A stretch of 64,000 nucleotides of DNA from an uncultured Clostridia bacterium (lineage in GTDB: Bacteria > Bacillota > Clostridia > TANB77 > CAG-508): positions 3,358 to 67,357 of the forward strand of contig CANRAY010000004.1 of NCBI GenBank assembly GCA_947628735.1. Direction: 5' to 3'. The translations under genes were made by a program, and so were the position numbers. Within the stretch, counting starts at the first letter, position 1. Every line of letters starts with the position of its first letter. The notes beneath the pieces are model-generated. The model was not told the origin of the DNA, did not search any database, and saw nothing but the letters and a program-made list of their open reading frames with translations. Shown here in pieces: positions 1 to 64,000 of this stretch.

Positions 1-1
1 A

Positions 2-388
2 ATTTCAAATAATCAGACATTGGGATTAACAGAAAAAGAGATTATCAAAAATTTAAAAACAATTACAGATAAGGTAATTGAGCAAGAAAGATTAGCAAGA
101 AAGTATTTAACTAAAGATCCAGTATCTTTAGAAGATAGAGTTTATCGCTCATATGGTATCTTAAAATATGCAACAAAATTGACTTCAGATGAATGTAGAA
201 GATTATGGTCTGATGTAAAATTGGGAACAGACTTAGGAATTATAAAAGAATTGGATGATACAAAAGTGAATAAATTAAATCTATATACAAAGCCTGGAAA
301 TTTGCAAAAATATTTAGGAAAACAACTAGATGGCTATGATAGAGATATTAGGAGAACAGAAGTAATTAAACAAATTTTAGAGGAATAG
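2..388 (+). CDS. mcsB: Protein arginine kinase McsB, C-terminal part (runs off the 5' end of the window)
   Basis: The frame is open back to the window start. The tail (GLTEKEIIKNL...RSYGILKYA...) resembles the McsB C-terminus as I recall it. It sits immediately upstream of clpC, matching the conserved ctsR-mcsA-mcsB-clpC operon. Confidence 0.75.
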   Translation: MSNNQTLGLTEKEIIKNLKTITDKVIEQERLARKYLTKDPVSLEDRVYRSYGILKYATKLTSDECRRLWSDVKLGTDLGIIKELDDTKVNKLNLYTKPGNLQKYLGKQLDGYDRDIRRTEVIKQILEE

Positions 389-429
389 AATTTTACTGAA
401 AATATAGAAGAAAGGATATAATTGTAACT

Positions 430-2880
430 ATGATATATAAATTTACAAACCGAGCAGAAAAGGCAATTGAGTTTGCAAATCATATTGCAATGGAGTTAGG
501 TCATAATTATATTGGAACAGAACATTTATTATATGGTTTATCGAAGGAAGGAAATGGTGTTGCTAGTAAGGTATTAGAATCTCAAGGAGTTGTTCCAGAT
601 AAAATTGTTGAAGAAATAGAAACTTTAATTGGTGTTGGTGAACCTATAGAAGATTCTGATGAAGTTGGCTTCACTCCAAGGACAAAAAGAGTTATCGAAA
701 ATGCTTTTATTGAAGCTCGTAAATTGGGTTCAGAATTTATTGGAACAGAACATCTTTTGATTGGTATTATGCATGAGGGAGATAGTGTGGCTGTTAGAAT
801 TATGATGGATTTGGATGTTAACCCTCAGAAACTATATAATGAAATTGTAAAAGTAATACGAGAAGATGATAATGCTAATGAAGGAATGAATCAAAATAAT
901 GGAAAAGCAAAAGGAAGTTTCCATCAAACACCTACTTTAAATCAATTTGGAAATGATTTAACAAAACAGGCAACAGAAGGAAAGTTGGATCCTGTTATTG
1001 GTAGAAAAAATGAAATAGAAAGAGTAATACAAATTCTTTCTAGAAGAACAAAAAATAATCCATGTTTAATAGGAGAACCTGGTGTAGGAAAAACAGCAGT
1101 TGTTGAAGGTTTAGCTGAAAAGATCGTAGCAGAAGATGTACCAGAAACATTGAAAAATAAAAGAGTTGTTAGTTTAGATATTTCAAGTATGGTGGCTGGT
1201 GCTAAGTATAGAGGAGATTTTGAAGAAAGAATAAAGAAATGTTTATCAGAAGTAAAAAAAGCAGGAGATGTTATTTTATTTATTGATGAAATTCATACAA
1301 TAGTAGGTGCAGGTTCAGCAGAGGGAGCAGTTGATGCAGCTAATATTTTAAAACCTTTGTTAGCTAGAGGAGAAGTACAAGTAATTGGTGCTACTACTTT
1401 AAATGAATATCGTAAATATATTGAAAAAGATGCTGCCTTGGAAAGAAGATTTAGTCCAGTTACTGTTGGAGAACCAACTATAGAGGAAACAATTCAAATT
1501 TTGGAAGGAATCCAAGATAAATATGAAGCACATCATAATGTAAAAATTACACCGGAAGCAATTAAAGTTGCTGTTAATTTATCTGTTCGTTATATTAATG
1601 ATAGATTTTTACCAGATAAAGCTATAGATTTAGTAGATGAGGCAGCATCAAGAGTTAAAATGAAAACTTATACAATGCCAGATAATATTAAGGCATTGGA
1701 GGAAAAAATTGCAGAGTTAGATAAAGAAAAAGAAGATGCTATTCGTACTCAAGATTTTGAAAAAGCAGCAACTTTAAGGGATACTGAAAAATCTCAAAAG
1801 GAAAAATTAGAAAAAGAAAAGCAAAAATGGCAAAATAAAAATACAAGAAATGTAATTACGTTGACAGAAGAAGATATTGCTAGTGTTATTGCAAGTTGGA
1901 CAAATATACCAGCTAATAAAATTACACAAGATGAAAATGAAAAATTAAAAAATTTAGAGGAATCGTTGCATCAAAGAGTTATTGGACAGGACGAAGCAGT
2001 AAAAGCAGTTGCAAAAGCTATTAGAAGAGGTAGAGTAGGATTAAAAGATCCTAATAGACCAATTGGTTCATTCCTATTTTTAGGACCAACTGGAGTAGGA
2101 AAAACAGAACTTTCAAAAGCATTAGCAGAGAGCTTATTCGGAAATGAAAATGCTATGATAAGAGTTGATATGTCTGAATATATGGAGCCACATTCTGTTT
2201 CAAAATTAATTGGTTCACCTCCAGGATATGTTGGATATGATGAAGGAGGACAATTAACAGAAAAGATTAGAAGAAAACCATATGCTGTTATTCTTTTTGA
2301 TGAAATTGAGAAAGCACATCCAGATGTTATGAACATGTTATTACAGATCTTAGATGATGGAAGATTAACAGATGCAACAGGAAGAACAGTTAATTTTAAA
2401 AATACAGTTATTATTATGACATCTAATATTGGTGCAAGACTAATTACTGATAAAACAACTCTTGGATTTTCAGTAGGTAGTGATTCGGATGAAACTAGAC
2501 AAAAAGAATATGAAAATACTAAAAAAGATGTTATGTCTGAGTTAAAGAAACAATTTAGACCTGAATTTATTAATCGTATTGATGAAATTATCGTATTCCA
2601 TAAATTAAGCCAAGATGATATTGGAAAGATTATTGATATTATGCTAAAGCAAGTTCAAAATCGTTTGAAAGAACAAGAGATGAATGTTGAATTTGATAAC
2701 TCTGTTAAAGAATTTATTTCTAAAAAAGGAATTGATACAAACTATGGAGCACGTCCTTTAAAAAGAGCAATACAAAGCAATTTAGAGGATAGATTGGCTG
2801 AAGCTATTTTGGATGGTAAAATTCAAAAGAAAAAGTCAGTAAAAGTTTCTGTAGAGAATGATGAAGTGACAATTAAGTAA
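430..2880 (+). CDS. clpC: ATP-dependent Clp protease ATP-binding subunit ClpC
   Basis: 816 aa. Two Clp N-domain repeats, two AAA+ modules (Walker [10 protein letters not shown] and [10 protein letters not shown]), a UVR-like linker, and the C-terminal ClpB/ClpC D2-small domain. Confidence 0.95.
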
Positions 2881-2912
2881 AGGCTAAAAGATGAGTTTCT
2901 ATTATAGGTTGT

Positions 2913-2952
2913 AAAAAATAAAGGCTTCCACAAATAAGTGGAAGCTTTTGTG
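2913..2952. terminator. Bidirectional intrinsic terminator between clpC and the convergent CDF gene
   Basis: 8-bp stem GCTTCCAC / GTGGAAGC with loop aaataa. It is flanked by an A-run upstream and TTTTG downstream. Confidence 0.6.
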
Positions 2953-2964
2953 ATTGAATTTTAT

Positions 2965-3825
2965 TTATATTGGATTAACGTGAATAATTGTTTTATGTAT
3001 ATTTTCTAATTTTGTAATTTCTTTTTCTAAATTATCTGCTAAATTGTGACTATCGAAAGTAGACATATTTCCATCTACATAGATAGTTATTACAACAAGA
3101 TATTGATATCCAACTGGAGTAGATGAAATTTTATCTACTTTTTGAATTTCTGGATATTGTTTGATTTTTTTCATAATAACATCTAGAGTTGGAGAATCAA
3201 TAGCAATATCCATTAATACGTTATAGCTTTCTATAAAAATTTTAATTCCAGTATAGCAAATCCAAATAGAAATGCCTATTCCAACAATTCCATCTAAAGA
3301 GTAAATACCAAATAAACTAGACAAAATAGAAATTAAAGTAAAAGTTGTTACAATGCAGTCATTTCTATGATCTTTTTGATTTGCCTCTAGTAAAATATTA
3401 TGATATTTTTTTGATAATCTATGAGTGTATATAAATAGTGCTAATTTTACAATAATTGTGATAATACATACTAATACTAAAAGCCAAGAAAATGTTAGTT
3501 GATGGTGTGATACTAATGATGAGATGGAATCATAGAATAGTTTAAAAGAAACAAGAATCATAGCAATACTTATAAATAGTGAAAATATATATTCTGCTTT
3601 TCCATGGCCAAAGTTATGAGATTCATCATCTGGTTCACTAGCAATTTTATTTCCAATGAAGGTCATTAATGATGCGAAAATGTCACCTGCACTATTAGCT
3701 GCATCTGCAATCATTGCTTGACTACCACTTAAAAATCCAACTGTAGCTTTTATAACTAGTAAAAAAATATTACCAAAGATACCTAAAATTCCGGCTCTTT
3801 TAGTAATTTCAAATCTATTATTCAT
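2965..3825 (-). CDS. Cation diffusion facilitator (CDF) family divalent-metal efflux transporter
   Basis: 286 aa with six predicted TM helices. CDF-type His/Asp-rich metal site (HNFGHGKAE). C-terminal cytoplasmic cation-efflux domain. Confidence 0.8.
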   Translation of the reverse strand: MNNRFEITKRAGILGIFGNIFLLVIKATVGFLSGSQAMIADAANSAGDIFASLMTFIGNKIASEPDDESHNFGHGKAEYIFSLFISIAMILVSFKLFYDSISSLVSHHQLTFSWLLVLVCIITIIVKLALFIYTHRLSKKYHNILLEANQKDHRNDCIVTTFTLISILSSLFGIYSLDGIVGIGISIWICYTGIKIFIESYNVLMDIAIDSPTLDVIMKKIKQYPEIQKVDKISSTPVGYQYLVVITIYVDGNMSTFDSHNLADNLEKEITKLENIHKTIIHVNPI

Positions 3826-3969
3826 ATTAAGACTCCTATTAAGACGTTAGGTTTCATTATATCATATATATGTGATAAGGCAATAGAAAATGTAAAAATT
3901 AATTTTTCTTGCACATAAATTAAGATAATGCTATAATAAAAGAGATGTATAATAAAGAAAGGTACTAAT

Positions 3970-4317
3970 ATGGATCTGTTAGTCATAGTATATATATTAA
4001 TTTTTGTTATTTTTGCTTTGATTGCTTTTTCTGTTATGCAAATACGTATGGCTGGTATAAAAATAAGGGATTTTTGGGGATTTATTCAAGCAAATCAATT
4101 GTTAGATAGACTTTATGTTTTTTCAAAGCGTTGTTCAATGATGACTCCACAAGAACAAATTATTTTTTTGAGCCAGGCAGAAGAAGTTTTTCAGGCTTTT
4201 GATAAGATACCACCAATTATTTGGGAGGATGAATATAGAAAGTATCAAGAAGTGTTAGAAGCATATAAAAATATTCGTGTTGAAAGGTGGCAAAAAAAAG
4301 AGCAAACAATTAAGTAA
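3970..4317 (+). CDS. Hypothetical small membrane-anchored protein
   Basis: 115 aa with an N-terminal TM helix. No recognisable motif. Confidence 0.4.
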   Translation: MDLLVIVYILIFVIFALIAFSVMQIRMAGIKIRDFWGFIQANQLLDRLYVFSKRCSMMTPQEQIIFLSQAEEVFQAFDKIPPIIWEDEYRKYQEVLEAYKNIRVERWQKKEQTIK

Positions 4318-4394
4318 GTTAATATAGGTAATAAAGGAAAAAATATTGCATATAATAAAATATGCGATATTTTTTTGTGTGAAAAGAGGGTTTT

Positions 4395-5540
4395 ATGAAA
4401 ATTAGATATTTTGATCATGCAGCTACTACTTATGTAAAAGAAGATGTTATTAAAGAAATGATTCCATATTTTGGGGAATGTTATGGAAATGCATCTGCAA
4501 TGTATAGTTTGGGAAGAAAGTCTAAATATGCAATGGATAAATCAAGAAATAAGATAGCAAATGCAATAGGTGCTAGTTCTCATGAAATTTATTTTACATC
4601 TTGTGGGAGTGAAAGTGATAATTTAGGGGTTAAAGGTGTAGCTTATGCAAATAAAGATAAAGGAAATCATATTATTACCTCAAAAATAGAACATCATGCT
4701 GTATTAAATAGTTGTAAATCTTTAGAAAAACAAGGATTTGAAGTAACGTACTTGAATGTTCAACCTAATGGAATGGTTGACTTGAATGAGTTAGTTACTA
4801 GTATACGAGATGATACGATTTTAATTAGTATTATGACTGCTAATAATGAAATTGGAACTATCCAACCAATAGAGGAAATCGGAAAGATTGCGCATCATTA
4901 TAATATTTTGTTTCATACAGATGCTGTTCAAGCGATTGGAAATATAAAAATAAATGTAAAAGAAATGAATATTGACTTGTTATCTATGTCTGGACATAAA
5001 TTTTATGCTCCTAAAGGAGTAGGTGCTTTGTATGTAAAAGAAGGAGTTAAATTTGAAAAGATACAAGATGGAGGGCATCAGGAACATAATAAAAGAGCGG
5101 GAACAGAAAATGTTGCTCAAATAGTAGGAATGGGCAAGGCAATTGAATTAATTTATCAGGATTTTGAAAAATATAATAAGCATTTACTAGATTTAAGAGA
5201 ATTCTATTTTTCAGAAATAGAAAAGCAAATTCCAAATATAAAAATAAATGGAGATCGTGAGAAAAGGTTACCGGGAAATAGTAATATTTCTTTTTCAGGA
5301 GTGGATGCACAGGAATTATTATTTAAATTAGATGAAATAGGTATTTGTGCATCAGCAGTATCTGCTTGTTCTACTGGAGATCCTGTTCCTTCACATGTAT
5401 TAACAGCAATAGGATTAGATCAAAATTTGGCTAATAGCACTTTAAGAGTTACTTTTGGAGAGTCTAATACAAAAGAAGATGTTGAATTTTTGATTGATAA
5501 TTTAAAAAGGTTAACGTATGAGTTAAGAAAAAATATATAA
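4395..5540 (+). CDS. Cysteine desulfurase (NifS/IscS, aminotransferase class V)
   Basis: 381 aa. Contains the FDHAATT start, the PLP-lysine region SGHKFYAPKGVGALYV, and the C-terminal Cys loop (SAVSACSTG). Confidence 0.9.
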   Translation: MKIRYFDHAATTYVKEDVIKEMIPYFGECYGNASAMYSLGRKSKYAMDKSRNKIANAIGASSHEIYFTSCGSESDNLGVKGVAYANKDKGNHIITSKIEHHAVLNSCKSLEKQGFEVTYLNVQPNGMVDLNELVTSIRDDTILISIMTANNEIGTIQPIEEIGKIAHHYNILFHTDAVQAIGNIKINVKEMNIDLLSMSGHKFYAPKGVGALYVKEGVKFEKIQDGGHQEHNKRAGTENVAQIVGMGKAIELIYQDFEKYNKHLLDLREFYFSEIEKQIPNIKINGDREKRLPGNSNISFSGVDAQELLFKLDEIGICASAVSACSTGDPVPSHVLTAIGLDQNLANSTLRVTFGESNTKEDVEFLIDNLKRLTYELRKNI

Positions 5541-5569
5541 AAAAACTAGCCATAAAGCTAGTTTTTTTA
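5540..5569. terminator. Bidirectional intrinsic terminator
   Basis: AAAAAACTAGC-cataaa-GCTAGTTTTTTT is a perfect hairpin with A/T runs on both sides. It serves the + cysteine desulfurase and the - XRE gene. Confidence 0.65.
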
Positions 5570-5609
5570 TATAATATATTTACCTATAAGTTAATATTAA
5601 AATAAGAAG

Positions 5610-5822
5610 TTACTGTTTTTTATCTGGAATGTACTCTAATAAGTCAGATATTTCACAATTAAATGCTTGGCAAATTCTATCTAATTGTGATACATCAAAA
5701 CGTTTACATTCTTCATAATACATTTTTGAAATTGTTGCAGGTCTAATATGAGTCATATCGGATAAAGCTTTTTGTGTCATTTTATATTTACCTAGTAAAT
5801 CAGAGATTTTTATTTTAATCAT
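5610..5822 (-). CDS. XRE/Cro-C1 family helix-turn-helix transcriptional regulator
   Basis: 70 aa. The HTH signature is LLGKYKMTQKALSDMTHIRPATISKM. Confidence 0.8.
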   Translation of the reverse strand: MIKIKISDLLGKYKMTQKALSDMTHIRPATISKMYYEECKRFDVSQLDRICQAFNCEISDLLEYIPDKKQ

Positions 5823-5987
5823 TCTTTTTAATTTTCCTCCATCTAAGTTTTGCTACAAGTCGAATAATGTCATATTTTGTCTGGTGCTTGTATTTTAACA
5901 TGGTGTGTATTAAAATTACATATGGAACTTAAAATATAACGATAAGAGTAAGAAAAAGTCTAGTAGACGTAAAAAGGAAGAGATAAT

Positions 5988-6251
5988 ATGAAAATTAAAA
6001 AAACGAATGAAAAAAAACAGGGACTGAAAAATTGTTTACAAAAAGATGATAGAAAATGGAAGGAAGGAAATCATAAGTATTTATCAGAATTGCAACTTTT
6101 TTTTGATAGGGTTGAAGAAATTAAAGATTTACATTTAAAACAGGATATTATAAGTCAAATGTTGCAGTGTGATAAAGCACTTACTGAAATTGCAGAAGAG
6201 ATGTTTTACTATTATTATGAACAAGGCTATCAAAAGGCAAAAGAGGAATAA
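5988..6251 (+). CDS. Hypothetical small helical protein (weak Spo0E-like resemblance)
   Basis: 87 aa, diverging from the XRE regulator. It has an SQML.CD segment loosely like the SQELD motif of Spo0E-family phosphatases. Unverified. Confidence 0.35.
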   Translation: MKIKKTNEKKQGLKNCLQKDDRKWKEGNHKYLSELQLFFDRVEEIKDLHLKQDIISQMLQCDKALTEIAEEMFYYYYEQGYQKAKEE

Positions 6252-6300
6252 TTAAAAAAAAATAGTCCATACTAATAAAAAATATTTATGGTGTGGAAAA

Positions 6301-6645
6301 ATGAAAATTGCTTTTATTGGTATAATAGCTGGTATTATTAGTGGATTATTTGCATCAGGAGGAGGACTTATTTTAGTACCAATTTATACTTATTTTATGA
6401 AATTAGATGAGAAACAAGCAAGAGCAACATCATTATTTTGTATTTTACCAATGGTTGTTATAACTGCATTAGTATATGGAAGAAATGATTTTATTGATTG
6501 GCAGATTGGAATAAGGTGTGCTATAGGAGGAATTATAGGAGGACTTATAGGAAGTAAACTACTAAATGTAATACCAGAAAGATATTTACAAATTTCATTC
6601 ATATTATTTTTGTTTTATGCAGGTATTCGTATTTTATTAAAATAA
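6301..6645 (+). CDS. TSUP (TauE/SafE, DUF81) family half-transporter, N-terminal 4-TM unit
   Basis: 114 aa. Gly-rich TM helices (GIISGLFASGGGLILVP) typical of TSUP repeat units. Confidence 0.7.
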   Translation: MKIAFIGIIAGIISGLFASGGGLILVPIYTYFMKLDEKQARATSLFCILPMVVITALVYGRNDFIDWQIGIRCAIGGIIGGLIGSKLLNVIPERYLQISFILFLFYAGIRILLK

Positions 6646-6661
6646 ATGAAAGGAAAATGTA

Positions 6662-7051
6662 ATGGAAATTATTATTGGAGTTGTTGCTGGTATTGTTGGC
6701 GGTTTGGGAATGGGAGGAGGAACAATTTTGATTCTTCTCCTTTCTTTATTATTGGATATAGAACAGCATATTGCACAGGCTACAAATGTCATTTTTTTTG
6801 TTCCAACTGCTGTTTCAGCTATTATTGTTAGTTTAAAAAATCATAATATAAATATAAAGATTGGAATTCCTGTAATAATATGGGGATGTATAGGAGCTTT
6901 TGTTGGTGCTGAGATTTCAACTTATATGGATGTGGGAATTTTAAGAAAATGTTTTGGGGCCTTTTTAATTATTGTTGCTATTTATCAATCTTATGAGTAT
7001 ATAAAAAATAAAAAGAGACATACTAATGAAAAGCAAAAAAAAGGAGGATAG
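6662..7051 (+). CDS. TSUP (TauE/SafE, DUF81) family half-transporter, C-terminal 4-TM unit
   Basis: 129 aa. GIVGGLGMGGGTILI motif. Has its own SD (AAAGGA) 8 nt upstream and starts 16 nt after the previous stop. Confidence 0.7.
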   Translation: MEIIIGVVAGIVGGLGMGGGTILILLLSLLLDIEQHIAQATNVIFFVPTAVSAIIVSLKNHNINIKIGIPVIIWGCIGAFVGAEISTYMDVGILRKCFGAFLIIVAIYQSYEYIKNKKRHTNEKQKKGG

Positions 7052-7053
7052 AT

Positions 7054-7200
7054 ATGAATATGAAATTTGTAAAAGGAATGATTATAGGAGGATTAATTTC
7101 AGCTGGAGTAGCTATGATGTGTACAGAAACAATGCAACCAAGTAAAAAGAAAATGATGAAAATGGGAAAACAATTTGCAAGGAAAATGGGAATGTTATAA
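7054..7200 (+). CDS. Small (48 aa) membrane protein with a Lys/Met-rich tail
   Basis: Strong SD (AAAGGAGGA) followed by ATG. One TM segment, then KKKMMKMGKQFARKMGML. Below the size cutoff of the ORF track. Confidence 0.35.
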   Translation: MNMKFVKGMIIGGLISAGVAMMCTETMQPSKKKMMKMGKQFARKMGML

Positions 7201-7202
7201 AT

Positions 7203-7237
7203 ATAAAAATCAGTCGTAAATCACGACTGATTTTTTA
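7203..7237. terminator. Bidirectional intrinsic terminator
   Basis: ATCAGTCG-taaatca-CGACTGAT hairpin followed by TTTTTT. Confidence 0.65.
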
Positions 7238-7238
7238 T

Positions 7239-7681
7239 CTAGTTTTCTGTTTCACACGATCTTTCGCATTTGTCTGGTTTCATTGTTTCACAGTCATTTT
7301 TAGGGCAATCTAATTTTACACCTTTTAAGCATTTACCATTATGCTCACATTTTGTACATACTTTACAATGTTTTACTTCATTTACCCAAATTTCTATTTC
7401 ATAGAATTTGTTTGCACAAAGAGGTCCAAATACGAATTCACCATTTTTATCTGTGAATGTATGAGAAACAGGTCTTCTGTCTTCTTTTCCACAATCTTTA
7501 ACTACCTCTACTAATTTTACTACTGCGTCACAAATAGGATCTTTATAACAATCTTTTACAATACCATAAATAACAGAACGATTATCTTCAGGAAGAGTAA
7601 TGTCTAAATCAAATTGTGTGCCTGTAGCTAAAACTCCATCTACATTTAAAACTGGACATATATTTTTTTCATAATCCATAA
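7239..7681 (-). CDS. Cys-rich protein with a prealbumin-like (CarboxypepD_reg-type) domain; possible spore-coat or surface protein
   Basis: The likely true start is the internal ATG (MDYEKN...) preceded by AAAGGA. The domain pattern is VIYGIVKD...TDKNGEFVFGPL. The C-terminal tail has about 12 Cys. The ORF-track N-terminal extension lies in AT-rich promoter DNA and is probably not coding. Confidence 0.5.
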
Positions 7682-7826
7682 TTTTTTCATCCTTTCTTAA
7701 GTAATTGTTATAATATATAGTATTCAATATAGAAAAAAAGGTGATATTTTTGTAGAAAAATGTTTTATAGTGATGTATAATATTATGGCTAACCAAGGAA
7801 TATAATACTGGAAGGAGGTTGAAAAG

Positions 7827-8615
7827 ATGGATAATAGACCAATTGGAATGTTTGATTCAGGAGTAGGAGGAATTACTGTTTTTCAAGAAGTAAGAAAAAA
7901 ATTACCAAATGAAGATATTATTTATATTGGAGATACAGCAAGTTTTCCTTATGGAAGTAAATCTAAAGAAACAATTATAGAACTTACTAAGAAAAGAATT
8001 GAAGATTTAATTCAAAAAAATGTAAAACTTATTGTTATTGCTTGTGGAACGGCAACCAGTCAAGCTTTGGAAGAAGTAAAAAAATTATATGATGTACCAA
8101 TCATAGGAATTATTGAACCTACAATAGAATATTTGCAAAAAAAGAATTATCATAATATAGGGGTTATTGCAACAACAGGTACAATAAGAAGTAAAGGTTG
8201 GCAAAAAGCAATAAATGATAAAATACCCAATTGTCTTATACAGGCTAAGGCTTGTCCTCTTTTAGCTCCTATGGCAGAAGAAGGTTGGATAGAAAATGAA
8301 ATTGCAAAATTAACTGTACATGAATATATGAAAGAAATGAAAAATGTGGAAGCACTTATTTTAGGATGTACTCATTATCCTCTTTTTAGAGAGTTAATTG
8401 TTAGTGAATTAAGTTCTAATGTAGAAGTTATTAATACCGGAGAAATGGTATCTAATGCAGTAGAATTATATATACAAGAACATAATTTAAAAAATATGAA
8501 AAATAGTGAGGCGAATTATCAAATATATTTAACAGATACAGAATGTAATTTTATAGAGGTAGCAAAAATATTGTTAAAAGATGAAGATATTGTAAGACAT
8601 ATACAGAAAATATAA
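7827..8615 (+). CDS. murI: Glutamate racemase
   Basis: 262 aa. Contains GMFDSGVGGITV, the catalytic Cys in IACGTAT and the second Cys in GCTHYP. Confidence 0.95.
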   Translation: MDNRPIGMFDSGVGGITVFQEVRKKLPNEDIIYIGDTASFPYGSKSKETIIELTKKRIEDLIQKNVKLIVIACGTATSQALEEVKKLYDVPIIGIIEPTIEYLQKKNYHNIGVIATTGTIRSKGWQKAINDKIPNCLIQAKACPLLAPMAEEGWIENEIAKLTVHEYMKEMKNVEALILGCTHYPLFRELIVSELSSNVEVINTGEMVSNAVELYIQEHNLKNMKNSEANYQIYLTDTECNFIEVAKILLKDEDIVRHIQKI

Positions 8616-8644
8616 TAAAACTAATAATATAGGAGGGACAGAAG

Positions 8645-9754
8645 ATGGAAAGATATTATTTTACTTCAGAAAGTGTAACAGAGGGACATCCAGATAAATT
8701 ATGTGATATGATTTCAGATAGCATTTTAGATGCTTATTTGGGACAAGATGAAAATTCTAGAGTTGCAGTTGAGACTTTTGCATCAAAAGGTCAAATTACT
8801 ATAGCAGGACAAGTAACCTCAAAAGCAGAGATAGATATTGAAAAAATTGTGAGAGATACAATAAAAGAAATTGGATATGATAATGAGGAATTAGATATAG
8901 ATTATAGAACTTGCAAGGTAGATATTAATATAACAAAACAAAGTCAAGATATTGCTATGGGAGTTGATATAGGAGGGGCTGGAGATCAAGGTATCATGTT
9001 TGGATATGCTTGTGATGAAACACAAAATTATATGCCATATGCTATTGATTTAGCTCATAAACTTGCAAAGCGTTTAACAGATGTACGAAAAGAAAATATT
9101 TTGCCATATCTAAGACCTGATGGAAAAACACAAGTAACAGTAGAATATGAAAATGATAAACCAAAAAGAATTGAAACAATATTGATTTCAACTCAACATA
9201 GCGAAGATGTTCAAATGGACAAGCTAAAAGATGATATTAAAAAATTTGTTATCAAAGAAGTTGTTCCACAGGATATGTTAGATGAAAAAACTAAAATTTA
9301 TATTAATCCTACAGGTAGATTTGTTATTGGTGGACCATTAGGGGATACTGGTTTAACCGGAAGAAAAATTATTGTAGATACTTATGGTGGTTACAGTAGA
9401 CATGGTGGAGGTGCTTTTTCTGGTAAGGATGCTAGTAAAGTAGATAGATCAGCTGCATATATGTTAAGGCATATTGCAAAAAATATTGTAGCTAATCATT
9501 TGGCTAGAAAGTGTGAAATTCAGATAGCATATGCTATTGGAATGGAAGAACCTTTAGCTGTTTATGTTAATACATTTGGAACTGGTACTAAATCAGATGA
9601 AGAATTAGCTAATCTTATTAAAGAAAAATTTGATTTAACACCAAATGGAATTATTAAATATTTGCAATTAAAGAAACCAATTTACCATCAAACTACTAAC
9701 TATGGACATTTTGGAAAAGAGTATTTACCATGGGAAAAAGTAATTAAATTATAA
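8645..9754 (+). CDS. metK: S-adenosylmethionine synthetase
   Basis: [16 protein letters not shown] and [19 protein letters not shown] signatures, and high similarity to Bacillus MetK. Begins 30 nt after murI with no leader. Confidence 0.93.
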
Positions 9755-9817
9755 AATAGTAATAAACCTTCATATACAAGCATATAATTGTAATATCTTG
9801 TATATGGAGGTATTTTT

Positions 9818-9997
9818 ATGTTTTTTGTTCTTAATAAATCAAAAATTTATACATATGCAATTGCATTAACAACAGTTATAGTTTTATTTGTAGCAGTTTC
9901 TAAAATTGATAATATAGTATCTCCTAATAATGCAGTAGTAGAAACATCTACTAATATTGTCGAAAATATTATATTTGAAAATGAAGTTCATGAATAA
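9818..9997 (+). CDS. Small (59 aa) hydrophobic protein
   Basis: GGAGG SD followed by ATG. One TM helix. Below the ORF-track cutoff. Confidence 0.3.
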   Translation: MFFVLNKSKIYTYAIALTTVIVLFVAVSKIDNIVSPNNAVVETSTNIVENIIFENEVHE

Positions 9998-10055
9998 ATA
10001 AGGTAAAAAAAGGAACAATATTAACATATACATAGTAAATAAAGGAGAAGAAAGG

Positions 10056-10583
10056 ATGTCTTTTATAGGGGTTATAACAAATCCAAAAAATGAAGGATAT
10101 ATACAAAGTATGTTAGCTGATATTTTTCCTACTAAAAATCTTCAATTTATTTGTGATAAAAATATTCAAAATATGAGAAATATTTATTTTGAAGTGTTAT
10201 TGATTGATAAAATGATTAAAGAAAAAGTATCTCTAAAGAAAGTTATATCTCATACAAAATATATTATTTTGAATTCAGATTTAAATATTGGAGATAAATT
10301 ATTAGAGAATTTAGATTTAACAGTTATAACATATGGATTTCATAACAAATCGACTATTAGTATTTCAAGTGTAGAAGAAAATAATGTTATTATTTGTTTG
10401 CAGAGAATGATTAAAAACTTACAGGGAGAAGAAATTGAACCGCAGGAATTTGAAATAATTAAACCAGAAAATATGGAAATAAATTCGTTACTTGGAACAA
10501 TAGGAATTCAGTTAATGTATGATAAAAGCCGATTTAAAGAAATTTCAAATCCTCTAAAATTTACAAATTTTGATAAAAAATAA
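10056..10583 (+). CDS. Hypothetical protein
   Basis: 175 aa. No recognisable motif. Confidence 0.45.
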   Translation: MSFIGVITNPKNEGYIQSMLADIFPTKNLQFICDKNIQNMRNIYFEVLLIDKMIKEKVSLKKVISHTKYIILNSDLNIGDKLLENLDLTVITYGFHNKSTISISSVEENNVIICLQRMIKNLQGEEIEPQEFEIIKPENMEINSLLGTIGIQLMYDKSRFKEISNPLKFTNFDKK

Positions 10584-10684
10584 CATTTTATGTAGACAAA
10601 ACCAAAAAAAAGTTGTATAATAGAAAATGTGTTAAACAGAGAATAAACAAAGAACAAGATGAATAAGATTAAAATAAGAAACAA

Positions 10685-11401
10685 ATGGAGGAGGAAATTA
10701 AGTTGAATACAAATTATTCAGATAACAACCACATTACCTTAGTGGGAAAAGTAACAAGCGAAAAGAGGTTTAGCCATGAAATATATGGAGAAAAATTCTA
10801 TATATTTGATTTAAGTATACCTCGTTTGAGTGGAAATGCAGACAATATACCAATTACAATATCAGAAAGACTATTAACACAAACAGACTTACCAATAGAT
10901 AGTAAAATATCAGTAGAAGGACAATTTAGATCATATAATTGCTATCAAGGTGAAAAAAACAGATTAATTCTTACTGTATTTGCAAAAGAAGTTGAATTTT
11001 TAGAAAATCAAGAAGAGGAAATTCAAGTAGGAAAAGATGTTACAACAAATGAAGTAATACTAGATGGTTACATTTGTAAAAAACCAATTTATAGAAAAAC
11101 ACCATTTGGAAGAGAAATTGCAGATTTATTATTAGCTGTTAATCGTTCTTATAATAAATCAGACTATATTCCATGTATTGCATGGGGAAGAAATGCAAAA
11201 TTCTGTGAAACTGTACCAGTAGGAGCAGAAATTAGAATTGTAGGTAGAGTACAGTCAAGAGAATATGAAAAGAAATATGAAGATGGTACAATTGAGAAAC
11301 GTGTTGCTTATGAAGTTTCAGTTGCAAGTCTTGAAATCATAGATAAGGAATCAGGAGAAAAAGAAGAATCAGAAGCTTCAGAAAATGCGGAAGCTATATA
11401 A
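10685..11401 (+). CDS. SSB-like protein with two tandem OB folds
   Basis: The C-terminal half has an SSB-like pattern (LLLAVNR...DYIPCIAWGRNA...VGAEIRIVGRVQSREYEKK.DG...RVAYEVSV). The N-terminal half is a second OB-like unit. It has an acidic C-terminal tail, as SSBs do. Confidence 0.55.
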   Translation: MEEEIKLNTNYSDNNHITLVGKVTSEKRFSHEIYGEKFYIFDLSIPRLSGNADNIPITISERLLTQTDLPIDSKISVEGQFRSYNCYQGEKNRLILTVFAKEVEFLENQEEEIQVGKDVTTNEVILDGYICKKPIYRKTPFGREIADLLLAVNRSYNKSDYIPCIAWGRNAKFCETVPVGAEIRIVGRVQSREYEKKYEDGTIEKRVAYEVSVASLEIIDKESGEKEESEASENAEAI

Positions 11402-11452
11402 TTAAAATATATATGCTTAAAACAAAAGATGATAATTAACATAAAAGATTCC

Positions 11453-11485
11453 AAAAAGCCGGAGCAAAAGCTCCGGCTTTTTTTA
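11453..11485 (+). terminator. Rho-independent terminator
   Basis: GCCGGAGC-aaaa-GCTCCGGC followed by TTTTTTT. Confidence 0.85.
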
Positions 11486-11557
11486 TAAATTTAGTTATCA
11501 AAATTTACTTTATTTGGTATAATAAGATTATTATTGAAAAAGGAAAAAAGGAAAATT

Positions 11558-12232
11558 ATGAATAGAACAAAATTAAGTGAAAGAGTATTACCAAGTTATA
11601 CAAAAGGAGAAGAAATTTTTAATATGACTTCTCATATTGTAGGAGCAGCTTTAGGTGTGGTGGCTATTGTATTATGTGTTATTAGAGCTGCTACACATGG
11701 AAGCGTGTATGGAGTGGTAAGTGCTGCTATTTATGGTAGCATGATGCTTATTTTATATACAATGTCTAGCATTTATCATGGACTAAGTCCAAAATGTACA
11801 GGGAAAAAGGTATTACAAGTTTTAGATCATTGTACTATATTTTTACAAATAGCAGGTTCTTATACACCTTTTGCTCTTTGTACTTTTCGTGAATATAATC
11901 CTGCTATAGGTTGGACTTTATTTGGTGTTATATGGGGCATGGCTATTTTAGGAATTGTTTTAAATGCAATTGATTTAAAGAAATATAAAAGATTTTCTAT
12001 GATATGTTATTTGGTAATGGGATGGGTTATATTAGTTAGAGTTGATTTATTCCCTAAATTACTCGCACCTACAGGAATAGCATTGTTAGTATTAGGTGGA
12101 ATTGCCTATACAATAGGAGCTGTATTATATGGAGTTGGAAAAAAACATAAATATATGCATTCTATTTTTCATTTATTTATTTTGTTAGGTAGCGTTTTAC
12201 AATTTTTCTGTATTTTATTATATGTATTGTAA
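11558..12232 (+). CDS. Hemolysin III family (PAQR / HlyIII) membrane protein
   Basis: Seven TM helices with conserved His residues (SHIVGA, YHG, HxxxH-like FHLFIL), typical of YqfA/HlyIII. Confidence 0.85.
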   Translation: MNRTKLSERVLPSYTKGEEIFNMTSHIVGAALGVVAIVLCVIRAATHGSVYGVVSAAIYGSMMLILYTMSSIYHGLSPKCTGKKVLQVLDHCTIFLQIAGSYTPFALCTFREYNPAIGWTLFGVIWGMAILGIVLNAIDLKKYKRFSMICYLVMGWVILVRVDLFPKLLAPTGIALLVLGGIAYTIGAVLYGVGKKHKYMHSIFHLFILLGSVLQFFCILLYVL

Positions 12233-12364
12233 AATAAAAAAAACTTTACTAATTTATAAAGTTGATATATAATGTGTACGAAATGTTTTTCAAACCGTCA
12301 GGCTTATACTACTTAATTAAGAGTATACTGATTTTATTTATGTAATAAAACTGAGGAGATAAAC

Positions 12365-13543
12365 ATGAGAAACTTTAAAGATTATAGTGAGTATGACAGA
12401 AAAGAAAATTGGAAAGTAGGTTCAAAACTAGTACATGGAGCAGCAGGGGGAGATCCATTAACAGGTTCTGTTAGTTTTCCTATTTACCAAACAGCGACAT
12501 TTAGATTTAGAGCATTAGGAGATTCATTAGGATTTGACTATACAAGATGTCAAAATCCAACCATTGAAGAATTAGAAAGAACAATGGCAATGTTAGAGGA
12601 AGGAACAGAGGGATTTGCATTAGGAAGTGGTATGGCAGCTGTTATGTGTGCTTTTTCTATTTTAAAACCTGGAGATCATATTATTTTATCAGATGATATT
12701 TATGGTGGAACTTATGAAATTGCACAAACTGTATTTGTTGAAAATAAAATAGAGAAGACATTTGTAGATCTAAGTGATTTAAATAAGTTTAAGGCAAGTA
12801 TAAAACCAAATACAAAAATGGTATTTATTGAAACTCCAACAAATCCAATGATGAAAGTTGCAGATATTGCGGAAATTTCTAAAATTGCAAAAGAAAAAGG
12901 TATTGTTGTAGCGGTAGATAATACATTGCTTACACCATATTATCAAAAACCTTTAACATTAGGAGCAGATATTGTAGTTCATAGTGGAACAAAATATCTA
13001 GAAGGACATAATGATACTATTGCAGGAATGGTAGTTGTTAAAGATGAAAAATTAGGACAAGCTATGCGTAATTTCTTGAAATATCAAGGAGCTTGTTTAG
13101 CACCATTAAATGCATGGTTAACATTAAGAGGAATAAAAACATTAGAAGTTAGAATGCAAAGACATAATGAAAATACGATGAAAGTAGCTAAATGGTTACG
13201 AAATCATCCAAAAGTAAAGAAAGTATATTATATAGGATTTGAAGATCATCCAAACTATGCTGTAACAAAGAAACAATGTACTGGTTTTGGAGGTATGCTT
13301 TCATTTGAAGTAGATAGTAAAGAGACAGCTTTAAAAGCAATTGAAAAAGTAAAAATGATTATATTTGCAGGAAGCTTAGGAGGAGTAGAAAGTTTAATTA
13401 CGTATCCTATGGTTGTTACACATCATGAAGTACCAGAAGATGTAAGAGAGGCACTAGGAATTAATGATAGATTTTTAAGATTATCTGTTGGTATTGAAGA
13501 TGCAGATGATATTATTGCAGATTTAGAACAGGCTTTAAAATAA
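12365..13543 (+). CDS. Cys/Met-metabolism PLP-dependent enzyme (cystathionine gamma-synthase/beta-lyase family)
   Basis: 392 aa. PLP-lysine motif SGTKYLEGHNDTIAG, and the family's N-terminal FPIYQTATF. Confidence 0.85.
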   Translation: MRNFKDYSEYDRKENWKVGSKLVHGAAGGDPLTGSVSFPIYQTATFRFRALGDSLGFDYTRCQNPTIEELERTMAMLEEGTEGFALGSGMAAVMCAFSILKPGDHIILSDDIYGGTYEIAQTVFVENKIEKTFVDLSDLNKFKASIKPNTKMVFIETPTNPMMKVADIAEISKIAKEKGIVVAVDNTLLTPYYQKPLTLGADIVVHSGTKYLEGHNDTIAGMVVVKDEKLGQAMRNFLKYQGACLAPLNAWLTLRGIKTLEVRMQRHNENTMKVAKWLRNHPKVKKVYYIGFEDHPNYAVTKKQCTGFGGMLSFEVDSKETALKAIEKVKMIIFAGSLGGVESLITYPMVVTHHEVPEDVREALGINDRFLRLSVGIEDADDIIADLEQALK

Positions 13544-13613
13544 TAAAGATGTAATATTGCTAAGGAAGAAAAGCTTACCTTAGCAATATTAGTATATGGA
13601 AAGGGACGAGGAT

Positions 13614-14474
13614 ATGAAAATTAAATTTACAAAAATGCAAGCATATGGTAATGATTATGTATATATAGATGCAATTCATCAAAAGGTAGATAAATTAGAT
13701 GAATTGTCAAGATTTTTAAGTAATAGGCACTTCGGAGTTGGCTCTGATGGTATTGTATTAATTTGTCCATCAGAAATAGCAGACTTTAGAATGAGAATGT
13801 TTAATCCAGATGGTACTGAAGGAGAAATGTGTGGAAATGCACTTAGAAGTTTGAGCAAATATGTGTATGTACACAAACTAACAGATAAAACAGATCTAGT
13901 AATTGAAACTTTAGGAGGATTACAAAAGGTAAAACTATTTGTAGAAAATGGTGATGTTGTTAATATAGAGGCTAATATCGGAGAACCAAGGTTGAGCACA
14001 AAAGTGATTCCTGTTAATACAAATGAGGATGAATTTATAGAACAACCAGTTCAAATTTTAGATAAGGTTTTTAAAATTTCTGCACTTTCATGGGGAAATC
14101 CACATTGTGTTATTTTCTTAGATGATGTAGAACATTTTGATGTTCATAAATATGGTAAAGAAATTGAATATAAAACAGATTTATTTCCAAATAAAACAAA
14201 TGTCACATTTGCTCAAGTAATTAATCGTAATTATATTAAAATGAGAGAATGGGAAAGAGGCACAGGAGAAACAATTGGATGTGGTACTGGATGTTGTACT
14301 GCAGCAGTATTTGCTTCTATTACAGGTAGATGTGATAGACAAGTTACTGTTGAACAAATTGGTGGAAATTTAGAAGTAAATTGGGATGAAAAAACTAATA
14401 CAGTATTTATGAAAGGACCTTCTCATACAGTTTTTGAATCAGAAATTGATGTTCCTTTTCTTATGGAAAAGTAA
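13614..14474 (+). CDS. dapF: Diaminopimelate epimerase
   Basis: MKIKFTKMQAYGNDYVYID start. Catalytic Cys pair (MCGNALRS and IGCGTGCCTAAV). Start is taken at the second in-frame ATG, which has an SD. Confidence 0.88.
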   Translation: MKIKFTKMQAYGNDYVYIDAIHQKVDKLDELSRFLSNRHFGVGSDGIVLICPSEIADFRMRMFNPDGTEGEMCGNALRSLSKYVYVHKLTDKTDLVIETLGGLQKVKLFVENGDVVNIEANIGEPRLSTKVIPVNTNEDEFIEQPVQILDKVFKISALSWGNPHCVIFLDDVEHFDVHKYGKEIEYKTDLFPNKTNVTFAQVINRNYIKMREWERGTGETIGCGTGCCTAAVFASITGRCDRQVTVEQIGGNLEVNWDEKTNTVFMKGPSHTVFESEIDVPFLMEK

Positions 14475-14482
14475 AGGAGGAC

Positions 14483-15970
14483 GTGAATATGAAGAAGTTA
14501 AAGGAAATATTAAAACATGTTGATTATGAATTAGTTAAAGGTAGCTTAGATATTGAAATTAAAGATATTAAAGATAATTCACAAAATGTTGAAGCAGGAG
14601 ATTTATTTATGGCATTAGTTGGAACAACAGCTGATTCTCATAAATTTATACCAAATGCAATTCAAAATGGGGCTAAGGCTATTATTATTGAAAGAGATAT
14701 CACAATAGAGGAAGATGTGACTGTTATTAAGGTTAAATCTTCTAGAGCTGTTCTTGGACCAATATCATCTGCATATTTTGATTATCCTGCTGAAAAGCTA
14801 ACTACAGTTGGAATTACAGGAACTTGTGGTAAAACTTCTACATCTTATATTATTAAAAGTATGTTAGAGGAATTTGGATATAAAGTTGGTATTATTGGTA
14901 CAATTTGTGCAATGATAGGTGAAAGGAAAATAGAAATTCATAATACTACTCCAAGTGCTTATGAAGTACAAAAATTGTTTCATGAGATGGTAGAAGAAGG
15001 TTGTAAATATGCTGTTATGGAAGTATCATCTCAAGGATTAAAAATGGATAGAGTAGCAGGTATTACATTTGATTATGGAATATTTACAAATCTTTCTATT
15101 GATCATATAGGACCTAATGAACATGAGAGTTTTGAAGAATATTTATATTGCAAAAGCCTATTATTTAAACAATGCAAAGTTGGAATTATTAATAGTGATT
15201 CAGAATATTGGGAAAAGATTATAAAAGGTCATACTTGTGATATTATTAAATATGGTTTTAATGATCAGAATGCAGATATGAAAGCATCTAATATTAAATT
15301 TTTAATGGAAGATAATTTTATAGGTGCGCAATTTGATGTATCTGGTAAAGTTAGTGCTACATTTAAATTAGATATTCCAGGTAGATTTTCTGTATATAAT
15401 GCTTTATGTGCAATTAGTGTGGCTTATGAACTTGGAATAGATGTAGAAAGTATGAAAAAAGCATTAGAAAAAGTAAAAGTACTTGGAAGAATGGAATTAG
15501 TTAGTTCTAATGAAAAATATAAATTGATTATTGATTATGCTCATAATAGAGATGAAATGGATAATTTAATGGATACTATTTCAGAATACAAACCTAAAAG
15601 ATTAGTTTGTATTTTTGGTGGTGGAGGCAATAGAGCTAAATCTAGAAGATATGACATGGGTGAAGTTTCTGGAAAATGGGCAGATCTAACAATTCTAACA
15701 GAGGATAATCCAAGATTTGAAGAAATTGAATCTATTAATAATGATATAATAGTAGGGTTAAATAAATATAATGGTAAATATATTTTTATAAAGGATAGAA
15801 AAGAAGCTATAAAGTATGCAATGAAAAATGCTGAACAAGGTGATATTATTCTTTTGATAGGTAAAGGACATGAAAATTATCAAGATATTAAAGGTGTAAA
15901 ATATCCTTGGGATGAAAGAAAAGCTGTAAAAGAGGCAGAAGAGGAACTAAAAAGTGAAGAAAATAGATAA
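14483..15970 (+). CDS. murE: UDP-N-acetylmuramoyl-L-alanyl-D-glutamate--2,6-diaminopimelate ligase
   Basis: Mur ligase P-loop GITGTCGKTST. The DNPR motif (TEDNPRFE) is diagnostic of meso-DAP-adding MurE. Confidence 0.9.
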   Translation: MNMKKLKEILKHVDYELVKGSLDIEIKDIKDNSQNVEAGDLFMALVGTTADSHKFIPNAIQNGAKAIIIERDITIEEDVTVIKVKSSRAVLGPISSAYFDYPAEKLTTVGITGTCGKTSTSYIIKSMLEEFGYKVGIIGTICAMIGERKIEIHNTTPSAYEVQKLFHEMVEEGCKYAVMEVSSQGLKMDRVAGITFDYGIFTNLSIDHIGPNEHESFEEYLYCKSLLFKQCKVGIINSDSEYWEKIIKGHTCDIIKYGFNDQNADMKASNIKFLMEDNFIGAQFDVSGKVSATFKLDIPGRFSVYNALCAISVAYELGIDVESMKKALEKVKVLGRMELVSSNEKYKLIIDYAHNRDEMDNLMDTISEYKPKRLVCIFGGGGNRAKSRRYDMGEVSGKWADLTILTEDNPRFEEIESINNDIIVGLNKYNGKYIFIKDRKEAIKYAMKNAEQGDIILLIGKGHENYQDIKGVKYPWDERKAVKEAEEELKSEENR

Positions 15971-16026
15971 TATATAAAATATAGAAATAAATAATTTATT
16001 CATAAGAAGAAAATGGTGGTGAAAAA

Positions 16027-17247
16027 ATGGAAATTATAGAGAAAATAATTTTTAGTTTAATAGCGTTTACGTTGTTCATTATTATATTTGCGAAAATGAT
16101 TAAAAAAAATGATACAACATATGTATATGTTTTAGGAATTCAATTTTTAGGAATTGTTGTTAGGTTTTTAGAATTAATTTTTAGTTGGTCTTTACCTCCA
16201 TTTTTGGTAGTGATTATTTATGTATTATCAATTGTAATACCTTTTGCTGTTATTTATATTGAAAAAAAGTTGAAATATGACTTACCGGAATTAGTATATA
16301 TTGCTATGGCACAAATTAGCATTAAATCTGGAAAGAATGATGTTGCAAAAGATTATTTATTTAATTTAATGAATAAGTATCCTCAAAGTTATTTAGCACA
16401 TAAAACCTTAGCTGAATTATATGAAAAAGAAGGAAAAAATTCAAATGCAATAGATGAATATATTCGTGTAACAGAAATTAATAATAAAGATTATCGTATT
16501 AAATATAATATAGCTACTTTACTTAATAAAGAGGGACGTAATGAGGAGTCGGTTTCTATATTACAAGATCTAGTGAAAATTAAGCCTGAAGATTATAAAA
16601 TTACGGAGCTTTTAGGTAATGTGTTATGCTCAGAAGAACGTTATAAAGAAGCAATCTCTGTTTATATGAGTGCGCTAAGATATAATCCTGCAAATTATGA
16701 TTTATATTATAATTTGGGAATGGCATATACAATGGTAAATGATTTCCAAAGGGCTAAAGAGTTTTATGACAAGGCTGCGGAGGTTAATAGTTTATTATAT
16801 AATGCTAAATTGAGTCTTGGACAAATTGCTTTAATTTGTGGAGATTTGGATGAAGCGGAACATTATTTTAATGAAAGTCTTAAAGGTGAAGAAGTAGAAG
16901 GAGGTTCTTACTATTATTTATCACAGGTTGCAATGCTTAAAGGTGAAAAAGAAAAAGCTACTAATTATATGAATCTAGCTGTTAGCATAGAGCCAAAAAT
17001 GTATGATAAAGCACAAAAAGAACCTGTTTTTCAACCAATAAAACAAGAAATACATGAACCAACAGAAGAAGAAAAAGAAAATAATAAACCAATTAAATTA
17101 AATCCAAAGGAAAGAAAGGCAGTGAATCATTTAGCTAAAACTTGTACTTTGGTGAGTGGTTTAAATCATGATGATATAAAAGCAATGAAAAATATGAAAG
17201 AAAAAGAGAAAGAAGAAATACGAAAAGAAAGACAAAGAGGTAATTAG
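16027..17247 (+). CDS. Membrane-anchored TPR-repeat protein
   Basis: Two N-terminal TM helices followed by multiple TPR-like repeats (YNLGMAY..., AKLSLGQIAL...). Confidence 0.65.
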   Translation: MEIIEKIIFSLIAFTLFIIIFAKMIKKNDTTYVYVLGIQFLGIVVRFLELIFSWSLPPFLVVIIYVLSIVIPFAVIYIEKKLKYDLPELVYIAMAQISIKSGKNDVAKDYLFNLMNKYPQSYLAHKTLAELYEKEGKNSNAIDEYIRVTEINNKDYRIKYNIATLLNKEGRNEESVSILQDLVKIKPEDYKITELLGNVLCSEERYKEAISVYMSALRYNPANYDLYYNLGMAYTMVNDFQRAKEFYDKAAEVNSLLYNAKLSLGQIALICGDLDEAEHYFNESLKGEEVEGGSYYYLSQVAMLKGEKEKATNYMNLAVSIEPKMYDKAQKEPVFQPIKQEIHEPTEEEKENNKPIKLNPKERKAVNHLAKTCTLVSGLNHDDIKAMKNMKEKEKEEIRKERQRGN

Positions 17248-17444
17248 TATTATTAATATGGTGCTCTCATATAATATTAAAAATGAATATAAAGGGAGTG
17301 CTATGATGAAAAGAAAAGTATCAATAATACGGTGGAGATTTACGTATAGCAAAATTAATAGAACTTTTTGCTGACGAAGAATACACCGTATTTTTTTATG
17401 GACAGGAAAAGTATTTTCAAAATTTAGAAAATAAAACAGAACAA

Positions 17445-18194
17445 ATGTCAAAAAGAGAAAAATATTTAAAGCAATGCAATACTTTAGAAGATTGTGTTTC
17501 TGCTAGTGATAATATTATTAGTGGTATTCCATTTTCAAAAGATAATGTAACAATTCATGCACCGTTTAGTAATGAAATTATAAAAATAGATACGCTGATC
17601 AAATTATTGAAAAATAAGTCATTTTTTGCAGGAGTTATTCCAAAAAATGTTTTAGAGTGTAATTATGAAAATGTGGAAATAATAGATTTTAATGAAATAG
17701 AATCTTTTTCTATTTTAAATGCGATTCCAACAGTTGAAGGAACATTAAAAATAGCAATAGAAGAAACAAAAGGTACAATTTATGATTCAAATGTTATGAT
17801 TTTTGGATATGGAAGAATCGGAAAAATATTATGTAATCGTTTTAAAATGATGGGAGCAAATGTTTATTGCGTAGCTAGAGATAGTTCAGATCTTACATGG
17901 ATAAGAGCGGAAAAATGTGTGCCTGTAACTTATCAAAAAGCAGAAGAATATGTAGAAAAAATGAATTTTTTGATTAATACAGTTCCAAGCCCGGTTATTG
18001 GAAATAATATATTACGAAAATTATCATCAGATTGTTTTATTATAGATCTAGCTTCTAGTCCGGGAGGGGTTGACAAAGAGTGCGCTGAGATGTATAAAAT
18101 AAGAAATATAGTAGCATTGGGGATTCCGGGAAAAATAGCACCAAATGCGACAGCAAAATATATAAAAGAAGTAATTCAAGAAAAATTAAATTAG
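17445..18194 (+). CDS. dpaA: Dipicolinate synthase subunit A (SpoVFA/DpaA)
   Basis: Strong match to B. subtilis SpoVFA blocks: NAIPTVEGT, Rossmann GYGRIGK...GANV, INTVPS and IIDLASSPGG...GIPGKIAP. Confidence 0.85.
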   Translation: MSKREKYLKQCNTLEDCVSASDNIISGIPFSKDNVTIHAPFSNEIIKIDTLIKLLKNKSFFAGVIPKNVLECNYENVEIIDFNEIESFSILNAIPTVEGTLKIAIEETKGTIYDSNVMIFGYGRIGKILCNRFKMMGANVYCVARDSSDLTWIRAEKCVPVTYQKAEEYVEKMNFLINTVPSPVIGNNILRKLSSDCFIIDLASSPGGVDKECAEMYKIRNIVALGIPGKIAPNATAKYIKEVIQEKLN

Positions 18195-18211
18195 ATTAGA
18201 AAGGAGAAAAA

Positions 18212-19015
18212 ATGACGTTATTACAAGCAATTATTTTAGGAGTTGTTCAAGGATTGACAGAATTTTTACCCATTTCTAGTTCAGGTCATTTAAATGTTTT
18301 TCCATGGTTATTAGGATGGGAACCATTATCAGAAGGAATGGATGTGGCATTACATATAGGCACTTTATTAGCATTAATTCTTTTCTTCTTTAAAGATTGG
18401 GTTATATTAGTAAGAGCAGGTTATAGACAAGTGATAAAAAGAGAAAATACAAGAGATGGAAGAATGTTTTGGTATTTAGTAATAGCAACAATACCTGCAG
18501 GTATTTTAAGTTTGATATTAGATCATATTGCTAAAGCAATTATAGGAGATAATTTAGGACTAGAAATGCTAACAATTTCATTTTTCTTGATTGTTATGGG
18601 AGTTATTTTGTATTATGTTGATAAAAATTCAAAATCAACAGTGGGATATAAAAAAATTTCTTTTAGACAAACATTTTTAGTTGGAATTTCACAAGCATTA
18701 GCAGCAGCATTTCCAGGAGTATCAAGATCTGGAATTACTATGACAACAGCAAGAGCACTTAATATTAAGAGAGAAAGTGCAGCAAGATTATCATTCCTTT
18801 TATCTATGCCAATTACTTTAGCAGCAGTTATATTTGATATTCCACATTTTGTGTTTTCATGGGAATTGTTAGCTGGAATATTAGCTAGTTTTTTAGTTGG
18901 TATTTTTGTAATTAAATTTTTATTAAATTATTTAAAAAAGGGAAATTTTAAAATTTTCGCAATTTATAGGGTTATTTTTGGTATAATTATTCTTGTATGT
19001 ATTTTGGTACGTTAA
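18212..19015 (+). CDS. uppP: Undecaprenyl-diphosphate phosphatase
   Basis: MTLLQAIILGVVQGLTEFLPISSSGHL N-terminus and the PGVSRSG motif. Confidence 0.95.
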   Translation: MTLLQAIILGVVQGLTEFLPISSSGHLNVFPWLLGWEPLSEGMDVALHIGTLLALILFFFKDWVILVRAGYRQVIKRENTRDGRMFWYLVIATIPAGILSLILDHIAKAIIGDNLGLEMLTISFFLIVMGVILYYVDKNSKSTVGYKKISFRQTFLVGISQALAAAFPGVSRSGITMTTARALNIKRESAARLSFLLSMPITLAAVIFDIPHFVFSWELLAGILASFLVGIFVIKFLLNYLKKGNFKIFAIYRVIFGIIILVCILVR

Positions 19016-19250
19016 AATTTGACAATATATTACAAAAATATTACAAATATATTACATTTGTATTAAATATAATAGTATAATATTGACTTTTAATTTAAAA
19101 AAGATAAAATAAATATGAATTTAGTATGAAATTAGATTTAAAATGCACATAAATGGATATTCCGCAAGAAAAAGGTAAAAGATTCAAGTAATAATTTGTC
19201 GTATTTCGTCAATTATAATAGTGTCTATTTAATAAACAAAGGAGAATAAT

Positions 19251-20870
19251 ATGTCAAGCTGTTTAGGATTATATATTGAGAGCAATGTAATTAAATATGC
19301 TAAAGTTACAAGAGATCGTGACGTACTAAAAGTTGAATCTTTTGGCATGAAATTTTACGAAAAACTTGAAGAAACAATTAATCAAATTGTTTCAGAAACT
19401 TACAGCTTTAAAACTCCAATTGCAGTTAACTTATCAGAAGAAATGTACAATTATTTCAATATGTTTAGCTTACTTAATAAAGCAGATTTGAAAAAGGCAA
19501 TAGACACGGAATTTGAATCATTTTGTTTTGAAAAAAACATTAACAAAAATGCATATGAATCAAGATATGCATTAGTAAATAATAATGATGATAAAGATAA
19601 AATAAAGGTTTTACACGTTTCAGCTAATAAAGCTACTATTTCAAAAATGATTCAAATTATGAAAGAAAACAAATTGACTACAATAACTCCAATAGGAATG
19701 TGTATACCTAATATTGCAGATATAAAACCTAAAGAAAATATTTTAATTGTTAATATGGAAAATATTACAACAATTACTTCAATTGTTGATCAAAAGGTAT
19801 ATAGTGTTGATAAAATTGCCGTTGGCTCTGATGAGGTTTTAGAAAAAATTGTAGCTAAGGAAAATTCTTATGTTAAAGCATATGAGATTTGTCGTAATTC
19901 TACAATATATACAATGGAAGGTAAAGAATTACAAGACGAAGAAAATGAGTACTTAGATGATATTATGCCAACATTATATAAAATTGTAACAAAACTTCAA
20001 GAATATGTGGCAGATTCAACAATTAAATATGATACAATTTATATCACAGGAACGTTATCTGTGATTAATAATGTTGATTTATATTTCCAAGAATATTTTA
20101 CAGAGGAAAAGTGCGAAATATTGAGACCATATTTCGTAACAGATAATACAAAGATTAATATAAAAGATTATATAGAAGTTAATTCAGCTATTGCTATTGC
20201 AGCACAAGGCGTTGGATATGGAATCCAAAGTATGAACTTTAAGGATCCTACTTTTTCAGATAAGCTTCCTAGTTGGCTAACAGGTGGTTCAGAAGAAAAA
20301 AAAGAAGGAAAAAAAGGCGGATTTAAGATTAATTTGTCTAGTGGCGGAAAAGGATTAGATGCTACTGAAAGATGGTTATTCCGTACAGCAGGTGGAATTC
20401 TTATACTAGTCTTAATTTATGTAGGATTTTCTATTTATTTAGATAGACAAATTAGTGATAAAATAGCAGAAGTAGATGATGTAAAATCAGATACATTAAC
20501 ACAGATTAGTTTAGTAGAAAATGATACGAATTCTGTAAAACAAAAAACAAATAGATATATTGAATTATCAGAAAATTTAAGAAATATTAGTCAACGTGTA
20601 GAAGATGCAGCAAAGGTTAAAAATAATATACCAAATCTATTAACAAGATTAATGTCTATTATTCCAAAAGATGTTCAGTTATTGTCAATTGAAAATACTA
20701 CTGGAACTCATGTAGTAATAGGAGCACAATCTAGAAAATATGAGCAATTGGGATATTTTAAAGCAAAAATAAAAGAAGATAATATTTTAGTTAAAAATAC
20801 AGTTATATCAACACAAGGAGAAAAACAAGGCGAATTTGTAAAAATAACAATAGAGGGGGATTTGCCATGA
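19251..20870 (+). CDS. pilM: Type IV pilus assembly protein, PilM-PilN fusion
   Basis: The N-terminal ~350 aa are an actin-like ATPase-fold PilM. This is followed by a TM helix (ILILVLIYVGFSIYL) and a PilN-like periplasmic domain. 539 aa. Confidence 0.75.
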   Translation: MSSCLGLYIESNVIKYAKVTRDRDVLKVESFGMKFYEKLEETINQIVSETYSFKTPIAVNLSEEMYNYFNMFSLLNKADLKKAIDTEFESFCFEKNINKNAYESRYALVNNNDDKDKIKVLHVSANKATISKMIQIMKENKLTTITPIGMCIPNIADIKPKENILIVNMENITTITSIVDQKVYSVDKIAVGSDEVLEKIVAKENSYVKAYEICRNSTIYTMEGKELQDEENEYLDDIMPTLYKIVTKLQEYVADSTIKYDTIYITGTLSVINNVDLYFQEYFTEEKCEILRPYFVTDNTKINIKDYIEVNSAIAIAAQGVGYGIQSMNFKDPTFSDKLPSWLTGGSEEKKEGKKGGFKINLSSGGKGLDATERWLFRTAGGILILVLIYVGFSIYLDRQISDKIAEVDDVKSDTLTQISLVENDTNSVKQKTNRYIELSENLRNISQRVEDAAKVKNNIPNLLTRLMSIIPKDVQLLSIENTTGTHVVIGAQSRKYEQLGYFKAKIKEDNILVKNTVISTQGEKQGEFVKITIEGDLP

Positions 20871-21610
20871 AAAAGATTTTAAGCTCAGTGTTCATTTTAC
20901 TATTACTTGTATTGGCATATTTCGTTATCTTTCAAGGAATATCAGCAGGCAACTTTAGAGTCTTGAGTGTTGGACAAATAATGGATGCGAATGATACACT
21001 AACAAATAAAATTGCTGAAACGAATTCATTACTAAAAAAAGATTTTGTATCTAAAAAAGAAAGCTTATCAAGCGCTGTATCTGATTTACTAGAAAAAAAG
21101 CAAGAATATTTTAACTTAGCTAAAATAAGTACAACTGGTGAGCTTGCAAAAGCAAATAGAGAAGAAACATATTTGATAGAATATTTATGGGTAAGAGTTG
21201 GAAGACATGCAGGAAGCAAAGGCGTTAATTTAAGAATGGATGTTATGTCAGCAGATGCAGGAGATAGAGATGTTAAAAATTTAGCTTTTAATGTAGAAGG
21301 ACAATATCCAGCAATTATAGAATTTCTATATGCAATTGAGGGTGACAGTGATTTGAACTTTAGAATTGATAGTTTTAAAATACTTCCAAATGGTTCAAAT
21401 TCAACTCTAGTAGCAACATTCTATGTAAATAATGTAAGAATTAAGACAGAGACAGCAACAAGTAGTTCATCTGGATCTACAACAGGATCAACATCTGGAT
21501 CATCAACGTCAGGAAGATCAGCAGGATCAACAAGCTCACAAAGCGGAACTCAAAGTAGTTCAATCAGTGATGAAAATAACACAGAAAATACAAATTCTGT
21601 ATCTGAATAA
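20867..21610 (+). CDS. pilO: PilO-like pilus assembly protein with a Ser/Thr/Gly-rich tail
   Basis: N-terminal TM helix, coiled-coil region and PilO-like domain. Overlaps pilM/N by 4 nt (translational coupling). The C-terminal STGS-rich low-complexity region resembles a Gram-positive wall-spanning segment. Confidence 0.55.
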   Translation: MKKILSSVFILLLLVLAYFVIFQGISAGNFRVLSVGQIMDANDTLTNKIAETNSLLKKDFVSKKESLSSAVSDLLEKKQEYFNLAKISTTGELAKANREETYLIEYLWVRVGRHAGSKGVNLRMDVMSADAGDRDVKNLAFNVEGQYPAIIEFLYAIEGDSDLNFRIDSFKILPNGSNSTLVATFYVNNVRIKTETATSSSSGSTTGSTSGSSTSGRSAGSTSSQSGTQSSSISDENNTENTNSVSE

Positions 21611-21612
21611 GA

Positions 21613-22053
21613 TTGGAGGTAAATATGGTAAAGTCAGTCATTAGAGAAATTATTATTATGCTATTGTTATGTGTAGCAATTGTATTGATTTTAGGAATAT
21701 TGTTCTATGATTATATTCCAACAAATAAAATTGTTCCATCAAAGGAAGCATATGTAACTCCAAGTAATGTAAGAGAAGAAATTGAAGAAAATATAACAGA
21801 AATTAAGAAAACAGAAATTTCATATGAGATTACAGGTTCAGATTTAAATATATACAAACAAAGTCAAAGCTATGTTCCTGGTAAAGAAAATCCATTTGCT
21901 TTGGTAAGTGCTGATACAACAAATTCAGTAAATACTAATAGCGTTGGAGGAGGATCTACAGGAGGAAATCAAAGCTCTGGCAACACAGGTAGTAGTGGTA
22001 GTAGCAAACCAAGTGGAAATTCAACAGGTACATTCTTTAATGATGTAAAATAA
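21613..22053 (+). CDS. Pilus-cluster membrane protein of unknown function (PilP-like position)
   Basis: 146 aa. N-terminal TM helix and a Ser/Gly/Asn-rich C-terminus. Lies between pilO and the pilin gene. Confidence 0.4.
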   Translation: MEVNMVKSVIREIIIMLLLCVAIVLILGILFYDYIPTNKIVPSKEAYVTPSNVREEIEENITEIKKTEISYEITGSDLNIYKQSQSYVPGKENPFALVSADTTNSVNTNSVGGGSTGGNQSSGNTGSSGSSKPSGNSTGTFFNDVK

Positions 22054-22116
22054 TAACTTAGGGTATATTTATAATTTATATAGATATATACAAAAAAAGA
22101 TAAGGAGGAATTTTTT

Positions 22117-22347
22117 ATGTTAAACAATCAAAAAGGTATTACTTTAGTAGCATTAGTTGTAACAATCGTTATATTAATTATATTAGCTACAATAAGTATT
22201 TCAGTTGCATTTAATGGAGGATTAATTAACAGAGCTGAAAGTGCTAGAAATCATCAAGCAAATGCTGATGCACAATACAATGAAATTGTAGAATATACAG
22301 ATTCTAAAGTAAATGGCATTTTAGGAAACGCTTTAGCAGGAAACTAA
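22117..22347 (+). CDS. pilA: Short type IV pilin (76 aa precursor, ~68-aa mature) with a Glu5-less prepilin signal
   Basis: Class-III signal MLNNQKG|ITLVALVVTIVILIILA. Strong SD (AAGGAGG). Followed by a hairpin and T-run. Ala sits at +5 instead of the canonical Glu. Confidence 0.7.
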   Translation: MLNNQKGITLVALVVTIVILIILATISISVAFNGGLINRAESARNHQANADAQYNEIVEYTDSKVNGILGNALAGN

Positions 22348-22399
22348 GAAACAGGTATAAAAAATTGATTTTAAACGGTTTAAAATTAGTTTAAACTAA

Positions 22400-22463
22400 A
22401 TATGAGGTTATCTAAGACTAGAATCATTTTATGATAATTGTATTTAGGTAACCTCTATTTTTT
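22400..22463 (+). terminator. Putative terminator after the pilin gene
   Basis: GAGGTTA...TAACCTC stem (extendable with mismatches) followed by TATTTTTT. The loop is unusually large, so confidence is low. Confidence 0.4.
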
Positions 22464-22478
22464 AAAAAGGAGAAGAAC

Positions 22479-23303
22479 ATGGATTATATACTATATCTAT
22501 TAATTTTTTGCATTGGAACAGTATTTGGTAGTTTTTTTACACTTGCCATTTATCGTATTCCATTAAGACAAGATATTACACATACACGTTCTTATTGTCC
22601 TAATTGTCAGCATAAATTAGCTTTTTGGGATATGATTCCAATATTAAGCTATGTCTTCTTAGGAGGAAAATGTAGATACTGTAAAGAAAAAATAAGACCT
22701 CGTTATTTACTTTTAGAAGTATTATCGGGTGTCGTTTTTGTGTTATTTGCAGTTTCAATAAAATTTAGTATTTTTACAATGACACCTTCTGTTATTGTAT
22801 ATTTAATATTTGCCTTATTATATATTGCAACATTATTTATTATTGCAGGAATAGATAAAGAAAAAATAAGAGTAGAAAAGCCAGTTCTATTATTTGGCTT
22901 TATTTGTGTTAGTATTTATATGATTTATCTATATATAATAGAAAATGATCCTAGTATATATAGATATGTTATATATTTGTTTTTAGCATGTATTTTGACT
23001 ATTTTAGATACATTCTATTTAAGAAAAAAAATTAAAAATAGTTATACAATAGATATATTATTATTATTACTTTTAATAGTAACATTTAGTTATGAATTTG
23101 TATCTATTTATACAATTATTGTTACACTTTTAGCTGTTGCAATACAATTATTGTTACATAAATTATGCAATATAAAGAGTAAATGTATTAAAGTCGACAA
23201 AGTAAAAGATAGTAAAATTCCAGTAGCTTTTTATATGTGTGTTGCTAATATTATTATGATGATTATTACTAATATGTATTTTTTTATCAGTAATGGGATA
23301 TAG
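22479..23303 (+). CDS. pilD: Prepilin peptidase (A24 family)
   Basis: N-terminal tetra-Cys zinc motif (CPNCQHK...CRYCKEKI), then a polytopic membrane domain with catalytic Asp positions (AGIDKEK...). Confidence 0.9.
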   Translation: MDYILYLLIFCIGTVFGSFFTLAIYRIPLRQDITHTRSYCPNCQHKLAFWDMIPILSYVFLGGKCRYCKEKIRPRYLLLEVLSGVVFVLFAVSIKFSIFTMTPSVIVYLIFALLYIATLFIIAGIDKEKIRVEKPVLLFGFICVSIYMIYLYIIENDPSIYRYVIYLFLACILTILDTFYLRKKIKNSYTIDILLLLLLIVTFSYEFVSIYTIIVTLLAVAIQLLLHKLCNIKSKCIKVDKVKDSKIPVAFYMCVANIIMMIITNMYFFISNGI

Positions 23304-23311
23304 GTGGTATA

Positions 23312-23737
23312 ATGAAAAAAAGAAGGAAAATTCAATTAAATATTAAATCTAAAAAAGGTTTTACTTTGCAAGATTTAGTTGCAGCAATTATAATATTTCT
23401 TATTTTTACAAGTACTATTGTGGGATTAATGAGTCTTGCTTATCAGATGTCATATAAAATTAGATTAACAGAAAATGCAACTAGTTATGCTATTCAAATT
23501 ATGGAGGATATTGACAAAATTGCCTATGAAGAAGTTAATAGTTCATTAACAGAAACATATTATAAAGAAAAGTTTCAAATACCAGGAGGCTATCATATAC
23601 ATTTAGATATAAATGAAACTGCTTTAGGAACAGTTAAATATGATATTGTAAAAGAAGTAAAATTAACAATTTCTTATACATTGTATGGTGATGATGAAGA
23701 AATTGTTATAGACAGATATAAAATAAGGGAGTTGTAA
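23312..23737 (+). CDS. Minor pilin/pseudopilin with a near-canonical prepilin signal
   Basis: KKG|FTLQDLVAAIIIFLIF. Asp at +5. 141 aa. Confidence 0.7.
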   Translation: MKKRRKIQLNIKSKKGFTLQDLVAAIIIFLIFTSTIVGLMSLAYQMSYKIRLTENATSYAIQIMEDIDKIAYEEVNSSLTETYYKEKFQIPGGYHIHLDINETALGTVKYDIVKEVKLTISYTLYGDDEEIVIDRYKIREL

Positions 23738-23741
23738 CGAT

Positions 23742-24197
23742 ATGGTAAAATCAGAAAGAGGTGTTACTTTAATTGCTTTAATTATATATATTGCTATGTT
23801 TATGATAATTATTGCTATTATGGGTACAATTAGTAATTATTTTTATAAAAATGTGACAGAAATTAAAGAGCCTTTGAAATATCCATCTGAATTAAATAAA
23901 TTTAACATGTTTTTTATTAATGACGTAAAGAAAAATCAAACAGCTATAACAAATGAAAATGGAACTAGTGTAAGATTTGAAGATGGCACAACTTATATGT
24001 ATTCAGCTGGCAAAATATATAGAGATGACGTTGAAATAGCTAAGAATGTTAAAGATGCAAAATTTTATATGGTAGATTCTTATTATGTAGGAGATGTAAA
24101 AAAGGAAATTGTAAATGTTCAGATTTGGTTTTTAAATGATCCTAGATCTGAAGAAGAAATTATAGAAGGAACAGATTATGTATTGAAATATTGGTAA
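23742..24197 (+). CDS. Minor pilin/pseudopilin, Glu5-less variant
   Basis: ERG|VTLIALIIYIAMFMIII. 151 aa. Starts 5 nt after the previous gene. Confidence 0.65.
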   Translation: MVKSERGVTLIALIIYIAMFMIIIAIMGTISNYFYKNVTEIKEPLKYPSELNKFNMFFINDVKKNQTAITNENGTSVRFEDGTTYMYSAGKIYRDDVEIAKNVKDAKFYMVDSYYVGDVKKEIVNVQIWFLNDPRSEEEIIEGTDYVLKYW

Positions 24198-24284
24198 ATA
24201 AATGTAAATTTATATTAAATCTATTCTTTTTAAAAGATATATAGTATAATTAAAAATAGATGAACAAAAGAAAGGAGTCATGTT

Positions 24285-25907
24285 ATGGATAAAAGACAAC
24301 CTTTAGGAATTGAATTAGTAAAAAGGGGAATTGTAACAGAAAGTGACATTGAGAAAGCTTTAGATTATCAAAAGGCAGAGCCAAGGAAAAAAATAGGAGA
24401 TATACTAAATATATTAAGATTGGCTGATCCATATGTTTTGATTGATGCAATAGGTGAAATTTTAGGAGAAAAAGCAATTTATTTAAGAGAAGCTGATATT
24501 AGAGTTAATATGTTAGACTATATTTCTTTAGATATTGCAAGACAAACAAAAGCGATTCCTTTTGAAGAAGATGGAGGACGAATAAAGGTATGTTTTGCAG
24601 ATACCAGTAACAGACGTTCTGTTGAGACAGTAAGATTGTTATTGCTTAATAAAGGTCTAGTAATGGAAAAATATATTACCTTCGAAACAAATATAGATAC
24701 AATTTTAAATTCATTAGAAGGTAGTTCTGAAAATATTAATATTACATCAGATGTATCTGGATTTTTGGATAGTGTTATTAAATCAGCAATGGAGAAACGT
24801 GCAAGTGATATTCATATTGAACCAATGCAAATGGGACTAAGAGTTAGGTACAGAATTGATGGTCAATTGATGACAGCTATTCAAATAGGTAATGATAAAC
24901 AAGCACAAATAATAGGAAGATTAAAAGCTATTTCAAATATGCATCAAGAAAAACAAGAGTCACAAGATGGTAGAATTATTTTATATCCTGATTATAATAT
25001 TCGTGTATCTTCACAAAAGAATATATATGGAGAGAAATTCGTTTTAAGATTATTGAAGAAAGATGCTGATGTTAGAGGTTTATTTGATTTAGGATTTCCT
25101 GATGATGATCAACTTATAAAAGATGCTTTTAATAAAAAGAATAGTATTACAGTTATTGCGGCACCAACTGGAGAAGGTAAAACAACTACTTTATATAGTA
25201 TTATAGATTTCTTAAATAGAAATGAAATCAATATAACAACAATTGAGGACCCAGTTGAAATTCGTATTAATGGATTAAATCAAATTGAAATCGATAATGT
25301 TAAAACAACATTTGCTAATTCATTAAGAACAGTTCTTAGACAAGATCCTGATATCATTCTAGTAGGAGAAATTAGAGATAATGAAACAGCAGAAATAGCA
25401 ATGCAAGCAGGTCAAACAGGACATTATGTTTTGTCAACAATACATACAATAGATGCAATTGAGGTTATTACTAGATTAAGAAAAATGGGAGTTTCAAATT
25501 ATGATATTTCTAGTACATTAGCAACAACAGTATCTCAAAGATTAGTAAGAAGGTTATGTCCAAATTGTGCTAAAGAAAGACCTTTTACAGATAAAGAAAT
25601 AGAAATTATGACTGAAATTGGAAATAAGTCTGGTGTGAAATTTGACTTTAAAGGGAAAACTACTTTTGATGCAGTTGGATGTAAGAAATGTAATAATACA
25701 GGTTACTATGGTAGAATTGGTATTTTTGAAGTATTAATTCTTAATGATGATATTAAAGAGTTGATTGTAAAAGATGCTTCACCACTAGAAATTAAAAAAG
25801 TTGCATTACAATCTGGATATTTACCATTAATTATAGATGGAATTAATAAAGTTTTATCTGGTATTACCAATTTAGAAGAACTAAATAATAAGTTAGCATT
25901 ATATTAA
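24285..25907 (+). CDS. pilB: Type IV pilus assembly ATPase PilB (GspE family)
   Basis: N-terminal GspII/MshEN-like domain, Walker A (AAPTGEGKTTT), Asp/His boxes and tetra-Cys zinc motif (CPNC...CKKC). Confidence 0.9.
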   Translation: MDKRQPLGIELVKRGIVTESDIEKALDYQKAEPRKKIGDILNILRLADPYVLIDAIGEILGEKAIYLREADIRVNMLDYISLDIARQTKAIPFEEDGGRIKVCFADTSNRRSVETVRLLLLNKGLVMEKYITFETNIDTILNSLEGSSENINITSDVSGFLDSVIKSAMEKRASDIHIEPMQMGLRVRYRIDGQLMTAIQIGNDKQAQIIGRLKAISNMHQEKQESQDGRIILYPDYNIRVSSQKNIYGEKFVLRLLKKDADVRGLFDLGFPDDDQLIKDAFNKKNSITVIAAPTGEGKTTTLYSIIDFLNRNEINITTIEDPVEIRINGLNQIEIDNVKTTFANSLRTVLRQDPDIILVGEIRDNETAEIAMQAGQTGHYVLSTIHTIDAIEVITRLRKMGVSNYDISSTLATTVSQRLVRRLCPNCAKERPFTDKEIEIMTEIGNKSGVKFDFKGKTTFDAVGCKKCNNTGYYGRIGIFEVLILNDDIKELIVKDASPLEIKKVALQSGYLPLIIDGINKVLSGITNLEELNNKLALY

Positions 25908-25931
25908 AAATGAAAACAGGGGGAAAAACAA

Positions 25932-27047
25932 ATGATAGATATGGATAAAGTTTTAAGGACAGCTCAGGAAAAGGATGCTTCTGACGTACATTTAATTTGT
26001 GGAATTAAGCCAACACTAAGAATTCGTAGAGAATTAGTTGATTGCCCAGAAACAGATGTATTAACAGAAGATGATATGGCAGATATTTATGATTATTTTG
26101 TAAGAGGTAATTTAGATAAAGATAAAGTATTTAAAGAAACTAAAAAATTAGATAGCTCTTTTGTATTTGGAGAATTACGTTTGAGGGTTAATATATCTCT
26201 TTCAAATGAAATACCAATTTTTACTCTTAGATTAATAAAAAATACATTACCAAAATATGAAGATTTAGGAGTTCCAGATGTTGTTAGAAGAACAACATAT
26301 CAACCTCAAGGACTTATCCTTGTAACTGGAAAAACAAACTCTGGTAAAACAACTACATTAAATGCTTTAATTAATGAAATAAATGAAACACAAAACAAAA
26401 AGATTTTAACATTGGAAAAACCAGTCGAGTTTAAACATACTAGTAAAAAATCAATTATTGTTCAAAAAGAAATTGGACCAGGTGGAGATTCTTTAACATA
26501 TAGTGATGGTGTAAAGAACTGTTTAAGAGAGGACTGTGATATTCTAGTAGTAGGAGAGATTAGAGATAAAGAGACTATGGAAGCAGCTATTGAAACTGCT
26601 GAATCAGGACATTTAGTTATTGGAACATTGCATACGAAATCTTGTGCAGAAACTATAGACAGAATGGTTAACTTTTATGAAATAAGAGATCAACAACAAA
26701 TTAAATATTTAATTTCATCACTTTTGAAATTAGTTATTGCACAGAGATTGTTACCAGCTAGAGATGGTTCTTTAGTATTAGTACCAGAAGTTATGGTAGT
26801 AGATAATATTATTTCAGGTATTATACGTAAAGAAAAAATAAGTGTTGCTGAAATAGAAGATGCTATTCAAAGTAATAGTGAAAAAGGAAGTATAAGTTTA
26901 ATAAATTCTATTGCTCAATTATTTGTAGATGATATAATTACATTAGATCAAGCAAAAGCACAAATAGAGGAGAAAAATATAGAAATTTTAAATAGAACAA
27001 TTATGCAATTAAAAATCAAAAAAGAAAAAAGATCAACAACAATGTAA
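25932..27047 (+). CDS. pilT: Twitching-motility retraction ATPase PilT
   Basis: ASDVHL...PTLRI N-terminus, Walker A (GKTNSGKTTT), and the size (371 aa) and layout of the PilT family. Confidence 0.88.
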   Translation: MIDMDKVLRTAQEKDASDVHLICGIKPTLRIRRELVDCPETDVLTEDDMADIYDYFVRGNLDKDKVFKETKKLDSSFVFGELRLRVNISLSNEIPIFTLRLIKNTLPKYEDLGVPDVVRRTTYQPQGLILVTGKTNSGKTTTLNALINEINETQNKKILTLEKPVEFKHTSKKSIIVQKEIGPGGDSLTYSDGVKNCLREDCDILVVGEIRDKETMEAAIETAESGHLVIGTLHTKSCAETIDRMVNFYEIRDQQQIKYLISSLLKLVIAQRLLPARDGSLVLVPEVMVVDNIISGIIRKEKISVAEIEDAIQSNSEKGSISLINSIAQLFVDDIITLDQAKAQIEEKNIEILNRTIMQLKIKKEKRSTTM

Positions 27048-27081
27048 ATTCGTTTTATAATGACGAGAAAAGGAGGGAAAA

Positions 27082-28446
27082 ATGCCAGAATATGTTTATC
27101 GTGCAGTAACTTCTAAGGGGCAAATAGTTAGAAACAGAGTGGAAGAAGCCAGCAAAAATACTTTAGTAAAAAAACTGAAGAGTAATGATATGTTACCTAT
27201 TAGTATTGTTCAAGTAGGCTTAATGGGAAAAAAGATTGGTAATAAGAAACAAAATAAAAGAAATATGATAGATATTAATGAAATTATGACACAGGCTGAT
27301 TCATCAAGTATTTTGCAAGGTAAAGCTCAATTAAAACCATCTTTTAAAGAAAGAGTCAATTTGTTAATTGCAAAAGATGAGAAGATTACTATTCAGGATG
27401 TAATTATTTTTACACAGAATTTTTACTTATTAAAAAAGGCCAACTTTAATAATATTCATGCATTAAGTACAATTATAGAAAGTACAGATAATTTATCTTT
27501 AAGAGGTGTTTTGCAGGATATTTTAGCAGGAGTTGAAGGTGGAGAATATATGTATGTTACGATGGAATATTATTCTAACATCTTTCCATACATATACATA
27601 AATATGATTAAAGTAGGAGAACTATCTGGAAATTTAACACAATCTTTGGAACAAGCTGTTAAATATTTGGAAACTTCTTCGAAAACGCAAAAAACATTAA
27701 GAGGAATTATTGTACCAAATTTACTTCAATTATTAATGATATTAGGTTTATTAATATTTGGTGTAGCATATATTATTCCATTAATTCAAGATGCATTCGC
27801 ACAGTCAGGAACAACAGCACAATTACCTGGTATTACACTGTGGTTTGTTGATTTTTGTAATGTGCTTATGGCAAATTGGTATATACCAGTTGTTATTATT
27901 GCAGGAATTGTGGCGATTATTGTTACTTATGTCAATACTCCAAAAGGAAAATATCAATTTCATTATTTTAAATACACAATGCCAGTTTTCGGAAAATTAA
28001 TTTTCGCAATGGATTTTTCAAGATTAATGAAAGCAATGCTTCTAAACCTACAAAATGGAATGAGAATACAAGATGCTTTGGAAGTAGGCAAATCTGTTAT
28101 AAAAAACTATGTTTTGTTGTCTATTATTGAAACAGCAATTAACAATATTTTAATAGGTACTTCATGGATAGAGCCATTTGAAAAGTCTGGATTATGTTCT
28201 TCAATGCAGACTGAGATGCTTAAAATAGGTATGCAAACTGATTTACCAGAAATGATGGAAAAATTAGTAGAATACATGGATATTGAAATTAATAATCAAA
28301 TGCAAAGAGTTATGAAGGTATTACCACAAATCGTATATTCTATTGTTGGTATATTCTTAATTTTCTTAGTACTTGTTATTATCGTACCTTGTGTTCAATT
28401 ATATATGGGAGATTGGATTTTCGACGCAGTGGATTTACCTATGTAA
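27082..28446 (+). CDS. pilC: Type IV pilus platform protein PilC (GspF family)
   Basis: Two GspF repeats, each with paired TM segments. 454 aa. Confidence 0.88.
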   Translation: MPEYVYRAVTSKGQIVRNRVEEASKNTLVKKLKSNDMLPISIVQVGLMGKKIGNKKQNKRNMIDINEIMTQADSSSILQGKAQLKPSFKERVNLLIAKDEKITIQDVIIFTQNFYLLKKANFNNIHALSTIIESTDNLSLRGVLQDILAGVEGGEYMYVTMEYYSNIFPYIYINMIKVGELSGNLTQSLEQAVKYLETSSKTQKTLRGIIVPNLLQLLMILGLLIFGVAYIIPLIQDAFAQSGTTAQLPGITLWFVDFCNVLMANWYIPVVIIAGIVAIIVTYVNTPKGKYQFHYFKYTMPVFGKLIFAMDFSRLMKAMLLNLQNGMRIQDALEVGKSVIKNYVLLSIIETAINNILIGTSWIEPFEKSGLCSSMQTEMLKIGMQTDLPEMMEKLVEYMDIEINNQMQRVMKVLPQIVYSIVGIFLIFLVLVIIVPCVQLYMGDWIFDAVDLPM

Positions 28447-28561
28447 AAATAAAAGTAAATATAAGAAAGCGAGTAATCATTATAATATTTGGTTACTTGC
28501 TTTTTTGTGTAATTTGCATTATTATATTTTTAGTAAAATGAAATCAAAGGATGGAAATGGT

Positions 28562-29455
28562 ATGAAAGTAGGTATAGATATTGGGGGAAGTCATATTTCA
28601 ATAGGACTAGTAGAAGACGGAAAAATAATTCAAAAGTTAGAGCAAGATATTCAAAATTATGATGATATACAAGAATTTCTTGTGAATTATGTGGATAAAG
28701 GACTAGAAAAATTCAGTGAAATTGCAGATATTTCGTCTATTGGAATTGCTGCACCGGGAAATCCTGATGGATGCACTATATTTAATTTAGTAAATTTGGG
28801 TATAGAAAAGGTTGACTTTGGATTTATAGAAGAAAAATATCATTTAAAAATAAAATCAATAAATGATGGAAAAGCATCAGGATTAGCAGAAAAGAAGTAT
28901 GGAGCAATGAGAGAGTTTAGAGATAGTGTATTTTTGTGTTTAGGAACAGGTATTGGTGGAGCAGTATTTTTAAATGATCAATTATTGTTAGCTAATCGAA
29001 ATCCTGGATTTGAACTAGGACATATGATTATTGAAAAAAACGGAAAACAGTGTAAATGTGGGAAAAAAGGATGTTTTGAAACATATTGTTCTATGAAACG
29101 TTTTAAAGAAAATGTTGTACAAATATTACAAGAAATAGGAGTATTAGTTTCAGTAGAAGATGCATCTAATATTGTTGTACAATTAAAGGCAAATATAGAA
29201 AATCCAAAATTAAATCAATTAGTGGAGAATTATATTAATGATATGATAATAGGATTATCTAATATTATTGATATATTTGAACCAGAAGGAATTGTATTAG
29301 GTGGTAGTTTTGTATACTTTAAAGATATATTATATAATAGATTAATAGATGAAATGTCACAACGTAGATATGTTTTTAATCATAATTATTTACCAAAGAT
29401 AGAATTAGCTGAGCTGCAAAATGATGCTGGGTTAATTGGAGCTACATTAATATAA
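28562..29455 (+). CDS. ROK-family sugar kinase (glucokinase-like)
   Basis: MKVGIDIGGSHI start. ROK zinc motif (CKCGKKGCFE). Start chosen at the ATG that has an SD. The ORF-track extension overlaps pilC. Confidence 0.8.
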   Translation: MKVGIDIGGSHISIGLVEDGKIIQKLEQDIQNYDDIQEFLVNYVDKGLEKFSEIADISSIGIAAPGNPDGCTIFNLVNLGIEKVDFGFIEEKYHLKIKSINDGKASGLAEKKYGAMREFRDSVFLCLGTGIGGAVFLNDQLLLANRNPGFELGHMIIEKNGKQCKCGKKGCFETYCSMKRFKENVVQILQEIGVLVSVEDASNIVVQLKANIENPKLNQLVENYINDMIIGLSNIIDIFEPEGIVLGGSFVYFKDILYNRLIDEMSQRRYVFNHNYLPKIELAELQNDAGLIGATLI

Positions 29456-29483
29456 AATGAGATATGTAATAGAAGGAATGAAA

Positions 29484-30524
29484 ATGAAGAAAAAAATTGG
29501 TAAATTGTTCTTGATAATAATGGGAATTAGCATACTTTTAGGAGTGGGATATATTATTTATCAAAATAATGTTAATAAAACAGTTAGTGTAATGCAGTTA
29601 GAAGAAAGTCCTAAAAATGATGCGCCTCCTGTTATTTGTTTGAAAGGAGAAAAAGAAATTACATTAAATGAAGGAGAAAGTTATCAGGAACAAGGATATT
29701 CTGCAATAGATGAAGAAGAAGGAAGTATTGTTAAAAAAGTAAAAATTGAAAGAGAGGAAATTGATAAAGATAAATATAAATTAATTTATACAGTTAAAGA
29801 TTCATCAGGTAATGAGGCGAAAGAAGAAAGAATTGTAAAAATAAAGAGAAAAAATAAATCAAAAGGAGAAAAGAATAAAGAGGAAAAGAAAAATAATAAA
29901 GGAATTATTTATTTAACTTTTGATGATGGTCCTTCAAGTAATACATCTAAAATATTAGATATATTGAAAGAGGAAGGAGTAAATGCAACATTCTTTTTGC
30001 TAAATTATAGTGATGAACAAGAAAATTTAGTAAAAAGAGAAGTAGCGGAAGGTAATGCGATTGGTATTCATGGATATTCTCATGACTATGGTAAAATTTA
30101 TAAATCGGTAGATAGTTATATGGAAAATTTGGATAAGTTGCAAGAAAAAATATATAAATCAACTGGAGAAAAAACTACGATTACTAGATTTCCGGGAGGT
30201 AGTTCTAATACAATTAGTGATTTTAATCCTGGAATTATGACAAAACTTTCTAAAGAGGTTGAAAAACGTGGATATCAATATTGTGATTGGAATGTAGATT
30301 CTAATGATGCAGGTGGTTCAGATAGTGAAAATGAAATTTATAAAAATGTTGTTAATGGTTTATTTAAGAATGGAAGAAATGTTGTATTGATGCATGATGC
30401 AAATGGAAAAGGAGCAACGGTTAAGGCTTTGAAAAAAATCATTAAATATGGTAAAGAAAATGGTTATTCTTTTCAAGTAATTACACCAGAAACAGAGATG
30501 GTTCATCATGGAATTGCTAATTGA
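29484..30524 (+). CDS. Membrane-anchored polysaccharide deacetylase (NodB homology) with an Ig-like DUF5011 domain
   Basis: TM helix. The DUF5011-like segment is GYSAIDEEEG...YTVKDSSGNEA. The NodB motifs are TFDDGPS and HGYSHDY. Confidence 0.8.
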   Translation: MKKKIGKLFLIIMGISILLGVGYIIYQNNVNKTVSVMQLEESPKNDAPPVICLKGEKEITLNEGESYQEQGYSAIDEEEGSIVKKVKIEREEIDKDKYKLIYTVKDSSGNEAKEERIVKIKRKNKSKGEKNKEEKKNNKGIIYLTFDDGPSSNTSKILDILKEEGVNATFFLLNYSDEQENLVKREVAEGNAIGIHGYSHDYGKIYKSVDSYMENLDKLQEKIYKSTGEKTTITRFPGGSSNTISDFNPGIMTKLSKEVEKRGYQYCDWNVDSNDAGGSDSENEIYKNVVNGLFKNGRNVVLMHDANGKGATVKALKKIIKYGKENGYSFQVITPETEMVHHGIAN

Positions 30525-30605
30525 AATTTACTAAAAAAGTAGTTGAAAAATAAAAAAAGATAATATATAATAAAAGGTGAGAAAACATAAGAGGAGGAAT
30601 AAAAA

Positions 30606-32498
30606 ATGAATACAAAATCAACATTTAGGAAAAATGCAAACGATTACTTGACACATACCCACGGAAAAAACGGAATTACGTTAATAGCATTAGTAGTAAC
30701 TATAGTAGTACTAATTATATTAGCGGTAATAAGTATTAATGGAGTATTTGGAGAAGATGGATTAATAGCAAGTGCAGAAAGAGGAAGTATAGAACATACT
30801 CATGCAACAGTGTGGGAAGCAATGGAGATGGAATACTCAAATTACTGGATAGATAAAGTAAATATAGGTGGAGATCTAATTACATATTTGCAGAGTGAAG
30901 ATAGAAATATAATAGGAAAAGAATTACAAGGAACAGGATATGTAATAAATGTAGAGAATTTATTAGGAACAAGAATGTCATTGGGAAATGGAACAGATGG
31001 AAACAATGATGTGTACAAACTAGAACCATTATCAACAGGAGAAGCGAATATTACAAAAGTAGCTTCAACAGGAGAAAATATAAAATTAGCGGAAGAAAAT
31101 AAAGAAGAAAGCGAATATCAAGTAAAATATTATGGCCCAAGTGGAGAAAGAAAACTAGGAATATTAGGAGATAGCATAAGTAGTGAAGTAAAAGTAGAAA
31201 ATGAAAATCTTGATATAACAAAAGGACTAGCTACTAGCCCAGCGCCAAAGGAATATTATTTGGTAGGAGATCAAATTCATTATGAGATAAGAGTAGAAAA
31301 TATAGGCGATGTAGAAATGACTGATATTTATATAAAAGATGAGCTAAATACAAAGGAAAGTGAAGAACCATATACTCCAGGAAATAAATTGATACTAGAA
31401 GGTAATAATAGTGGTAAAGTACAGGCAAAAGACAATCAATGGTATATAGAAGAATTAGGAGTAGATGAAGAAATAATATTTAATTATTATTATACAGTAC
31501 AGAAAGAGGATGTAGGAGAACCAATAAAAAATGCGATAACAAGTTTAACAGGAACTCCAAAACCAATACCAAAAGGACATAAAATACCAGAAGTAGAGGT
31601 ACAAGTACCAGTAGTAGGAAGTGTACCAGTTAAAAAGATATTACATATGACACGATGGGAAGATAATATTGAGGGAAATTATGAAGAATATTTGAATCTA
31701 GCTTGCTTACATCCTAGATTTGAACTTTACAAAGGTGATGAAATGGTTGGTTTTATTACTATCGACTTAGTTTCCACTCATTTGTGGGTTCATCCGGATG
31801 GAATGGAATGGCCGTCAGAACCTGTTTCTGAGGAATATGAAAAGACTGGTACCTTTACGAATATTCCAGTCGGAGAGTATAAATTGAAGGAAACTACCAC
31901 TATACAATATTATGCTGCGGGTCATGAACATACACATGATGAAAGGATTTATGATGTTTCAGTTTTGTCGGAAACTGAAACTGAGATAAAACTTAATAAT
32001 GAAGTGAAGCAGACAGCAGAATTTGAGGATACATGTTGTGCTATAAAACGTATATATATACCAAAAGGATGTGTGGCTGGCCCAAGAAGCTTTGCGGTCC
32101 ATGTAAGTTGGAAAGGCTGGGAAGATGAATCTAGTCATCCCGTATTAGGTAAGGACATTATAATAAAATGGGAAAAGACGACTGTGTGGTACGGAACAGG
32201 TGTTTCTAATAAAGAAATCGTTTGGAATATTGATGACAATAGTAGAATTGAAGGAGAAGATGGATGGTATGAAAGTATAAAAGAATGCTGGACTTATACT
32301 CCGATAACTATACAGAATGCCTCGGGGGAACAGGTTAAATATGGGACAATGACGGATGAGTCTTCTAATAATTTAACTTTAAAATTAGATAATGGTGATA
32401 ATGTTAAAATTACAATGGATTCAGAATGTGATCGCAGTAAAATTTGGGGGAATAGTAGAGAAGTTTTAGCTTGTATCCTGATTGAAAAGATAGATTAA
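30606..32498 (+). CDS. Large (630 aa) pilin-like adhesin with a Glu5-less prepilin signal, DUF11/CnaB-type domains and a Cys-rich C-terminus
   Basis: 23-aa leader, then G|ITLIALVVTIVVLIILA. The DUF11-like repeat is YYLVGDQIHYEIRVENIGDVEMTDIYIKD. The CnaB/prealbumin-like segment is GTFTNIPVGEYKLKETT. About 8 Cys lie in the last 200 aa. GC content and codon usage shift upward from ~31700. Confidence 0.7.
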   Translation: MNTKSTFRKNANDYLTHTHGKNGITLIALVVTIVVLIILAVISINGVFGEDGLIASAERGSIEHTHATVWEAMEMEYSNYWIDKVNIGGDLITYLQSEDRNIIGKELQGTGYVINVENLLGTRMSLGNGTDGNNDVYKLEPLSTGEANITKVASTGENIKLAEENKEESEYQVKYYGPSGERKLGILGDSISSEVKVENENLDITKGLATSPAPKEYYLVGDQIHYEIRVENIGDVEMTDIYIKDELNTKESEEPYTPGNKLILEGNNSGKVQAKDNQWYIEELGVDEEIIFNYYYTVQKEDVGEPIKNAITSLTGTPKPIPKGHKIPEVEVQVPVVGSVPVKKILHMTRWEDNIEGNYEEYLNLACLHPRFELYKGDEMVGFITIDLVSTHLWVHPDGMEWPSEPVSEEYEKTGTFTNIPVGEYKLKETTTIQYYAAGHEHTHDERIYDVSVLSETETEIKLNNEVKQTAEFEDTCCAIKRIYIPKGCVAGPRSFAVHVSWKGWEDESSHPVLGKDIIIKWEKTTVWYGTGVSNKEIVWNIDDNSRIEGEDGWYESIKECWTYTPITIQNASGEQVKYGTMTDESSNNLTLKLDNGDNVKITMDSECDRSKIWGNSREVLACILIEKID

Positions 32499-32520
32499 TA
32501 TACTAGGAGATATTGAAAAA

Positions 32521-32985
32521 GTGGAAGATAAAAAGAAGGAAAGTGCTGGTTTGAAAATTGTTTCGTTTGGAGTTATTGTTGTATTAATTGCAATAATAGC
32601 AATTAGTATATATTTTATATATACTAATTTTCAAACAAAACAATATGAGGAAAGCACAGAAAATGAAACAAATAGAGATATAATAGATTTAACAGAGGAA
32701 AATTTTCAAGCAGAGGTACAATCTGATAAACAGGTTTTGGTTTATTTTGCTGCAGATTGGTGTAGAGATTGCCAAAATATGGAACCAATTATAGAAGAAA
32801 TTAATCAGACAGGTGATTATGCGAAAATATGTAGGGTTAATACAGATGAGCAGATAGAATTAAGAGAAGAATATGAAATTGAATTGATACCAACTTTTAT
32901 TTTATTTGAAGATGGACAAGAAGTAAGGAGAAAGGTTGGAGAAATACCAAAAGAAGTATTGGAAGAAATATTTTTGGATTATTAA
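32521..32985 (+). CDS. Membrane-anchored thioredoxin-family protein (GTG start)
   Basis: N-terminal TM helix. Thioredoxin fold with active site WCRDC. AGGAGA SD 10 nt before the GTG. Confidence 0.85.
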   Translation: MEDKKKESAGLKIVSFGVIVVLIAIIAISIYFIYTNFQTKQYEESTENETNRDIIDLTEENFQAEVQSDKQVLVYFAADWCRDCQNMEPIIEEINQTGDYAKICRVNTDEQIELREEYEIELIPTFILFEDGQEVRRKVGEIPKEVLEEIFLDY

Positions 32986-33008
32986 TAAAAGATTGAAATT
33001 TGATGTAT

Positions 33009-33037
33009 TTGACAAAATCTATAAAAAATAGTATAAT
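33009..33037 (+). promoter_or_regulatory. Consensus sigma-A promoter (TTGACA-17-TATAAT) about 300 nt upstream of rnj
   Basis: Exact TTGACA, a 17-nt spacer, and exact TATAAT. Confidence 0.5.
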
Positions 33038-33261
33038 AATGTTCAGTTGTTACCAAAATAAGGTAAAGATGAGATTTATATAGAATATTTATTTTTAGAG
33101 AAAGAAAAAGAAATAAATATAAAATATTGTAAATTATTTAGAGCGGAAAATTAAAATATTTTTTATAGAGAAATAAAAGAAAAGAATATATTTTATGGTC
33201 GTTGTAATAAAATATATTTTGTCATGTTTTTGTTATTAGATTAAATATTTTATTGTTTTTT

Positions 33262-33296
33262 AGGTAGTTTATAGTATTAAACTACCTTTTTCGTTT
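33262..33296 (+). terminator. Intrinsic terminator/attenuator hairpin within the rnj leader
   Basis: AGGTAGTTTA-tagtat-TAAACTACCT, a perfect 10-bp stem followed by TTTT. Lies 42 nt before the rnj start codon. Confidence 0.5.
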
Positions 33297-33337
33297 TATC
33301 TATATAAATACTATTTCAATAGGAAAGGAATAAAAAA

Positions 33338-35188
33338 ATGAGTGAACAAGAGAATAATATTCAGAAGAAAAAGGAAAGGGTTGCTAGGCCGAGAACAACT
33401 AAAAAGACTGTAAATAGAACTCAAACTCAAACTAAAACAGCACAGACAGAGGAGGTAAAAGAAGAAGTAAAGAAGACAACTCAAACAAGAAGGAGAACAA
33501 CAAAGAGTACAACTCCAAAGTTTGAATATAAAAGAGATAATTTAAAGATTATACCTTTGGGTGGATTAGATGAAATAGGAAAAAACATTACTGTTTTTGA
33601 ATATGGAAATGAGATTGTTCTTGTAGATTGTGGTTTAGAGTTTCCAGAAGAAGATATGCTAGGAATAGACATGGTTATACCAGATGTAACATATTTAGAG
33701 AAAAATAAAGAAAAAATTAAAGGTTTAGTAGTTACACATGGTCATGAGGATCATATAGGTGCTATTCCATATTTATTAAATAAAATAAATGTGCCAATAT
33801 ATGCTACTAAATTAACTTTAGGTTTAATTAGAAATAAGTTAGAAGAACATAAATTAGCATCATCTACACGATTAATTATGGTGGAACAAGGACAAACAAT
33901 TCATTTTGGAAATATTCGTGTTGAATTTATTAGAAGTAATCATAGTATTCCAGATTCTGTAATGCTTGCAATTCATACACCAGCAGGATTAGTAGTTCAT
34001 ACAGGAGATTTTAAAGTAGACTATACCCCAATAGATGAACAATTAATGGATTTTGCGAGACTTGCTGAATTAGGAAAAATGGGAGTTGTTGCATTACTTT
34101 CTGATAGTACAAATTCTGAAAGAAAAGGATATACAATGTCAGAAAGTTCTGTAGGAGAAGTATTTGATAGATTGTTTATGAATAATCATAAAAGAATTGT
34201 TGTAGCAACATTTGCTTCTAATGTTCACCGTGTGCAACAAATTGTAAATTCTGCTGTTAAATATGGTAGAAAAATAGCTGTATGTGGTAGAAGTATGATT
34301 AATATGATTGAAACAGCAAGAAGTTTTGGATATATAGATGCTCCAGATAATCTTTTTATAGATATTGATATGATTAAAAATTATACAGATGAGCAATTAG
34401 TTATTATTACAACAGGAAGCCAAGGAGAAGCTATGTCTGCTTTAACAAGAATGGCATCAGGAGAACATAAAAAAGTAGAAATTACACCAAATGATATGGT
34501 TATTATTTCTGCTACTCCAATCCCAGGAAATGAAAAATTAGTTTCTAATGTTATTAATGATTTAATGCAAATTGGAGCAGAAGTTATTTATAGTGCCTTA
34601 GAAGATATACATGTTTCAGGCCATGCTTGTCAGGAAGAGCAAAAATTGATTTTAGCATTAACAAAACCTAAATTTTTTATACCAGTACATGGTGAATATA
34701 GACAATTAAGAGCACATGCGGAAACTGCTAAGAAAATGGGTGTTCCAACAGAAAATATATTTATTTTATCAAATGGTAGAGTATTAGAAGTAAATAAGCA
34801 AGAAGCTAAAATTACATCTTCTGTACCATCTGGAAAAATCTTGGTAGATGGATTAGGAGTAGGAGATGTAGGAAATATAGTTCTTCGTGATAGACAACAT
34901 TTATCTCAAGATGGATTAATTGTTATTGTTATGACAATGGATTCAAGTACAGGTGAAATTGTATCAGGACCAGATGTAGTATCAAGAGGTTTCGTATATG
35001 TTCGTGAATCTGAAAATTTAATGGAAGATGTTAAAAAAGTAGTTCGTGATCAAGTAAGACAGTTAGAGGCACAAGGAATTAGTGATTGGTCAACAATCAA
35101 ATCAACATTAAAAGATAATTTAAGAGATTATATTTTCCAAAGAACAAAGCGCAACCCAATGTTGTTACCTATAATTATGGAAATATAG
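33338..35188 (+). CDS. rnj: Ribonuclease J (beta-CASP metallo-beta-lactamase RNase) with a Lys/Thr-rich N-terminal extension
   Basis: HGHEDHIGA motif, beta-CASP motifs and a C-terminal domain. About 60 aa of basic, Thr-rich sequence precede the conserved LKIIPLGG start. Confidence 0.92.
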   Translation: MSEQENNIQKKKERVARPRTTKKTVNRTQTQTKTAQTEEVKEEVKKTTQTRRRTTKSTTPKFEYKRDNLKIIPLGGLDEIGKNITVFEYGNEIVLVDCGLEFPEEDMLGIDMVIPDVTYLEKNKEKIKGLVVTHGHEDHIGAIPYLLNKINVPIYATKLTLGLIRNKLEEHKLASSTRLIMVEQGQTIHFGNIRVEFIRSNHSIPDSVMLAIHTPAGLVVHTGDFKVDYTPIDEQLMDFARLAELGKMGVVALLSDSTNSERKGYTMSESSVGEVFDRLFMNNHKRIVVATFASNVHRVQQIVNSAVKYGRKIAVCGRSMINMIETARSFGYIDAPDNLFIDIDMIKNYTDEQLVIITTGSQGEAMSALTRMASGEHKKVEITPNDMVIISATPIPGNEKLVSNVINDLMQIGAEVIYSALEDIHVSGHACQEEQKLILALTKPKFFIPVHGEYRQLRAHAETAKKMGVPTENIFILSNGRVLEVNKQEAKITSSVPSGKILVDGLGVGDVGNIVLRDRQHLSQDGLIVIVMTMDSSTGEIVSGPDVVSRGFVYVRESENLMEDVKKVVRDQVRQLEAQGISDWSTIKSTLKDNLRDYIFQRTKRNPMLLPIIMEI

Positions 35189-35267
35189 AAAAAGTTTGAA
35201 GTAATAAAAGAAATAGAGTATAATAAAGTGGAATTGCAAAAAAGTAAAATTGAAGGAGCGATAACTT

Positions 35268-36911
35268 ATGAATTATAAAGATTTAGCAGATGTAGTTTTT
35301 CCAGATGCAAAACCAATTGAATATTATGAAGAAAAATATCCAGAGAGAAATTTACCAGAAGGTGCTATTGTTGCAAGATTTGCACCAAGTCCTACAGGTT
35401 TTGTTCATATAGGTGGTTTAATGCAATGTGTTATTGATAGACAAATAACTAGTCAAACAAACGGAGTATTTATTTTAAGAATTGAAGATACAGACCAAAA
35501 GCGTGAGATAGAGGATGGAGTTAATCAAATTGTAAATTCTGTTCATGATTTTGGTATTGAATTTGATGAAGGAATGTTAAATGAAACTGAGGAAAAAGGA
35601 AATTATGGTCCTTATAAACAAAGTGAAAGAAAAGAAATTTATCAAGCTTATGCAAAACATTTAATTGAGCAAGGAAAAGCATATCCTTGTTTTGCAACTA
35701 CAGAAGAATTGGAAGAAATGCGTGAAAAACAAGAGGCTGCTAAAATAAGACCTGGATATTATGGGGTTTGGGCAAAATATAGAAATTTACCTGTTGATGA
35801 AGCAATTGCTAAAATAAAAAACGGAGATTCTTTTATTGTTCGTTTTAAATCAATGGGAAATGAAGAAAAGAAAATTAGACACCATGATGTAATTAAAGGA
35901 AATATTGACTTCCCAGAAAATGATCAAGATATTGTTATTATTAAAGCTGATGGTCTTCCAACTTATCATTTTGCTCATGCAGTTGATGATCATTTAATGA
36001 GAGTAACTCATGTAATTCGTTCAGATGAATGGGTATCTTCTATTCCTTTACATTTAGAGTTATTTAAAGCTTTAGAATTTAAAACACCAAAATACTGCCA
36101 TTATGCACCAATTTTAAAAGATGATGATGGTAAAAAGAGAAAAATTAGTAAAAGAAAAGATCCTGAAGCAGCAGTTAGCTATTATCATGAAGAGGGAATA
36201 CCTGCACAAGCCGTTTGTGAATACTTAATGAATATAGGAAATTCAAATTTTGAATTATGGAGAAAAGCAAATCCTAATGCAGATGTTTCAGAATTTAAAT
36301 TTGAAATTAATAAAATGAGTGTAAGTGGAGCAGTTTTTGATATTGTAAAACTTTTGGATGTTTCTAAAAATGTTATTTCTAAATATTCAAAAGAAAGACT
36401 TTATGATGAAGTATACGAATGGTCAAAACGTTATGATTCTGAGTTAAAGGCTTTATTAGAAGAAGATAAAGAATATGCATTAAAGGTGTTTGGAATTGAA
36501 AGAGAAAGTGCAAAGCCTAGAAAAGATATAGGTAAGTGGTCTGATGTTAAGAATGCAATAATTTATATGTTTGATAATAAATTTTTTGAGAATGATGTTG
36601 AATATGATTATGCTAAAATTAATGATTCAGAAGAAATTAATAAAATCATTAATAGATATGTAGAAAAATATTTTGATATTTCTGATGATAAGCAAACTTG
36701 GTTTAACAAAATAAAAGATTTGGCTGAAGAAATGGGATATGCAAGAGAAGTAAAGGAATATAAAGCAGAACCAGAAAAATGGCCAGGACATGTAGGAGAT
36801 ATTAGTACAGTTATTCGTGTAAAATTAACAGGTAGACAAAATACTCCAGATATGTATGAAATTATGCAAGTATTAGGAAAAGAAAGTGTAATTAAAAGAT
36901 TAACTAGATAA
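35268..36911 (+). CDS. gltX: Glutamate--tRNA ligase (class I, GluRS-type)
   Basis: HIGH-type motif PTGFVHIGG and KMSKS-type KISKR. At 547 aa it is longer than the typical GluRS. Confidence 0.8.
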   Translation: MNYKDLADVVFPDAKPIEYYEEKYPERNLPEGAIVARFAPSPTGFVHIGGLMQCVIDRQITSQTNGVFILRIEDTDQKREIEDGVNQIVNSVHDFGIEFDEGMLNETEEKGNYGPYKQSERKEIYQAYAKHLIEQGKAYPCFATTEELEEMREKQEAAKIRPGYYGVWAKYRNLPVDEAIAKIKNGDSFIVRFKSMGNEEKKIRHHDVIKGNIDFPENDQDIVIIKADGLPTYHFAHAVDDHLMRVTHVIRSDEWVSSIPLHLELFKALEFKTPKYCHYAPILKDDDGKKRKISKRKDPEAAVSYYHEEGIPAQAVCEYLMNIGNSNFELWRKANPNADVSEFKFEINKMSVSGAVFDIVKLLDVSKNVISKYSKERLYDEVYEWSKRYDSELKALLEEDKEYALKVFGIERESAKPRKDIGKWSDVKNAIIYMFDNKFFENDVEYDYAKINDSEEINKIINRYVEKYFDISDDKQTWFNKIKDLAEEMGYAREVKEYKAEPEKWPGHVGDISTVIRVKLTGRQNTPDMYEIMQVLGKESVIKRLTR

Positions 36912-36961
36912 TAGCACATAATTATTTTATAAAATAATATGATAGAGAGAAAGAGAATAAA

Positions 36962-37099
36962 TATGGAATATAATGTAGGAGATGTTGTTCAAACTAAAAA
37001 ACAACATCCGTGTGGTAGTAAGCTATGGGAGATAACAAGAGTGGGTGTTGATTTTAAATTGAAATGTTTAGGATGTCGGACATGTTATATTATTAGATA
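36962..37099 (+). CDS. DUF951-family small protein (45 aa)
   Basis: MEYNVGDVVQTKKQHPCGSKLWEI...CLGCRTCYIIR matches the DUF951 pattern as I recall it. Below the ORF-track cutoff. Confidence 0.55.
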
Positions 37100-37152
37100 G
37101 GCCTAAGGCCTTAAAAATGATTGTAAAGAAAATAGAAAATTAAATATTTTAC

Positions 37153-37190
37153 ATTGAAAAGCCCCCGATGCAAAGCACCGGGGGTTTATC
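37153..37190. terminator. Bidirectional GC-rich intrinsic terminator
   Basis: CCCCCGATGC-aaa-GCACCGGGGG (one mismatch), with TTTAT on the + side and CTTTTC on the - side. Confidence 0.7.
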
Positions 37191-37257
37191 GTGGGCACTC
37201 ACAGAGTTACCCGTGGTTGGAAGTTACATGTAATGAGCTTGGGTTATACTTATGCCT

Positions 37258-37518
37258 TCAAGCGTTTCCACGCGAGGCCAGGTAGTAACCACCCAACTCG
37301 TTAGCCCTCTTTTCGAGGGCACTGAAGACGGAAATGCGGCAGCCGATCTTCCAGGTTACCAGAACCTGGTTGCTGACGCGGGACAAGGAACCGTCACCGC
37401 TCAGCGGATGCTGGGCATATGCCACGTTCGGGTTGTGGTTGGCTTCGAAAAGGAAGCTGTCAGCTACCTTTGGATCATCGAAGATGAACCGTGATGCTCT
37501 TTTTACTTGCTTGGACAT
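37258..37518 (-). CDS. Anomalous GC-rich (~55% GC) small ORF (86 aa) of unknown function; could instead be a structured RNA
   Basis: On the - strand it is preceded by a GGAAGGGGGA SD 9 nt before the ATG and a perfect sigma-A promoter, and it is followed by a terminator. Codon usage (CGC, GGC, CTG, AGC) is foreign to this genome. The other - frames contain stops. Confidence 0.4.
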   Translation of the reverse strand: MSKQVKRASRFIFDDPKVADSFLFEANHNPNVAYAQHPLSGDGSLSRVSNQVLVTWKIGCRISVFSALEKRANELGGYYLASRGNA

Positions 37519-37582
37519 TAATCATGTCCCCCTTCCGATAATGTATTTTTTTGCCATACACAAAATGCGTATAACGTATTAA

Positions 37583-37611
37583 ATTATAATATAAAATAGA
37601 GAATAAGTCAA
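37583..37611 (-). promoter_or_regulatory. Perfect consensus sigma-A promoter driving the GC-rich island
   Basis: On the - strand: TTGACT, then 17 nt, then TATAAT. The GC-rich body starts about 55 nt downstream. Confidence 0.55.
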
Positions 37612-37626
37612 GATGTACATTATATA

Positions 37627-38208
37627 TCATATATATTTTTGGATTTCATTCCATACATCTTCAGTGTAAATTTTTCTTTCTGCAGAAAAGGGAAGAAATG
37701 TTAAATCGTGAATAGGATTTAATATCTCTTGTAAATTAGCTATAGCTGAATTGACTTTTGTTATTGCAATCTTATCGGCTTTATTTGCAATAATGAAACA
37801 AGGCTTTCCGTTTCTTATAATATAATCATACATTAATTTATCATTTTCAGTTGGGTTATGACGAATATCAATTAAGAATATTATTAAACATATATTTTTA
37901 CTTGTTTCAAGATATTCCTCAATGAAATGACCTACTTTTATTTGTTCTTCTTTTGACATCTTGCTGTATCCATAACCAGGTAAATCAACAAAATAAAATT
38001 TTTCATCCATATTATAAAAATTAATTTGTCTAGTTTTTCCAGGTTCACTACTTGTTCTTGCTAATTTTTTTCGGTTAACAAGAGTATTAATAAAAGAAGA
38101 TTTTCCTACATTTGACTTACCAACTAAAACAATTTGTGGTAAATTATCATTAGGATATTGAGAAGTAGATACTGCTGAGATTTTAAATTCAGGATTTTTA
38201 ATTAACAT
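37627..38208 (-). CDS. engB: Ribosome-biogenesis GTPase YsxC/EngB
   Basis: G1 motif GKSNVGKSS, G3 motif DLPGYG and G4 motif NKADK. 193 aa. Confidence 0.9.
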   Translation of the reverse strand: MLIKNPEFKISAVSTSQYPNDNLPQIVLVGKSNVGKSSFINTLVNRKKLARTSSEPGKTRQINFYNMDEKFYFVDLPGYGYSKMSKEEQIKVGHFIEEYLETSKNICLIIFLIDIRHNPTENDKLMYDYIIRNGKPCFIIANKADKIAITKVNSAIANLQEILNPIHDLTFLPFSAERKIYTEDVWNEIQKYI

Positions 38209-38213
38209 ATATA

Positions 38214-39026
38214 TTACCTTTCTTTTTCTAATTCTTCTTCTAAATATATATCAATAATATTAGATATATTTTTATTTGTTTGTTGCAATTGTTCATTAAT
38301 ATGTCTTAAATCAGTTTTGGGTGTACGATTAATAAATTGACAAAGAGTGTCTATTGATTTGGCACATAATTCTTGAAAATTTTGCAAATTAGTAAAATCT
38401 GCTAAAAAGGCCTCTTCGTCTAATTCTCTGGTAGCAGTATAATGTATGATTTGTTTTGATAGATTCTGTAAAGTAACACTTGCAGGTATGTATTCAGAAG
38501 CCATAGAATATTTCATAAAATTCTTTTTGAATCTGTCATAATGAAGTTGACTTCCTTCTACAATAGATCCGTCCATTACTACAGGAATAGAATGTTTGGA
38601 TGTATAATAATCACTTATAAGATCTCTTAGTGAGTATAACTTTTGAGGAACAGGGTGATTAGCTATATTATATAAATAATAAAAGTCTTTAGCGGTCATG
38701 AATATAACAGACGAAAAAGTTACTCCTTCTTTATTTGCTAAATATATTCCATCTGGTTGAAAAACAGTATAGGTATTTCCATCTGGATTACTCATGCGAG
38801 AGAAAAGTACAGATAATGTATCATTGCCATCATCACGATATAATGAACAATCTCCATTTGCAAAACAGTATTCCTCAACTATTTTTCTATCATTTACATC
38901 ATATATCATTGTGTCTTGAAAATCGTCTTCTGCAATATCTGAGTATTGCTCCTTACTAATTCCATCAGGAACGAATACTACATCTTTTCTTACGTGAAAA
39001 AAACTATATCTTTTAGATTTATTCAT
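38214..39026 (-). CDS. Hypothetical protein (270 aa), operonic between serS and engB
   Basis: No recognisable motif. Starts 5 nt from engB, and serS is 23 nt upstream. Confidence 0.45.
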   Translation of the reverse strand: MNKSKRYSFFHVRKDVVFVPDGISKEQYSDIAEDDFQDTMIYDVNDRKIVEEYCFANGDCSLYRDDGNDTLSVLFSRMSNPDGNTYTVFQPDGIYLANKEGVTFSSVIFMTAKDFYYLYNIANHPVPQKLYSLRDLISDYYTSKHSIPVVMDGSIVEGSQLHYDRFKKNFMKYSMASEYIPASVTLQNLSKQIIHYTATRELDEEAFLADFTNLQNFQELCAKSIDTLCQFINRTPKTDLRHINEQLQQTNKNISNIIDIYLEEELEKER

Positions 39027-39049
39027 TATTTAACATCCTTATTTAATAT

Positions 39050-40336
39050 TTATTTTTTTGGCTCTAATTTTTCAATTCCACCCATATATGGACGAAGGAC
39101 TTCTGGAATTGTAACACTTCCATCAGCTTGATAGTGATTTTCTAAAAATGCAATTAACATACGTGGAGGAGCCACTACAGTATTGTTTAATGTATGAGCG
39201 TAGTAGTTTCCTTTTTCACCTTTTATACGGATACCAAGACGCCTTGCTTGTGCATCAGTTAGATTTGAACAACTTCCCACTTCAAAATATTTTTGTTGTC
39301 TTGGACTCCAAGCTTCTACATCACAACTTTTAGCTTTTAAGTCTGCTAAATCTCCACTGCAACATTCTAGAGTACGTACAGGGATGTCCATACTTCTAAA
39401 TAATTCTACTGTATATGACCATAATTTATCATACCATTCCCAGCTATCTTCTGGTTCGCATACAACAATCATTTCTTGTTTTTCAAATTGATGAATACGA
39501 TAAACACCACGTTCTTCTATACCATGAGCGCCTTTTTCTTTTCTAAAACAAGGAGAATAAGAGGTCATTGTATAAGGCATGTCTTGTTTTTGAAGAATTT
39601 GATCTTTAAATTTACCTATCATAGAATGTTCACTTGTACCAATTAAATATAAATCTTCACCTTCGATTTTATACATCATAGCATCCATTTCTTCGAAGCT
39701 CATAACACCAGTTACAACATCACTACGAATCATATATGGTGGGATACAATATGTGAAGCCTTTATTAATCATAAAATCTCTTGCATAAGATAGAATAGCA
39801 GAATGAAGTCTTGCAATATTTCCTGTTAAATAATAGAATCCATTTCCTGCTACTCTACGTGCAGAATCTAAATCAATTCCGTTTAGACTTTCCATAATAT
39901 CTGCATGATATGGAATCTCATAGTCTGGAACAACAGGATCTCCGAATTTTTCAATTTCTACATTTTTGCTATCATCTTCTCCAATTGGAACAGATTCATG
40001 AATGATATTTGGAATTTTCATCATTCTTTCTTTTATGTCATCAGCATATTGTTGTTCTAATTTTTCATTTTCAACTAGTTGATCATTAATTTCTTGTACT
40101 TGTTTTTTCATTTCTTCAGCTTCTGATTTCTTGCCATCTTTCATAAGAGCACCAATTTGGCTACTTATAGTGTTTCGTTTCATCCTTAGTTCGTCGCCTT
40201 TTAATTTAACATCTCTGTTTTTTTGATCAAGCTCTAGTACTTCATCAACTAATACAAGTTTGTGATTCTGAAACTTTTTCTTAATGTTTTCTTTTACAAT
40301 TTCAGGGTTTTCTCTTAAAAATTTAATATCTATCAT
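39050..40336 (-). CDS. serS: Serine--tRNA ligase
   Basis: N-terminal coiled-coil arm (MIDIKFLRENPE...). Class II motifs (FRKE, GxHQFEKQE, RxxxGxGxR-like). Start taken at the internal Met. The ORF-track extension covers leader RNA. Confidence 0.92.
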   Translation of the reverse strand: MIDIKFLRENPEIVKENIKKKFQNHKLVLVDEVLELDQKNRDVKLKGDELRMKRNTISSQIGALMKDGKKSEAEEMKKQVQEINDQLVENEKLEQQYADDIKERMMKIPNIIHESVPIGEDDSKNVEIEKFGDPVVPDYEIPYHADIMESLNGIDLDSARRVAGNGFYYLTGNIARLHSAILSYARDFMINKGFTYCIPPYMIRSDVVTGVMSFEEMDAMMYKIEGEDLYLIGTSEHSMIGKFKDQILQKQDMPYTMTSYSPCFRKEKGAHGIEERGVYRIHQFEKQEMIVVCEPEDSWEWYDKLWSYTVELFRSMDIPVRTLECCSGDLADLKAKSCDVEAWSPRQQKYFEVGSCSNLTDAQARRLGIRIKGEKGNYYAHTLNNTVVAPPRMLIAFLENHYQADGSVTIPEVLRPYMGGIEKLEPKK

Positions 40337-40640
40337 GTTTTTCCTCCTTTTGGGTCTGTGCAAGATAAACAAAAAACTCGCTCTTATTTGCATAAGGGCG
40401 AGTCTATATCTCACGGTACCACCTTAATTATTTAATCTAATGATTAATAACTCTATAATGCTTATAACCTAGCATCACTCGGTTCTATTTTCATAAAAAG
40501 CTTTAAAAGTAGATTCATAAATTCTTTTAAACTATTTTCACCATCCATAGTCTCTCTAAATAAAAGTTAATTTACTACTAATCTTTTATCAAACGCTTTA
40601 TGTATATTAATAACCAATATTCTAACATCTTTTTTTCAAA
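40337..40640 (-). promoter_or_regulatory. T-box riboswitch leader of serS
   Basis: The - strand contains AATTAAGGTGGTACCGTGAG (T-box consensus AGGGTGGNACCGCG). This is followed by a terminator hairpin (CTCGCCCTTAT...ATAAGAGCGAG) and TTTTTTG, immediately upstream of serS. Confidence 0.7.
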
Positions 40641-40845
40641 AAATCAATACCTAAAATGGAAAGTGCCAATTTTTAGAAAAAAATTTATGAATATGAAAAA
40701 GATGAACAAAAAAATACCAGTATTGTTTGAAGAAGCAGATGGATTATATAATTTAATAAAATAAGAAAAATGGTATGTAAAAAAATTGACAAAAATCGCT
40801 AAAAAGACATATAATATTTTTATCGAACTAAGGAGGAATGAAATA

Positions 40846-41904
40846 ATGAAAATAAAATCAACATTTAAGGAAAGTGCAAACAATTACTTGCCACATACAA
40901 GAAATGCTAATGGTATTACTCTTATTGCACTGGTTGTAACTATAATAATTTTAATTATATTAGCAATGGTAAGTATAGGAGCAATATTAGGAGACAATGG
41001 ATTAATAAATATGGCAACTAAATCTTCAGAGGAATATACTAAAAAAGCGGAAGAAGAACAAAAACAATTAAATGATATAGAAGATTATATAAATGATATT
41101 ACAAACTCAAATTGGGAAAATTATGATGATGATTCAGGTAAAGAAGAAACACCAAAATTAGAAACACCCAAATTAGAAAAACCAACTGGTGACGATAAAA
41201 CTTTAGAAATAGGTGAAGTTGTAATAAATAATAATCCTTTAGATAAAGGTTGGAAATATTTCTGTCAAGATGAAGATAATTATTATTTTATATACGAAGA
41301 TTTTTTTGATAGTGATGCAATTCCGAATCCTGGTACAACACGTGGTGGTTGGATACGAATAACAGAACCATATAATCTTATGTCATTATATAGTAATAGT
41401 AGTAATCAAGAAAGACAAGATGATTTAGTTAATTATTTATTAGGTGCAAAAAATTACGCAGGTATATGGGATCCAGTAACAGAGGCTATTAAAGAAGCAT
41501 TAAGAAAAAAAGATTTACCTGAAGAAGAAATAAATAAGATTTCTACAACAGGATCACCAATGAAAGAACAATTTGCAGATGCATATAATGAAAGATATGG
41601 TGAAACTAAAAAATTGGTTGTTACAGGTCAGACTAGCAATTATTATGGGGATTATAACTTAGGAAATTTTGGATATGTAAAAAGTTTAGATTTGACTGAC
41701 GAAGAAATTTATAATAATGATTTATTTTTTCCTCATCATGAAAAATATGAAGGATGTCCCGGTTATTGGTTAGCATCTGCTTCAAATATGCATTGGTATG
41801 TATGTTATGTATCTTGTATGGATTGTAAACTTGGTACAAATGATGGTGGAGTAATGGCCGGAATACGTCCATTAGTTAAAATTCCAAAATCTTTATTTGA
41901 ATAA
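40846..41904 (+). CDS. Large pilin-like protein (352 aa) with a conserved 23-aa leader and Glu5-less prepilin signal
   Basis: MKIKSTFKESANNYLPHTRNANG|ITLIALVVTIIILIILA, a paralogue of the 30606 gene. AGGAGGAA SD. Cys- and aromatic-rich C-terminus. Confidence 0.65.
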   Translation: MKIKSTFKESANNYLPHTRNANGITLIALVVTIIILIILAMVSIGAILGDNGLINMATKSSEEYTKKAEEEQKQLNDIEDYINDITNSNWENYDDDSGKEETPKLETPKLEKPTGDDKTLEIGEVVINNNPLDKGWKYFCQDEDNYYFIYEDFFDSDAIPNPGTTRGGWIRITEPYNLMSLYSNSSNQERQDDLVNYLLGAKNYAGIWDPVTEAIKEALRKKDLPEEEINKISTTGSPMKEQFADAYNERYGETKKLVVTGQTSNYYGDYNLGNFGYVKSLDLTDEEIYNNDLFFPHHEKYEGCPGYWLASASNMHWYVCYVSCMDCKLGTNDGGVMAGIRPLVKIPKSLFE

Positions 41905-41930
41905 AAAACAAAAGTAGGTACAATTGAAGT

Positions 41931-41973
41931 GAACCCAAATTATTAGACAAAATAAGTTTAATAATTTGGGTTC
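41931..41973. repeat. Perfect 13-bp inverted repeat with a 17-nt spacer
   Basis: GAACCCAAATTAT...ATAATTTGGGTTC, with no following T-run. Adjacent to the transposase remnant. Confidence 0.5.
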
Positions 41974-42053
41974 ATACTCGGCTTTACAATACCTTAAAAT
42001 ATGAAAGTTACATTTAGCTTGTTGTGATTGCACAAATGAATTATGTATTTTAT

Positions 42054-42202
42054 TATGATCGTGGCATATTGTCCATATCTCCGATTACACTCATAAATTT
42101 ACCATTTACTTTTATTGGTGTTTCATCTTCATGAGTGACAGGTGCTCTTAGAATTTGTTGTTTCATTTTATCTAAAATATTTTTACTCTTTTTACTAAAT
42201 TA
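42054..42202 (-). pseudogene. IS66-family-like transposase remnant (short fragment)
   Basis: The - strand reads ...FSKKSKNILDKMKQQILRAPVTHEDETPIKVNGKFMSV...* and carries an H(E/A)DETP motif like that of IS66 TnpC. Only about 50 codons survive. Confidence 0.35.
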
Positions 42203-42324
42203 GGCAACGGTATTGCTAATTGTGTCATGACACATCTTTATTTTTCCATTATATCCAAGATATGAATAAATAATAAAGCAAAAAATTAACATAATAGTTA
42301 ATGAAATAGTGGAGAAAAATAATT

Positions 42325-43191
42325 ATGAATTTATGGTTAGAAATATTAGAATTTTTATTATATTCAATTTTGATTGTTTTGATTTCAAAATACATATTAG
42401 TATGTATTTTAAGAAGAATAGGGGAATTATTAAGGTTAAAATCTAAAACAATTGGAAACATAGCTGGAGTTGCTACATCTATTCCGGAACTTTTAACAGC
42501 TTCTTTTTCAGCGATGAGTGGCTTTATTTTAACAAGTACTTATAATATTATAAGCTCTAATATTATAAATGTGGTGCAGTATATGTTTACTGTTATTTTA
42601 AATAAGAATTCTAAAATATTAAAAAATAAAGCTTTAAAAATAGATCTTATATTAGTTGGATTTACTATTTTAATTCCAATTTTAATGAGAATATTTCATT
42701 TTGAAACTCAAGGAATATTGATACCAATTTTTATACTATTATTGTTTGTGTTTTATCGTATTACAAATAATGCACATAGCTTGTATTCAAAAGTGGAGAA
42801 AAATCAAAATGAAAACAAATATGAAGAGAATGAAAAAGATCAAGAAAAGAAATCTAATATTAGTGTGTATTCAAGAAAAGAGATTAGCTCAGTTGTATTA
42901 CAAGCAATTTTACTTGCAATTGTAGGAATACTTTTATATGGTATTGGAAATTTATTAAGTAATGTATTAGAAAATTTGTGTATTAGGTTTGAAATACCGG
43001 AATTTATTTTAGGTATTTTATTAGGTTTTATTACCAGTCTTCCAGAATTTATTACTTTTTTAGAATCACAAAAACATCATAAAGAAGATTTGGAAGGAGT
43101 AGTAGAAGCAACAAGTAATTTATTAACTTCTAATTTGATGAATTTATTTGTAATTCAATCGATTGCCATTTTTTTATTTTTGATTTTGTAA
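42325..43191 (+). CDS. CaCA-family (Na+/Ca2+ exchanger-like, YrbG-type) membrane antiporter
   Basis: Two alpha-repeat signatures (GVATSIPELLTA and GFITSLPEFITF) separated by a charged cytoplasmic loop. Confidence 0.65.
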   Translation: MNLWLEILEFLLYSILIVLISKYILVCILRRIGELLRLKSKTIGNIAGVATSIPELLTASFSAMSGFILTSTYNIISSNIINVVQYMFTVILNKNSKILKNKALKIDLILVGFTILIPILMRIFHFETQGILIPIFILLLFVFYRITNNAHSLYSKVEKNQNENKYEENEKDQEKKSNISVYSRKEISSVVLQAILLAIVGILLYGIGNLLSNVLENLCIRFEIPEFILGILLGFITSLPEFITFLESQKHHKEDLEGVVEATSNLLTSNLMNLFVIQSIAIFLFLIL

Positions 43192-43261
43192 TTTTCATAA
43201 AATATGCATATTTGGAAAATAAATAGAATATACTATTAGAAATATATGGTAGGAGAAACAT

Positions 43262-43537
43262 ATGAGTGAAGAGTATATTAGAGATGAAAGAATTAGAGAC
43301 AAGTCTGATGATGAGAAAAATTTAGAATTAATTATTAATGTTATTAAAACTAAAAAAGAATTAAATGAGGCACATAAAAATTTTGAATATGCAGAAGAAG
43401 GATTAATTGATTATTATGCTTATCAGATTAAAGCAAATCAAATTAAATTAGATTATCTAATGAAAAAAGCAAGAAAAAAGGGAATTGCATTAGATATGAT
43501 AAATGAAATTTATATTCGAAATTATAAAGCACAGTAA
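43262..43537 (+). CDS. yaaL: YaaL/DUF2508 family sporulation-associated protein
   Basis: 91 aa. The ...IDYYAYQIKANQIKLDYLMKKARKKG pattern fits DUF2508. Sits immediately upstream of bofA, as in Bacillus (yaaL-bofA). Confidence 0.55.
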   Translation: MSEEYIRDERIRDKSDDEKNLELIINVIKTKKELNEAHKNFEYAEEGLIDYYAYQIKANQIKLDYLMKKARKKGIALDMINEIYIRNYKAQ

Positions 43538-43592
43538 TTAGTCATATTTGTCCAAGATGATTCATAAAATGGGACATAAGAGGTGAATCATC

Positions 43593-43865
43593 TTGGACTT
43601 TAATAGTGGTATTACATTTTTATCATGTATTATTTTTCTTTTATTATTTGGAAAAATTTTTTATCTTCCTTTAAAGCATGTTTTGAAAATTGTTTTTAAT
43701 TCATTATTAGGAGCAATTTTGTTGTTTTTTATTAATGTTATTGGTCAAAATTTTGGATTTCATATTGGTATTAATATTTTAACTGCCTTATGTGTAGGAC
43801 TTTTGGGCATTCCAGGTGCTGGACTGCTTGTTGTCTTACAAGTTATTCTACGGTTACTGATTTAG
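43593..43865 (+). CDS. bofA: Pro-sigma-K processing inhibitor BofA
   Basis: Two-TM 90-aa protein. IGINILTALCVGLLGIPGAGLLVVL matches the conserved BofA C-terminal block. Confidence 0.7.
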   Translation: MDFNSGITFLSCIIFLLLFGKIFYLPLKHVLKIVFNSLLGAILLFFINVIGQNFGFHIGINILTALCVGLLGIPGAGLLVVLQVILRLLI

Positions 43866-45684
43866 CAAGATTTCTAGGCTTATCAACATCTAATCCTTTA
43901 TTCTTAGAAATATAGTATGCTAATAGTTGTAATGGTATAATAGAAAGAATAGGTGAAAGAAGAGGATGAGTTTCTGGAATATTAATTACAAAATCAAAAT
44001 GTGTATTTGGTAAACTTTGATTTGTAATTACTAAAGTTCTAGCTCCTCTTGTAATTACTTCTTGTAAATTACTGATTGATTTTTCTACAAGATCTGGGTT
44101 AGTTATAATACCTATTACTGTAACTCCGTTTTCTATTAATGCAATAGGACCATGTTTTAATTCACCTGCAGCATAAGCTTCAGAATGAATATAAGAAATT
44201 TCTTTTAATTTTAAAGATCCTTCTAGAGCCACAGAATAATCATTTCCACGACCTAAGAAAAACATATCTTTTTGAGTATATACTTTTTTTGCAAATCTTT
44301 TTATTTCATTTACGTTTTGTAGTAAAGTTTCTACTTTTGTAGGTAAATCTAAAATGTTTTCTTTTAATTCTTCTATAGTATTTGTATCACATCTGTCTAA
44401 TTGTTCAGCAAAGTAAATTGCTAGCATAGTAACTAATACGACTTGAGAAGTATATGCTTTTGTTGATGCTACTGCAATTTCAGGTCCTGCATGTGTATAA
44501 ATAGAATAGTCAGCTTCTCTTGTAATTGAACTTCCAATAACATTAGAAATTGCAATTGTTTTAGCATTTTTTGCTTTGGCTAATTTTAAAGCTGCGATTG
44601 TATCTGCTGTTTCACCAGACTGACTAATATAAATACATAGTGTGTTTTCATCAATTAGAGGGTCTTGATAACGAAATTCTGATGCAATATTAACTTCTAC
44701 TGGAATTTTACAAAGCTTTTCAAATACTGGTTTTCCTACTAATCCAGCGTTCATTGCAGTTCCACAGGCCACAATATATATTCTATGAATATTTTGAAGA
44801 TATTCTTTAGATAAGTTTAAATCTTCAAAAGTACATTTTTCTCCAAGATGAAATCTCGAACCAACGGTTTCTCGTATAGCAGTTGGCTGTTCGAAAATTT
44901 CTTTTAACATATAATCCTCGAAACCATCTTTTCCAGCTGCATTTGCATCCCAATCTATATTTTTAATTGCTTTATTATGCTTAACTAAACTAGCATCATA
45001 AAATTCTGTTTTATTTTGATAAATTACAGCGAATTCATTGTCATCTAAAAAGTAAAAATCTTTAGTATATGGTAATATAGCTGGAATATCTGATGCAATG
45101 TAATTTTCTCCATTAGATTTTCCGATAACAAGAGGACTATCTTTGCGAACAACTACAATCCTATCAGGATAAAGTGATGAAATTACTTCAATAGCATAAC
45201 TTCCTTTTAGTTGATTAACAGCTGATTTAACAGCATATAAAAATTTATCATTATTTTCTAAAACATTATGTTCAAAATGATAATGAATTAAGTTTGGAAT
45301 TACTTCTGTATCTGTTTCAGATAGAAAAGTGTATCCATTTTGCATTAGGAAATCTCTTAGTTCATGGTAATTTTCAATAATACCATTATGTACAACGGCA
45401 AATGTATTACTATTGTCCATATGAGGGTGTGCATTTTCCATTGAAGGTTTACCATGAGTTGCCCATCTAGTATGTGCAATTCCTATGGTTCCATTTAAAT
45501 CTTGAATTCCTTCTAAATTATATAAATTATTTACTCTACCTTTATCTTTTTTTACTTGAATTTTATTATCTTCAATGGTAGCGATTCCAGCAGAATCGTA
45601 ACCTCTATATTCTAAAGCCAAAAGGCCATTAATTAAAATTGGTTGTGCTTTCTTTTCACCAATATAACCTACAATTCCACACAT
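43843..45684 (-). CDS. glmS: Glutamine--fructose-6-phosphate aminotransferase
   Basis: MCGIVGYIG N-terminal nucleophile and two SIS domains. 613 aa. Confidence 0.95.
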   Translation of the reverse strand: MCGIVGYIGEKKAQPILINGLLALEYRGYDSAGIATIEDNKIQVKKDKGRVNNLYNLEGIQDLNGTIGIAHTRWATHGKPSMENAHPHMDNSNTFAVVHNGIIENYHELRDFLMQNGYTFLSETDTEVIPNLIHYHFEHNVLENNDKFLYAVKSAVNQLKGSYAIEVISSLYPDRIVVVRKDSPLVIGKSNGENYIASDIPAILPYTKDFYFLDDNEFAVIYQNKTEFYDASLVKHNKAIKNIDWDANAAGKDGFEDYMLKEIFEQPTAIRETVGSRFHLGEKCTFEDLNLSKEYLQNIHRIYIVACGTAMNAGLVGKPVFEKLCKIPVEVNIASEFRYQDPLIDENTLCIYISQSGETADTIAALKLAKAKNAKTIAISNVIGSSITREADYSIYTHAGPEIAVASTKAYTSQVVLVTMLAIYFAEQLDRCDTNTIEELKENILDLPTKVETLLQNVNEIKRFAKKVYTQKDMFFLGRGNDYSVALEGSLKLKEISYIHSEAYAAGELKHGPIALIENGVTVIGIITNPDLVEKSISNLQEVITRGARTLVITNQSLPNTHFDFVINIPETHPLLSPILSIIPLQLLAYYISKNKGLDVDKPRNLAKSVTVE

Positions 45685-45883
45685 AAAAAAACCTCCTTTG
45701 TTATTGTATCATATTACTATAAAAGAAAAAAAGTGTCAAACAAAAGGTGGAAAAGTGCTAAATTTTAAATATTTACGCTATTTTTTATTGAAGAAAGAGG
45801 GGATTTTGTGGTAAAATAGAAAGGTATCAGAGAAATTTGAAGATAAGATCAATTTTAAAAATTGATAAAAATAGAGGAGAAAA

Positions 45884-47731
45884 ATGTTTGATATTGAAGC
45901 AGAATTAAAAAAGTTACCATCTAAGCCAGGTGTCTATATTATGCATGATGTTAATGATAAGATTATTTATGTAGGTAAAGCAATTTCATTAAAGAATCGT
46001 GTAAGACAATATTTTCGTAAAACGAATAAAACAAAAAGAATTGAAAATATGGTTTCATTAATAGATCACTTTGAATATATTGTTACTGACAATGAGGCAG
46101 AGGCTTTAATTTTGGAATGTAATTTGATTAAAAAAAATATGCCAAAGTTTAATGTATTGTTAAAGGATGATAAAACATATCCATATATTAAAGTAAATGT
46201 CAAAGCAGATTATCCAGATATTTATATAACGAGAAGAATTTTAAATGATGGGGCAAAGTATTTTGGACCATATGCTGCTGCTGGTAGTGCAAAAGAAATG
46301 ATTGATTTTATTAAAGCAAAATTTAAGATAAGACAATGTAGAAGTTTTAAATATAAAGATAGACCTTGTTTAAATTATCATATAAAAAAATGTTTTGCTC
46401 CTTGTATGGGATATATTTCAAAAGAAGAATATAGAAAACAAATTGATGAAATTATAGATGTTCTTGAAGGTAAAACAGAAAAAATAGAGAAGCAAATTAA
46501 GGAAGAAATGGAGGTAGCTTCTCAAAAAATGCAATATGAACAAGCTGCGTATTTGAGAGATAAATTACAAGCAATAGAAAGAATTAGTGCTAAACAAAAA
46601 GTATCAAATTTATCAGAAAATGATATTGATGTAATCGGTATTGCTAGAAATGATAATCAAGTATGTGTAGAGCTATTTTTTGTTCGCAAGAGTAAAATGA
46701 TAGGTAGAGAGCACTATTTCTTAGCTAATATGGTGGATGAAACAGATGAGGAAATTTTATCAAATTTTATAAAACAGTATTATATGGATAGACCATTATT
46801 ACCAAGTAAAATTATGATAAGAGAAGAAATTGAGGAAAAAGATTTATTAGGAGAATTGTTATCAAAAAGATCTGGACATAAAGTAGAGATAAAATCTCCA
46901 CAAAAAGGTGAAAAATTAAGATTAGTAGAAATGGCTGAAAATAATGCTAAAATTACTTTGGAAAATAAGGAAAAAGATAAAACAGCTATTTTAATGGAAC
47001 TTAAAGAAGTATTACAAATGTCAAAGCTACCAAGAAAAATTGAGTGTTATGATATTTCAAATTTATCTGGAGAATTTGTGGTTGCAGGTATGTGTGTAAT
47101 GCAAGATGGAGTGATAAAAAAGAACTTATCAAGACGTTTTAAAATAAAAACAGTTATTGGACAGGATGATCCAAGATGTATGAAAGAAGTTATTACAAGA
47201 CGTTTAAAACATTCTATTCCTATTTTAAATGAAGAAAAATCTACAGGCTTTGGGGAGCTTCCAGATGTTATTTTTGTTGATGGAGGTATTACTCAAATTC
47301 GTGCGGCAAAAGAGGCAATTCAAGAAATTCGTAAAGAAATTTTTGCAAAGGATAGGGAATATGATTTTGCAAAAGTAGATATAAAACTATTTGGTATGGT
47401 AAAAGATGATAAACATTCTACAAGAGCATTAATTGATGAGGAAAGAAATGAACTTCCACTTTCTGAAAAATTAATGAATTTAATTACTAATTTTCAAGAT
47501 ACAGTTCATGACACAGCAATTGGTTATCATAAAAAGCTTCGTGATCAAGCTATTACAAAGTCAGAATTAGATAATATCCAAGGTATTGGAGAAAAGAAAA
47601 AACAAGAATTACTAAAGAAATTTGGAAGTGTTGAAAAAATAAAAAAGGCAAAAATAGAAGAAATTGCTCAAATAAAAGGAATTAATGAAGAACTAGCAAT
47701 GAAAATTAAGGAAGAATTAACAAAAAAGTAG
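45884..47731 (+). CDS. uvrC: Excinuclease ABC subunit C
   Basis: GIY-YIG (GVYIMHD...IYVGKA), UvrC Cys-rich region, RNase H-like and HhH domains. 615 aa. Confidence 0.95.
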   Translation: MFDIEAELKKLPSKPGVYIMHDVNDKIIYVGKAISLKNRVRQYFRKTNKTKRIENMVSLIDHFEYIVTDNEAEALILECNLIKKNMPKFNVLLKDDKTYPYIKVNVKADYPDIYITRRILNDGAKYFGPYAAAGSAKEMIDFIKAKFKIRQCRSFKYKDRPCLNYHIKKCFAPCMGYISKEEYRKQIDEIIDVLEGKTEKIEKQIKEEMEVASQKMQYEQAAYLRDKLQAIERISAKQKVSNLSENDIDVIGIARNDNQVCVELFFVRKSKMIGREHYFLANMVDETDEEILSNFIKQYYMDRPLLPSKIMIREEIEEKDLLGELLSKRSGHKVEIKSPQKGEKLRLVEMAENNAKITLENKEKDKTAILMELKEVLQMSKLPRKIECYDISNLSGEFVVAGMCVMQDGVIKKNLSRRFKIKTVIGQDDPRCMKEVITRRLKHSIPILNEEKSTGFGELPDVIFVDGGITQIRAAKEAIQEIRKEIFAKDREYDFAKVDIKLFGMVKDDKHSTRALIDEERNELPLSEKLMNLITNFQDTVHDTAIGYHKKLRDQAITKSELDNIQGIGEKKKQELLKKFGSVEKIKKAKIEEIAQIKGINEELAMKIKEELTKK

Positions 47732-47802
47732 GAATATGATACACGATTATAGTCATAAAAATTTTTCACTTGGAATATATTTTCTATAGGAGGGGAATTT
47801 TT

Positions 47803-48000
47803 ATGGAATATACAAAAGATGTTATTTTTCGTGTTCAATATGGACAAGATTCAAAAAGGAAAATTCAATTATTAGATAGGATAATGCAAAAAATTAAAAG
47901 GCATAAATTAATTACTGTTACAATTGGTATGGTAGTAATGTTAGGAGTTTTAGATTTTGTTCTATTATCAAGTTTTATTCAGATATTAAGTGGGATATAG
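47803..48000 (+). CDS. Small hypothetical protein with a C-terminal TM helix
   Basis: GGAGGGG SD followed by ATG. 65 aa. Confidence 0.3.
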   Translation: MEYTKDVIFRVQYGQDSKRKIQLLDRIMQKIKRHKLITVTIGMVVMLGVLDFVLLSSFIQILSGI

Positions 48001-48020
48001 AATGAAAAAAGGAGAAAGAA

Positions 48021-48887
48021 ATGAATGTAGCAAATCAATGGGAAGATTACGAAATATTAGATATGGCAAATGGGGAAAAATTAGAAAGATGGAAAGATAT
48101 TATTTTAGTGAGACCAGATCCTCAAATTATTTGGAAAAATCCATCTTTTCCGGAAATATGGAAAAGGGCAAATGCTGTTTATAGAAGGAGTAATACAGGA
48201 GGAGGACACTGGGAATATAATAAAAAAGTTCCAGATAGTTGGCAAGTGAAATATAAGGAATTAACATTTAATATAAAGCCAATGGGATTTAAGCATACAG
48301 GACTATTTCCAGAACAAGCAGTTAATTGGGATTGGATGATTAATAAAATTCAAAAAGCTAATAGACCAATTAAAGTTTTAAATTTATTTGCTTATACAGG
48401 TGGAGCAACAGTTGCGTGTAGTTATGCAGGTGCTCAAGTATGTCACGTTGATAGTTCAAAGGGAATGACAACATGGGCAAAAGAAAATATGGCATCATCA
48501 GGACTAGCAGATAGACCAGTTCGATATATTGTAGATGATGTTGTGAAATTTGTGAACAGAGAGATTCGTAGAGGAAATAAATATGATGCAATTATTATGG
48601 ATCCACCATCTTATGGTAGAGGAACAAGTGGAGAAGTATGGAAATTTGAAGAAAATATTTCTGACTTAGTAGAATTATGTACGAAAGTTTTATCAGAGAA
48701 ATCTTTATTTTTCTTAATTAATTCATATACAACAGGAATTTCAAGTATGGTATTGCAAGATATTTTAAATTTAACAATAGGAAAGAATTATGAAGGAAAA
48801 ATAGAAAGTGGAGAAGTTGGCTTACCAATGAAGTCTTCGAAGTTAATTCTTCCTTGTGGAATTTATGGAAGATGGGAGAGCAAATAA
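48021..48887 (+). CDS. Class I SAM-dependent (RlmI/RlmK-like) RNA methyltransferase
   Basis: Rossmann-fold methyltransferase with a DPPSY catalytic motif and YTGG SAM-binding region. Confidence 0.7.
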   Translation: MNVANQWEDYEILDMANGEKLERWKDIILVRPDPQIIWKNPSFPEIWKRANAVYRRSNTGGGHWEYNKKVPDSWQVKYKELTFNIKPMGFKHTGLFPEQAVNWDWMINKIQKANRPIKVLNLFAYTGGATVACSYAGAQVCHVDSSKGMTTWAKENMASSGLADRPVRYIVDDVVKFVNREIRRGNKYDAIIMDPPSYGRGTSGEVWKFEENISDLVELCTKVLSEKSLFFLINSYTTGISSMVLQDILNLTIGKNYEGKIESGEVGLPMKSSKLILPCGIYGRWESK

Positions 48888-49577
48888 TGCAAAATTTAAA
48901 AGTAATATACGAAGATAATCATATAATTGTTGTAGAAAAACCAGTTAATATTCCATCACAAGGAGATAAAACAGGTGATGTTGATATGCTAACAATTATT
49001 AAAGAATACTTAAAAGAAAAATATAACAAGCCTGGAAATGTATATTTGGGTTTAGTGCATAGATTGGATAGACCAGTTGGAGGAGTAATGGTATTTGCTA
49101 AAACCTCTAAGGCGGCATCAAGGTTAAGTGAACAAGTAAGAGAAAAACAATTTCAAAAAAATTATTTGGTTATTGTTAATGGAAAAATGGAGCAGAATGT
49201 ACGGTACATTAGAAGATTATCTTTTAAAAAATGAAAAAAATAATACAAGTAAGGTAGTTAAAGAAGGAACGAAAAACAGTAAATTTGCTTGTTTAGATTA
49301 TGAGGTTTTAAAATATGATGAAGAACTGGATTTATCTGTTTTAAAAATTGTGTTACATACAGGAAGACATCATCAAATTCGTGTACAACTTTCAAGTAGA
49401 AATCATAGCATATATGGTGATCAAAAATATGGGGGAAGGGGTCATGGAAAACAAATTACTCTTTGGGCATATCAATTAAAAATAATTCATCCAGTGAGCA
49501 AAGAAGAAATGGTATTTACTTCTTTACCAGAGAAAAATGGAAGTTGGAAGATACTAGAAGGAATTAATAATTTATAA
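48887..49577 (+). pseudogene. RluA-family pseudouridine synthase interrupted by a +1 frameshift
   Basis: The N-terminal half has HRLDRPVGGVMVFAKT (catalytic Asp). The C-terminal half (HTGRHHQIRVQLS) is in another frame. Frames join near 49195-49210 (KMEQN | GTLEDYLL). Confidence 0.7.

Positions 49578-64000: not shown

Follow-up and report, generated by a model that had tools for sequence, protein, structure and literature searches.

Ala5 pilins and a PilD homologue without GxGD in a type IV pilus locus of the gut Clostridia order TANB77

Our analysis identifies a complete T4aP-type pilus locus whose PilD homologue has no GxGD motif; of the five prepilin-type proteins encoded in or near it, four carry alanine at position +5 and none carries glutamate. 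The locus lies in the window, i.e. the whole stretch of 64,000 nucleotides analysed here from an uncultured Clostridia bacterium, and consists of ten intact, co-directional plus-strand ORFs: a PilMN-like gene, two further genes, a pilin gene, a PilD-like gene, two minor pilin genes, and pilB, pilT and pilC (Table 1). The co-directional arrangement and ORF order proposed in an earlier note on this DNA are thereby confirmed. New here is the combination of order-wide Ala5 major pilins and a GxGD-less PilD beside an intact and strongly constrained PilB/PilT/PilC machinery; no description of a Glu5-less TANB77 pilus was found in the literature searched. Our main reading is that the gut Clostridia order TANB77 possesses a vertically inherited, functional T4aP-type system, and that its pilus is built or matured unlike the textbook model. 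We favour this reading as a whole only by a modest margin (probability about 0.55): function, cleavage, methylation and filament formation are inferred from sequence alone, the mechanism is likewise inference, and nothing in the evidence is experimental.

Table 1. Features of the pilus locus and of the two outlying pilin-like genes (window positions; a slash marks the predicted cleavage site).
Feature	Position	Strand	Description
PilM/PilN-like fusion, 539 aa	19251..20870	+	Cytoplasmic N-domain, one TM ~378-400, coiled coil, C-terminal domain
PilO-position bitopic protein, 247 aa	20867..21610	+	Ser/Thr/Gly-rich tail; present in 76/80 loci
Bitopic protein of unknown role, 146 aa	21613..22053	+	Ser/Gly-rich tail; 77/80 loci, 41-69% identity
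Candidate major pilin, 76 aa (69 aa mature)	22117..22347	+	MLNNQKG/ITLVALVVTIVILIILATISI, begins MLNNQKG/ITLVALVVTI; Ile1, Thr2, Ala5, no proline; N_methyl match
Terminator-like hairpin and U-run between pilin gene and pilD	22404..22466	+	MFE -20.6 kcal/mol, z -4.9
PilD homologue, 274 aa	22479..23303	+	Zn-finger/methylase module and highly diverged A24-fold membrane module without GxGD
Minor pilin, 141 aa	23312..23737	+	G/FTLQD (...KSKKG/FTLQDLVAAI); the locus's only pilin with acidic +5 (Asp)
Minor pilin, 151 aa	23742..24197	+	G/VTLIAL..Y9 (MVKSERG/VTLIALIIYI); Glu5-less, cap-type
PilB-type extension ATPase, 540 aa	24285..25907	+	T2SSE 1.8e-103 and MshEN 1.3e-7
PilT-type retraction ATPase, 371 aa	25932..27047	+	T2SSE 1.6e-43
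PilC/GspF-type platform protein, 454 aa	27082..28446	+	T2SSF, two stretches, 3.7e-25
Modular pilin-like protein, 630 aa	30606..32498	+	23-aa leader, ...HGKNG/ITLIALVVTI, then DUF7507/DUF11 Ig-like domains
Modular pilin-like protein, 352 aa	40846..41904	+	23-aa leader resembling that of the 630-aa protein, ...RNANG/ITLIALVVTI

A six-frame motif scan found exactly five prepilin-type N-termini in the window, in or near the pil cluster. The +5 residue is Ala in four of them and Asp in the fifth. In all five ORFs a short basic leader with a terminal Gly precedes a stretch of about 21 hydrophobic residues, an architecture also kept across 80 related loci. The pattern G[IV]TL[IV]AL[VI][VI] occurs four times in the window and never in 200 shuffles. 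Its four copies carry synonymous-site differences, which argues for selection at the protein level and against recent DNA duplication. The 76-aa pilin passes the Pfam PF07963 N_methyl cut-off (22.2 bits against 21.2), the other three Ala5 proteins stay under it (15.2, 10.6 and 12.0 bits), and the Asp5 pilin had no N_methyl match in the Pfam search. The earlier claim that four of the five prepilin-type proteins are Glu5-less and share one cleavage-site context is thus confirmed, in the form G/[IV]TL[IV]AL.

The designation of the 76-aa protein as major pilin rests only on its position, size, conservation and expression signals. Its gene is preceded by a strong Shine-Dalgarno sequence (AAGGAGGA), and the hairpin downstream, directly followed by UAUUUUUU, was equalled in stability by 0 of 200 shuffles; a consensus terminator scan did not flag this hairpin because of its long loop. 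Orthologues lie upstream of pilD in 75 of 80 loci. Among the pilins at this place in 80 TANB77 species, Ile1 is found in 91/96, Thr2 in 93/96 and Ala5 in 92/96. Since Gly-1 and Thr2 were requirements of the pilin detector, their frequencies do not count as independent evidence. Only 4 of 93 major pilins have a proline within +1 to +40. The mature protein measures 61-78 aa in about half of the species, and in many species pilins of 120-170 aa or tandem pilin arrays occupy the position. The lack of Glu5 in the putative major pilin, as suggested earlier, therefore holds and is not a one-off but order-wide. Some 350 homologues of the 76-aa pilin are unnamed and without Pfam annotation; across 250 clade homologues the +5 residue is A in 128, D in 57, S in 33, T in 13 and E in 4. 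The earlier note would have considered itself refuted by homologues that routinely carry Ala5 and are already characterised. This is half met: Ala5 is routine, and none of the homologues is characterised.

The synteny sample comprised the best 80 species-level genomes of the uncultured gut order TANB77 (CAG-508, CAG-245 and relatives), including Clostridium sp. CAG:508 and CAG:245, both assigned to TANB77 in the literature; the PilD relative itself is encoded in at least 503 GTDB species. The ten-gene order is found in 74-80 of the 80 loci except for the Asp5 minor pilin (60/80). Orthologues of PilB are 64-82% identical in 77 loci, those of PilT reach 86% identity in 77 loci, and those of PilC are 55-81% identical in 75 loci. 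The platform protein matches GspF (1.1e-49) and PilC (3.9e-36), both under the equivalog cut-offs. In some sister lineages PilB is fragmented and PilD frameshifted. The label 'pilM/N' given earlier to the first gene holds in part. The 539-aa protein, present in 74 of the 80 loci at 46-67% identity, matched no family and no PDB sequence; of 11 orthologues, eight match Pfam PilN (best E 2.1e-5) and two match T2SSM, and the PilM half shows only weak actin-fold hints (EutJ, E 0.017; FtsA, 0.08). The label 'pilO' rests on position and topology only, with no family match for the 247-aa protein or for seven of its orthologues. No family match was obtained for the 146-aa protein either.

The PilD homologue has kept the Zn-finger/methylase module and the A24 fold, while the GxGD motif and any conserved second acid are gone. 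Its sole Pfam match is the N-terminal A24_N_bact domain (PF06750, E 2.4e-30), which is also the only match in the best 120 homologues; Peptidase_A24 (PF01478) gave no match in the window protein even at E<=10. The sister-lineage proteins P0303, P0304, P0298 and P0317 do carry PF01478. The methylase module is the best-conserved region of the protein, with C40, C43, C65, C68 and GGKC conserved and the four cysteines invariant among 62 diverse sequences. Both halves are homologous to canonical PilD (hhalign E 2e-50), and D126 falls on the invariant Asp. The membrane module retains the A24 fold; the AF2 model was made with canonical PilDs in the alignment, so that its match to the FlaK fold is not independent evidence.

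Of 81 species, 75 have D and six have E in the first-Asp column (D126); among 53 clusters, 45 have D there. The region equivalent to GxGD contains no conserved acid. Alignment is of low confidence here: the canonical Asp falls on T190, D192 or I193, depending on which of three methods is used, and the window's Asp192 lies within two residues of the alignment point. Column 192 reads D31 E26 Q10 G8 S4 N2 in the 81 species (57 acidic, 24 non-acidic) and Q12 D11 N11 E7 S4 G3 K3 in the 53 clusters at 50% identity (35 non-acidic). Column 190, the hhalign match to the canonical Asp, holds T/P/V/A/S, and column 193 holds I/V/L. Both D126 and D192 are kept in the window copy and in 31 of the 81 species. 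KG/ITL(V/I)(A/S)L pilins persist in lineages where the first Asp has become Tyr or Ala, and in one of these lineages PilB, PilT and PilC are intact. A review describes both Asp residues as universally conserved and critical in A24 enzymes. The earlier guess of a divergent PilD thus holds more strongly than proposed. As regards divergent PilD specificity, the evidence favours an eroded peptidase site over a changed specificity, which leaves open the identity of the leader-cleaving enzyme.

The two minor pilins differ at +5. The 141-aa protein has orthologues in 60 of 80 loci, with Asp5 in 57/57 positional orthologues, and shows weak ComGF/ComGE similarity (E 0.0014 and 0.0047); its sister-lineage counterparts carry Glu5 (G/YSLIE, G/YSLLE, G/FSLIE). 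Positional orthologues of the 151-aa protein have S32/A23/T8/E3 at +5 and Tyr9 in 68/70. Sister lineages whose PilD is canonical, and which have a minor pilin with Glu5, also encode the same type (G/VTLT[ST]L..Y9), acid-less at +5. Since its counterparts lack the acid even there, the 151-aa protein is an ordinary Glu5-less cap-type pilin, and the earlier reading of the four Glu5-less proteins needs this qualification. The two modular proteins are encoded outside the cluster. The 630-aa protein matches DUF7507 (1.6e-7) and DUF11 (2.3e-6), and profile searches matched no known family to the C-terminal domain of the 352-aa protein. In metagenomes most carriers of the Ile1/Ala5 motif are proteins of 200-800 aa with Big_2, DUF11 or lectin-like domains.

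The closest comparison is with monoderm T4aP, i.e. the pil loci of Clostridium/Clostridioides and the system of Streptococcus sanguinis (PilE1/E2, modular minor pilins PilB/PilC). These share with TANB77 the gene set (PilB, PilT, PilC, bimodular PilD and, on weaker evidence, PilM/N/O-type alignment proteins), a major pilin beside pilD, minor pilins including one acid-less cap, and large modular pilins. In contrast to them, the TANB77 major and modular pilins have Ile1/Ala5 where those systems have Phe1/Glu5, there is no Pro22, the PilD homologue is without GxGD and PF01478 match, the single acidic +5 is Asp instead of Glu, and modular pilins appear to be very numerous. The GspK/PilX/PilK class of Glu5-less cap pilins, a tip subunit of which kind is described in a review, is the one the 151-aa protein behaves like; it accounts for only one of the four Ala5 proteins, not for the major pilin or the modular proteins. 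Geobacter PilA-N (~65 aa) resembles the TANB77 major pilin in a mature length little beyond alpha1. Geobacter PilA-N retains Phe1/Glu5, and no PilA-C-like partner was recognised at the TANB77 locus.

An archaeal-type pilin system, in which FlaK/PibD peptidases without the bacterial N-domain process class III signal peptides, is excluded by the bacterial PilT, the PilN domain and the A24_N_bact methylase module; the N-terminus G/ITLIA is otherwise a close variant of bacterial G/FTLIE, and the host belongs to a Clostridia order. A Tad/Flp (T4c) identity is excluded as well, the cluster having no TadA/CpaF, TadB/TadC, TadZ or Flp G/xxxxEY pilins. Pilins are very short in both systems, and a published Tad-like locus with CpaB, TadZ/CpaE, TadA/CpaF and a TadB-TadC fusion comes from the same host clade (Kim et al. 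2024, PMC11680825). That locus is located elsewhere, and the paper discusses neither pilin N-terminal motifs nor a PilB/PilT/PilC cluster. In the Tad structure from Caulobacter, alpha1 is unbroken and Glu5 takes no part in a salt bridge between subunits; Flp pilins retain Glu5-Tyr6, unlike the Ala5 pilins of TANB77.

Under our main reading, filaments would be polymerised from the short major pilin together with many different modular pilin-like proteins of the cell surface. These proteins carry a class III leader, (Q/E)(K/R)G, and after it Ile1-Thr2-Leu3-(Val/Ile)4-Ala5 in place of Phe1...Glu5. The filament is predicted to grow without a salt bridge from Glu5 to the N-terminal amine, the subunits being kept together by the conserved Thr2 and by the hydrophobic packing of an alpha1 helix that is continuous and contains no proline; by analogy, this packing may be like that of archaeal and Tad filaments. 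An acidic +5 would be left only in the first minor pilin, whose Asp5 is the probable partner, in a priming complex, of the N-terminus of the acid-less cap pilin. Order-wide, the PilD homologue would no longer be the essential leader peptidase; most likely its present role is that of an N-methyltransferase and/or a pilin-handling partner. Another A24-type peptidase, encoded elsewhere, may cut the leaders after the invariant Gly (our data cover only ~20 kb per genome). In lineages with both D126 and D192, such as the one analysed here, a weakened residual PilD activity may cleave the leaders.

The most serious rival scenario, in line with the divergent specificity suggested earlier, is that the PilD homologue is still prepilin peptidase and methylase through D126 and D192, co-evolved to Ile1/Ala5 substrates, with Asp-less orthologues as special cases. 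This is possible, and for the window protein with its two retained aspartates a peptidase of altered specificity remains conceivable, again as an inference. It is supported by the 31 species with both residues, by acidity of column 192 in 57/81, by the kept A24 fold and by a pilD gene that always adjoins its putative substrates. The published Tad-like cluster is also without its own peptidase, which fits one shared enzyme. Against it stand the described universality of both Asp residues, the non-acidic column 192 in 24/81 species and 35/53 clusters, the placement of the canonical Asp on T190 by hhalign, and the change of the first Asp to Tyr or Ala in lineages that keep intact pilin leaders, one of them with the entire cluster intact.

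It is unlikely that the machinery chiefly displays or secretes the many large Ile1/Ala5 proteins, working as a short pseudopilus or anchor rather than forming a long adhesive or motile pilus, with the 76-aa protein as a pseudopilin-like spacer. The size and domains of most metagenomic motif carriers, the two such genes outside the cluster and the very short major pilin in about half of the species speak for it. However, the conserved PilT-type ATPase is typical of dynamic T4aP, longer pilins or tandem arrays stand at the major-pilin position in many species, and true pili may well include modular pilins, as those of S. sanguinis do. Even less credible is a scenario in which the 'pilins' are unprocessed and the K-G-I-T-L segment is an uncleaved signal-anchor, its pilin-like look a relic. 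The eroded peptidase site and the mostly sub-threshold N_methyl scores could be read this way, but the short basic leader is kept in 80 species, Asp-less lineages included, the best-conserved part of the PilD homologue is its methylase module, whose substrate is the new N-terminus, and PilB, PilT and PilC are under strong constraint. Decay or loss of function of the locus, as might be suspected from the damaged genes in sister lineages, can be all but ruled out: the ten ORFs are intact in the window, most of the 80 species share their synteny at 46-86% identity, and the N-termini are conserved as protein despite synonymous change.

Glu5 is treated as the sole universal functional residue of bacterial type IV pilins, and present-day models of how subunits dock, of charge neutralisation and of methylation by PilD are built on it. 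With Ala5 major pilins and a GxGD-less PilD beside constrained machinery, TANB77 offers a natural experiment on the need for the salt bridge in polymerisation, on the purpose of N-methylation and on the separability of the two PilD activities. These proteins escape motif-based pilin finders and Pfam/NCBIfam models, and most of them are unnamed and without Pfam annotation. TANB77 is abundant in the human gut and has been tied to cancer immunotherapy response via a different pilus-like cluster, which lends practical interest to its surface filaments and to the Ile1/Ala5 protein family. A bolder joint interpretation goes beyond our main reading and is no more than possible. Here the maturation steps would be uncoupled and the filament core re-engineered: a peptidase-dead PilD would survive purely as methyltransferase or pilin chaperone, the leader would be removed by a different enzyme or by a different chemistry, the PilB/PilT/PilC machine would polymerise Glu5-less, proline-less subunits in an archaeal-like salt-bridge-free packing, and the Ile1/Ala5 N-terminus would be an all-purpose tag by which each genome exports and displays dozens of large adhesin-like proteins. 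If true, this would be the main route of surface-protein display in an abundant and clinically relevant gut order.

The order TANB77 genomes considered here encode an intact T4aP-type gene set with conserved class III leaders. Ala5 takes the place of the canonical Glu5 in the polymerising subunits and Asp5 occupies this position in one minor pilin; both replacements are seen directly in the sequences, and the formation of filaments is inferred. In the PilD homologue an eroded peptidase motif adjoins a conserved methylase module. All conclusions are based on sequence data only.

The pilus locus of the window consists of ten ORFs in one direction, separated by short gaps or overlapping. PilB (T2SSE, 1.8e-103, plus MshEN), PilT (T2SSE, 1.6e-43) and PilC (T2SSF in two stretches) were identified using Pfam/NCBIfam. 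The 539-aa product of the first gene has no family match itself; Pfam PilN is matched by 8/11 of its orthologues, its N-terminal half gives weak actin-fold hints and nothing stronger, and PDB sequence and profile searches with this PilMN-like protein returned coiled-coil noise only. The PilO-position and 146-aa proteins are without Pfam match, orthologues included, and their labels therefore rest on position and topology only. Both carry long C-terminal low-complexity tails rich in Ser/Thr/Gly/Asn, possibly wall-spanning or glycosylated linkers. The gene for the 76-aa candidate major pilin has a strong Shine-Dalgarno sequence upstream and a stable hairpin with U-run downstream (-20.6 kcal/mol, z -4.9), which fits a highly expressed major-subunit gene. 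In DNA this AT-rich, a scan for consensus promoters carried no information (71 sites vs 72.6 expected).

Features of the window, in window coordinates (single numbers are start positions; the bar marks the cleavage site)
Feature	Position	Length	Leader|mature N-terminus
Pilus locus	19251-28446		
PilO-position protein, tail	21400-21610		
146-aa protein, tail	21900-22053		
Pilin	22117	76 aa	MLNNQKG|ITLVALVVTI
PilD homologue	22479-23303	274 aa	
Minor pilin	23312	141 aa	...KSKKG|FTLQDLVAAI
Minor pilin	23742	151 aa	MVKSERG|VTLIALIIYI
Modular protein	30606 (leader 30606-30674)	630 aa	...HGKNG|ITLIALVVTI
DUF951 protein	36964-37101	45 aa	
GC-rich island	37150-37520	~350 nt	
GC-rich hairpin flanking the island	~37160-37190		
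Island ORF, minus strand	37258-37518	86 aa	
Modular protein	40846 (leader 40846-40914)	352 aa	...RNANG|ITLIALVVTI
Agr-like locus	49842-52744		
LytTR ORF	52003-52278		
Receiver ORF	52505-52744		

When all six frames of the window were scanned for N-termini of the type G-x-[TS]-hydrophobic, five prepilin-type proteins came up. The earlier note had described four of them as sharing an Ile/Val1, Ala5 cleavage-site context, and this description is correct according to both the scan and a shuffle test, in which the motif G[IV]TL[IV]AL[VI][VI] occurred four times in the window vs zero in 200 shuffles. The fifth protein (23312) has Asp at +5, not Glu. The four DNA copies of the motif vary at synonymous sites, so its identity has been kept at the protein level. 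Only the 76-aa pilin passes the N_methyl cut-off, and barely (22.2 vs 21.2 bits); the remaining Ala5 proteins (23742, 30606 and 40846) fall below it. The leaders of the two modular proteins are unusually long (23 aa vs 7 aa for the cluster pilins) and alike (M-x-x-KSTF-x-x-x-AN-x-YL-x-HT-x-x-x-NG); at other loci the leaders of modular proteins measure 5 to 28 aa.

The PilD homologue has thousands of metagenome relatives, the best 120 of which match PF06750 only and are all without names. With each GTDB species represented by a single genome, relatives are encoded in at least 503 genomes; the best 80 belong to uncultured gut Clostridia, among them Clostridium sp. CAG:273, CAG:508, CAG:245 and CAG:452 as well as one closed chromosome of 1.57 Mb. 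The family CAG-508 and the genus CAG-245 are members of the order TANB77 (PMC11680825). In essentially all 80 loci the order uppP, PilMN-like, PilO-position, 146-aa protein, pilin, PilD, two minor pilins, PilB, PilT, PilC and ROK is kept, with identities of 64-82% for PilB and up to 86% for PilT. Synteny and identity are thus directly documented; that the system is constrained and vertically inherited is inferred from them. About 20 kb of each related genome was covered, and neither another peptidase nor a pilin with Glu5 is excluded outside these stretches.

Across these 80 species 250 pilin-like ORFs were collected with a detector that demanded Gly-1, Thr/Ser2 and hydrophobicity and left +5 unconstrained. 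Position +1 is I163/V42/F35 and position +5 is A128/D57/S33/T13/E4. Upstream of pilD come one to three pilins, with the consensus (Q/E)(K/R)G|ITL(V/I)ALV(V/I)TI(V/I)VL(L/I)ILA(G/T); Ile1 is found in 91/96, Thr2 in 93/96 (a frequency influenced by the detector), Ala5 in 92/96 and Thr9 in 91/96. The first minor pilin gene after pilD encodes Asp5 in all 57 cases, and the second has S/A/T at +5 (Glu in 3/70) and Tyr9 in 68/70. Mature major pilins form two size groups of 61-78 aa and 121-172 aa, and proline occurs within the first 40 residues in only 4/93. At one locus (L033:3556-7300) six tandem pilin paralogues of 168-201 aa have one and the same mature N-terminus, ITLIALVVTIVVLLILAGITI, and divergent C-terminal parts, and another locus (L021) holds three copies; these look like a gene array, perhaps for variation.

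The Ile1/Ala5 N-terminus is also found beyond the pilus cluster. An exact degenerate-DNA scan of metagenomes returned at least 120 stretches, mostly from human gut and with a GC of 0.25-0.35, in which most carriers are proteins of 200-800 aa with Big_2, DUF11/DUF7507 or a weak FGE-sulfatase-like (lectin-fold) match, several being without known domain. The modular proteins 30606 and 40846 fall in this set, and we infer that large surface proteins of these bacteria commonly carry the module as their N-terminus. Searching for homologues with an N-terminal query of 71 aa gave 43 candidates, all short, and was uninformative on breadth; in phage and plasmid collections tblastn gave no match to a pilin N-terminus, though the low-complexity filter may have masked the query. 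Motif contigs at GC ~0.4 were considered as other taxa and this was rejected, as the one examined is a composite with the pilin gene in its low-GC part.

The N-terminal module is the best-conserved portion of the PilD homologue, its four Cys and GGKC motif being invariant. Profile-profile comparison with GxGD PilDs from the database gave a probability of 100 (E 2.1e-50, 247 columns) and aligned D126 to the invariant first Asp. An AF2 model from a 62-sequence alignment was confident (pLDDT 92.6); an earlier one from 13 close sequences (pLDDT 49) was unusable. PF01478 gave no match to the PilD homologue even at E<=10, and GxGD is absent from it. The canonical second Asp was placed at T190, D192 or I193 by three alignments respectively, so the local alignment is uncertain; none of these columns shows acidic conservation. 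Column 192 reads D31 E26 Q10 G8 S4 N2 across 81 species and Q12 D11 N11 E7 S4 G3 K3 across 53 clusters at 50% identity, vs both Asp residues in 21/21 canonical relatives from the same search as the clusters. The P. aeruginosa PilD used for the D192 and I193 placements served as a guide only, and the mapping was redone with database PilDs. The first Asp is also replaced in two lineages (GIYLE and GIAKT), both of which still have pilins reading KG|ITL(V/I)(A/S)L, together with the Asp5 minor pilin; PilMN, PilB, PilT and PilC are intact on the larger of the two contigs. E206 and E128 were rejected as replacement catalytic residues, E206 for lack of conservation among the 50% clusters and E128 because sisters that retain GxGD have it too.

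A review states that cleavage depends critically on both Asp residues and that they are universally conserved (PMC10191384). We therefore infer that the PilD homologue is not an obligatory two-Asp peptidase across the order. Both D126 and D192 are present in the window copy, and residual peptidase activity in this organism therefore cannot be excluded. The conserved part is the methylase module, as sequence conservation demonstrates; methylase activity is inferred. In the representative search, proteins of ~250-290 aa (P0333, P0344-P0347, P0350, P0351, P0355, P0356, P0361, P0378, P0399) join the PilD Zn-finger/methylase module directly to a pilin-like segment, without a peptidase domain; the cleavage site of this segment is canonical, and Glu5 is present in most of them, e.g. 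...SKKG|VFISELVIASILF. The methylase module evidently occurs in proteins that have no A24 domain at all.

Sister lineages returned by the same representative search, whose PilDs (P0298, P0303, P0304, P0317) share the first motif GIDKE..IPD but keep GxGD and PF01478, help to interpret the minor pilins. Their first minor pilin reads G|YSL(I/L)E, so that the Asp5 pilin has arisen by a change of Glu5 to Asp5, and their second, G|VTLT(S/T)L..Y9, is without acid, which identifies the 23742 type as an ordinary acid-less cap pilin. Strict co-variation of GxGD loss with Glu5 loss was tested and fails on two sister lineages: one has GYGD together with three Thr5 pilins, G|(V/I)SLITLVITI, though its PilB is fragmented, and the other combines a degenerate SFGI with a minor pilin that still has Glu5, G|FSLIE. 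The pilus cluster is decaying in sisters with canonical GxGD PilD (L087, GCA_002308995.1, DBWQ01000023.1; L088; L089; L084): independent assemblies show PilB broken into 2-3 ORFs, and the C-terminus of P0317 is scrambled.

Elsewhere in the window, a GC-rich island (GC 0.49-0.58 vs genome GC 0.28) contains an ORF with good SD and no family match, and has no Rfam or tRNA match; it could be of foreign origin or an element not described so far. The DUF951 protein (E 2e-20) directly upstream was too short for ORF listing. What looks, by eye alone, like an Agr-like quorum-sensing locus comprises an AgrB-like membrane protein of 201 aa (+) and a histidine kinase of 450 aa (-), both by-eye labels; its LytTR response regulator is apparently in two ORFs, which suggests a frameshift or pseudogene.

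In the mechanism we propose, polymerisation would dispense with the Glu5-amine salt bridge, and subunits would be held by hydrophobic packing of a continuous alpha1 helix, plus Thr2. In a cryo-EM study Thr2 is reported to hydrogen-bond the neighbour's N-terminus, helices to be continuous where Pro22 is missing, and the Glu5 of a Tad pilus to make no inter-subunit contact (PMC10710030). One acid-amine pair is probably retained in a priming complex of the Asp5 pilin with the cap pilin, and the leader would be removed by another A24 enzyme or by residual activity. Glu5 substitutions impair N-methylation by P. aeruginosa PilD; the methylase here, if active, thus needs a different substrate requirement.

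A text search of the literature found no paper on the GITLIAL motif, and searches for Glu5-less major pilins gave canonical systems only. The published TANB77 pilus is a different, Tad-like cluster of CpaB, TadZ/CpaE, TadA, TadB-TadC and seven pilin-like genes (PMC11680825), and N-terminal motifs and peptidase are unmentioned in that paper. That the machine belongs to the type IV pili is inferred from sequence alone; its subunit chemistry and the state of its PilD go beyond anything described for bacteria.

Follow-up and report, generated by a model that had tools for sequence, protein, structure and literature searches.

Modular type IV pilins, as defined by Raynaud et al. 2021 (PMC8179133) and represented by Streptococcus sanguinis PilB and PilC and by CofB, TcpB and GspK, combine a small N-terminal pilin module, a short linker and bulky domains that are not pilus-specific. 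In known systems, the tip complex is capped by a subunit without Glu5 (PMC10191384). We analyzed a window of 64,000 nucleotides from an uncultured Clostridia bacterium, in which a 630-aa protein shows the same layout. As for modular pilins, an adhesive role and a tip location are predicted and the gene lies next to a cluster for pilus machinery. Unlike them, it carries a 23-aa leader and a signal without Glu5, outside the N_methyl/IPR012902 signature that defines that set, its additional modules comprise an orphan domain and, as is typical of sortase pili, Ig domains of isopeptide type, its head is co-inherited with a thioredoxin gene, and its stem is common to a recombining multigene family. 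We place this pilin–thioredoxin pair within the known theme of modular type IV pilins, as a variant of it.

The additional domains resemble those of sortase pilins and MSCRAMM B-repeats (Spy0128, FctB, RrgA/RrgB, BcpA, SpaA, SdrD), with CnaA-like (CLIPPER) and CnaB-like beta-sandwiches in tandem and conserved Lys/Asp-or-Glu/Asn triads; sortase-assembled pilins and MSCRAMM B-repeats are also the top structural matches of the predicted model. Unlike sortase pilins, the window protein has neither an LPXTG nor a pilin motif and would be anchored and exported through its N-terminal type IV pilin module. No LP.[TSA]G is present anywhere in the 630 residues, which end in ...ACILIEKID, and the absence of LPXTG rules out a sortase anchor.

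Extracytoplasmic oxidoreductases accompany several pilus systems. Diderm type IV pili have DsbA/TcpG, and F-type conjugative pili have TrbB/TraF. In Actinobacteria, sortase pili need the oxidoreductase MdbA (PMC5478893, PMC9974433), and in Bacillus subtilis BdbDC acts with the ComGC pseudopilin (Meima et al. 2002, as cited in PMC7212644). The window pair is proposed here to belong with them, as an extracytoplasmic thioredoxin-fold enzyme for oxidative folding of a pilus subunit. Those enzymes are general or system-wide, mostly of DsbA type, and are not known to be inherited as a unit with one substrate domain, whereas in the window a classical thioredoxin fold with C[RK]DC is coupled to one particular head module. 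The PedC/BrcD disulfide isomerases (TIGR01295; PMC4919988) are likewise TM-anchored thioredoxin-fold proteins, encoded beside the one exported Cys-bearing product that they serve. Sequence similarity is weak: the PedC_BrcD model scores 24.6 bits (E 1.8e-5), far under its cut-off of 120, and Pfam PedC-like is listed for the homologues. Here the proposed substrate is the 630-aa pilin rather than a small peptide.

Stem of the pilin and its genomic setting

The pilin ORF (30606..32498, ATG start) encodes 630 aa and is separated by 22 nt from a thioredoxin ORF of 154 aa with a GTG start (Table 1). The protein contains a pilin module, a linker and domains that are not pilus-specific, which is the definition of a modular pilin. 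We call aa 1–337 the stem and the remaining 293 aa the head.

Table 1. Positions of the features discussed, in window coordinates.
Feature	Position	Strand	Basis
Leader peptide, aa 1–23 (MNTKSTFRKNANDYLTHTHGKNG), last residue Gly	30606..30674	+	sequence
Pilin module, aa 24–195: alpha1-N (ITLIALVVTIVVLIILAVI), predicted long helix and four-stranded sheet	30675..31190	+	AF2, family profile
CLIPPER/DUF11 (CnaA-like Ig) domain, aa 196–320	31191..31565	+	Pfam PF24346 and PF01345, TIGR01451
Pro/Lys/Glu-rich linker, aa 321–337 (PKGHKIPEVEVQVPVV); stem/head junction, recombination breakpoint	31566..31616	+	pLDDT, alignability, nucleotide identity
Head domain 1, aa 338–470, CnaB/prealbumin-like beta-sandwich (predicted)	31617..32015	+	
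Head domain 2, aa 471–630 and stop codon, orphan beta-sandwich ending ILIEKID	32016..32498	+	AF2, phmmer
Compositional island (GC3 0.256, A3 0.324)	31617..32495	+	third-position composition
Head–thioredoxin junction: TAA, TATACTAGGAGA (ribosome-binding site), spacer to GTG	32496..32520	+	cross-locus comparison
Membrane-anchored thioredoxin: N-tail MEDKKKESAGLK, TM, acidic linker, Trx fold	32521..32985	+	Pfam, NCBIfam, PDB matches, hydropathy
Type IV pilus machinery, upstream of the pilin gene	19251..28446	+	Pfam T2SSE, MshEN, T2SSF, A24_N_bact; pilin-type N-termini
76-aa pilin	22117..22347	+	pilin-type N-terminus
Prepilin-peptidase homologue	22479..23303	+	A24_N_bact
Two minor pilins	23312..23737 and 23742..24197	+	pilin-type N-termini
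PilB-like gene	24285..25907	+	
PilT-like gene	25932..27047	+	
PilC-like gene	27082..28446	+	
Promoter-like site TTGAAA-17-TATAAT, 11/12	30543..30571	+	consensus match only
Perfect TTGACA-17-TATAAT between thioredoxin stop and rnj (33338)	33009..33037	+	consensus scan

At the N-terminus, MNTKSTFRKNANDYLTHTHGKNG is followed by ITLIALVVTIVVLIILAVI, with Gly at −1 and Ala at +5, so that the prepilin-like signal (KNG/ITLIALV) noticed by the first-pass annotation is indeed present and Glu5-less. The hydrophobic stretch behind the Gly spans 19–21 residues (mean Kyte–Doolittle 3.44) and is the sole such segment in the protein. The leader, long for a class III signal, recurs in a window paralogue (40846..41904) and in P0058. 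The absence of Glu5 is no peculiarity of this ORF: of five pilin-like genes found in the window, four encode Ala at +5 and one Asp, and among 23 aligned relatives the position is Ala in 22, Ser in one and Glu in none. The likely major pilin is among the window genes without Glu5, and the small pilin of the pilus cluster has the same N-terminal motif as the 630-aa protein. The N_methyl signature (PF07963/TIGR02532) found no match in the protein at E <= 0.1 (Pfam) or E <= 0.01 (NCBIfam). The family profile nevertheless aligns in register with the N-termini of MshA (E 0.012) and Geobacter PilA (range E 0.012–0.4). No paper on the motif GITLIAL came up in a literature search.

According to the AF2 model, the pilin module has a long N-terminal helix on an antiparallel beta-sheet, as in type IV pilins, with predicted helices at 26–48 and 52–87, strands at 111–114, 136–141, 171–176 and 182–187, and pLDDT mostly 60–89. 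It includes residues that are invariant across 28 relatives. The DUF11-like domain proposed at first pass is borne out by scores above the cut-offs of PF01345 (28.3 vs 24.6 bits), PF24346 (31.7 vs 27 bits) and TIGR01451 (26.6 vs 24). It belongs to the CLIPPER family described in PMC12617251. K206 (28/28), D245 (26/28) and N309 (25/28) are conserved among relatives, and their spacing, the sole basis of this comparison, resembles that of K715/D748/N806 in 9IFR (PMC12617251); a PDB sequence search with the CLIPPER segment did not match 9IFR.

The stem ends in a linker with pLDDT below 50 at aa 320–334, and with most relatives the alignable part of the protein stops there. About 27 relatives have aa 1–337 in common and carry different heads beyond. 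More distant relatives have only the pilin module in common and carry LRR, Big_2, DUF285, RCC1 or FN3 modules, and hundreds of proteins have only the first 60–190 residues in common, followed by unrelated modules including an SGNH hydrolase. At least seven family members occur in a single MAG from rabbit gut, and a scan of JGI metagenomes matched the stem at one distant locus. In this MAG, which is related to the window genome, the paralogues P0003 and P0004 show 100% nucleotide identity over about 750 nt of stem, and from the linker onward identity falls to 46–77%; the identical tract could partly be a MAG assembly artefact. The view that the head was grafted onto a pilin stem thus gains ground, as the codon-usage break (see below) coincides with the domain boundary, with the point where the 27 or so relatives cease to align and with the recombination breakpoint between paralogues.

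The pilin gene lies at the 3′ end of the pilus cluster, with the A24_N_bact, T2SSE (twice) and T2SSF genes 2–8 kb upstream on the same strand, and is syntenic in a second genome. There, locus L001 of the rabbit-gut MAG has the same gene order as the window cluster, and identity between the two genomes is 94% for PilB, 93% for PilT and 89% for PilC. The cluster also holds two membrane-associated ORFs, and Pfam detects only the N-terminal domain of its prepilin-peptidase homologue. The 81-nt gap 5′ of the pilin gene contains a promoter-like site, and AGGAGG stands 8 nt before the ATG. No terminator-like site was found between the pilin and thioredoxin genes. The consensus promoter behind the thioredoxin gene probably marks the downstream limit of the pilin–thioredoxin unit. 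Cotranscription of the thioredoxin with rnj, which would have weakened the pairing, is rejected on the grounds that rnj appears to have this promoter of its own and that one intact pair sits between two pilin-leader genes on a contig without rnj. Rfam gave no match in 30400–33500 or anywhere in the window, which leaves the stretch from the thioredoxin gene to rnj with no identified riboswitch or leader. The window also contains the sporulation genes DpaA and YqfD, and the host is probably an anaerobe.

Head module and codon usage

The head is all-beta. Its first domain is predicted to adopt a CnaB-type fold and contains PVGEYKLKE, conserved K343/K344, E373, N/D464 and Cys367, and an HxHD motif (442–445); H347 and H499 lie elsewhere in the head. 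A CnaB/prealbumin-like assignment therefore holds as a matter of predicted fold and not of Pfam score, since PF17802 reaches only 16.5 bits, under its gathering threshold of 23.1.

All cysteines of the protein are in the head; they number seven rather than the eight or so counted at first pass (367, and 477, 478, 489, 561, 608 and 623 in domain 2), and those at 367, 477, 489 and 561 are invariant in four homologues. With four conserved, "Cys-rich" is a generous label. The Cys content of the head is 2.4% compared with 1.15% in 30 window proteins. The three small pilins of the pilus locus have no Cys, so that at this locus it occurs only in the 630-aa head.

The head is known from the window genome, the rabbit-gut MAG and one fragment only. 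An exhaustive phmmer search of 1.84 billion representatives returned the window protein (P0001), the fragment P0121 and two weak motif-level matches; among 185,579 species-representative genomes the head was matched in the rabbit-gut MAG only, and JGI metagenomes gave no match. The four copies of this fast-evolving head are only 40–44% identical, and two of them, P0002 and P0003, have frameshifts near the 3′ end.

A compositional break from about 31700 had been reported by eye, and computation places it close by: the best change point falls at codon 352 (nt 31662), and the two halves of the ORF differ in synonymous codon usage (chi-square 97.3, df 37, p 2.6e-7). The break, real but modest, is mainly synonymous and sits at the stem/head junction. 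Total GC rises modestly from 0.313 in the stem to 0.357 in the head, while GC3 goes from 0.142 to 0.256 and A3 from 0.593 to 0.324. Both head values lie outside those of all 451 background segments of 286 codons taken from the window (maximum GC3 0.21, A3 range 0.37–0.52). For the most part, codons ending in A give way to codons ending in T (GTA 25:3, GTT 0:12); of the GC-rich codons named at first pass, CCG, TCG and CGC do appear, but GGC is unchanged and GCG falls. Downstream of the island, the thioredoxin gene has GC3 0.155 and A3 0.471. In the rabbit-gut MAG the same head has GC3 0.36–0.40 compared with 0.10–0.20 in neighboring genes, and MBG_2 heads show no GC3 rise. The stem has A3 of 0.59–0.66 in all family members; part of the break is therefore a property of the stem, which is itself atypical in the opposite direction.

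Membrane-anchored thioredoxin and its linkage to the head

The thioredoxin has a single hydrophobic segment, the TM at aa 13–33 (nt 32557–32619), and PF00085 matches aa 54–149 with 85.6 bits (cut-off 23.5, E 2.7e-24). The active site WCRDC occupies aa 80–84, with Cys codons at 32761–32763 and 32770–32772, and the cis-Pro lies in IPT; fold, CXXC and cis-Pro loop are thus those of the thioredoxin family, and PDB thioredoxins were matched. The anchor, active site, GTG start and intergenic gap read at first pass were all correct.

Among 5.8 billion clusters, the TM-anchored form has only three members, after which scores drop from 284 to 134 bits. In all three, a single TM segment is flanked by Lys-rich sequence on its N-terminal side and by acidic sequence on its C-terminal side, and the motif is V[YC]F..WC[RK]DC. 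By the positive-inside rule, these charges would place the thioredoxin domain outside. The nearest relatives are soluble thioredoxins of 102–105 aa with VDFWA.WCGPC. The window protein is about 50% identical over the thioredoxin domain to soluble TrxA of gut Clostridia (for example Coprococcus thioredoxins, P0192) and has the same cis-Pro loop; unlike these, it has an N-terminal TM anchor and an acidic linker. Where the soluble proteins have CGPC, the anchored ones have C[RK]DC, and Tyr or Cys takes the position of the buried Asp of VDFWA. The anchored form thus looks, from sequence comparison, like a derivative of an ordinary soluble TrxA that gained a TM anchor, changed CGPC to C[RK]DC and lost the buried Asp.

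The TrxA equivalog TIGR01068 is not reached (85.7 vs 96.8 bits). Membrane oxidoreductase models score 39.6 against 170 (ResA), 25.5 against 210 (StoA) and 23.4 against 123 bits (DsbE); with every score below cut-off, ResA, StoA, DsbE and PedC were all rejected as identities. The thioredoxin profile (103 residues) is matched contiguously, positions 2–99, within the 154 aa, which leaves no room for a DsbA-type helical insertion, and a DsbA-like oxidase was rejected too. Among those window ORFs that were scanned with Pfam, none was recognized as a CcdA, DsbD, DsbB or VKOR partner.

Each full-length gene copy of the head, four in all, carries or once carried a thioredoxin gene behind the junction, which is conserved with the head at three or more different loci. 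The junction is nearly invariant in the window, L009 and L004; the L002 version has a 14-nt deletion. At L009, the 3′ end of P0004 is followed after 22 nt by the thioredoxin P0125, 68% identical to that of the window. At L004, P0003 runs into the same junction and the first 11 thioredoxin codons before the contig ends. At L002, the junction after P0002 leads to a decayed thioredoxin remnant, and an intact thioredoxin (55% identical, WCKDC) lies directly upstream of P0002. No thioredoxin was found beside paralogues with other heads (P0021, P0023/P0025); the other head of P0021 also has seven Cys. The suggestion of a dedicated oxidoreductase is supported both by this linkage and by the restriction of the anchored form to three proteins.

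Proposed function and alternatives

With a confidence just above even, we favor reading the pair as an adhesin of the modular type IV pilin kind together with a thiol-disulfide oxidoreductase that acts outside the cytoplasm and serves the adhesin head alone. The class III-like signal would insert the 630-aa protein in the membrane, the prepilin-peptidase homologue of the adjacent cluster would cleave after Gly23, and the pilus machinery would present the protein, most likely as a tip subunit because Glu5-less subunits cap the tip complex in known systems. Since Glu5 is absent from four of five pilin-like genes in the window, its loss does not single out this protein for the tip. Outside the cell, the CLIPPER (CnaA-like) and then the CnaB-like domain, both probably isopeptide-locked, would form a rod that continues into the orphan beta-sandwich, the likely binding surface. 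Tethered to the outer face of the membrane, the thioredoxin would form or reshuffle head disulfides among the four invariant Cys as the head emerges. The head and thioredoxin gene would recombine as one cassette onto the conserved stem at the linker, and in this way a single stem would come to carry many heads across the adhesin family.

Some observations speak against parts of this reading. The seven or more family members in the MAG exceed what is usual for minor pilins, and the missing N_methyl match and the partial Pfam match of the peptidase homologue count against a pilin. The seven Cys of P0021 without a thioredoxin neighbor, and the lack of a redox partner among the scanned window ORFs, count against the pairing of thioredoxin and head.

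Class III signals serve the export or anchoring of many archaeal surface proteins. In this lineage, the Glu5-less N-terminus could likewise be a general export and anchoring module and the 630-aa protein a stand-alone adhesin tethered to membrane or wall, displayed on the surface rather than incorporated in a pilus; the thioredoxin would still serve the head. The hundreds of proteins with only this N-terminal region in common, a second such protein 8 kb downstream and outside the pilus cluster, the family size in one MAG, the unmatched N_methyl HMM and the atypical peptidase homologue all fit this explanation. We consider it unlikely, as two genomes show synteny of the gene with the pilus cluster, PilB, PilT and PilC are intact and highly conserved, the module is predicted to have the full helix-plus-sheet fold and not a TM helix alone, and modular pilins with enzymatic or adhesive modules do assemble in pili (PMC8179133). 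Still less probable is mere coincidence, with the thioredoxin as a housekeeping membrane oxidoreductase of a spore-former that just happens to lie between the pilin gene and rnj: the weak NCBIfam similarity to ResA, StoA and DsbE and the sporulation genes of the window point that way, but the scores are far below cut-off, the junction is conserved with the head in four copies at three or more loci, and an intact pair exists between two pilin-leader genes on a contig without rnj. This option is very improbable.

The direction of the thioredoxin and the origin of the head allow further alternatives. Rather than making disulfides, the enzyme could protect the head Cys or a His/Cys metal site, keeping them reduced or repairing them when they have been exposed to oxygen in the gut. 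Its classical fold, its closeness to soluble TrxA, the IPT cis-Pro loop of reductases, the lack of a DsbA-type insert, the probably anaerobic host and the failure to see an oxidant-regenerating partner among the scanned window ORFs agree with this, and the conserved HxHD motif, together with H347 and H499, could bind metal. Against it, no CcdA/DsbD electron donor turned up among those ORFs either, two features that tune thioredoxin as a reductant (buried Asp, Gly-Pro dipeptide) are both replaced, and an even number of invariant Cys in an exported all-beta domain is the usual signature of structural disulfides; a reducing role is decidedly unlikely in our view. As for the head, the first-pass annotation took the break as a sign of lateral acquisition, and a recent import from a GC-richer organism might by itself account for that break. 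The sharply bounded GC3 and A3 island, the still higher GC3 in the MAG, the resemblance to sortase pilins of other Gram-positive bacteria and the evident exchangeability of heads speak for an import. We hold it to be less likely than not: the three large searches found no donor or outside homologue, the co-inherited thioredoxin has native composition, the stem deviates the opposite way in all members, and MBG_2 heads lack the GC3 rise. The four divergent copies all have raised GC3, so a single old transfer, which should have ameliorated, does not explain the head.

A bolder form of our preferred reading, in which head and thioredoxin gene are a self-contained swappable cassette with conserved flanking "handles", recombined by a lineage of gut Clostridia onto a homogenized Glu5-less stem, is tentative and, we think, unlikely to hold in full. 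The candidate 5′ handle is the ...EVQVPV.GSV.VKKILH linker region and the candidate 3′ handle the ILIEKI-TAA-RBS-GTGGAAGAT junction. If it were true, adhesins would vary here through a system whose Cys-bearing head travels with its own folding catalyst. The system would be embedded in a divergent type IV filament system that also acts as a general route for displaying dozens of unrelated modules on the surface.

The evidence on the pair comes from two related uncultured genomes plus fragments, and as read from these sequences the scope of the finding is narrow. It is through modular pilins that simple filaments acquire new functions. To our knowledge, the mechanism by which bulky, covalently cross-linked modules fold outside a Gram-positive anaerobe is not known. 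Aerobic Firmicutes, at least, tend to exclude cysteine from exported proteins (PMC2823432). In the window, a substrate and its candidate catalyst are encoded as one inherited unit, and the catalyst looks like a recent TrxA derivative with three discrete changes (anchor, CXXC dipeptide and lost buried Asp). The pair may therefore be a compact one for studying the conversion of a reductase scaffold to extracytoplasmic folding. It also opens a way into a large family of Glu5-less, pilin-like surface proteins of gut metagenomes that is unannotated and that signature-based surveys miss.

The large pilin and the pilus locus

The genes for the large pilin and for the membrane-anchored thioredoxin (Trx) lie at the 3' edge of a cluster of pilus genes, whose other members are three small pilin-like genes, a gene for a homologue of prepilin peptidase, and PilB-, PilT- and PilC-like genes. 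Genes for a ROK kinase and a polysaccharide deacetylase of the CE4 family come after these machinery genes, and the RNase J (rnj) and GltX genes lie on the 3' side of the pilin/Trx pair. The window is part of a chromosome, has a GC content of about 28% and includes sporulation genes; its nearest relative in the collections is the rabbit-gut MAG "uncultured Clostridia bacterium Lapin-030__bin49", which has the same gene order at the pilus locus. PilB, PilT and PilC are 89–94% identical between window and MAG, but the large pilin only 46%. The evidence base for the pair consists of these two related uncultured genomes and short contigs.

Features of the window (nucleotides) and of the large pilin (residues)
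Feature	Position	Strand	Remarks
TauE/SafE	6301..7051	+	two adjoining ORFs
Candidate major pilin	22117..22347	+	76 aa
Prepilin-peptidase homologue	22479..23303	+
Large pilin ORF	30606..32498	+	630 aa
CLIPPER/DUF11 domain	aa 196–320		above Pfam thresholds
Pro/Lys/Glu linker	aa 320–334		low AF2 model confidence
Head	aa 338–630		all-beta
Trx ORF	32521..32985	+	154 aa, GTG start, 22 nt after large pilin ORF
AT-rich spacer	32986..33337		350 nt, Trx stop to rnj
GC-rich island	37150..37530
ORF in GC-rich island	37258..37518	−	86 aa
Second pilin-leader protein	40846..41904	+
AgrB	49842..50447	+	agr-type quorum-sensing pair
GHKL histidine kinase	50697..52049	−	agr-type quorum-sensing pair
WG_beta_rep ORF	55379..55819	+

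The large pilin starts with a basic leader of 23 residues, Gly being the last, followed by ITLIALVVTIVVLIILAVI. In this protein and 22 of 23 relatives, the +5 residue is Ala in place of the usual Glu. The N_methyl HMM did not match the large pilin; a profile alignment placed its family in register with the N-termini of MshA and Geobacter pilins, and the AF2 model (28-sequence alignment, mean pLDDT 72) presents the pilin hallmark, a long helix (26–48 and 52–87) on a four-stranded sheet. The CLIPPER/DUF11 family was recently demonstrated to be a CnaA-like isopeptide domain (PMC12617251); K206, D245 and N309 are conserved in the domain of the large pilin, in which isopeptide bonds are predicted. 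Pfam matches, the AF2 model and the absence of an LPXTG motif in a sequence scan agree with the domain calls of the first-pass annotation (a Glu5-less prepilin signal, then DUF11-like and CnaB/prealbumin-like domains), and the protein can be classed as a modular type IV pilin under the published definition (PMC8179133).

All seven Cys of the large pilin are in the head (positions 367, 477, 478, 489, 561, 608 and 623), giving a Cys content of 2.4% against 0% in the stem (residues 1–337, linker included) and 1.15% in 30 window proteins. Inspection of the cluster's three small pilins revealed none. A Cys-rich C-terminal region had been described with about 8 Cys: the location was right, but the count is seven, with 367, 477, 489 and 561 invariant among the four full-length head homologues. 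The head Cys may be paired in disulfides.

The 76-aa ORF, which begins MLNNQKG/ITLVALVVTIVILIILA..., is preceded by a strong ribosome-binding site, and a hairpin with a T-run follows its stop codon. It is 62% identical to a 71-aa ORF at the MAG pilus locus (L001:1323-1538). As in Geobacter PilA-N, little beyond the alpha1 helix is present in this candidate major pilin. Ala occupies +5 in four of the five pilin-like window genes, this candidate included, and Asp in the fifth; absence of Glu5 alone is therefore no mark of a tip subunit. The prepilin-peptidase homologue matched the A24_N_bact N-terminal domain (E 2.4e-30), with no Pfam match to the catalytic Peptidase_A24 domain at E <= 0.1. Taken with the Glu5-less pilins, this N-terminal-domain-only match points to a type IV filament of a divergent subtype.

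Elsewhere, TauE/SafE is split with its order permuted, the first ORF covering profile positions 130–236 and the second 2–116. An agr-type pair was also observed.

Composition break and module boundary

The GC and codon profile of the large pilin ORF is not uniform. From stem to head, GC3 rises from 0.142 to 0.256 and T3 from 0.264 to 0.420, while A3 falls from 0.593 to 0.324. Synonymous usage differs between the two (p 2.6e-7), the contrast being strongest for Val (GTA 25:3, GTT 0:12), and each lies outside the range of all 451 background segments of the window (286 codons each). Change-point analysis places the break best at codon 352 (nt 31662), 14 codons into the head. The DNA had been called GC-rich from about 31700: the break is real, but the shift in total GC is small (0.313 to 0.357), and the change is mostly synonymous. 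The next gene, Trx, has native composition (GC3 0.155), which makes the head a compositional island of about 880 nt. A3 is high (0.59–0.66) in all stems examined. The GC3 rise depends on the head type and is not general to stem-family heads: GC3 is 0.36–0.40 for the window-type head in three MAG copies (P0002, P0003 and P0004), 0.29 for the different head of the paralogue P0021 and 0.17, hence no rise, for MBG_2 heads.

Two other regions of the window stand out in composition. The WG_beta_rep ORF has the top GC3 of all window ORFs (0.31), exceeding the head. The sharp GC-rich island (600-nt bin GC 0.40 vs 0.28 for the window) holds a GC-rich hairpin (~37160–37190) and the 86-aa ORF, which has no Pfam match; it looks foreign to the window genome.

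The stem is common to about 27 proteins at roughly 34–66% identity, beyond which the heads are unrelated (SpaA, Cna_B, DUF5979, DUF7619, MBG_2 and unknown types). Remoter relatives share the pilin module only, joined to LRR_5, Big_2, DUF285, RCC1 or FN3 modules. A tract of about 750 nt, corresponding to window residues about 92–325, has 100% nucleotide identity between the MAG paralogues P0003 and P0004; exact repeats of this kind can be chimeric in a short-read MAG. Outside the tract, identity is 72–85% on the 5' side and 46–77% from the linker on. P0002 and P0004 are 87–93% identical in the second half of the CLIPPER domain, then 40–60%. These tracts therefore indicate that stems undergo homogenisation or exchange and that the linker marks a breakpoint. 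As judged from these alignments, the composition break coincides with the module boundary and the recombination breakpoint, in support of the proposal that a C-terminal module was grafted onto a pilin stem.

A second window protein closely resembles the large pilin in its 23-aa leader and GITLIALV helix, at 52% identity across the first 75 aa. It contains 6 Cys, and its remainder is unrelated to the large pilin and without a Pfam domain; no thioredoxin was found nearby.

That the head was laterally acquired, as the first-pass annotation suggested, is no more than a possibility. The head is an orphan. Among 1.84 billion representatives searched exhaustively with HMMER, only the window protein, the fragment P0121 and two motif-level matches were recovered; the MAG was the sole match in the species-genome scan, and the JGI metagenome scan gave nothing. 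No donor is visible in these three collections. The four head copies are only 40–44% identical as proteins, so synonymous sites are expected to be saturated, yet GC3 is above host level in all four; the linked Trx genes have no such rise. One ancient transfer with subsequent amelioration does not account for this pattern. The raised GC3 may reflect repeated import from an unsampled pool, GC-biased conversion within a recombining cassette, or codon selection.

The head and its anchored thioredoxin

At the window junction, the large pilin stop is followed by 22 nt including AGGAG and by the GTG of Trx. In the MAG, the syntenic orthologue is P0004; the same 22 nt lie between its 3' end and P0125, which is 68% identical to the window Trx (L009). 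The same junction follows P0003, with Trx codons 1–11 before the contig end (L004). Behind P0002, a 14-nt deletion takes out the GTG, and about 25 recognisable codons of Trx precede decay; an intact Trx (55% identical, WCKDC) lies directly 5' of P0002 (L002). Trx is thus present, or formerly present, behind the conserved junction in 4/4 full-length gene copies of the head, which supports the earlier idea of a dedicated oxidoreductase. No Trx was found within the flanks of P0021 (7 Cys) or of the tandem MBG_2 paralogues P0023/P0025. The P0002 and P0003 ORFs stop early through +1 frameshifts near the 3' end (L002:8330-8560, L004:5380-5440), the remaining head, to ...LIEKIN and stop, being readable in another frame; they may be pseudogenes or MAG assembly errors.

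On its other side, the intact L002 Trx adjoins an SGNH/GDSL hydrolase (L002:4543-6051; 502 aa, 4 Cys) with the same pilin leader and helix. In the window, the CE4 deacetylase is directly 5' of the large pilin; carbohydrate esterases thus recur beside these adhesins. The presence of these CE4 and SGNH neighbours is a hint that acetylated polysaccharides may be involved.

A promoter-like site (consensus match) precedes the large pilin gene, no terminator-like site was found between the pilin and Trx genes, and a perfect sigma-70 consensus promoter, TTGACA-17-TATAAT, lies after the Trx stop, ahead of rnj (33009–33037). This layout favours transcription of Trx with the pilin over cotranscription with rnj, an alternative raised previously. 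The spacer before rnj (GC about 0.17–0.24), with a terminator-like hairpin (33262–33287) directly before the rnj start, may act as a leader that regulates RNase J; it has no Rfam match. Genes such as gltX and serS are often preceded by T-box or other leaders; neither a tRNA gene nor an Rfam family reaching the gathering score occurs in the whole 64 kb.

Trx has a classical fold (PF00085, 85.6 bits), with thioredoxins as best PDB matches and the cis-Pro loop IPT, and scores under the cut-offs of TrxA, ResA, StoA, DsbE and PedC/BrcD. Its single hydrophobic segment (aa 13–33) has a Lys-rich N-flank and an acidic C-flank, as in two Trx homologues. By the positive-inside rule, the domain is predicted to face outside and not the cytoplasm. 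A profile search of 5.8 billion clusters found only three anchored members; next came soluble thioredoxins of gut Clostridia (102–105 aa), with a score drop from 284 to 134 bits. The soluble relatives have VDFWA.WCGPC, whereas the anchored three have V[YC]F..WC[RK]DC. On the simplest reading of these sequences, the anchored Trx descends from a duplicated TrxA by acquisition of an anchor, loss of the buried Asp and a change in the CXXC dipeptide. Such changes shift the redox properties of Trx-fold proteins, and any redox direction assigned to Trx would be a prediction. Of the window ORFs covered by the Pfam scan, none was recognised as a redox partner.

Overall, the initial observation holds with small corrections. 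The large pilin is a modular, type IV pilin-like adhesin whose shaft resembles that of sortase pilins and whose orphan head carries four conserved Cys. Head and anchored Trx are an inherited pair, a cassette whose Trx appears re-tooled from TrxA. Modular pilins and oxidoreductases supporting pili are known kinds; the novelty lies in the family of Glu5-less stems, the cassette of head plus catalyst, and recombination at the level of the junction.

Follow-up and report, generated by a model that had tools for sequence, protein, structure and literature searches.

The hbs mRNA of B. subtilis depends for its stability on a strong Shine-Dalgarno (SD) sequence, a structured 5′UTR and a 14-bp pairing that joins the 5′UTR to the 3′UTR (Braun, Durand & Condon 2017, PMC5737220). 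The aprE leader (Hambraeus 2002) and STAB-SD (Agaisse & Lereclus 1996), as summarised in the same paper (PMC5737220), also stabilise Firmicute mRNAs, by means of a stem-loop at the 5′ end plus the binding of ribosomes. RNase Y attacks sites that are depleted in GC and have weak structure (PMC11780869). GC-rich islands in AT-rich genomes are in turn a known signature of structured RNAs, and in a GC-IGR screen around one third of the unknown regions were mis-annotated protein genes and around one quarter were short ORFs (Stav et al. 2019, PMC6429828).

The locus described here occupies positions 37153-37611, on the minus strand, of a 64-kb stretch of DNA from an uncultured Clostridia bacterium (the whole stretch analysed is referred to as the window). 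It resembles hbs in being monocistronic and in encoding a small protein (~90 aa) behind 5′ hairpin(s) and a strong SD, with a terminator at the end and, just upstream of it, a 3′UTR segment complementary to the leader near the SD. Moreover, both messages face a decay machinery of the RNase J/RNase Y type. However, the hbs protein has the HU fold, to which the predicted ferredoxin-like fold of the protein here is unrelated, the hbs CDS has not been reported to be compositionally aberrant, and the UTR pairing, 14 bp long in hbs, spans 5–8 bp here and is statistically weak. As in the aprE leader and STAB-SD, a stable hairpin a few nt from the 5′ end is followed by a strong SD, an arrangement conserved across the present family in structure but not in sequence; those elements work from the leader alone, whereas in the present gene GC enrichment and excess folding extend to the CDS and 3′UTR. 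On balance, we consider it reasonably probable that the locus yields a strongly expressed small protein from an mRNA built for stability, broadly like the hbs mRNA, with both "strongly expressed" and "stable" being read from the sequence.

Layout and composition of the cassette

The promoter hexamers, the strong SD, the 86-codon ORF and the GC-clamped terminator that the original prediction had placed on the minus strand were all located (Table 1), as was the GC-rich island in otherwise AT-rich DNA. The GC content peaks at 0.60 over 150 nt, while the window averages 0.283 (sd 0.049), and amounts to 54% over the CDS and 44% in the 3′UTR, compared to 22% in the spacer past the terminator. It is the single island of this kind in the 64 kb. 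The GC3 of the gene is 0.66, versus 0.10–0.21 in the 34 other ORFs of the window, and the enrichment extends to codon positions 1 and 2.

Table 1. Features of the cassette and its neighbours, numbered from the first nucleotide of the window.
Feature	Position	Strand	Remarks
engB (ribosome-assembly GTPase)	37627..38208	-	Pfam MMR_HSR1, synteny; conserved upstream neighbour
-35 hexamer TTGACT	37606..37611	-	17 nt from TATAAT
-10 hexamer TATAAT	37583..37588	-	
Putative transcription start	~37577-37576		Predicted from promoter spacing
5′-terminal stem-loop GUUAUACGC-AUUUU-GUGUAUGGC	37553..37575	-	From folding; 1-3 nt from the predicted 5′ end
SD GGAAGGGGGA	37527..37536	-	8 nt before ATG at 37518
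Small hairpin GGACAU-GAUUA-AUGUCC	37513..37529	-	From MFE structure; 3′ flank of SD paired with start codon
CDS, 86 aa	37258..37518	-	Stop TGA at 37260-37258
3′UTR pyrimidine motif ACUUCCAAC	37216..37224	-	Complementary to GGAAG of the SD region
Intrinsic terminator, stem CCCCCGGUGC/GCAUCGGGGG then CUUUUC	37156..37184	-	Stem 37184-37162
DUF951 gene	36939..37100	+	PF06107, synteny; conserved convergent downstream neighbour, then gltX and RNase J gene
RNase J gene	33338-35188		2 kb from the small gene

The claim of a perfect consensus promoter was slightly overstated, in that the hexamers and their spacing are present but match TTGACA/TATAAT at 11/12 positions. Taken alone, such a match is not above chance in DNA this rich in AT, since the window holds 8 sites of at least 11/12 and shuffled sequences give 8.4. 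The promoter is nevertheless validated by the fact that nearly all of the related loci examined keep it at this position, the identical hexamers at 17-nt spacing recurring in L001 (the closest relative, an 83%-identical homologue), L008, L011, L015, L017, L018, L021, L033 and L062. The 5′-terminal stem-loop (-10.2 kcal/mol; z -4.5 versus shuffles) is unchanged in L001 although the surrounding sequence diverges, and a hairpin within 1–9 nt of the predicted 5′ end occurs in almost all of 20 related loci (mean z -2.3), those of L015 and L004 being judged by eye and L012 having none. Its position is kept, and its stem sequences differ among these loci; an ACGC-type version is, like the promoter, common to different subfamilies.

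In all loci the SD lies 7–10 nt before the ATG, reading GGAAGGGGGA in the window, GGAAGGAGGA in L001, L011 and L008, and being of the GGAGG type elsewhere. The small hairpin around the start codon is conserved in L001, L011 and L012, has a G.U pair in L008 and is changed on both sides in L015 (AGACAU/AUGUCU); it may serve some function. At the other end of the transcript, the 3′UTR pyrimidine motif, which is the same in L008 and reads CUUUCAAAGC in L012 and L015, is paired, in the MFE structure, to the SD region. The complementarity between the UTRs spans 5–8 bp, with an apparent co-variation of GGAAG:CUUCC and GAAAG:CUUUC. Compared to shuffles, however, its z-scores run from +0.6 to -2.4, with the window itself no better than shuffles, and a native-versus-swapped test gave p 0.033, so that this putative interaction is suggestive by eye but statistically weak. 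The terminator stem has 10 bp, 8 of which are G-C pairs, followed by a short U-tract (4 U), and the related loci whose sequence continues beyond the gene all have a terminator at this position.

The codon usage of the gene is extreme, with a CAI-like index of 0.16 compared to 0.62–0.80 in the 34 other genes. The gene was said to be written in GC-rich codons used nowhere else in the window; CGG is indeed absent from the other 34 ORFs, and CTG, CTC and TCC each make up at most 0.5% of the codons for their amino acid there. The C- and G-ending codons are elevated across all degeneracy classes, beyond NNC. Because G-ending and four-fold GC codons are elevated too, ordinary translational selection, which would favour NNC codons, was rejected as an explanation.

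Rare codons can gate expression, as in the TTA/bldA control of Streptomyces. With the base bias reversed, the rarest codons of the present genome (CGG, CTG, CTC, TCC, GCC, CGC) might likewise tie translation to scarce tRNAs or tRNA modifications, such that the protein would be made only in particular physiological states. The very low index and the GC bias throughout the codon classes, unexplained by NNC selection, would fit such gating, as would the finding that CGG is codon 10 in the window gene, L001 and L011. However, the rare codons occupy no fixed positions across the family, members with a GC3 of 0.22–0.29 lack them, and gating would not require the enrichment in the 3′UTR and at codon positions 1 and 2. 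Promoter and SD, both strong, and the 5′ hairpin suggest high output instead, and we regard codon gating as rather improbable.

Coding evidence and the protein family

Between the window gene and L001, substitutions are distributed 10/10/27 over the codon positions (chi-square p 0.002), and the 37 changed codons comprise 22 synonymous and 15 non-synonymous ones (p 9e-6 against 25%). Five further pairs showed codon-position periodicity as well (p 9.5e-8 to 0.007). In the other reading frames of the window gene and L001, at least one sequence contained stops or the changes were mainly non-synonymous. This pattern indicates that the reading frame is translated and that purifying selection acts on it.

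These data bear directly on the suggestion that the locus is a non-coding RNA with structure, which would only look like an ORF because its sequence is GC-rich and poor in stops. Both strands have ORFs of 80–86 codons in three frames, and also strong folding z-scores; GC-rich islands in AT-rich genomes, as mentioned, are a known sign of such RNAs (PMC6429828). Periodicity and synonymous excess are nevertheless confined to the sense frame, the antisense frame that shares its wobble positions carries 2–3 stops, and the product belongs to a conserved protein family with a confidently predicted fold. At gathering score, Rfam 15 had no match in the whole window, none of the families tested (including tmRNA, RNase P, SRP, 6S, glmS, OLE, ROOL and raiA) fitting the island, and at a permissive threshold the region 37000-37750 gave chance-level matches (E at least 0.056), all well below gathering scores. 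Five related loci likewise matched no RNA family in Rfam, and ARAGORN found neither tRNA nor tmRNA in the window. The earlier judgement that tmRNA, RNase P, SRP RNA and the glmS ribozyme do not fit was thus borne out, and with no conserved RNA structure either (see below), a non-coding RNA is rejected as very improbable.

Searched by word index, the ORF on its own returned only two protein sequences; a full HMMER profile search revealed the family, with relatives at 37–53% identity and conserved QHP, VLVT and LGG motifs. Profile searches of Pfam-A, NCBIfam, PHROGs, PADLOC and PDB sequences yielded no significant match for the family, in line with the original prediction that the protein is of no recognised family. 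The best Pfam match had an E of 0.03 (thresholds 20–35 bits), and the few sub-threshold PADLOC matches (best E 0.005) each came from one member. The family is undescribed and fast-evolving, and the 86-residue product is a small cytoplasmic protein.

AlphaFold predicted, with confidence (pLDDT 82.6 and 84.5), a beta-alpha-beta-beta-alpha-beta order with a four-stranded sheet, which places the modelled protein in the ferredoxin-like fold class. HMA, ACT/RAM, ribosomal protein S6 and RRM are also small ferredoxin-like domains, with no sequence relationship to this protein. For RRM in particular, positional homologues gave sub-threshold matches (RRM_1 E 0.12, PNMA_N E 0.034), beta3 consists of VLVT(G) with no RNP1-type aromatic motif, and no RNP motifs were found. 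The protein contains no metal-binding CxxC motif. A consistently basic charge of the nucleic-acid-binding kind was dismissed, with pI values across the family ranging from 5.4 to 9.9.

The genomic slot and the base composition of the gene

The order serS-engB-gene-DUF951-gltX-rnj recurs in L004-L010, L013 and others, showing that the gene sits in the same slot in relatives when conservation at the engB-gltX locus is checked. Scans of GTDB species genomes and a first metagenome scan, both with family peptides, gave no match; a metagenome scan with EngB retrieved 80 syntenic loci. Of 72 informative engB loci in metagenomes, 33 have the slot filled by a small ORF of elevated GC3 and 39 lack the gene; a DUF951 gene follows engB in 18 of the latter, at a distance of 34–139 nt in 17 of them. 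Because it is absent from about half of the related loci, the gene is dispensable. Relatives were confined to one low-GC lineage in searches that covered 1.84 billion representative proteins as well as 5.8 billion clusters, and GC-rich organisms yielded no homologue. As far as these searches reach, the family is limited to a clade of low-GC gut Clostridia, with the gene always located between engB and the convergent DUF951-gltX. Human gut metagenomes commonly contain related forms that occupy this slot and are preceded by a strong, conserved promoter.

Gene-specific base composition as deviant as this is normally read as horizontal transfer. Across the family, however, GC3 forms a continuum of 0.22–0.70, compared to 0.05–0.24 in neighbouring genes. 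Polarised substitutions comprised 12 AT>GC and 16 GC>AT changes, whereas neutral decay would be expected to give GC>AT changes at about 9:1 (p 7e-6), indicating that the GC content is actively maintained against the AT pressure of the genome. The odd GC-rich spelling thus seems to be kept by selection. Contamination by vector, plasmid or phage DNA was dismissed, since blastn, run against plasmids and phages, gave no match and the locus recurs, together with engB, in independent metagenome contigs.

An imported gene of foreign composition, in the form of a phage "moron"-type cassette inserted between engB and the DUF951 gene, would account for the abrupt change of composition from the SD to the terminator, the gene's own promoter and terminator, its patchy distribution (the 39 loci without it) and the very divergent subfamilies in the slot (hhalign P 8e-4 and 4e-3). 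Yet no flanking direct repeats of the kind left as insertion scars were found around the cassette, no tRNA or mobility genes flank it (the window contains no tRNA genes), and its neighbours are conserved housekeeping genes. The unvarying slot, the promoter and ACGC-type 5′ hairpin shared between subfamilies, the GC3 continuum down to near-host values, the restriction to a low-GC lineage with no homologue in a GC-rich organism and a substitution spectrum of maintenance rather than decay all argue against recent import. These observations indicate that the cassette was inherited at a fixed position together with its neighbours and not recently imported, and we give the phage-cassette explanation little credence. 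Of the earlier proposal of a horizontally acquired, strongly expressed gene, what stands is a protein gene under selection with conserved signals for strong expression.

Transcript folding and message stability

The whole transcript folds with a z-score of -4.8 versus dinucleotide shuffles. When the CDS was compared to synonymous-codon permutations, z-scores were -2.6 for the window gene, -2.9 for L015, -2.5 for L008, -3.7 for L013, -4.8 for L004, -3.4 for both L010 and L017, -3.2 for L033, -3.0 for L044 and -5.6 for L077, against a mean of -0.33 (sd 0.87, minimum -2.2) for 34 control gene segments. No significant structure excess was found in the family members L001, L011 and L012, or in the positional homologues L018, L021, L029, L031 and L042. 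The coding RNA of most members is thus more folded than amino-acid and codon content predicts. By contrast, RNAalifold found no consensus structure in the family codon alignment (energy 0.0), and synonymous sites evolve no slower than in engB, if anything faster, which implies that no particular RNA structure is conserved. A specific conserved RNA fold was dropped on the RNAalifold result. RNA structure accordingly appears to matter in amount, as was partly anticipated, with no shape shared across the family.

The same observations can be held against a dual-function transcript, which would encode the protein and also act as a structured regulatory or scaffolding RNA, with this second role driving the GC enrichment. 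The transcript z-score, the folding of most members beyond codon permutations and a hairpin (CCAGGUU/AACCUGG in the window) that stays paired in L001, with third-position changes on both sides, would suit such a role. Against this stand the lack of a family-wide consensus, synonymous sites at least as fast as those of engB, the absence of an Rfam match and the fact that the nearest relative, L001, has no structure excess. We consider a dual function improbable. More broadly, a vertically inherited gene could have been driven to a GC3 of 0.66–0.70 (genome ~0.12) by transcript-level selection, be it for a second RNA job (riboregulator, decoy, scaffold) or for a tRNA-sensing rare-codon gate, which is still unlikely, though worth keeping in mind.

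We favour the explanation in which a small cytoplasmic protein is made from the island as a self-contained expression cassette, whose unusual spelling serves the mRNA rather than decoding. The near-consensus sigma-A promoter and strong SD would give rise to a heavily translated, long-lived message, the stem-loop at the very 5′ end would block 5′-end-dependent attack by RNase J, and the GC-enriched, folded CDS and 3′UTR would offer few AU-rich single-stranded sites of the kind that RNase Y prefers. The GC-clamped terminator may contribute to the longevity of the message as well. The GC-rich spelling, judging from composition and folding, thus probably makes the mRNA tightly folded and long-lived. 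Two features run counter to this stability reading, namely the position of the start codon inside a small hairpin and the use of the genome's rarest codons, which at face value should reduce translation, not increase it.

GC-IGR screens (PMC6429828) would detect the island; in most of their cases the signal stems from structured RNA, whereas here a real gene produces it through its choice of codons. It should in turn serve as a caution for such screens, when GC-rich islands are equated with ncRNAs, and for island-calling methods. Here the signature of transfer occurs in a fixed-position gene shared with relatives, its GC held against an expected AT-ward drift of ~9:1, which provides a clean case, occurring in nature, for testing selection on mRNA folding or GC content in bacteria. 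For these gut Clostridia, the gene represents a new small-protein family with no curated model, and if transcript-level selection for a second RNA job or a codon gate were true, it would be a natural case of one gene being "recoded" for regulation, in opposition to the mutation pressure on the whole genome.

Layout and coding capacity of the GC-rich cassette

The GC-rich island, SD, 86-aa ORF and GC-clamped terminator of the original prediction were all present on the strand and over the span that it gave. The promoter, which had been called perfect, has a consensus –10 (TATAAT) and a 17-nt spacer, but its –35 (TTGACT) carries one mismatch to TTGACA. Matches as good as this one occur 8 times in the window versus 8.4 times in shuffles, the chance level in AT-rich DNA, and the promoter is credible through its conservation rather than its match quality: TTGACT-17-TATAAT, the adjacent hairpin and a GGAGG-type SD recur across the family loci. 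A 6-bp start-codon hairpin, in which GGACAU pairs with AUGUCC across the ATG, is kept in six members and has once changed on both sides.

Features of the cassette and its flanks (window positions)
Feature	Position	Strand	Remarks
engB	37627-38208		upstream side of cassette
Promoter	–35 37611-37606; –10 37588-37583	-
5′ stem-loop	37575-37553	-	1-3 nt past inferred transcription start; AU-rich linker next
SD GGAAGGGGGA	37536-37527	-	3′ of AU-rich linker
Small-gene ORF	ATG 37518; TGA 37260-37258	-	86 codons
3′UTR		-	~70 nt, ORF stop to terminator
Terminator stem	37184-37162	-	10 bp, 8 GC, then CUUUUC
DUF951 gene	36939-37100		convergent with cassette

Between the cassette terminator and the end of the DUF951 gene lies a short, GC-rich palindrome (AAGGCCTTAGGCCT, 37101-37116, with two AGGCCT sites) that may be a DUF951 terminator stem. 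The cassette terminator stems repeatedly hold SD-like and anti-SD-like runs (window 37156-37184; related loci L008, L012, L015 and L033), with CCCCC/GGGGG in the window, AAGAGGACC/GGUCCUCUU in L008 and AAAGGAGGAC/GUCCUCCUUU in L015, so that one arm could pair with the SD of its own gene and not with its partner arm. In L008 (1780-2030), the same promoter (TTGACTTTATCTT...TATAAT) recurs directly past the small gene's terminator and appears to drive a ~200-nt unit closed by its own terminator, which could be a duplicated cassette, now a small RNA or tiny ORF.

That no known RNA fits this region was borne out, as Rfam gave 0 matches at gathering score in the window (chance level only in the cassette region) and ARAGORN found no tRNA or tmRNA. 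Both the cassette transcript and its complement strand fold well (z –4.8 and –4.6 versus dinucleotide shuffles), so this test cannot separate RNA and protein models. The decisive sequence evidence for coding comes from the closest relative, L001, a metagenome contig with an 83%-identical ORF plus the end of engB. The ORF is exactly 86 codons long in both, their 47 nt differences split 10/10/27 by codon position (p 0.002), the change is synonymous in 22 of the 37 changed codons (p 9e-6), and the antisense frame sharing wobble positions contains 2-3 stops. Moreover, a profile search of 1.84 billion representative proteins recovered a family of 77-94 aa (37-53% identity; motifs F..F, QHP(L), VLVT(G.GS) and LGG), labelled 'hypothetical protein' in the sources and including one relative from a 'Clostridia bacterium' MAG, and AlphaFold predicts a beta-alpha-beta-beta-alpha-beta domain (pLDDT 82.6 with 2 sequences, 84.5 with 11). 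Judged by these comparisons and this model, the 86-codon ORF is a real gene. The proposed structured RNA mimicking an ORF is ruled out by codon periodicity, synonymous excess, the protein family and the predicted fold, making a pure ncRNA extremely improbable.

The small protein evolves much faster than its neighbour, with 49% identity between the window and L008 versus 83% for EngB. The closely related slot genes of two metagenomic engB loci, L029 (2020-2256) and L031 (3210-3446), are separated by 8 non-synonymous changes and no synonymous ones, which hints at positive selection in numbers too small for a test.

Composition and folding of the transcribed segment

The predicted abrupt shift in composition was confirmed, with GC rising from ~0.25 to 0.49-0.59 from SD to terminator. 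The 150-nt GC peak is 0.60 versus a window mean of 0.283 (sd 0.049), and the next-highest patch in the 64 kb, a low-complexity SDWG ((S/G)DWG) repeat at 53077-53304, reaches only 0.48; the gene concerned encodes a Tim44-like membrane protein, with the repeat in its N-terminal portion. GC3 is 0.66 in the small gene versus 0.10-0.21 in 34 other window ORFs, and codon adaptation, a comparison that the original prediction had proposed, gave a CAI-like score of 0.16 versus 0.62-0.80. As to the GC-rich codons said never to be used elsewhere, the small gene uses CGG, which the 34 ORFs lack, together with CTG, CTC and TCC, none of which exceeds 0.5% among the codons for its amino acid there.

Every family member has elevated C-ending and G-ending codons as well as elevated four-fold G/C codons, G/(A+G) in two-fold purine-ending codons being 0.36-0.90 versus a background of 0.16. 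Under ordinary translational selection, low-GC Firmicutes prefer NNC where codons are two-fold and keep AAA and GAA; the raised G-ending and four-fold G/C codons contradict such selection as a cause of the GC. GC is also enriched at the first two codon positions of the small gene (0.53 and 0.44) and in its untranslated 3′UTR (0.44 versus 0.22 past the terminator), suggesting a pressure on the transcribed segment and not on decoding alone. We consider codon-gated expression unlikely.

Folding was further compared with permutations of synonymous codons within each gene, which leave the protein, codon usage and GC content unchanged. The coding regions of the window (z –2.6) and of family loci L015 (–2.9), L008 (–2.5), L013 (–3.7), L004 (–4.8) and L010 (–3.4) fold in excess, as do those of the positional homologues L017 (–3.4), L033 (–3.2), L044 (–3.0), L077 (–5.6) and L062 (–2.6), versus a mean of –0.33 (sd 0.87, minimum –2.2) in 34 control segments of other window genes. 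No excess was seen in L001, L011, L012, L018, L021, L029, L031 or L042. RNAalifold on the codon alignment found no structure across the family, and synonymous sites of the small gene change at least as fast as those of engB, suggesting that a folded and GC-rich message is favoured and not one specific fold; a dual-function RNA is quite improbable.

Position, distribution and origin

The engB-gltX locus, whose conservation had been proposed as a check, keeps the order serS-engB-[gene]-DUF951(convergent)-gltX-RNase J in every member recovered with flanking DNA, the sole exception being L012 with its differing upstream context. Small-gene GC3 descends from 0.70 (L001), 0.66 (window) and 0.65 (L011) over 0.51 (L015) and 0.44 (L008) to 0.29 (L013), 0.27 (L004), 0.23 (L010) and 0.22 (L012), neighbouring genes having 0.05-0.24 throughout. 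Near the cassette, a 270-aa ORF between serS and engB (38214-39026, - strand) is without Pfam, NCBIfam or PHROG match and is missing in L004, where serS abuts engB. Further away, neither the Rfam gathering score nor a permissive scan revealed a glmS ribozyme in the region (45685-45883) upstream of glmS (43843-45684, - strand); the glmS of L004 is preceded by a clear ribozyme scoring 77.9 bits.

Scanning metagenome contigs with the window EngB yielded 80 loci (EngB 73-80% identity); human gut metagenome is the label on many of them. A slot ORF of 71-91 aa between engB and the DUF951 gene (GC3 0.36-0.54 versus 0.08-0.22 for engB) is present in 33 of the 72 informative loci and absent in 39; the DUF951 gene follows engB in 18 of these 39, in 17 cases within 34-139 nt. 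Some of the remaining empty-slot loci have a different downstream context. On these contigs, the cassette is accessory within the clade, and its patchy presence shows a dispensable gene that was repeatedly lost or, less likely, gained. The family HMM matches only four slot ORFs, the rest forming two groups (alignments A6 and A7), each of which hhalign aligns collinearly with the family (P 8e-4 and 4e-3 for the single comparisons). A6 retains the T(G/D)S..YD and LGG..MP motifs, A7 has an ACGC-type 5′ hairpin in common with the family, and direct comparison of A6 with A7 was not significant. Both are probably fast-diverged positional homologues.

Protein profile searches found no relatives outside this lineage, and none at all turned up in plasmids, in phages or, using those peptide patterns that were tried, in 185,579 GTDB species genomes; the flanks of the cassette are free of repeats, tRNA genes and mobility genes. 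With L011 as the outgroup setting polarity on the window and L001 branches, there were 12 AT>GC versus 16 GC>AT changes, when ~9:1 in favour of GC>AT is expected for 55%-GC sequence drifting to genome equilibrium (p 7e-6). The fixed slot, lineage restriction and balanced changes point to an old resident whose GC is held up and not to a cooling import. The horizontal acquisition originally suggested is thus very unlikely, given the same slot, no outside relatives, no mobility signs and no GC decay, and the cassette very probably holds a selected protein-coding gene inherited in place.

A putatively stabilised message

We propose that the cassette is a message built for long life and high output. 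The 5′ hairpin at its extreme end, which practically every locus has, with stems unrelated in sequence, would add stability, as would the strong SD, the densely folded, AU-poor body and the GC-clamped terminator. That GC and structure serve mRNA stability has, in our judgement, close to an even chance. In B. subtilis, mRNAs are stabilised by stem-loops at the 5′ end and by ribosomes bound to a strong SD, the examples being the aprE leader and STAB-SD as cited in PMC5737220. RNase Y sites are GC-depleted with weak local structure (PMC11780869). The window contains an RNase J gene 2 kb from the cassette. The mRNA of HBsu, a small abundant protein, is guarded by the initiating ribosome and by a 14-bp 5′UTR/3′UTR pairing whose 3′UTR partner lies just upstream of the terminator (PMC5737220). 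The cassette has a similar candidate pairing, with weak support from shuffle and locus-swap tests: GGAAG, at the 5′ edge of the SD, is complementary to ACUUCCAAC (37224-37216), with counterparts UUGGAAG:CUUCCAA in L008 and UUUGAAAG:CUUUCAAA in L015. We class the cassette as a putative stabilised small-protein mRNA outside any known family.

GC-rich islands in AT-rich genomes often prove to be short ORFs or protein genes that had escaped annotation (Stav et al. 2019, PMC6429828), and with this precedent a gene is an ordinary outcome. Unusual are the GC3 gap (0.66 versus ~0.12) in an apparently non-foreign gene, the sequence evidence of selection maintaining that gap, and a family-wide folding excess of the mRNA in which no single fold is conserved. 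The protein family is likewise unusual in being uncatalogued, yet related slot genes appear to be common in gut metagenomes.
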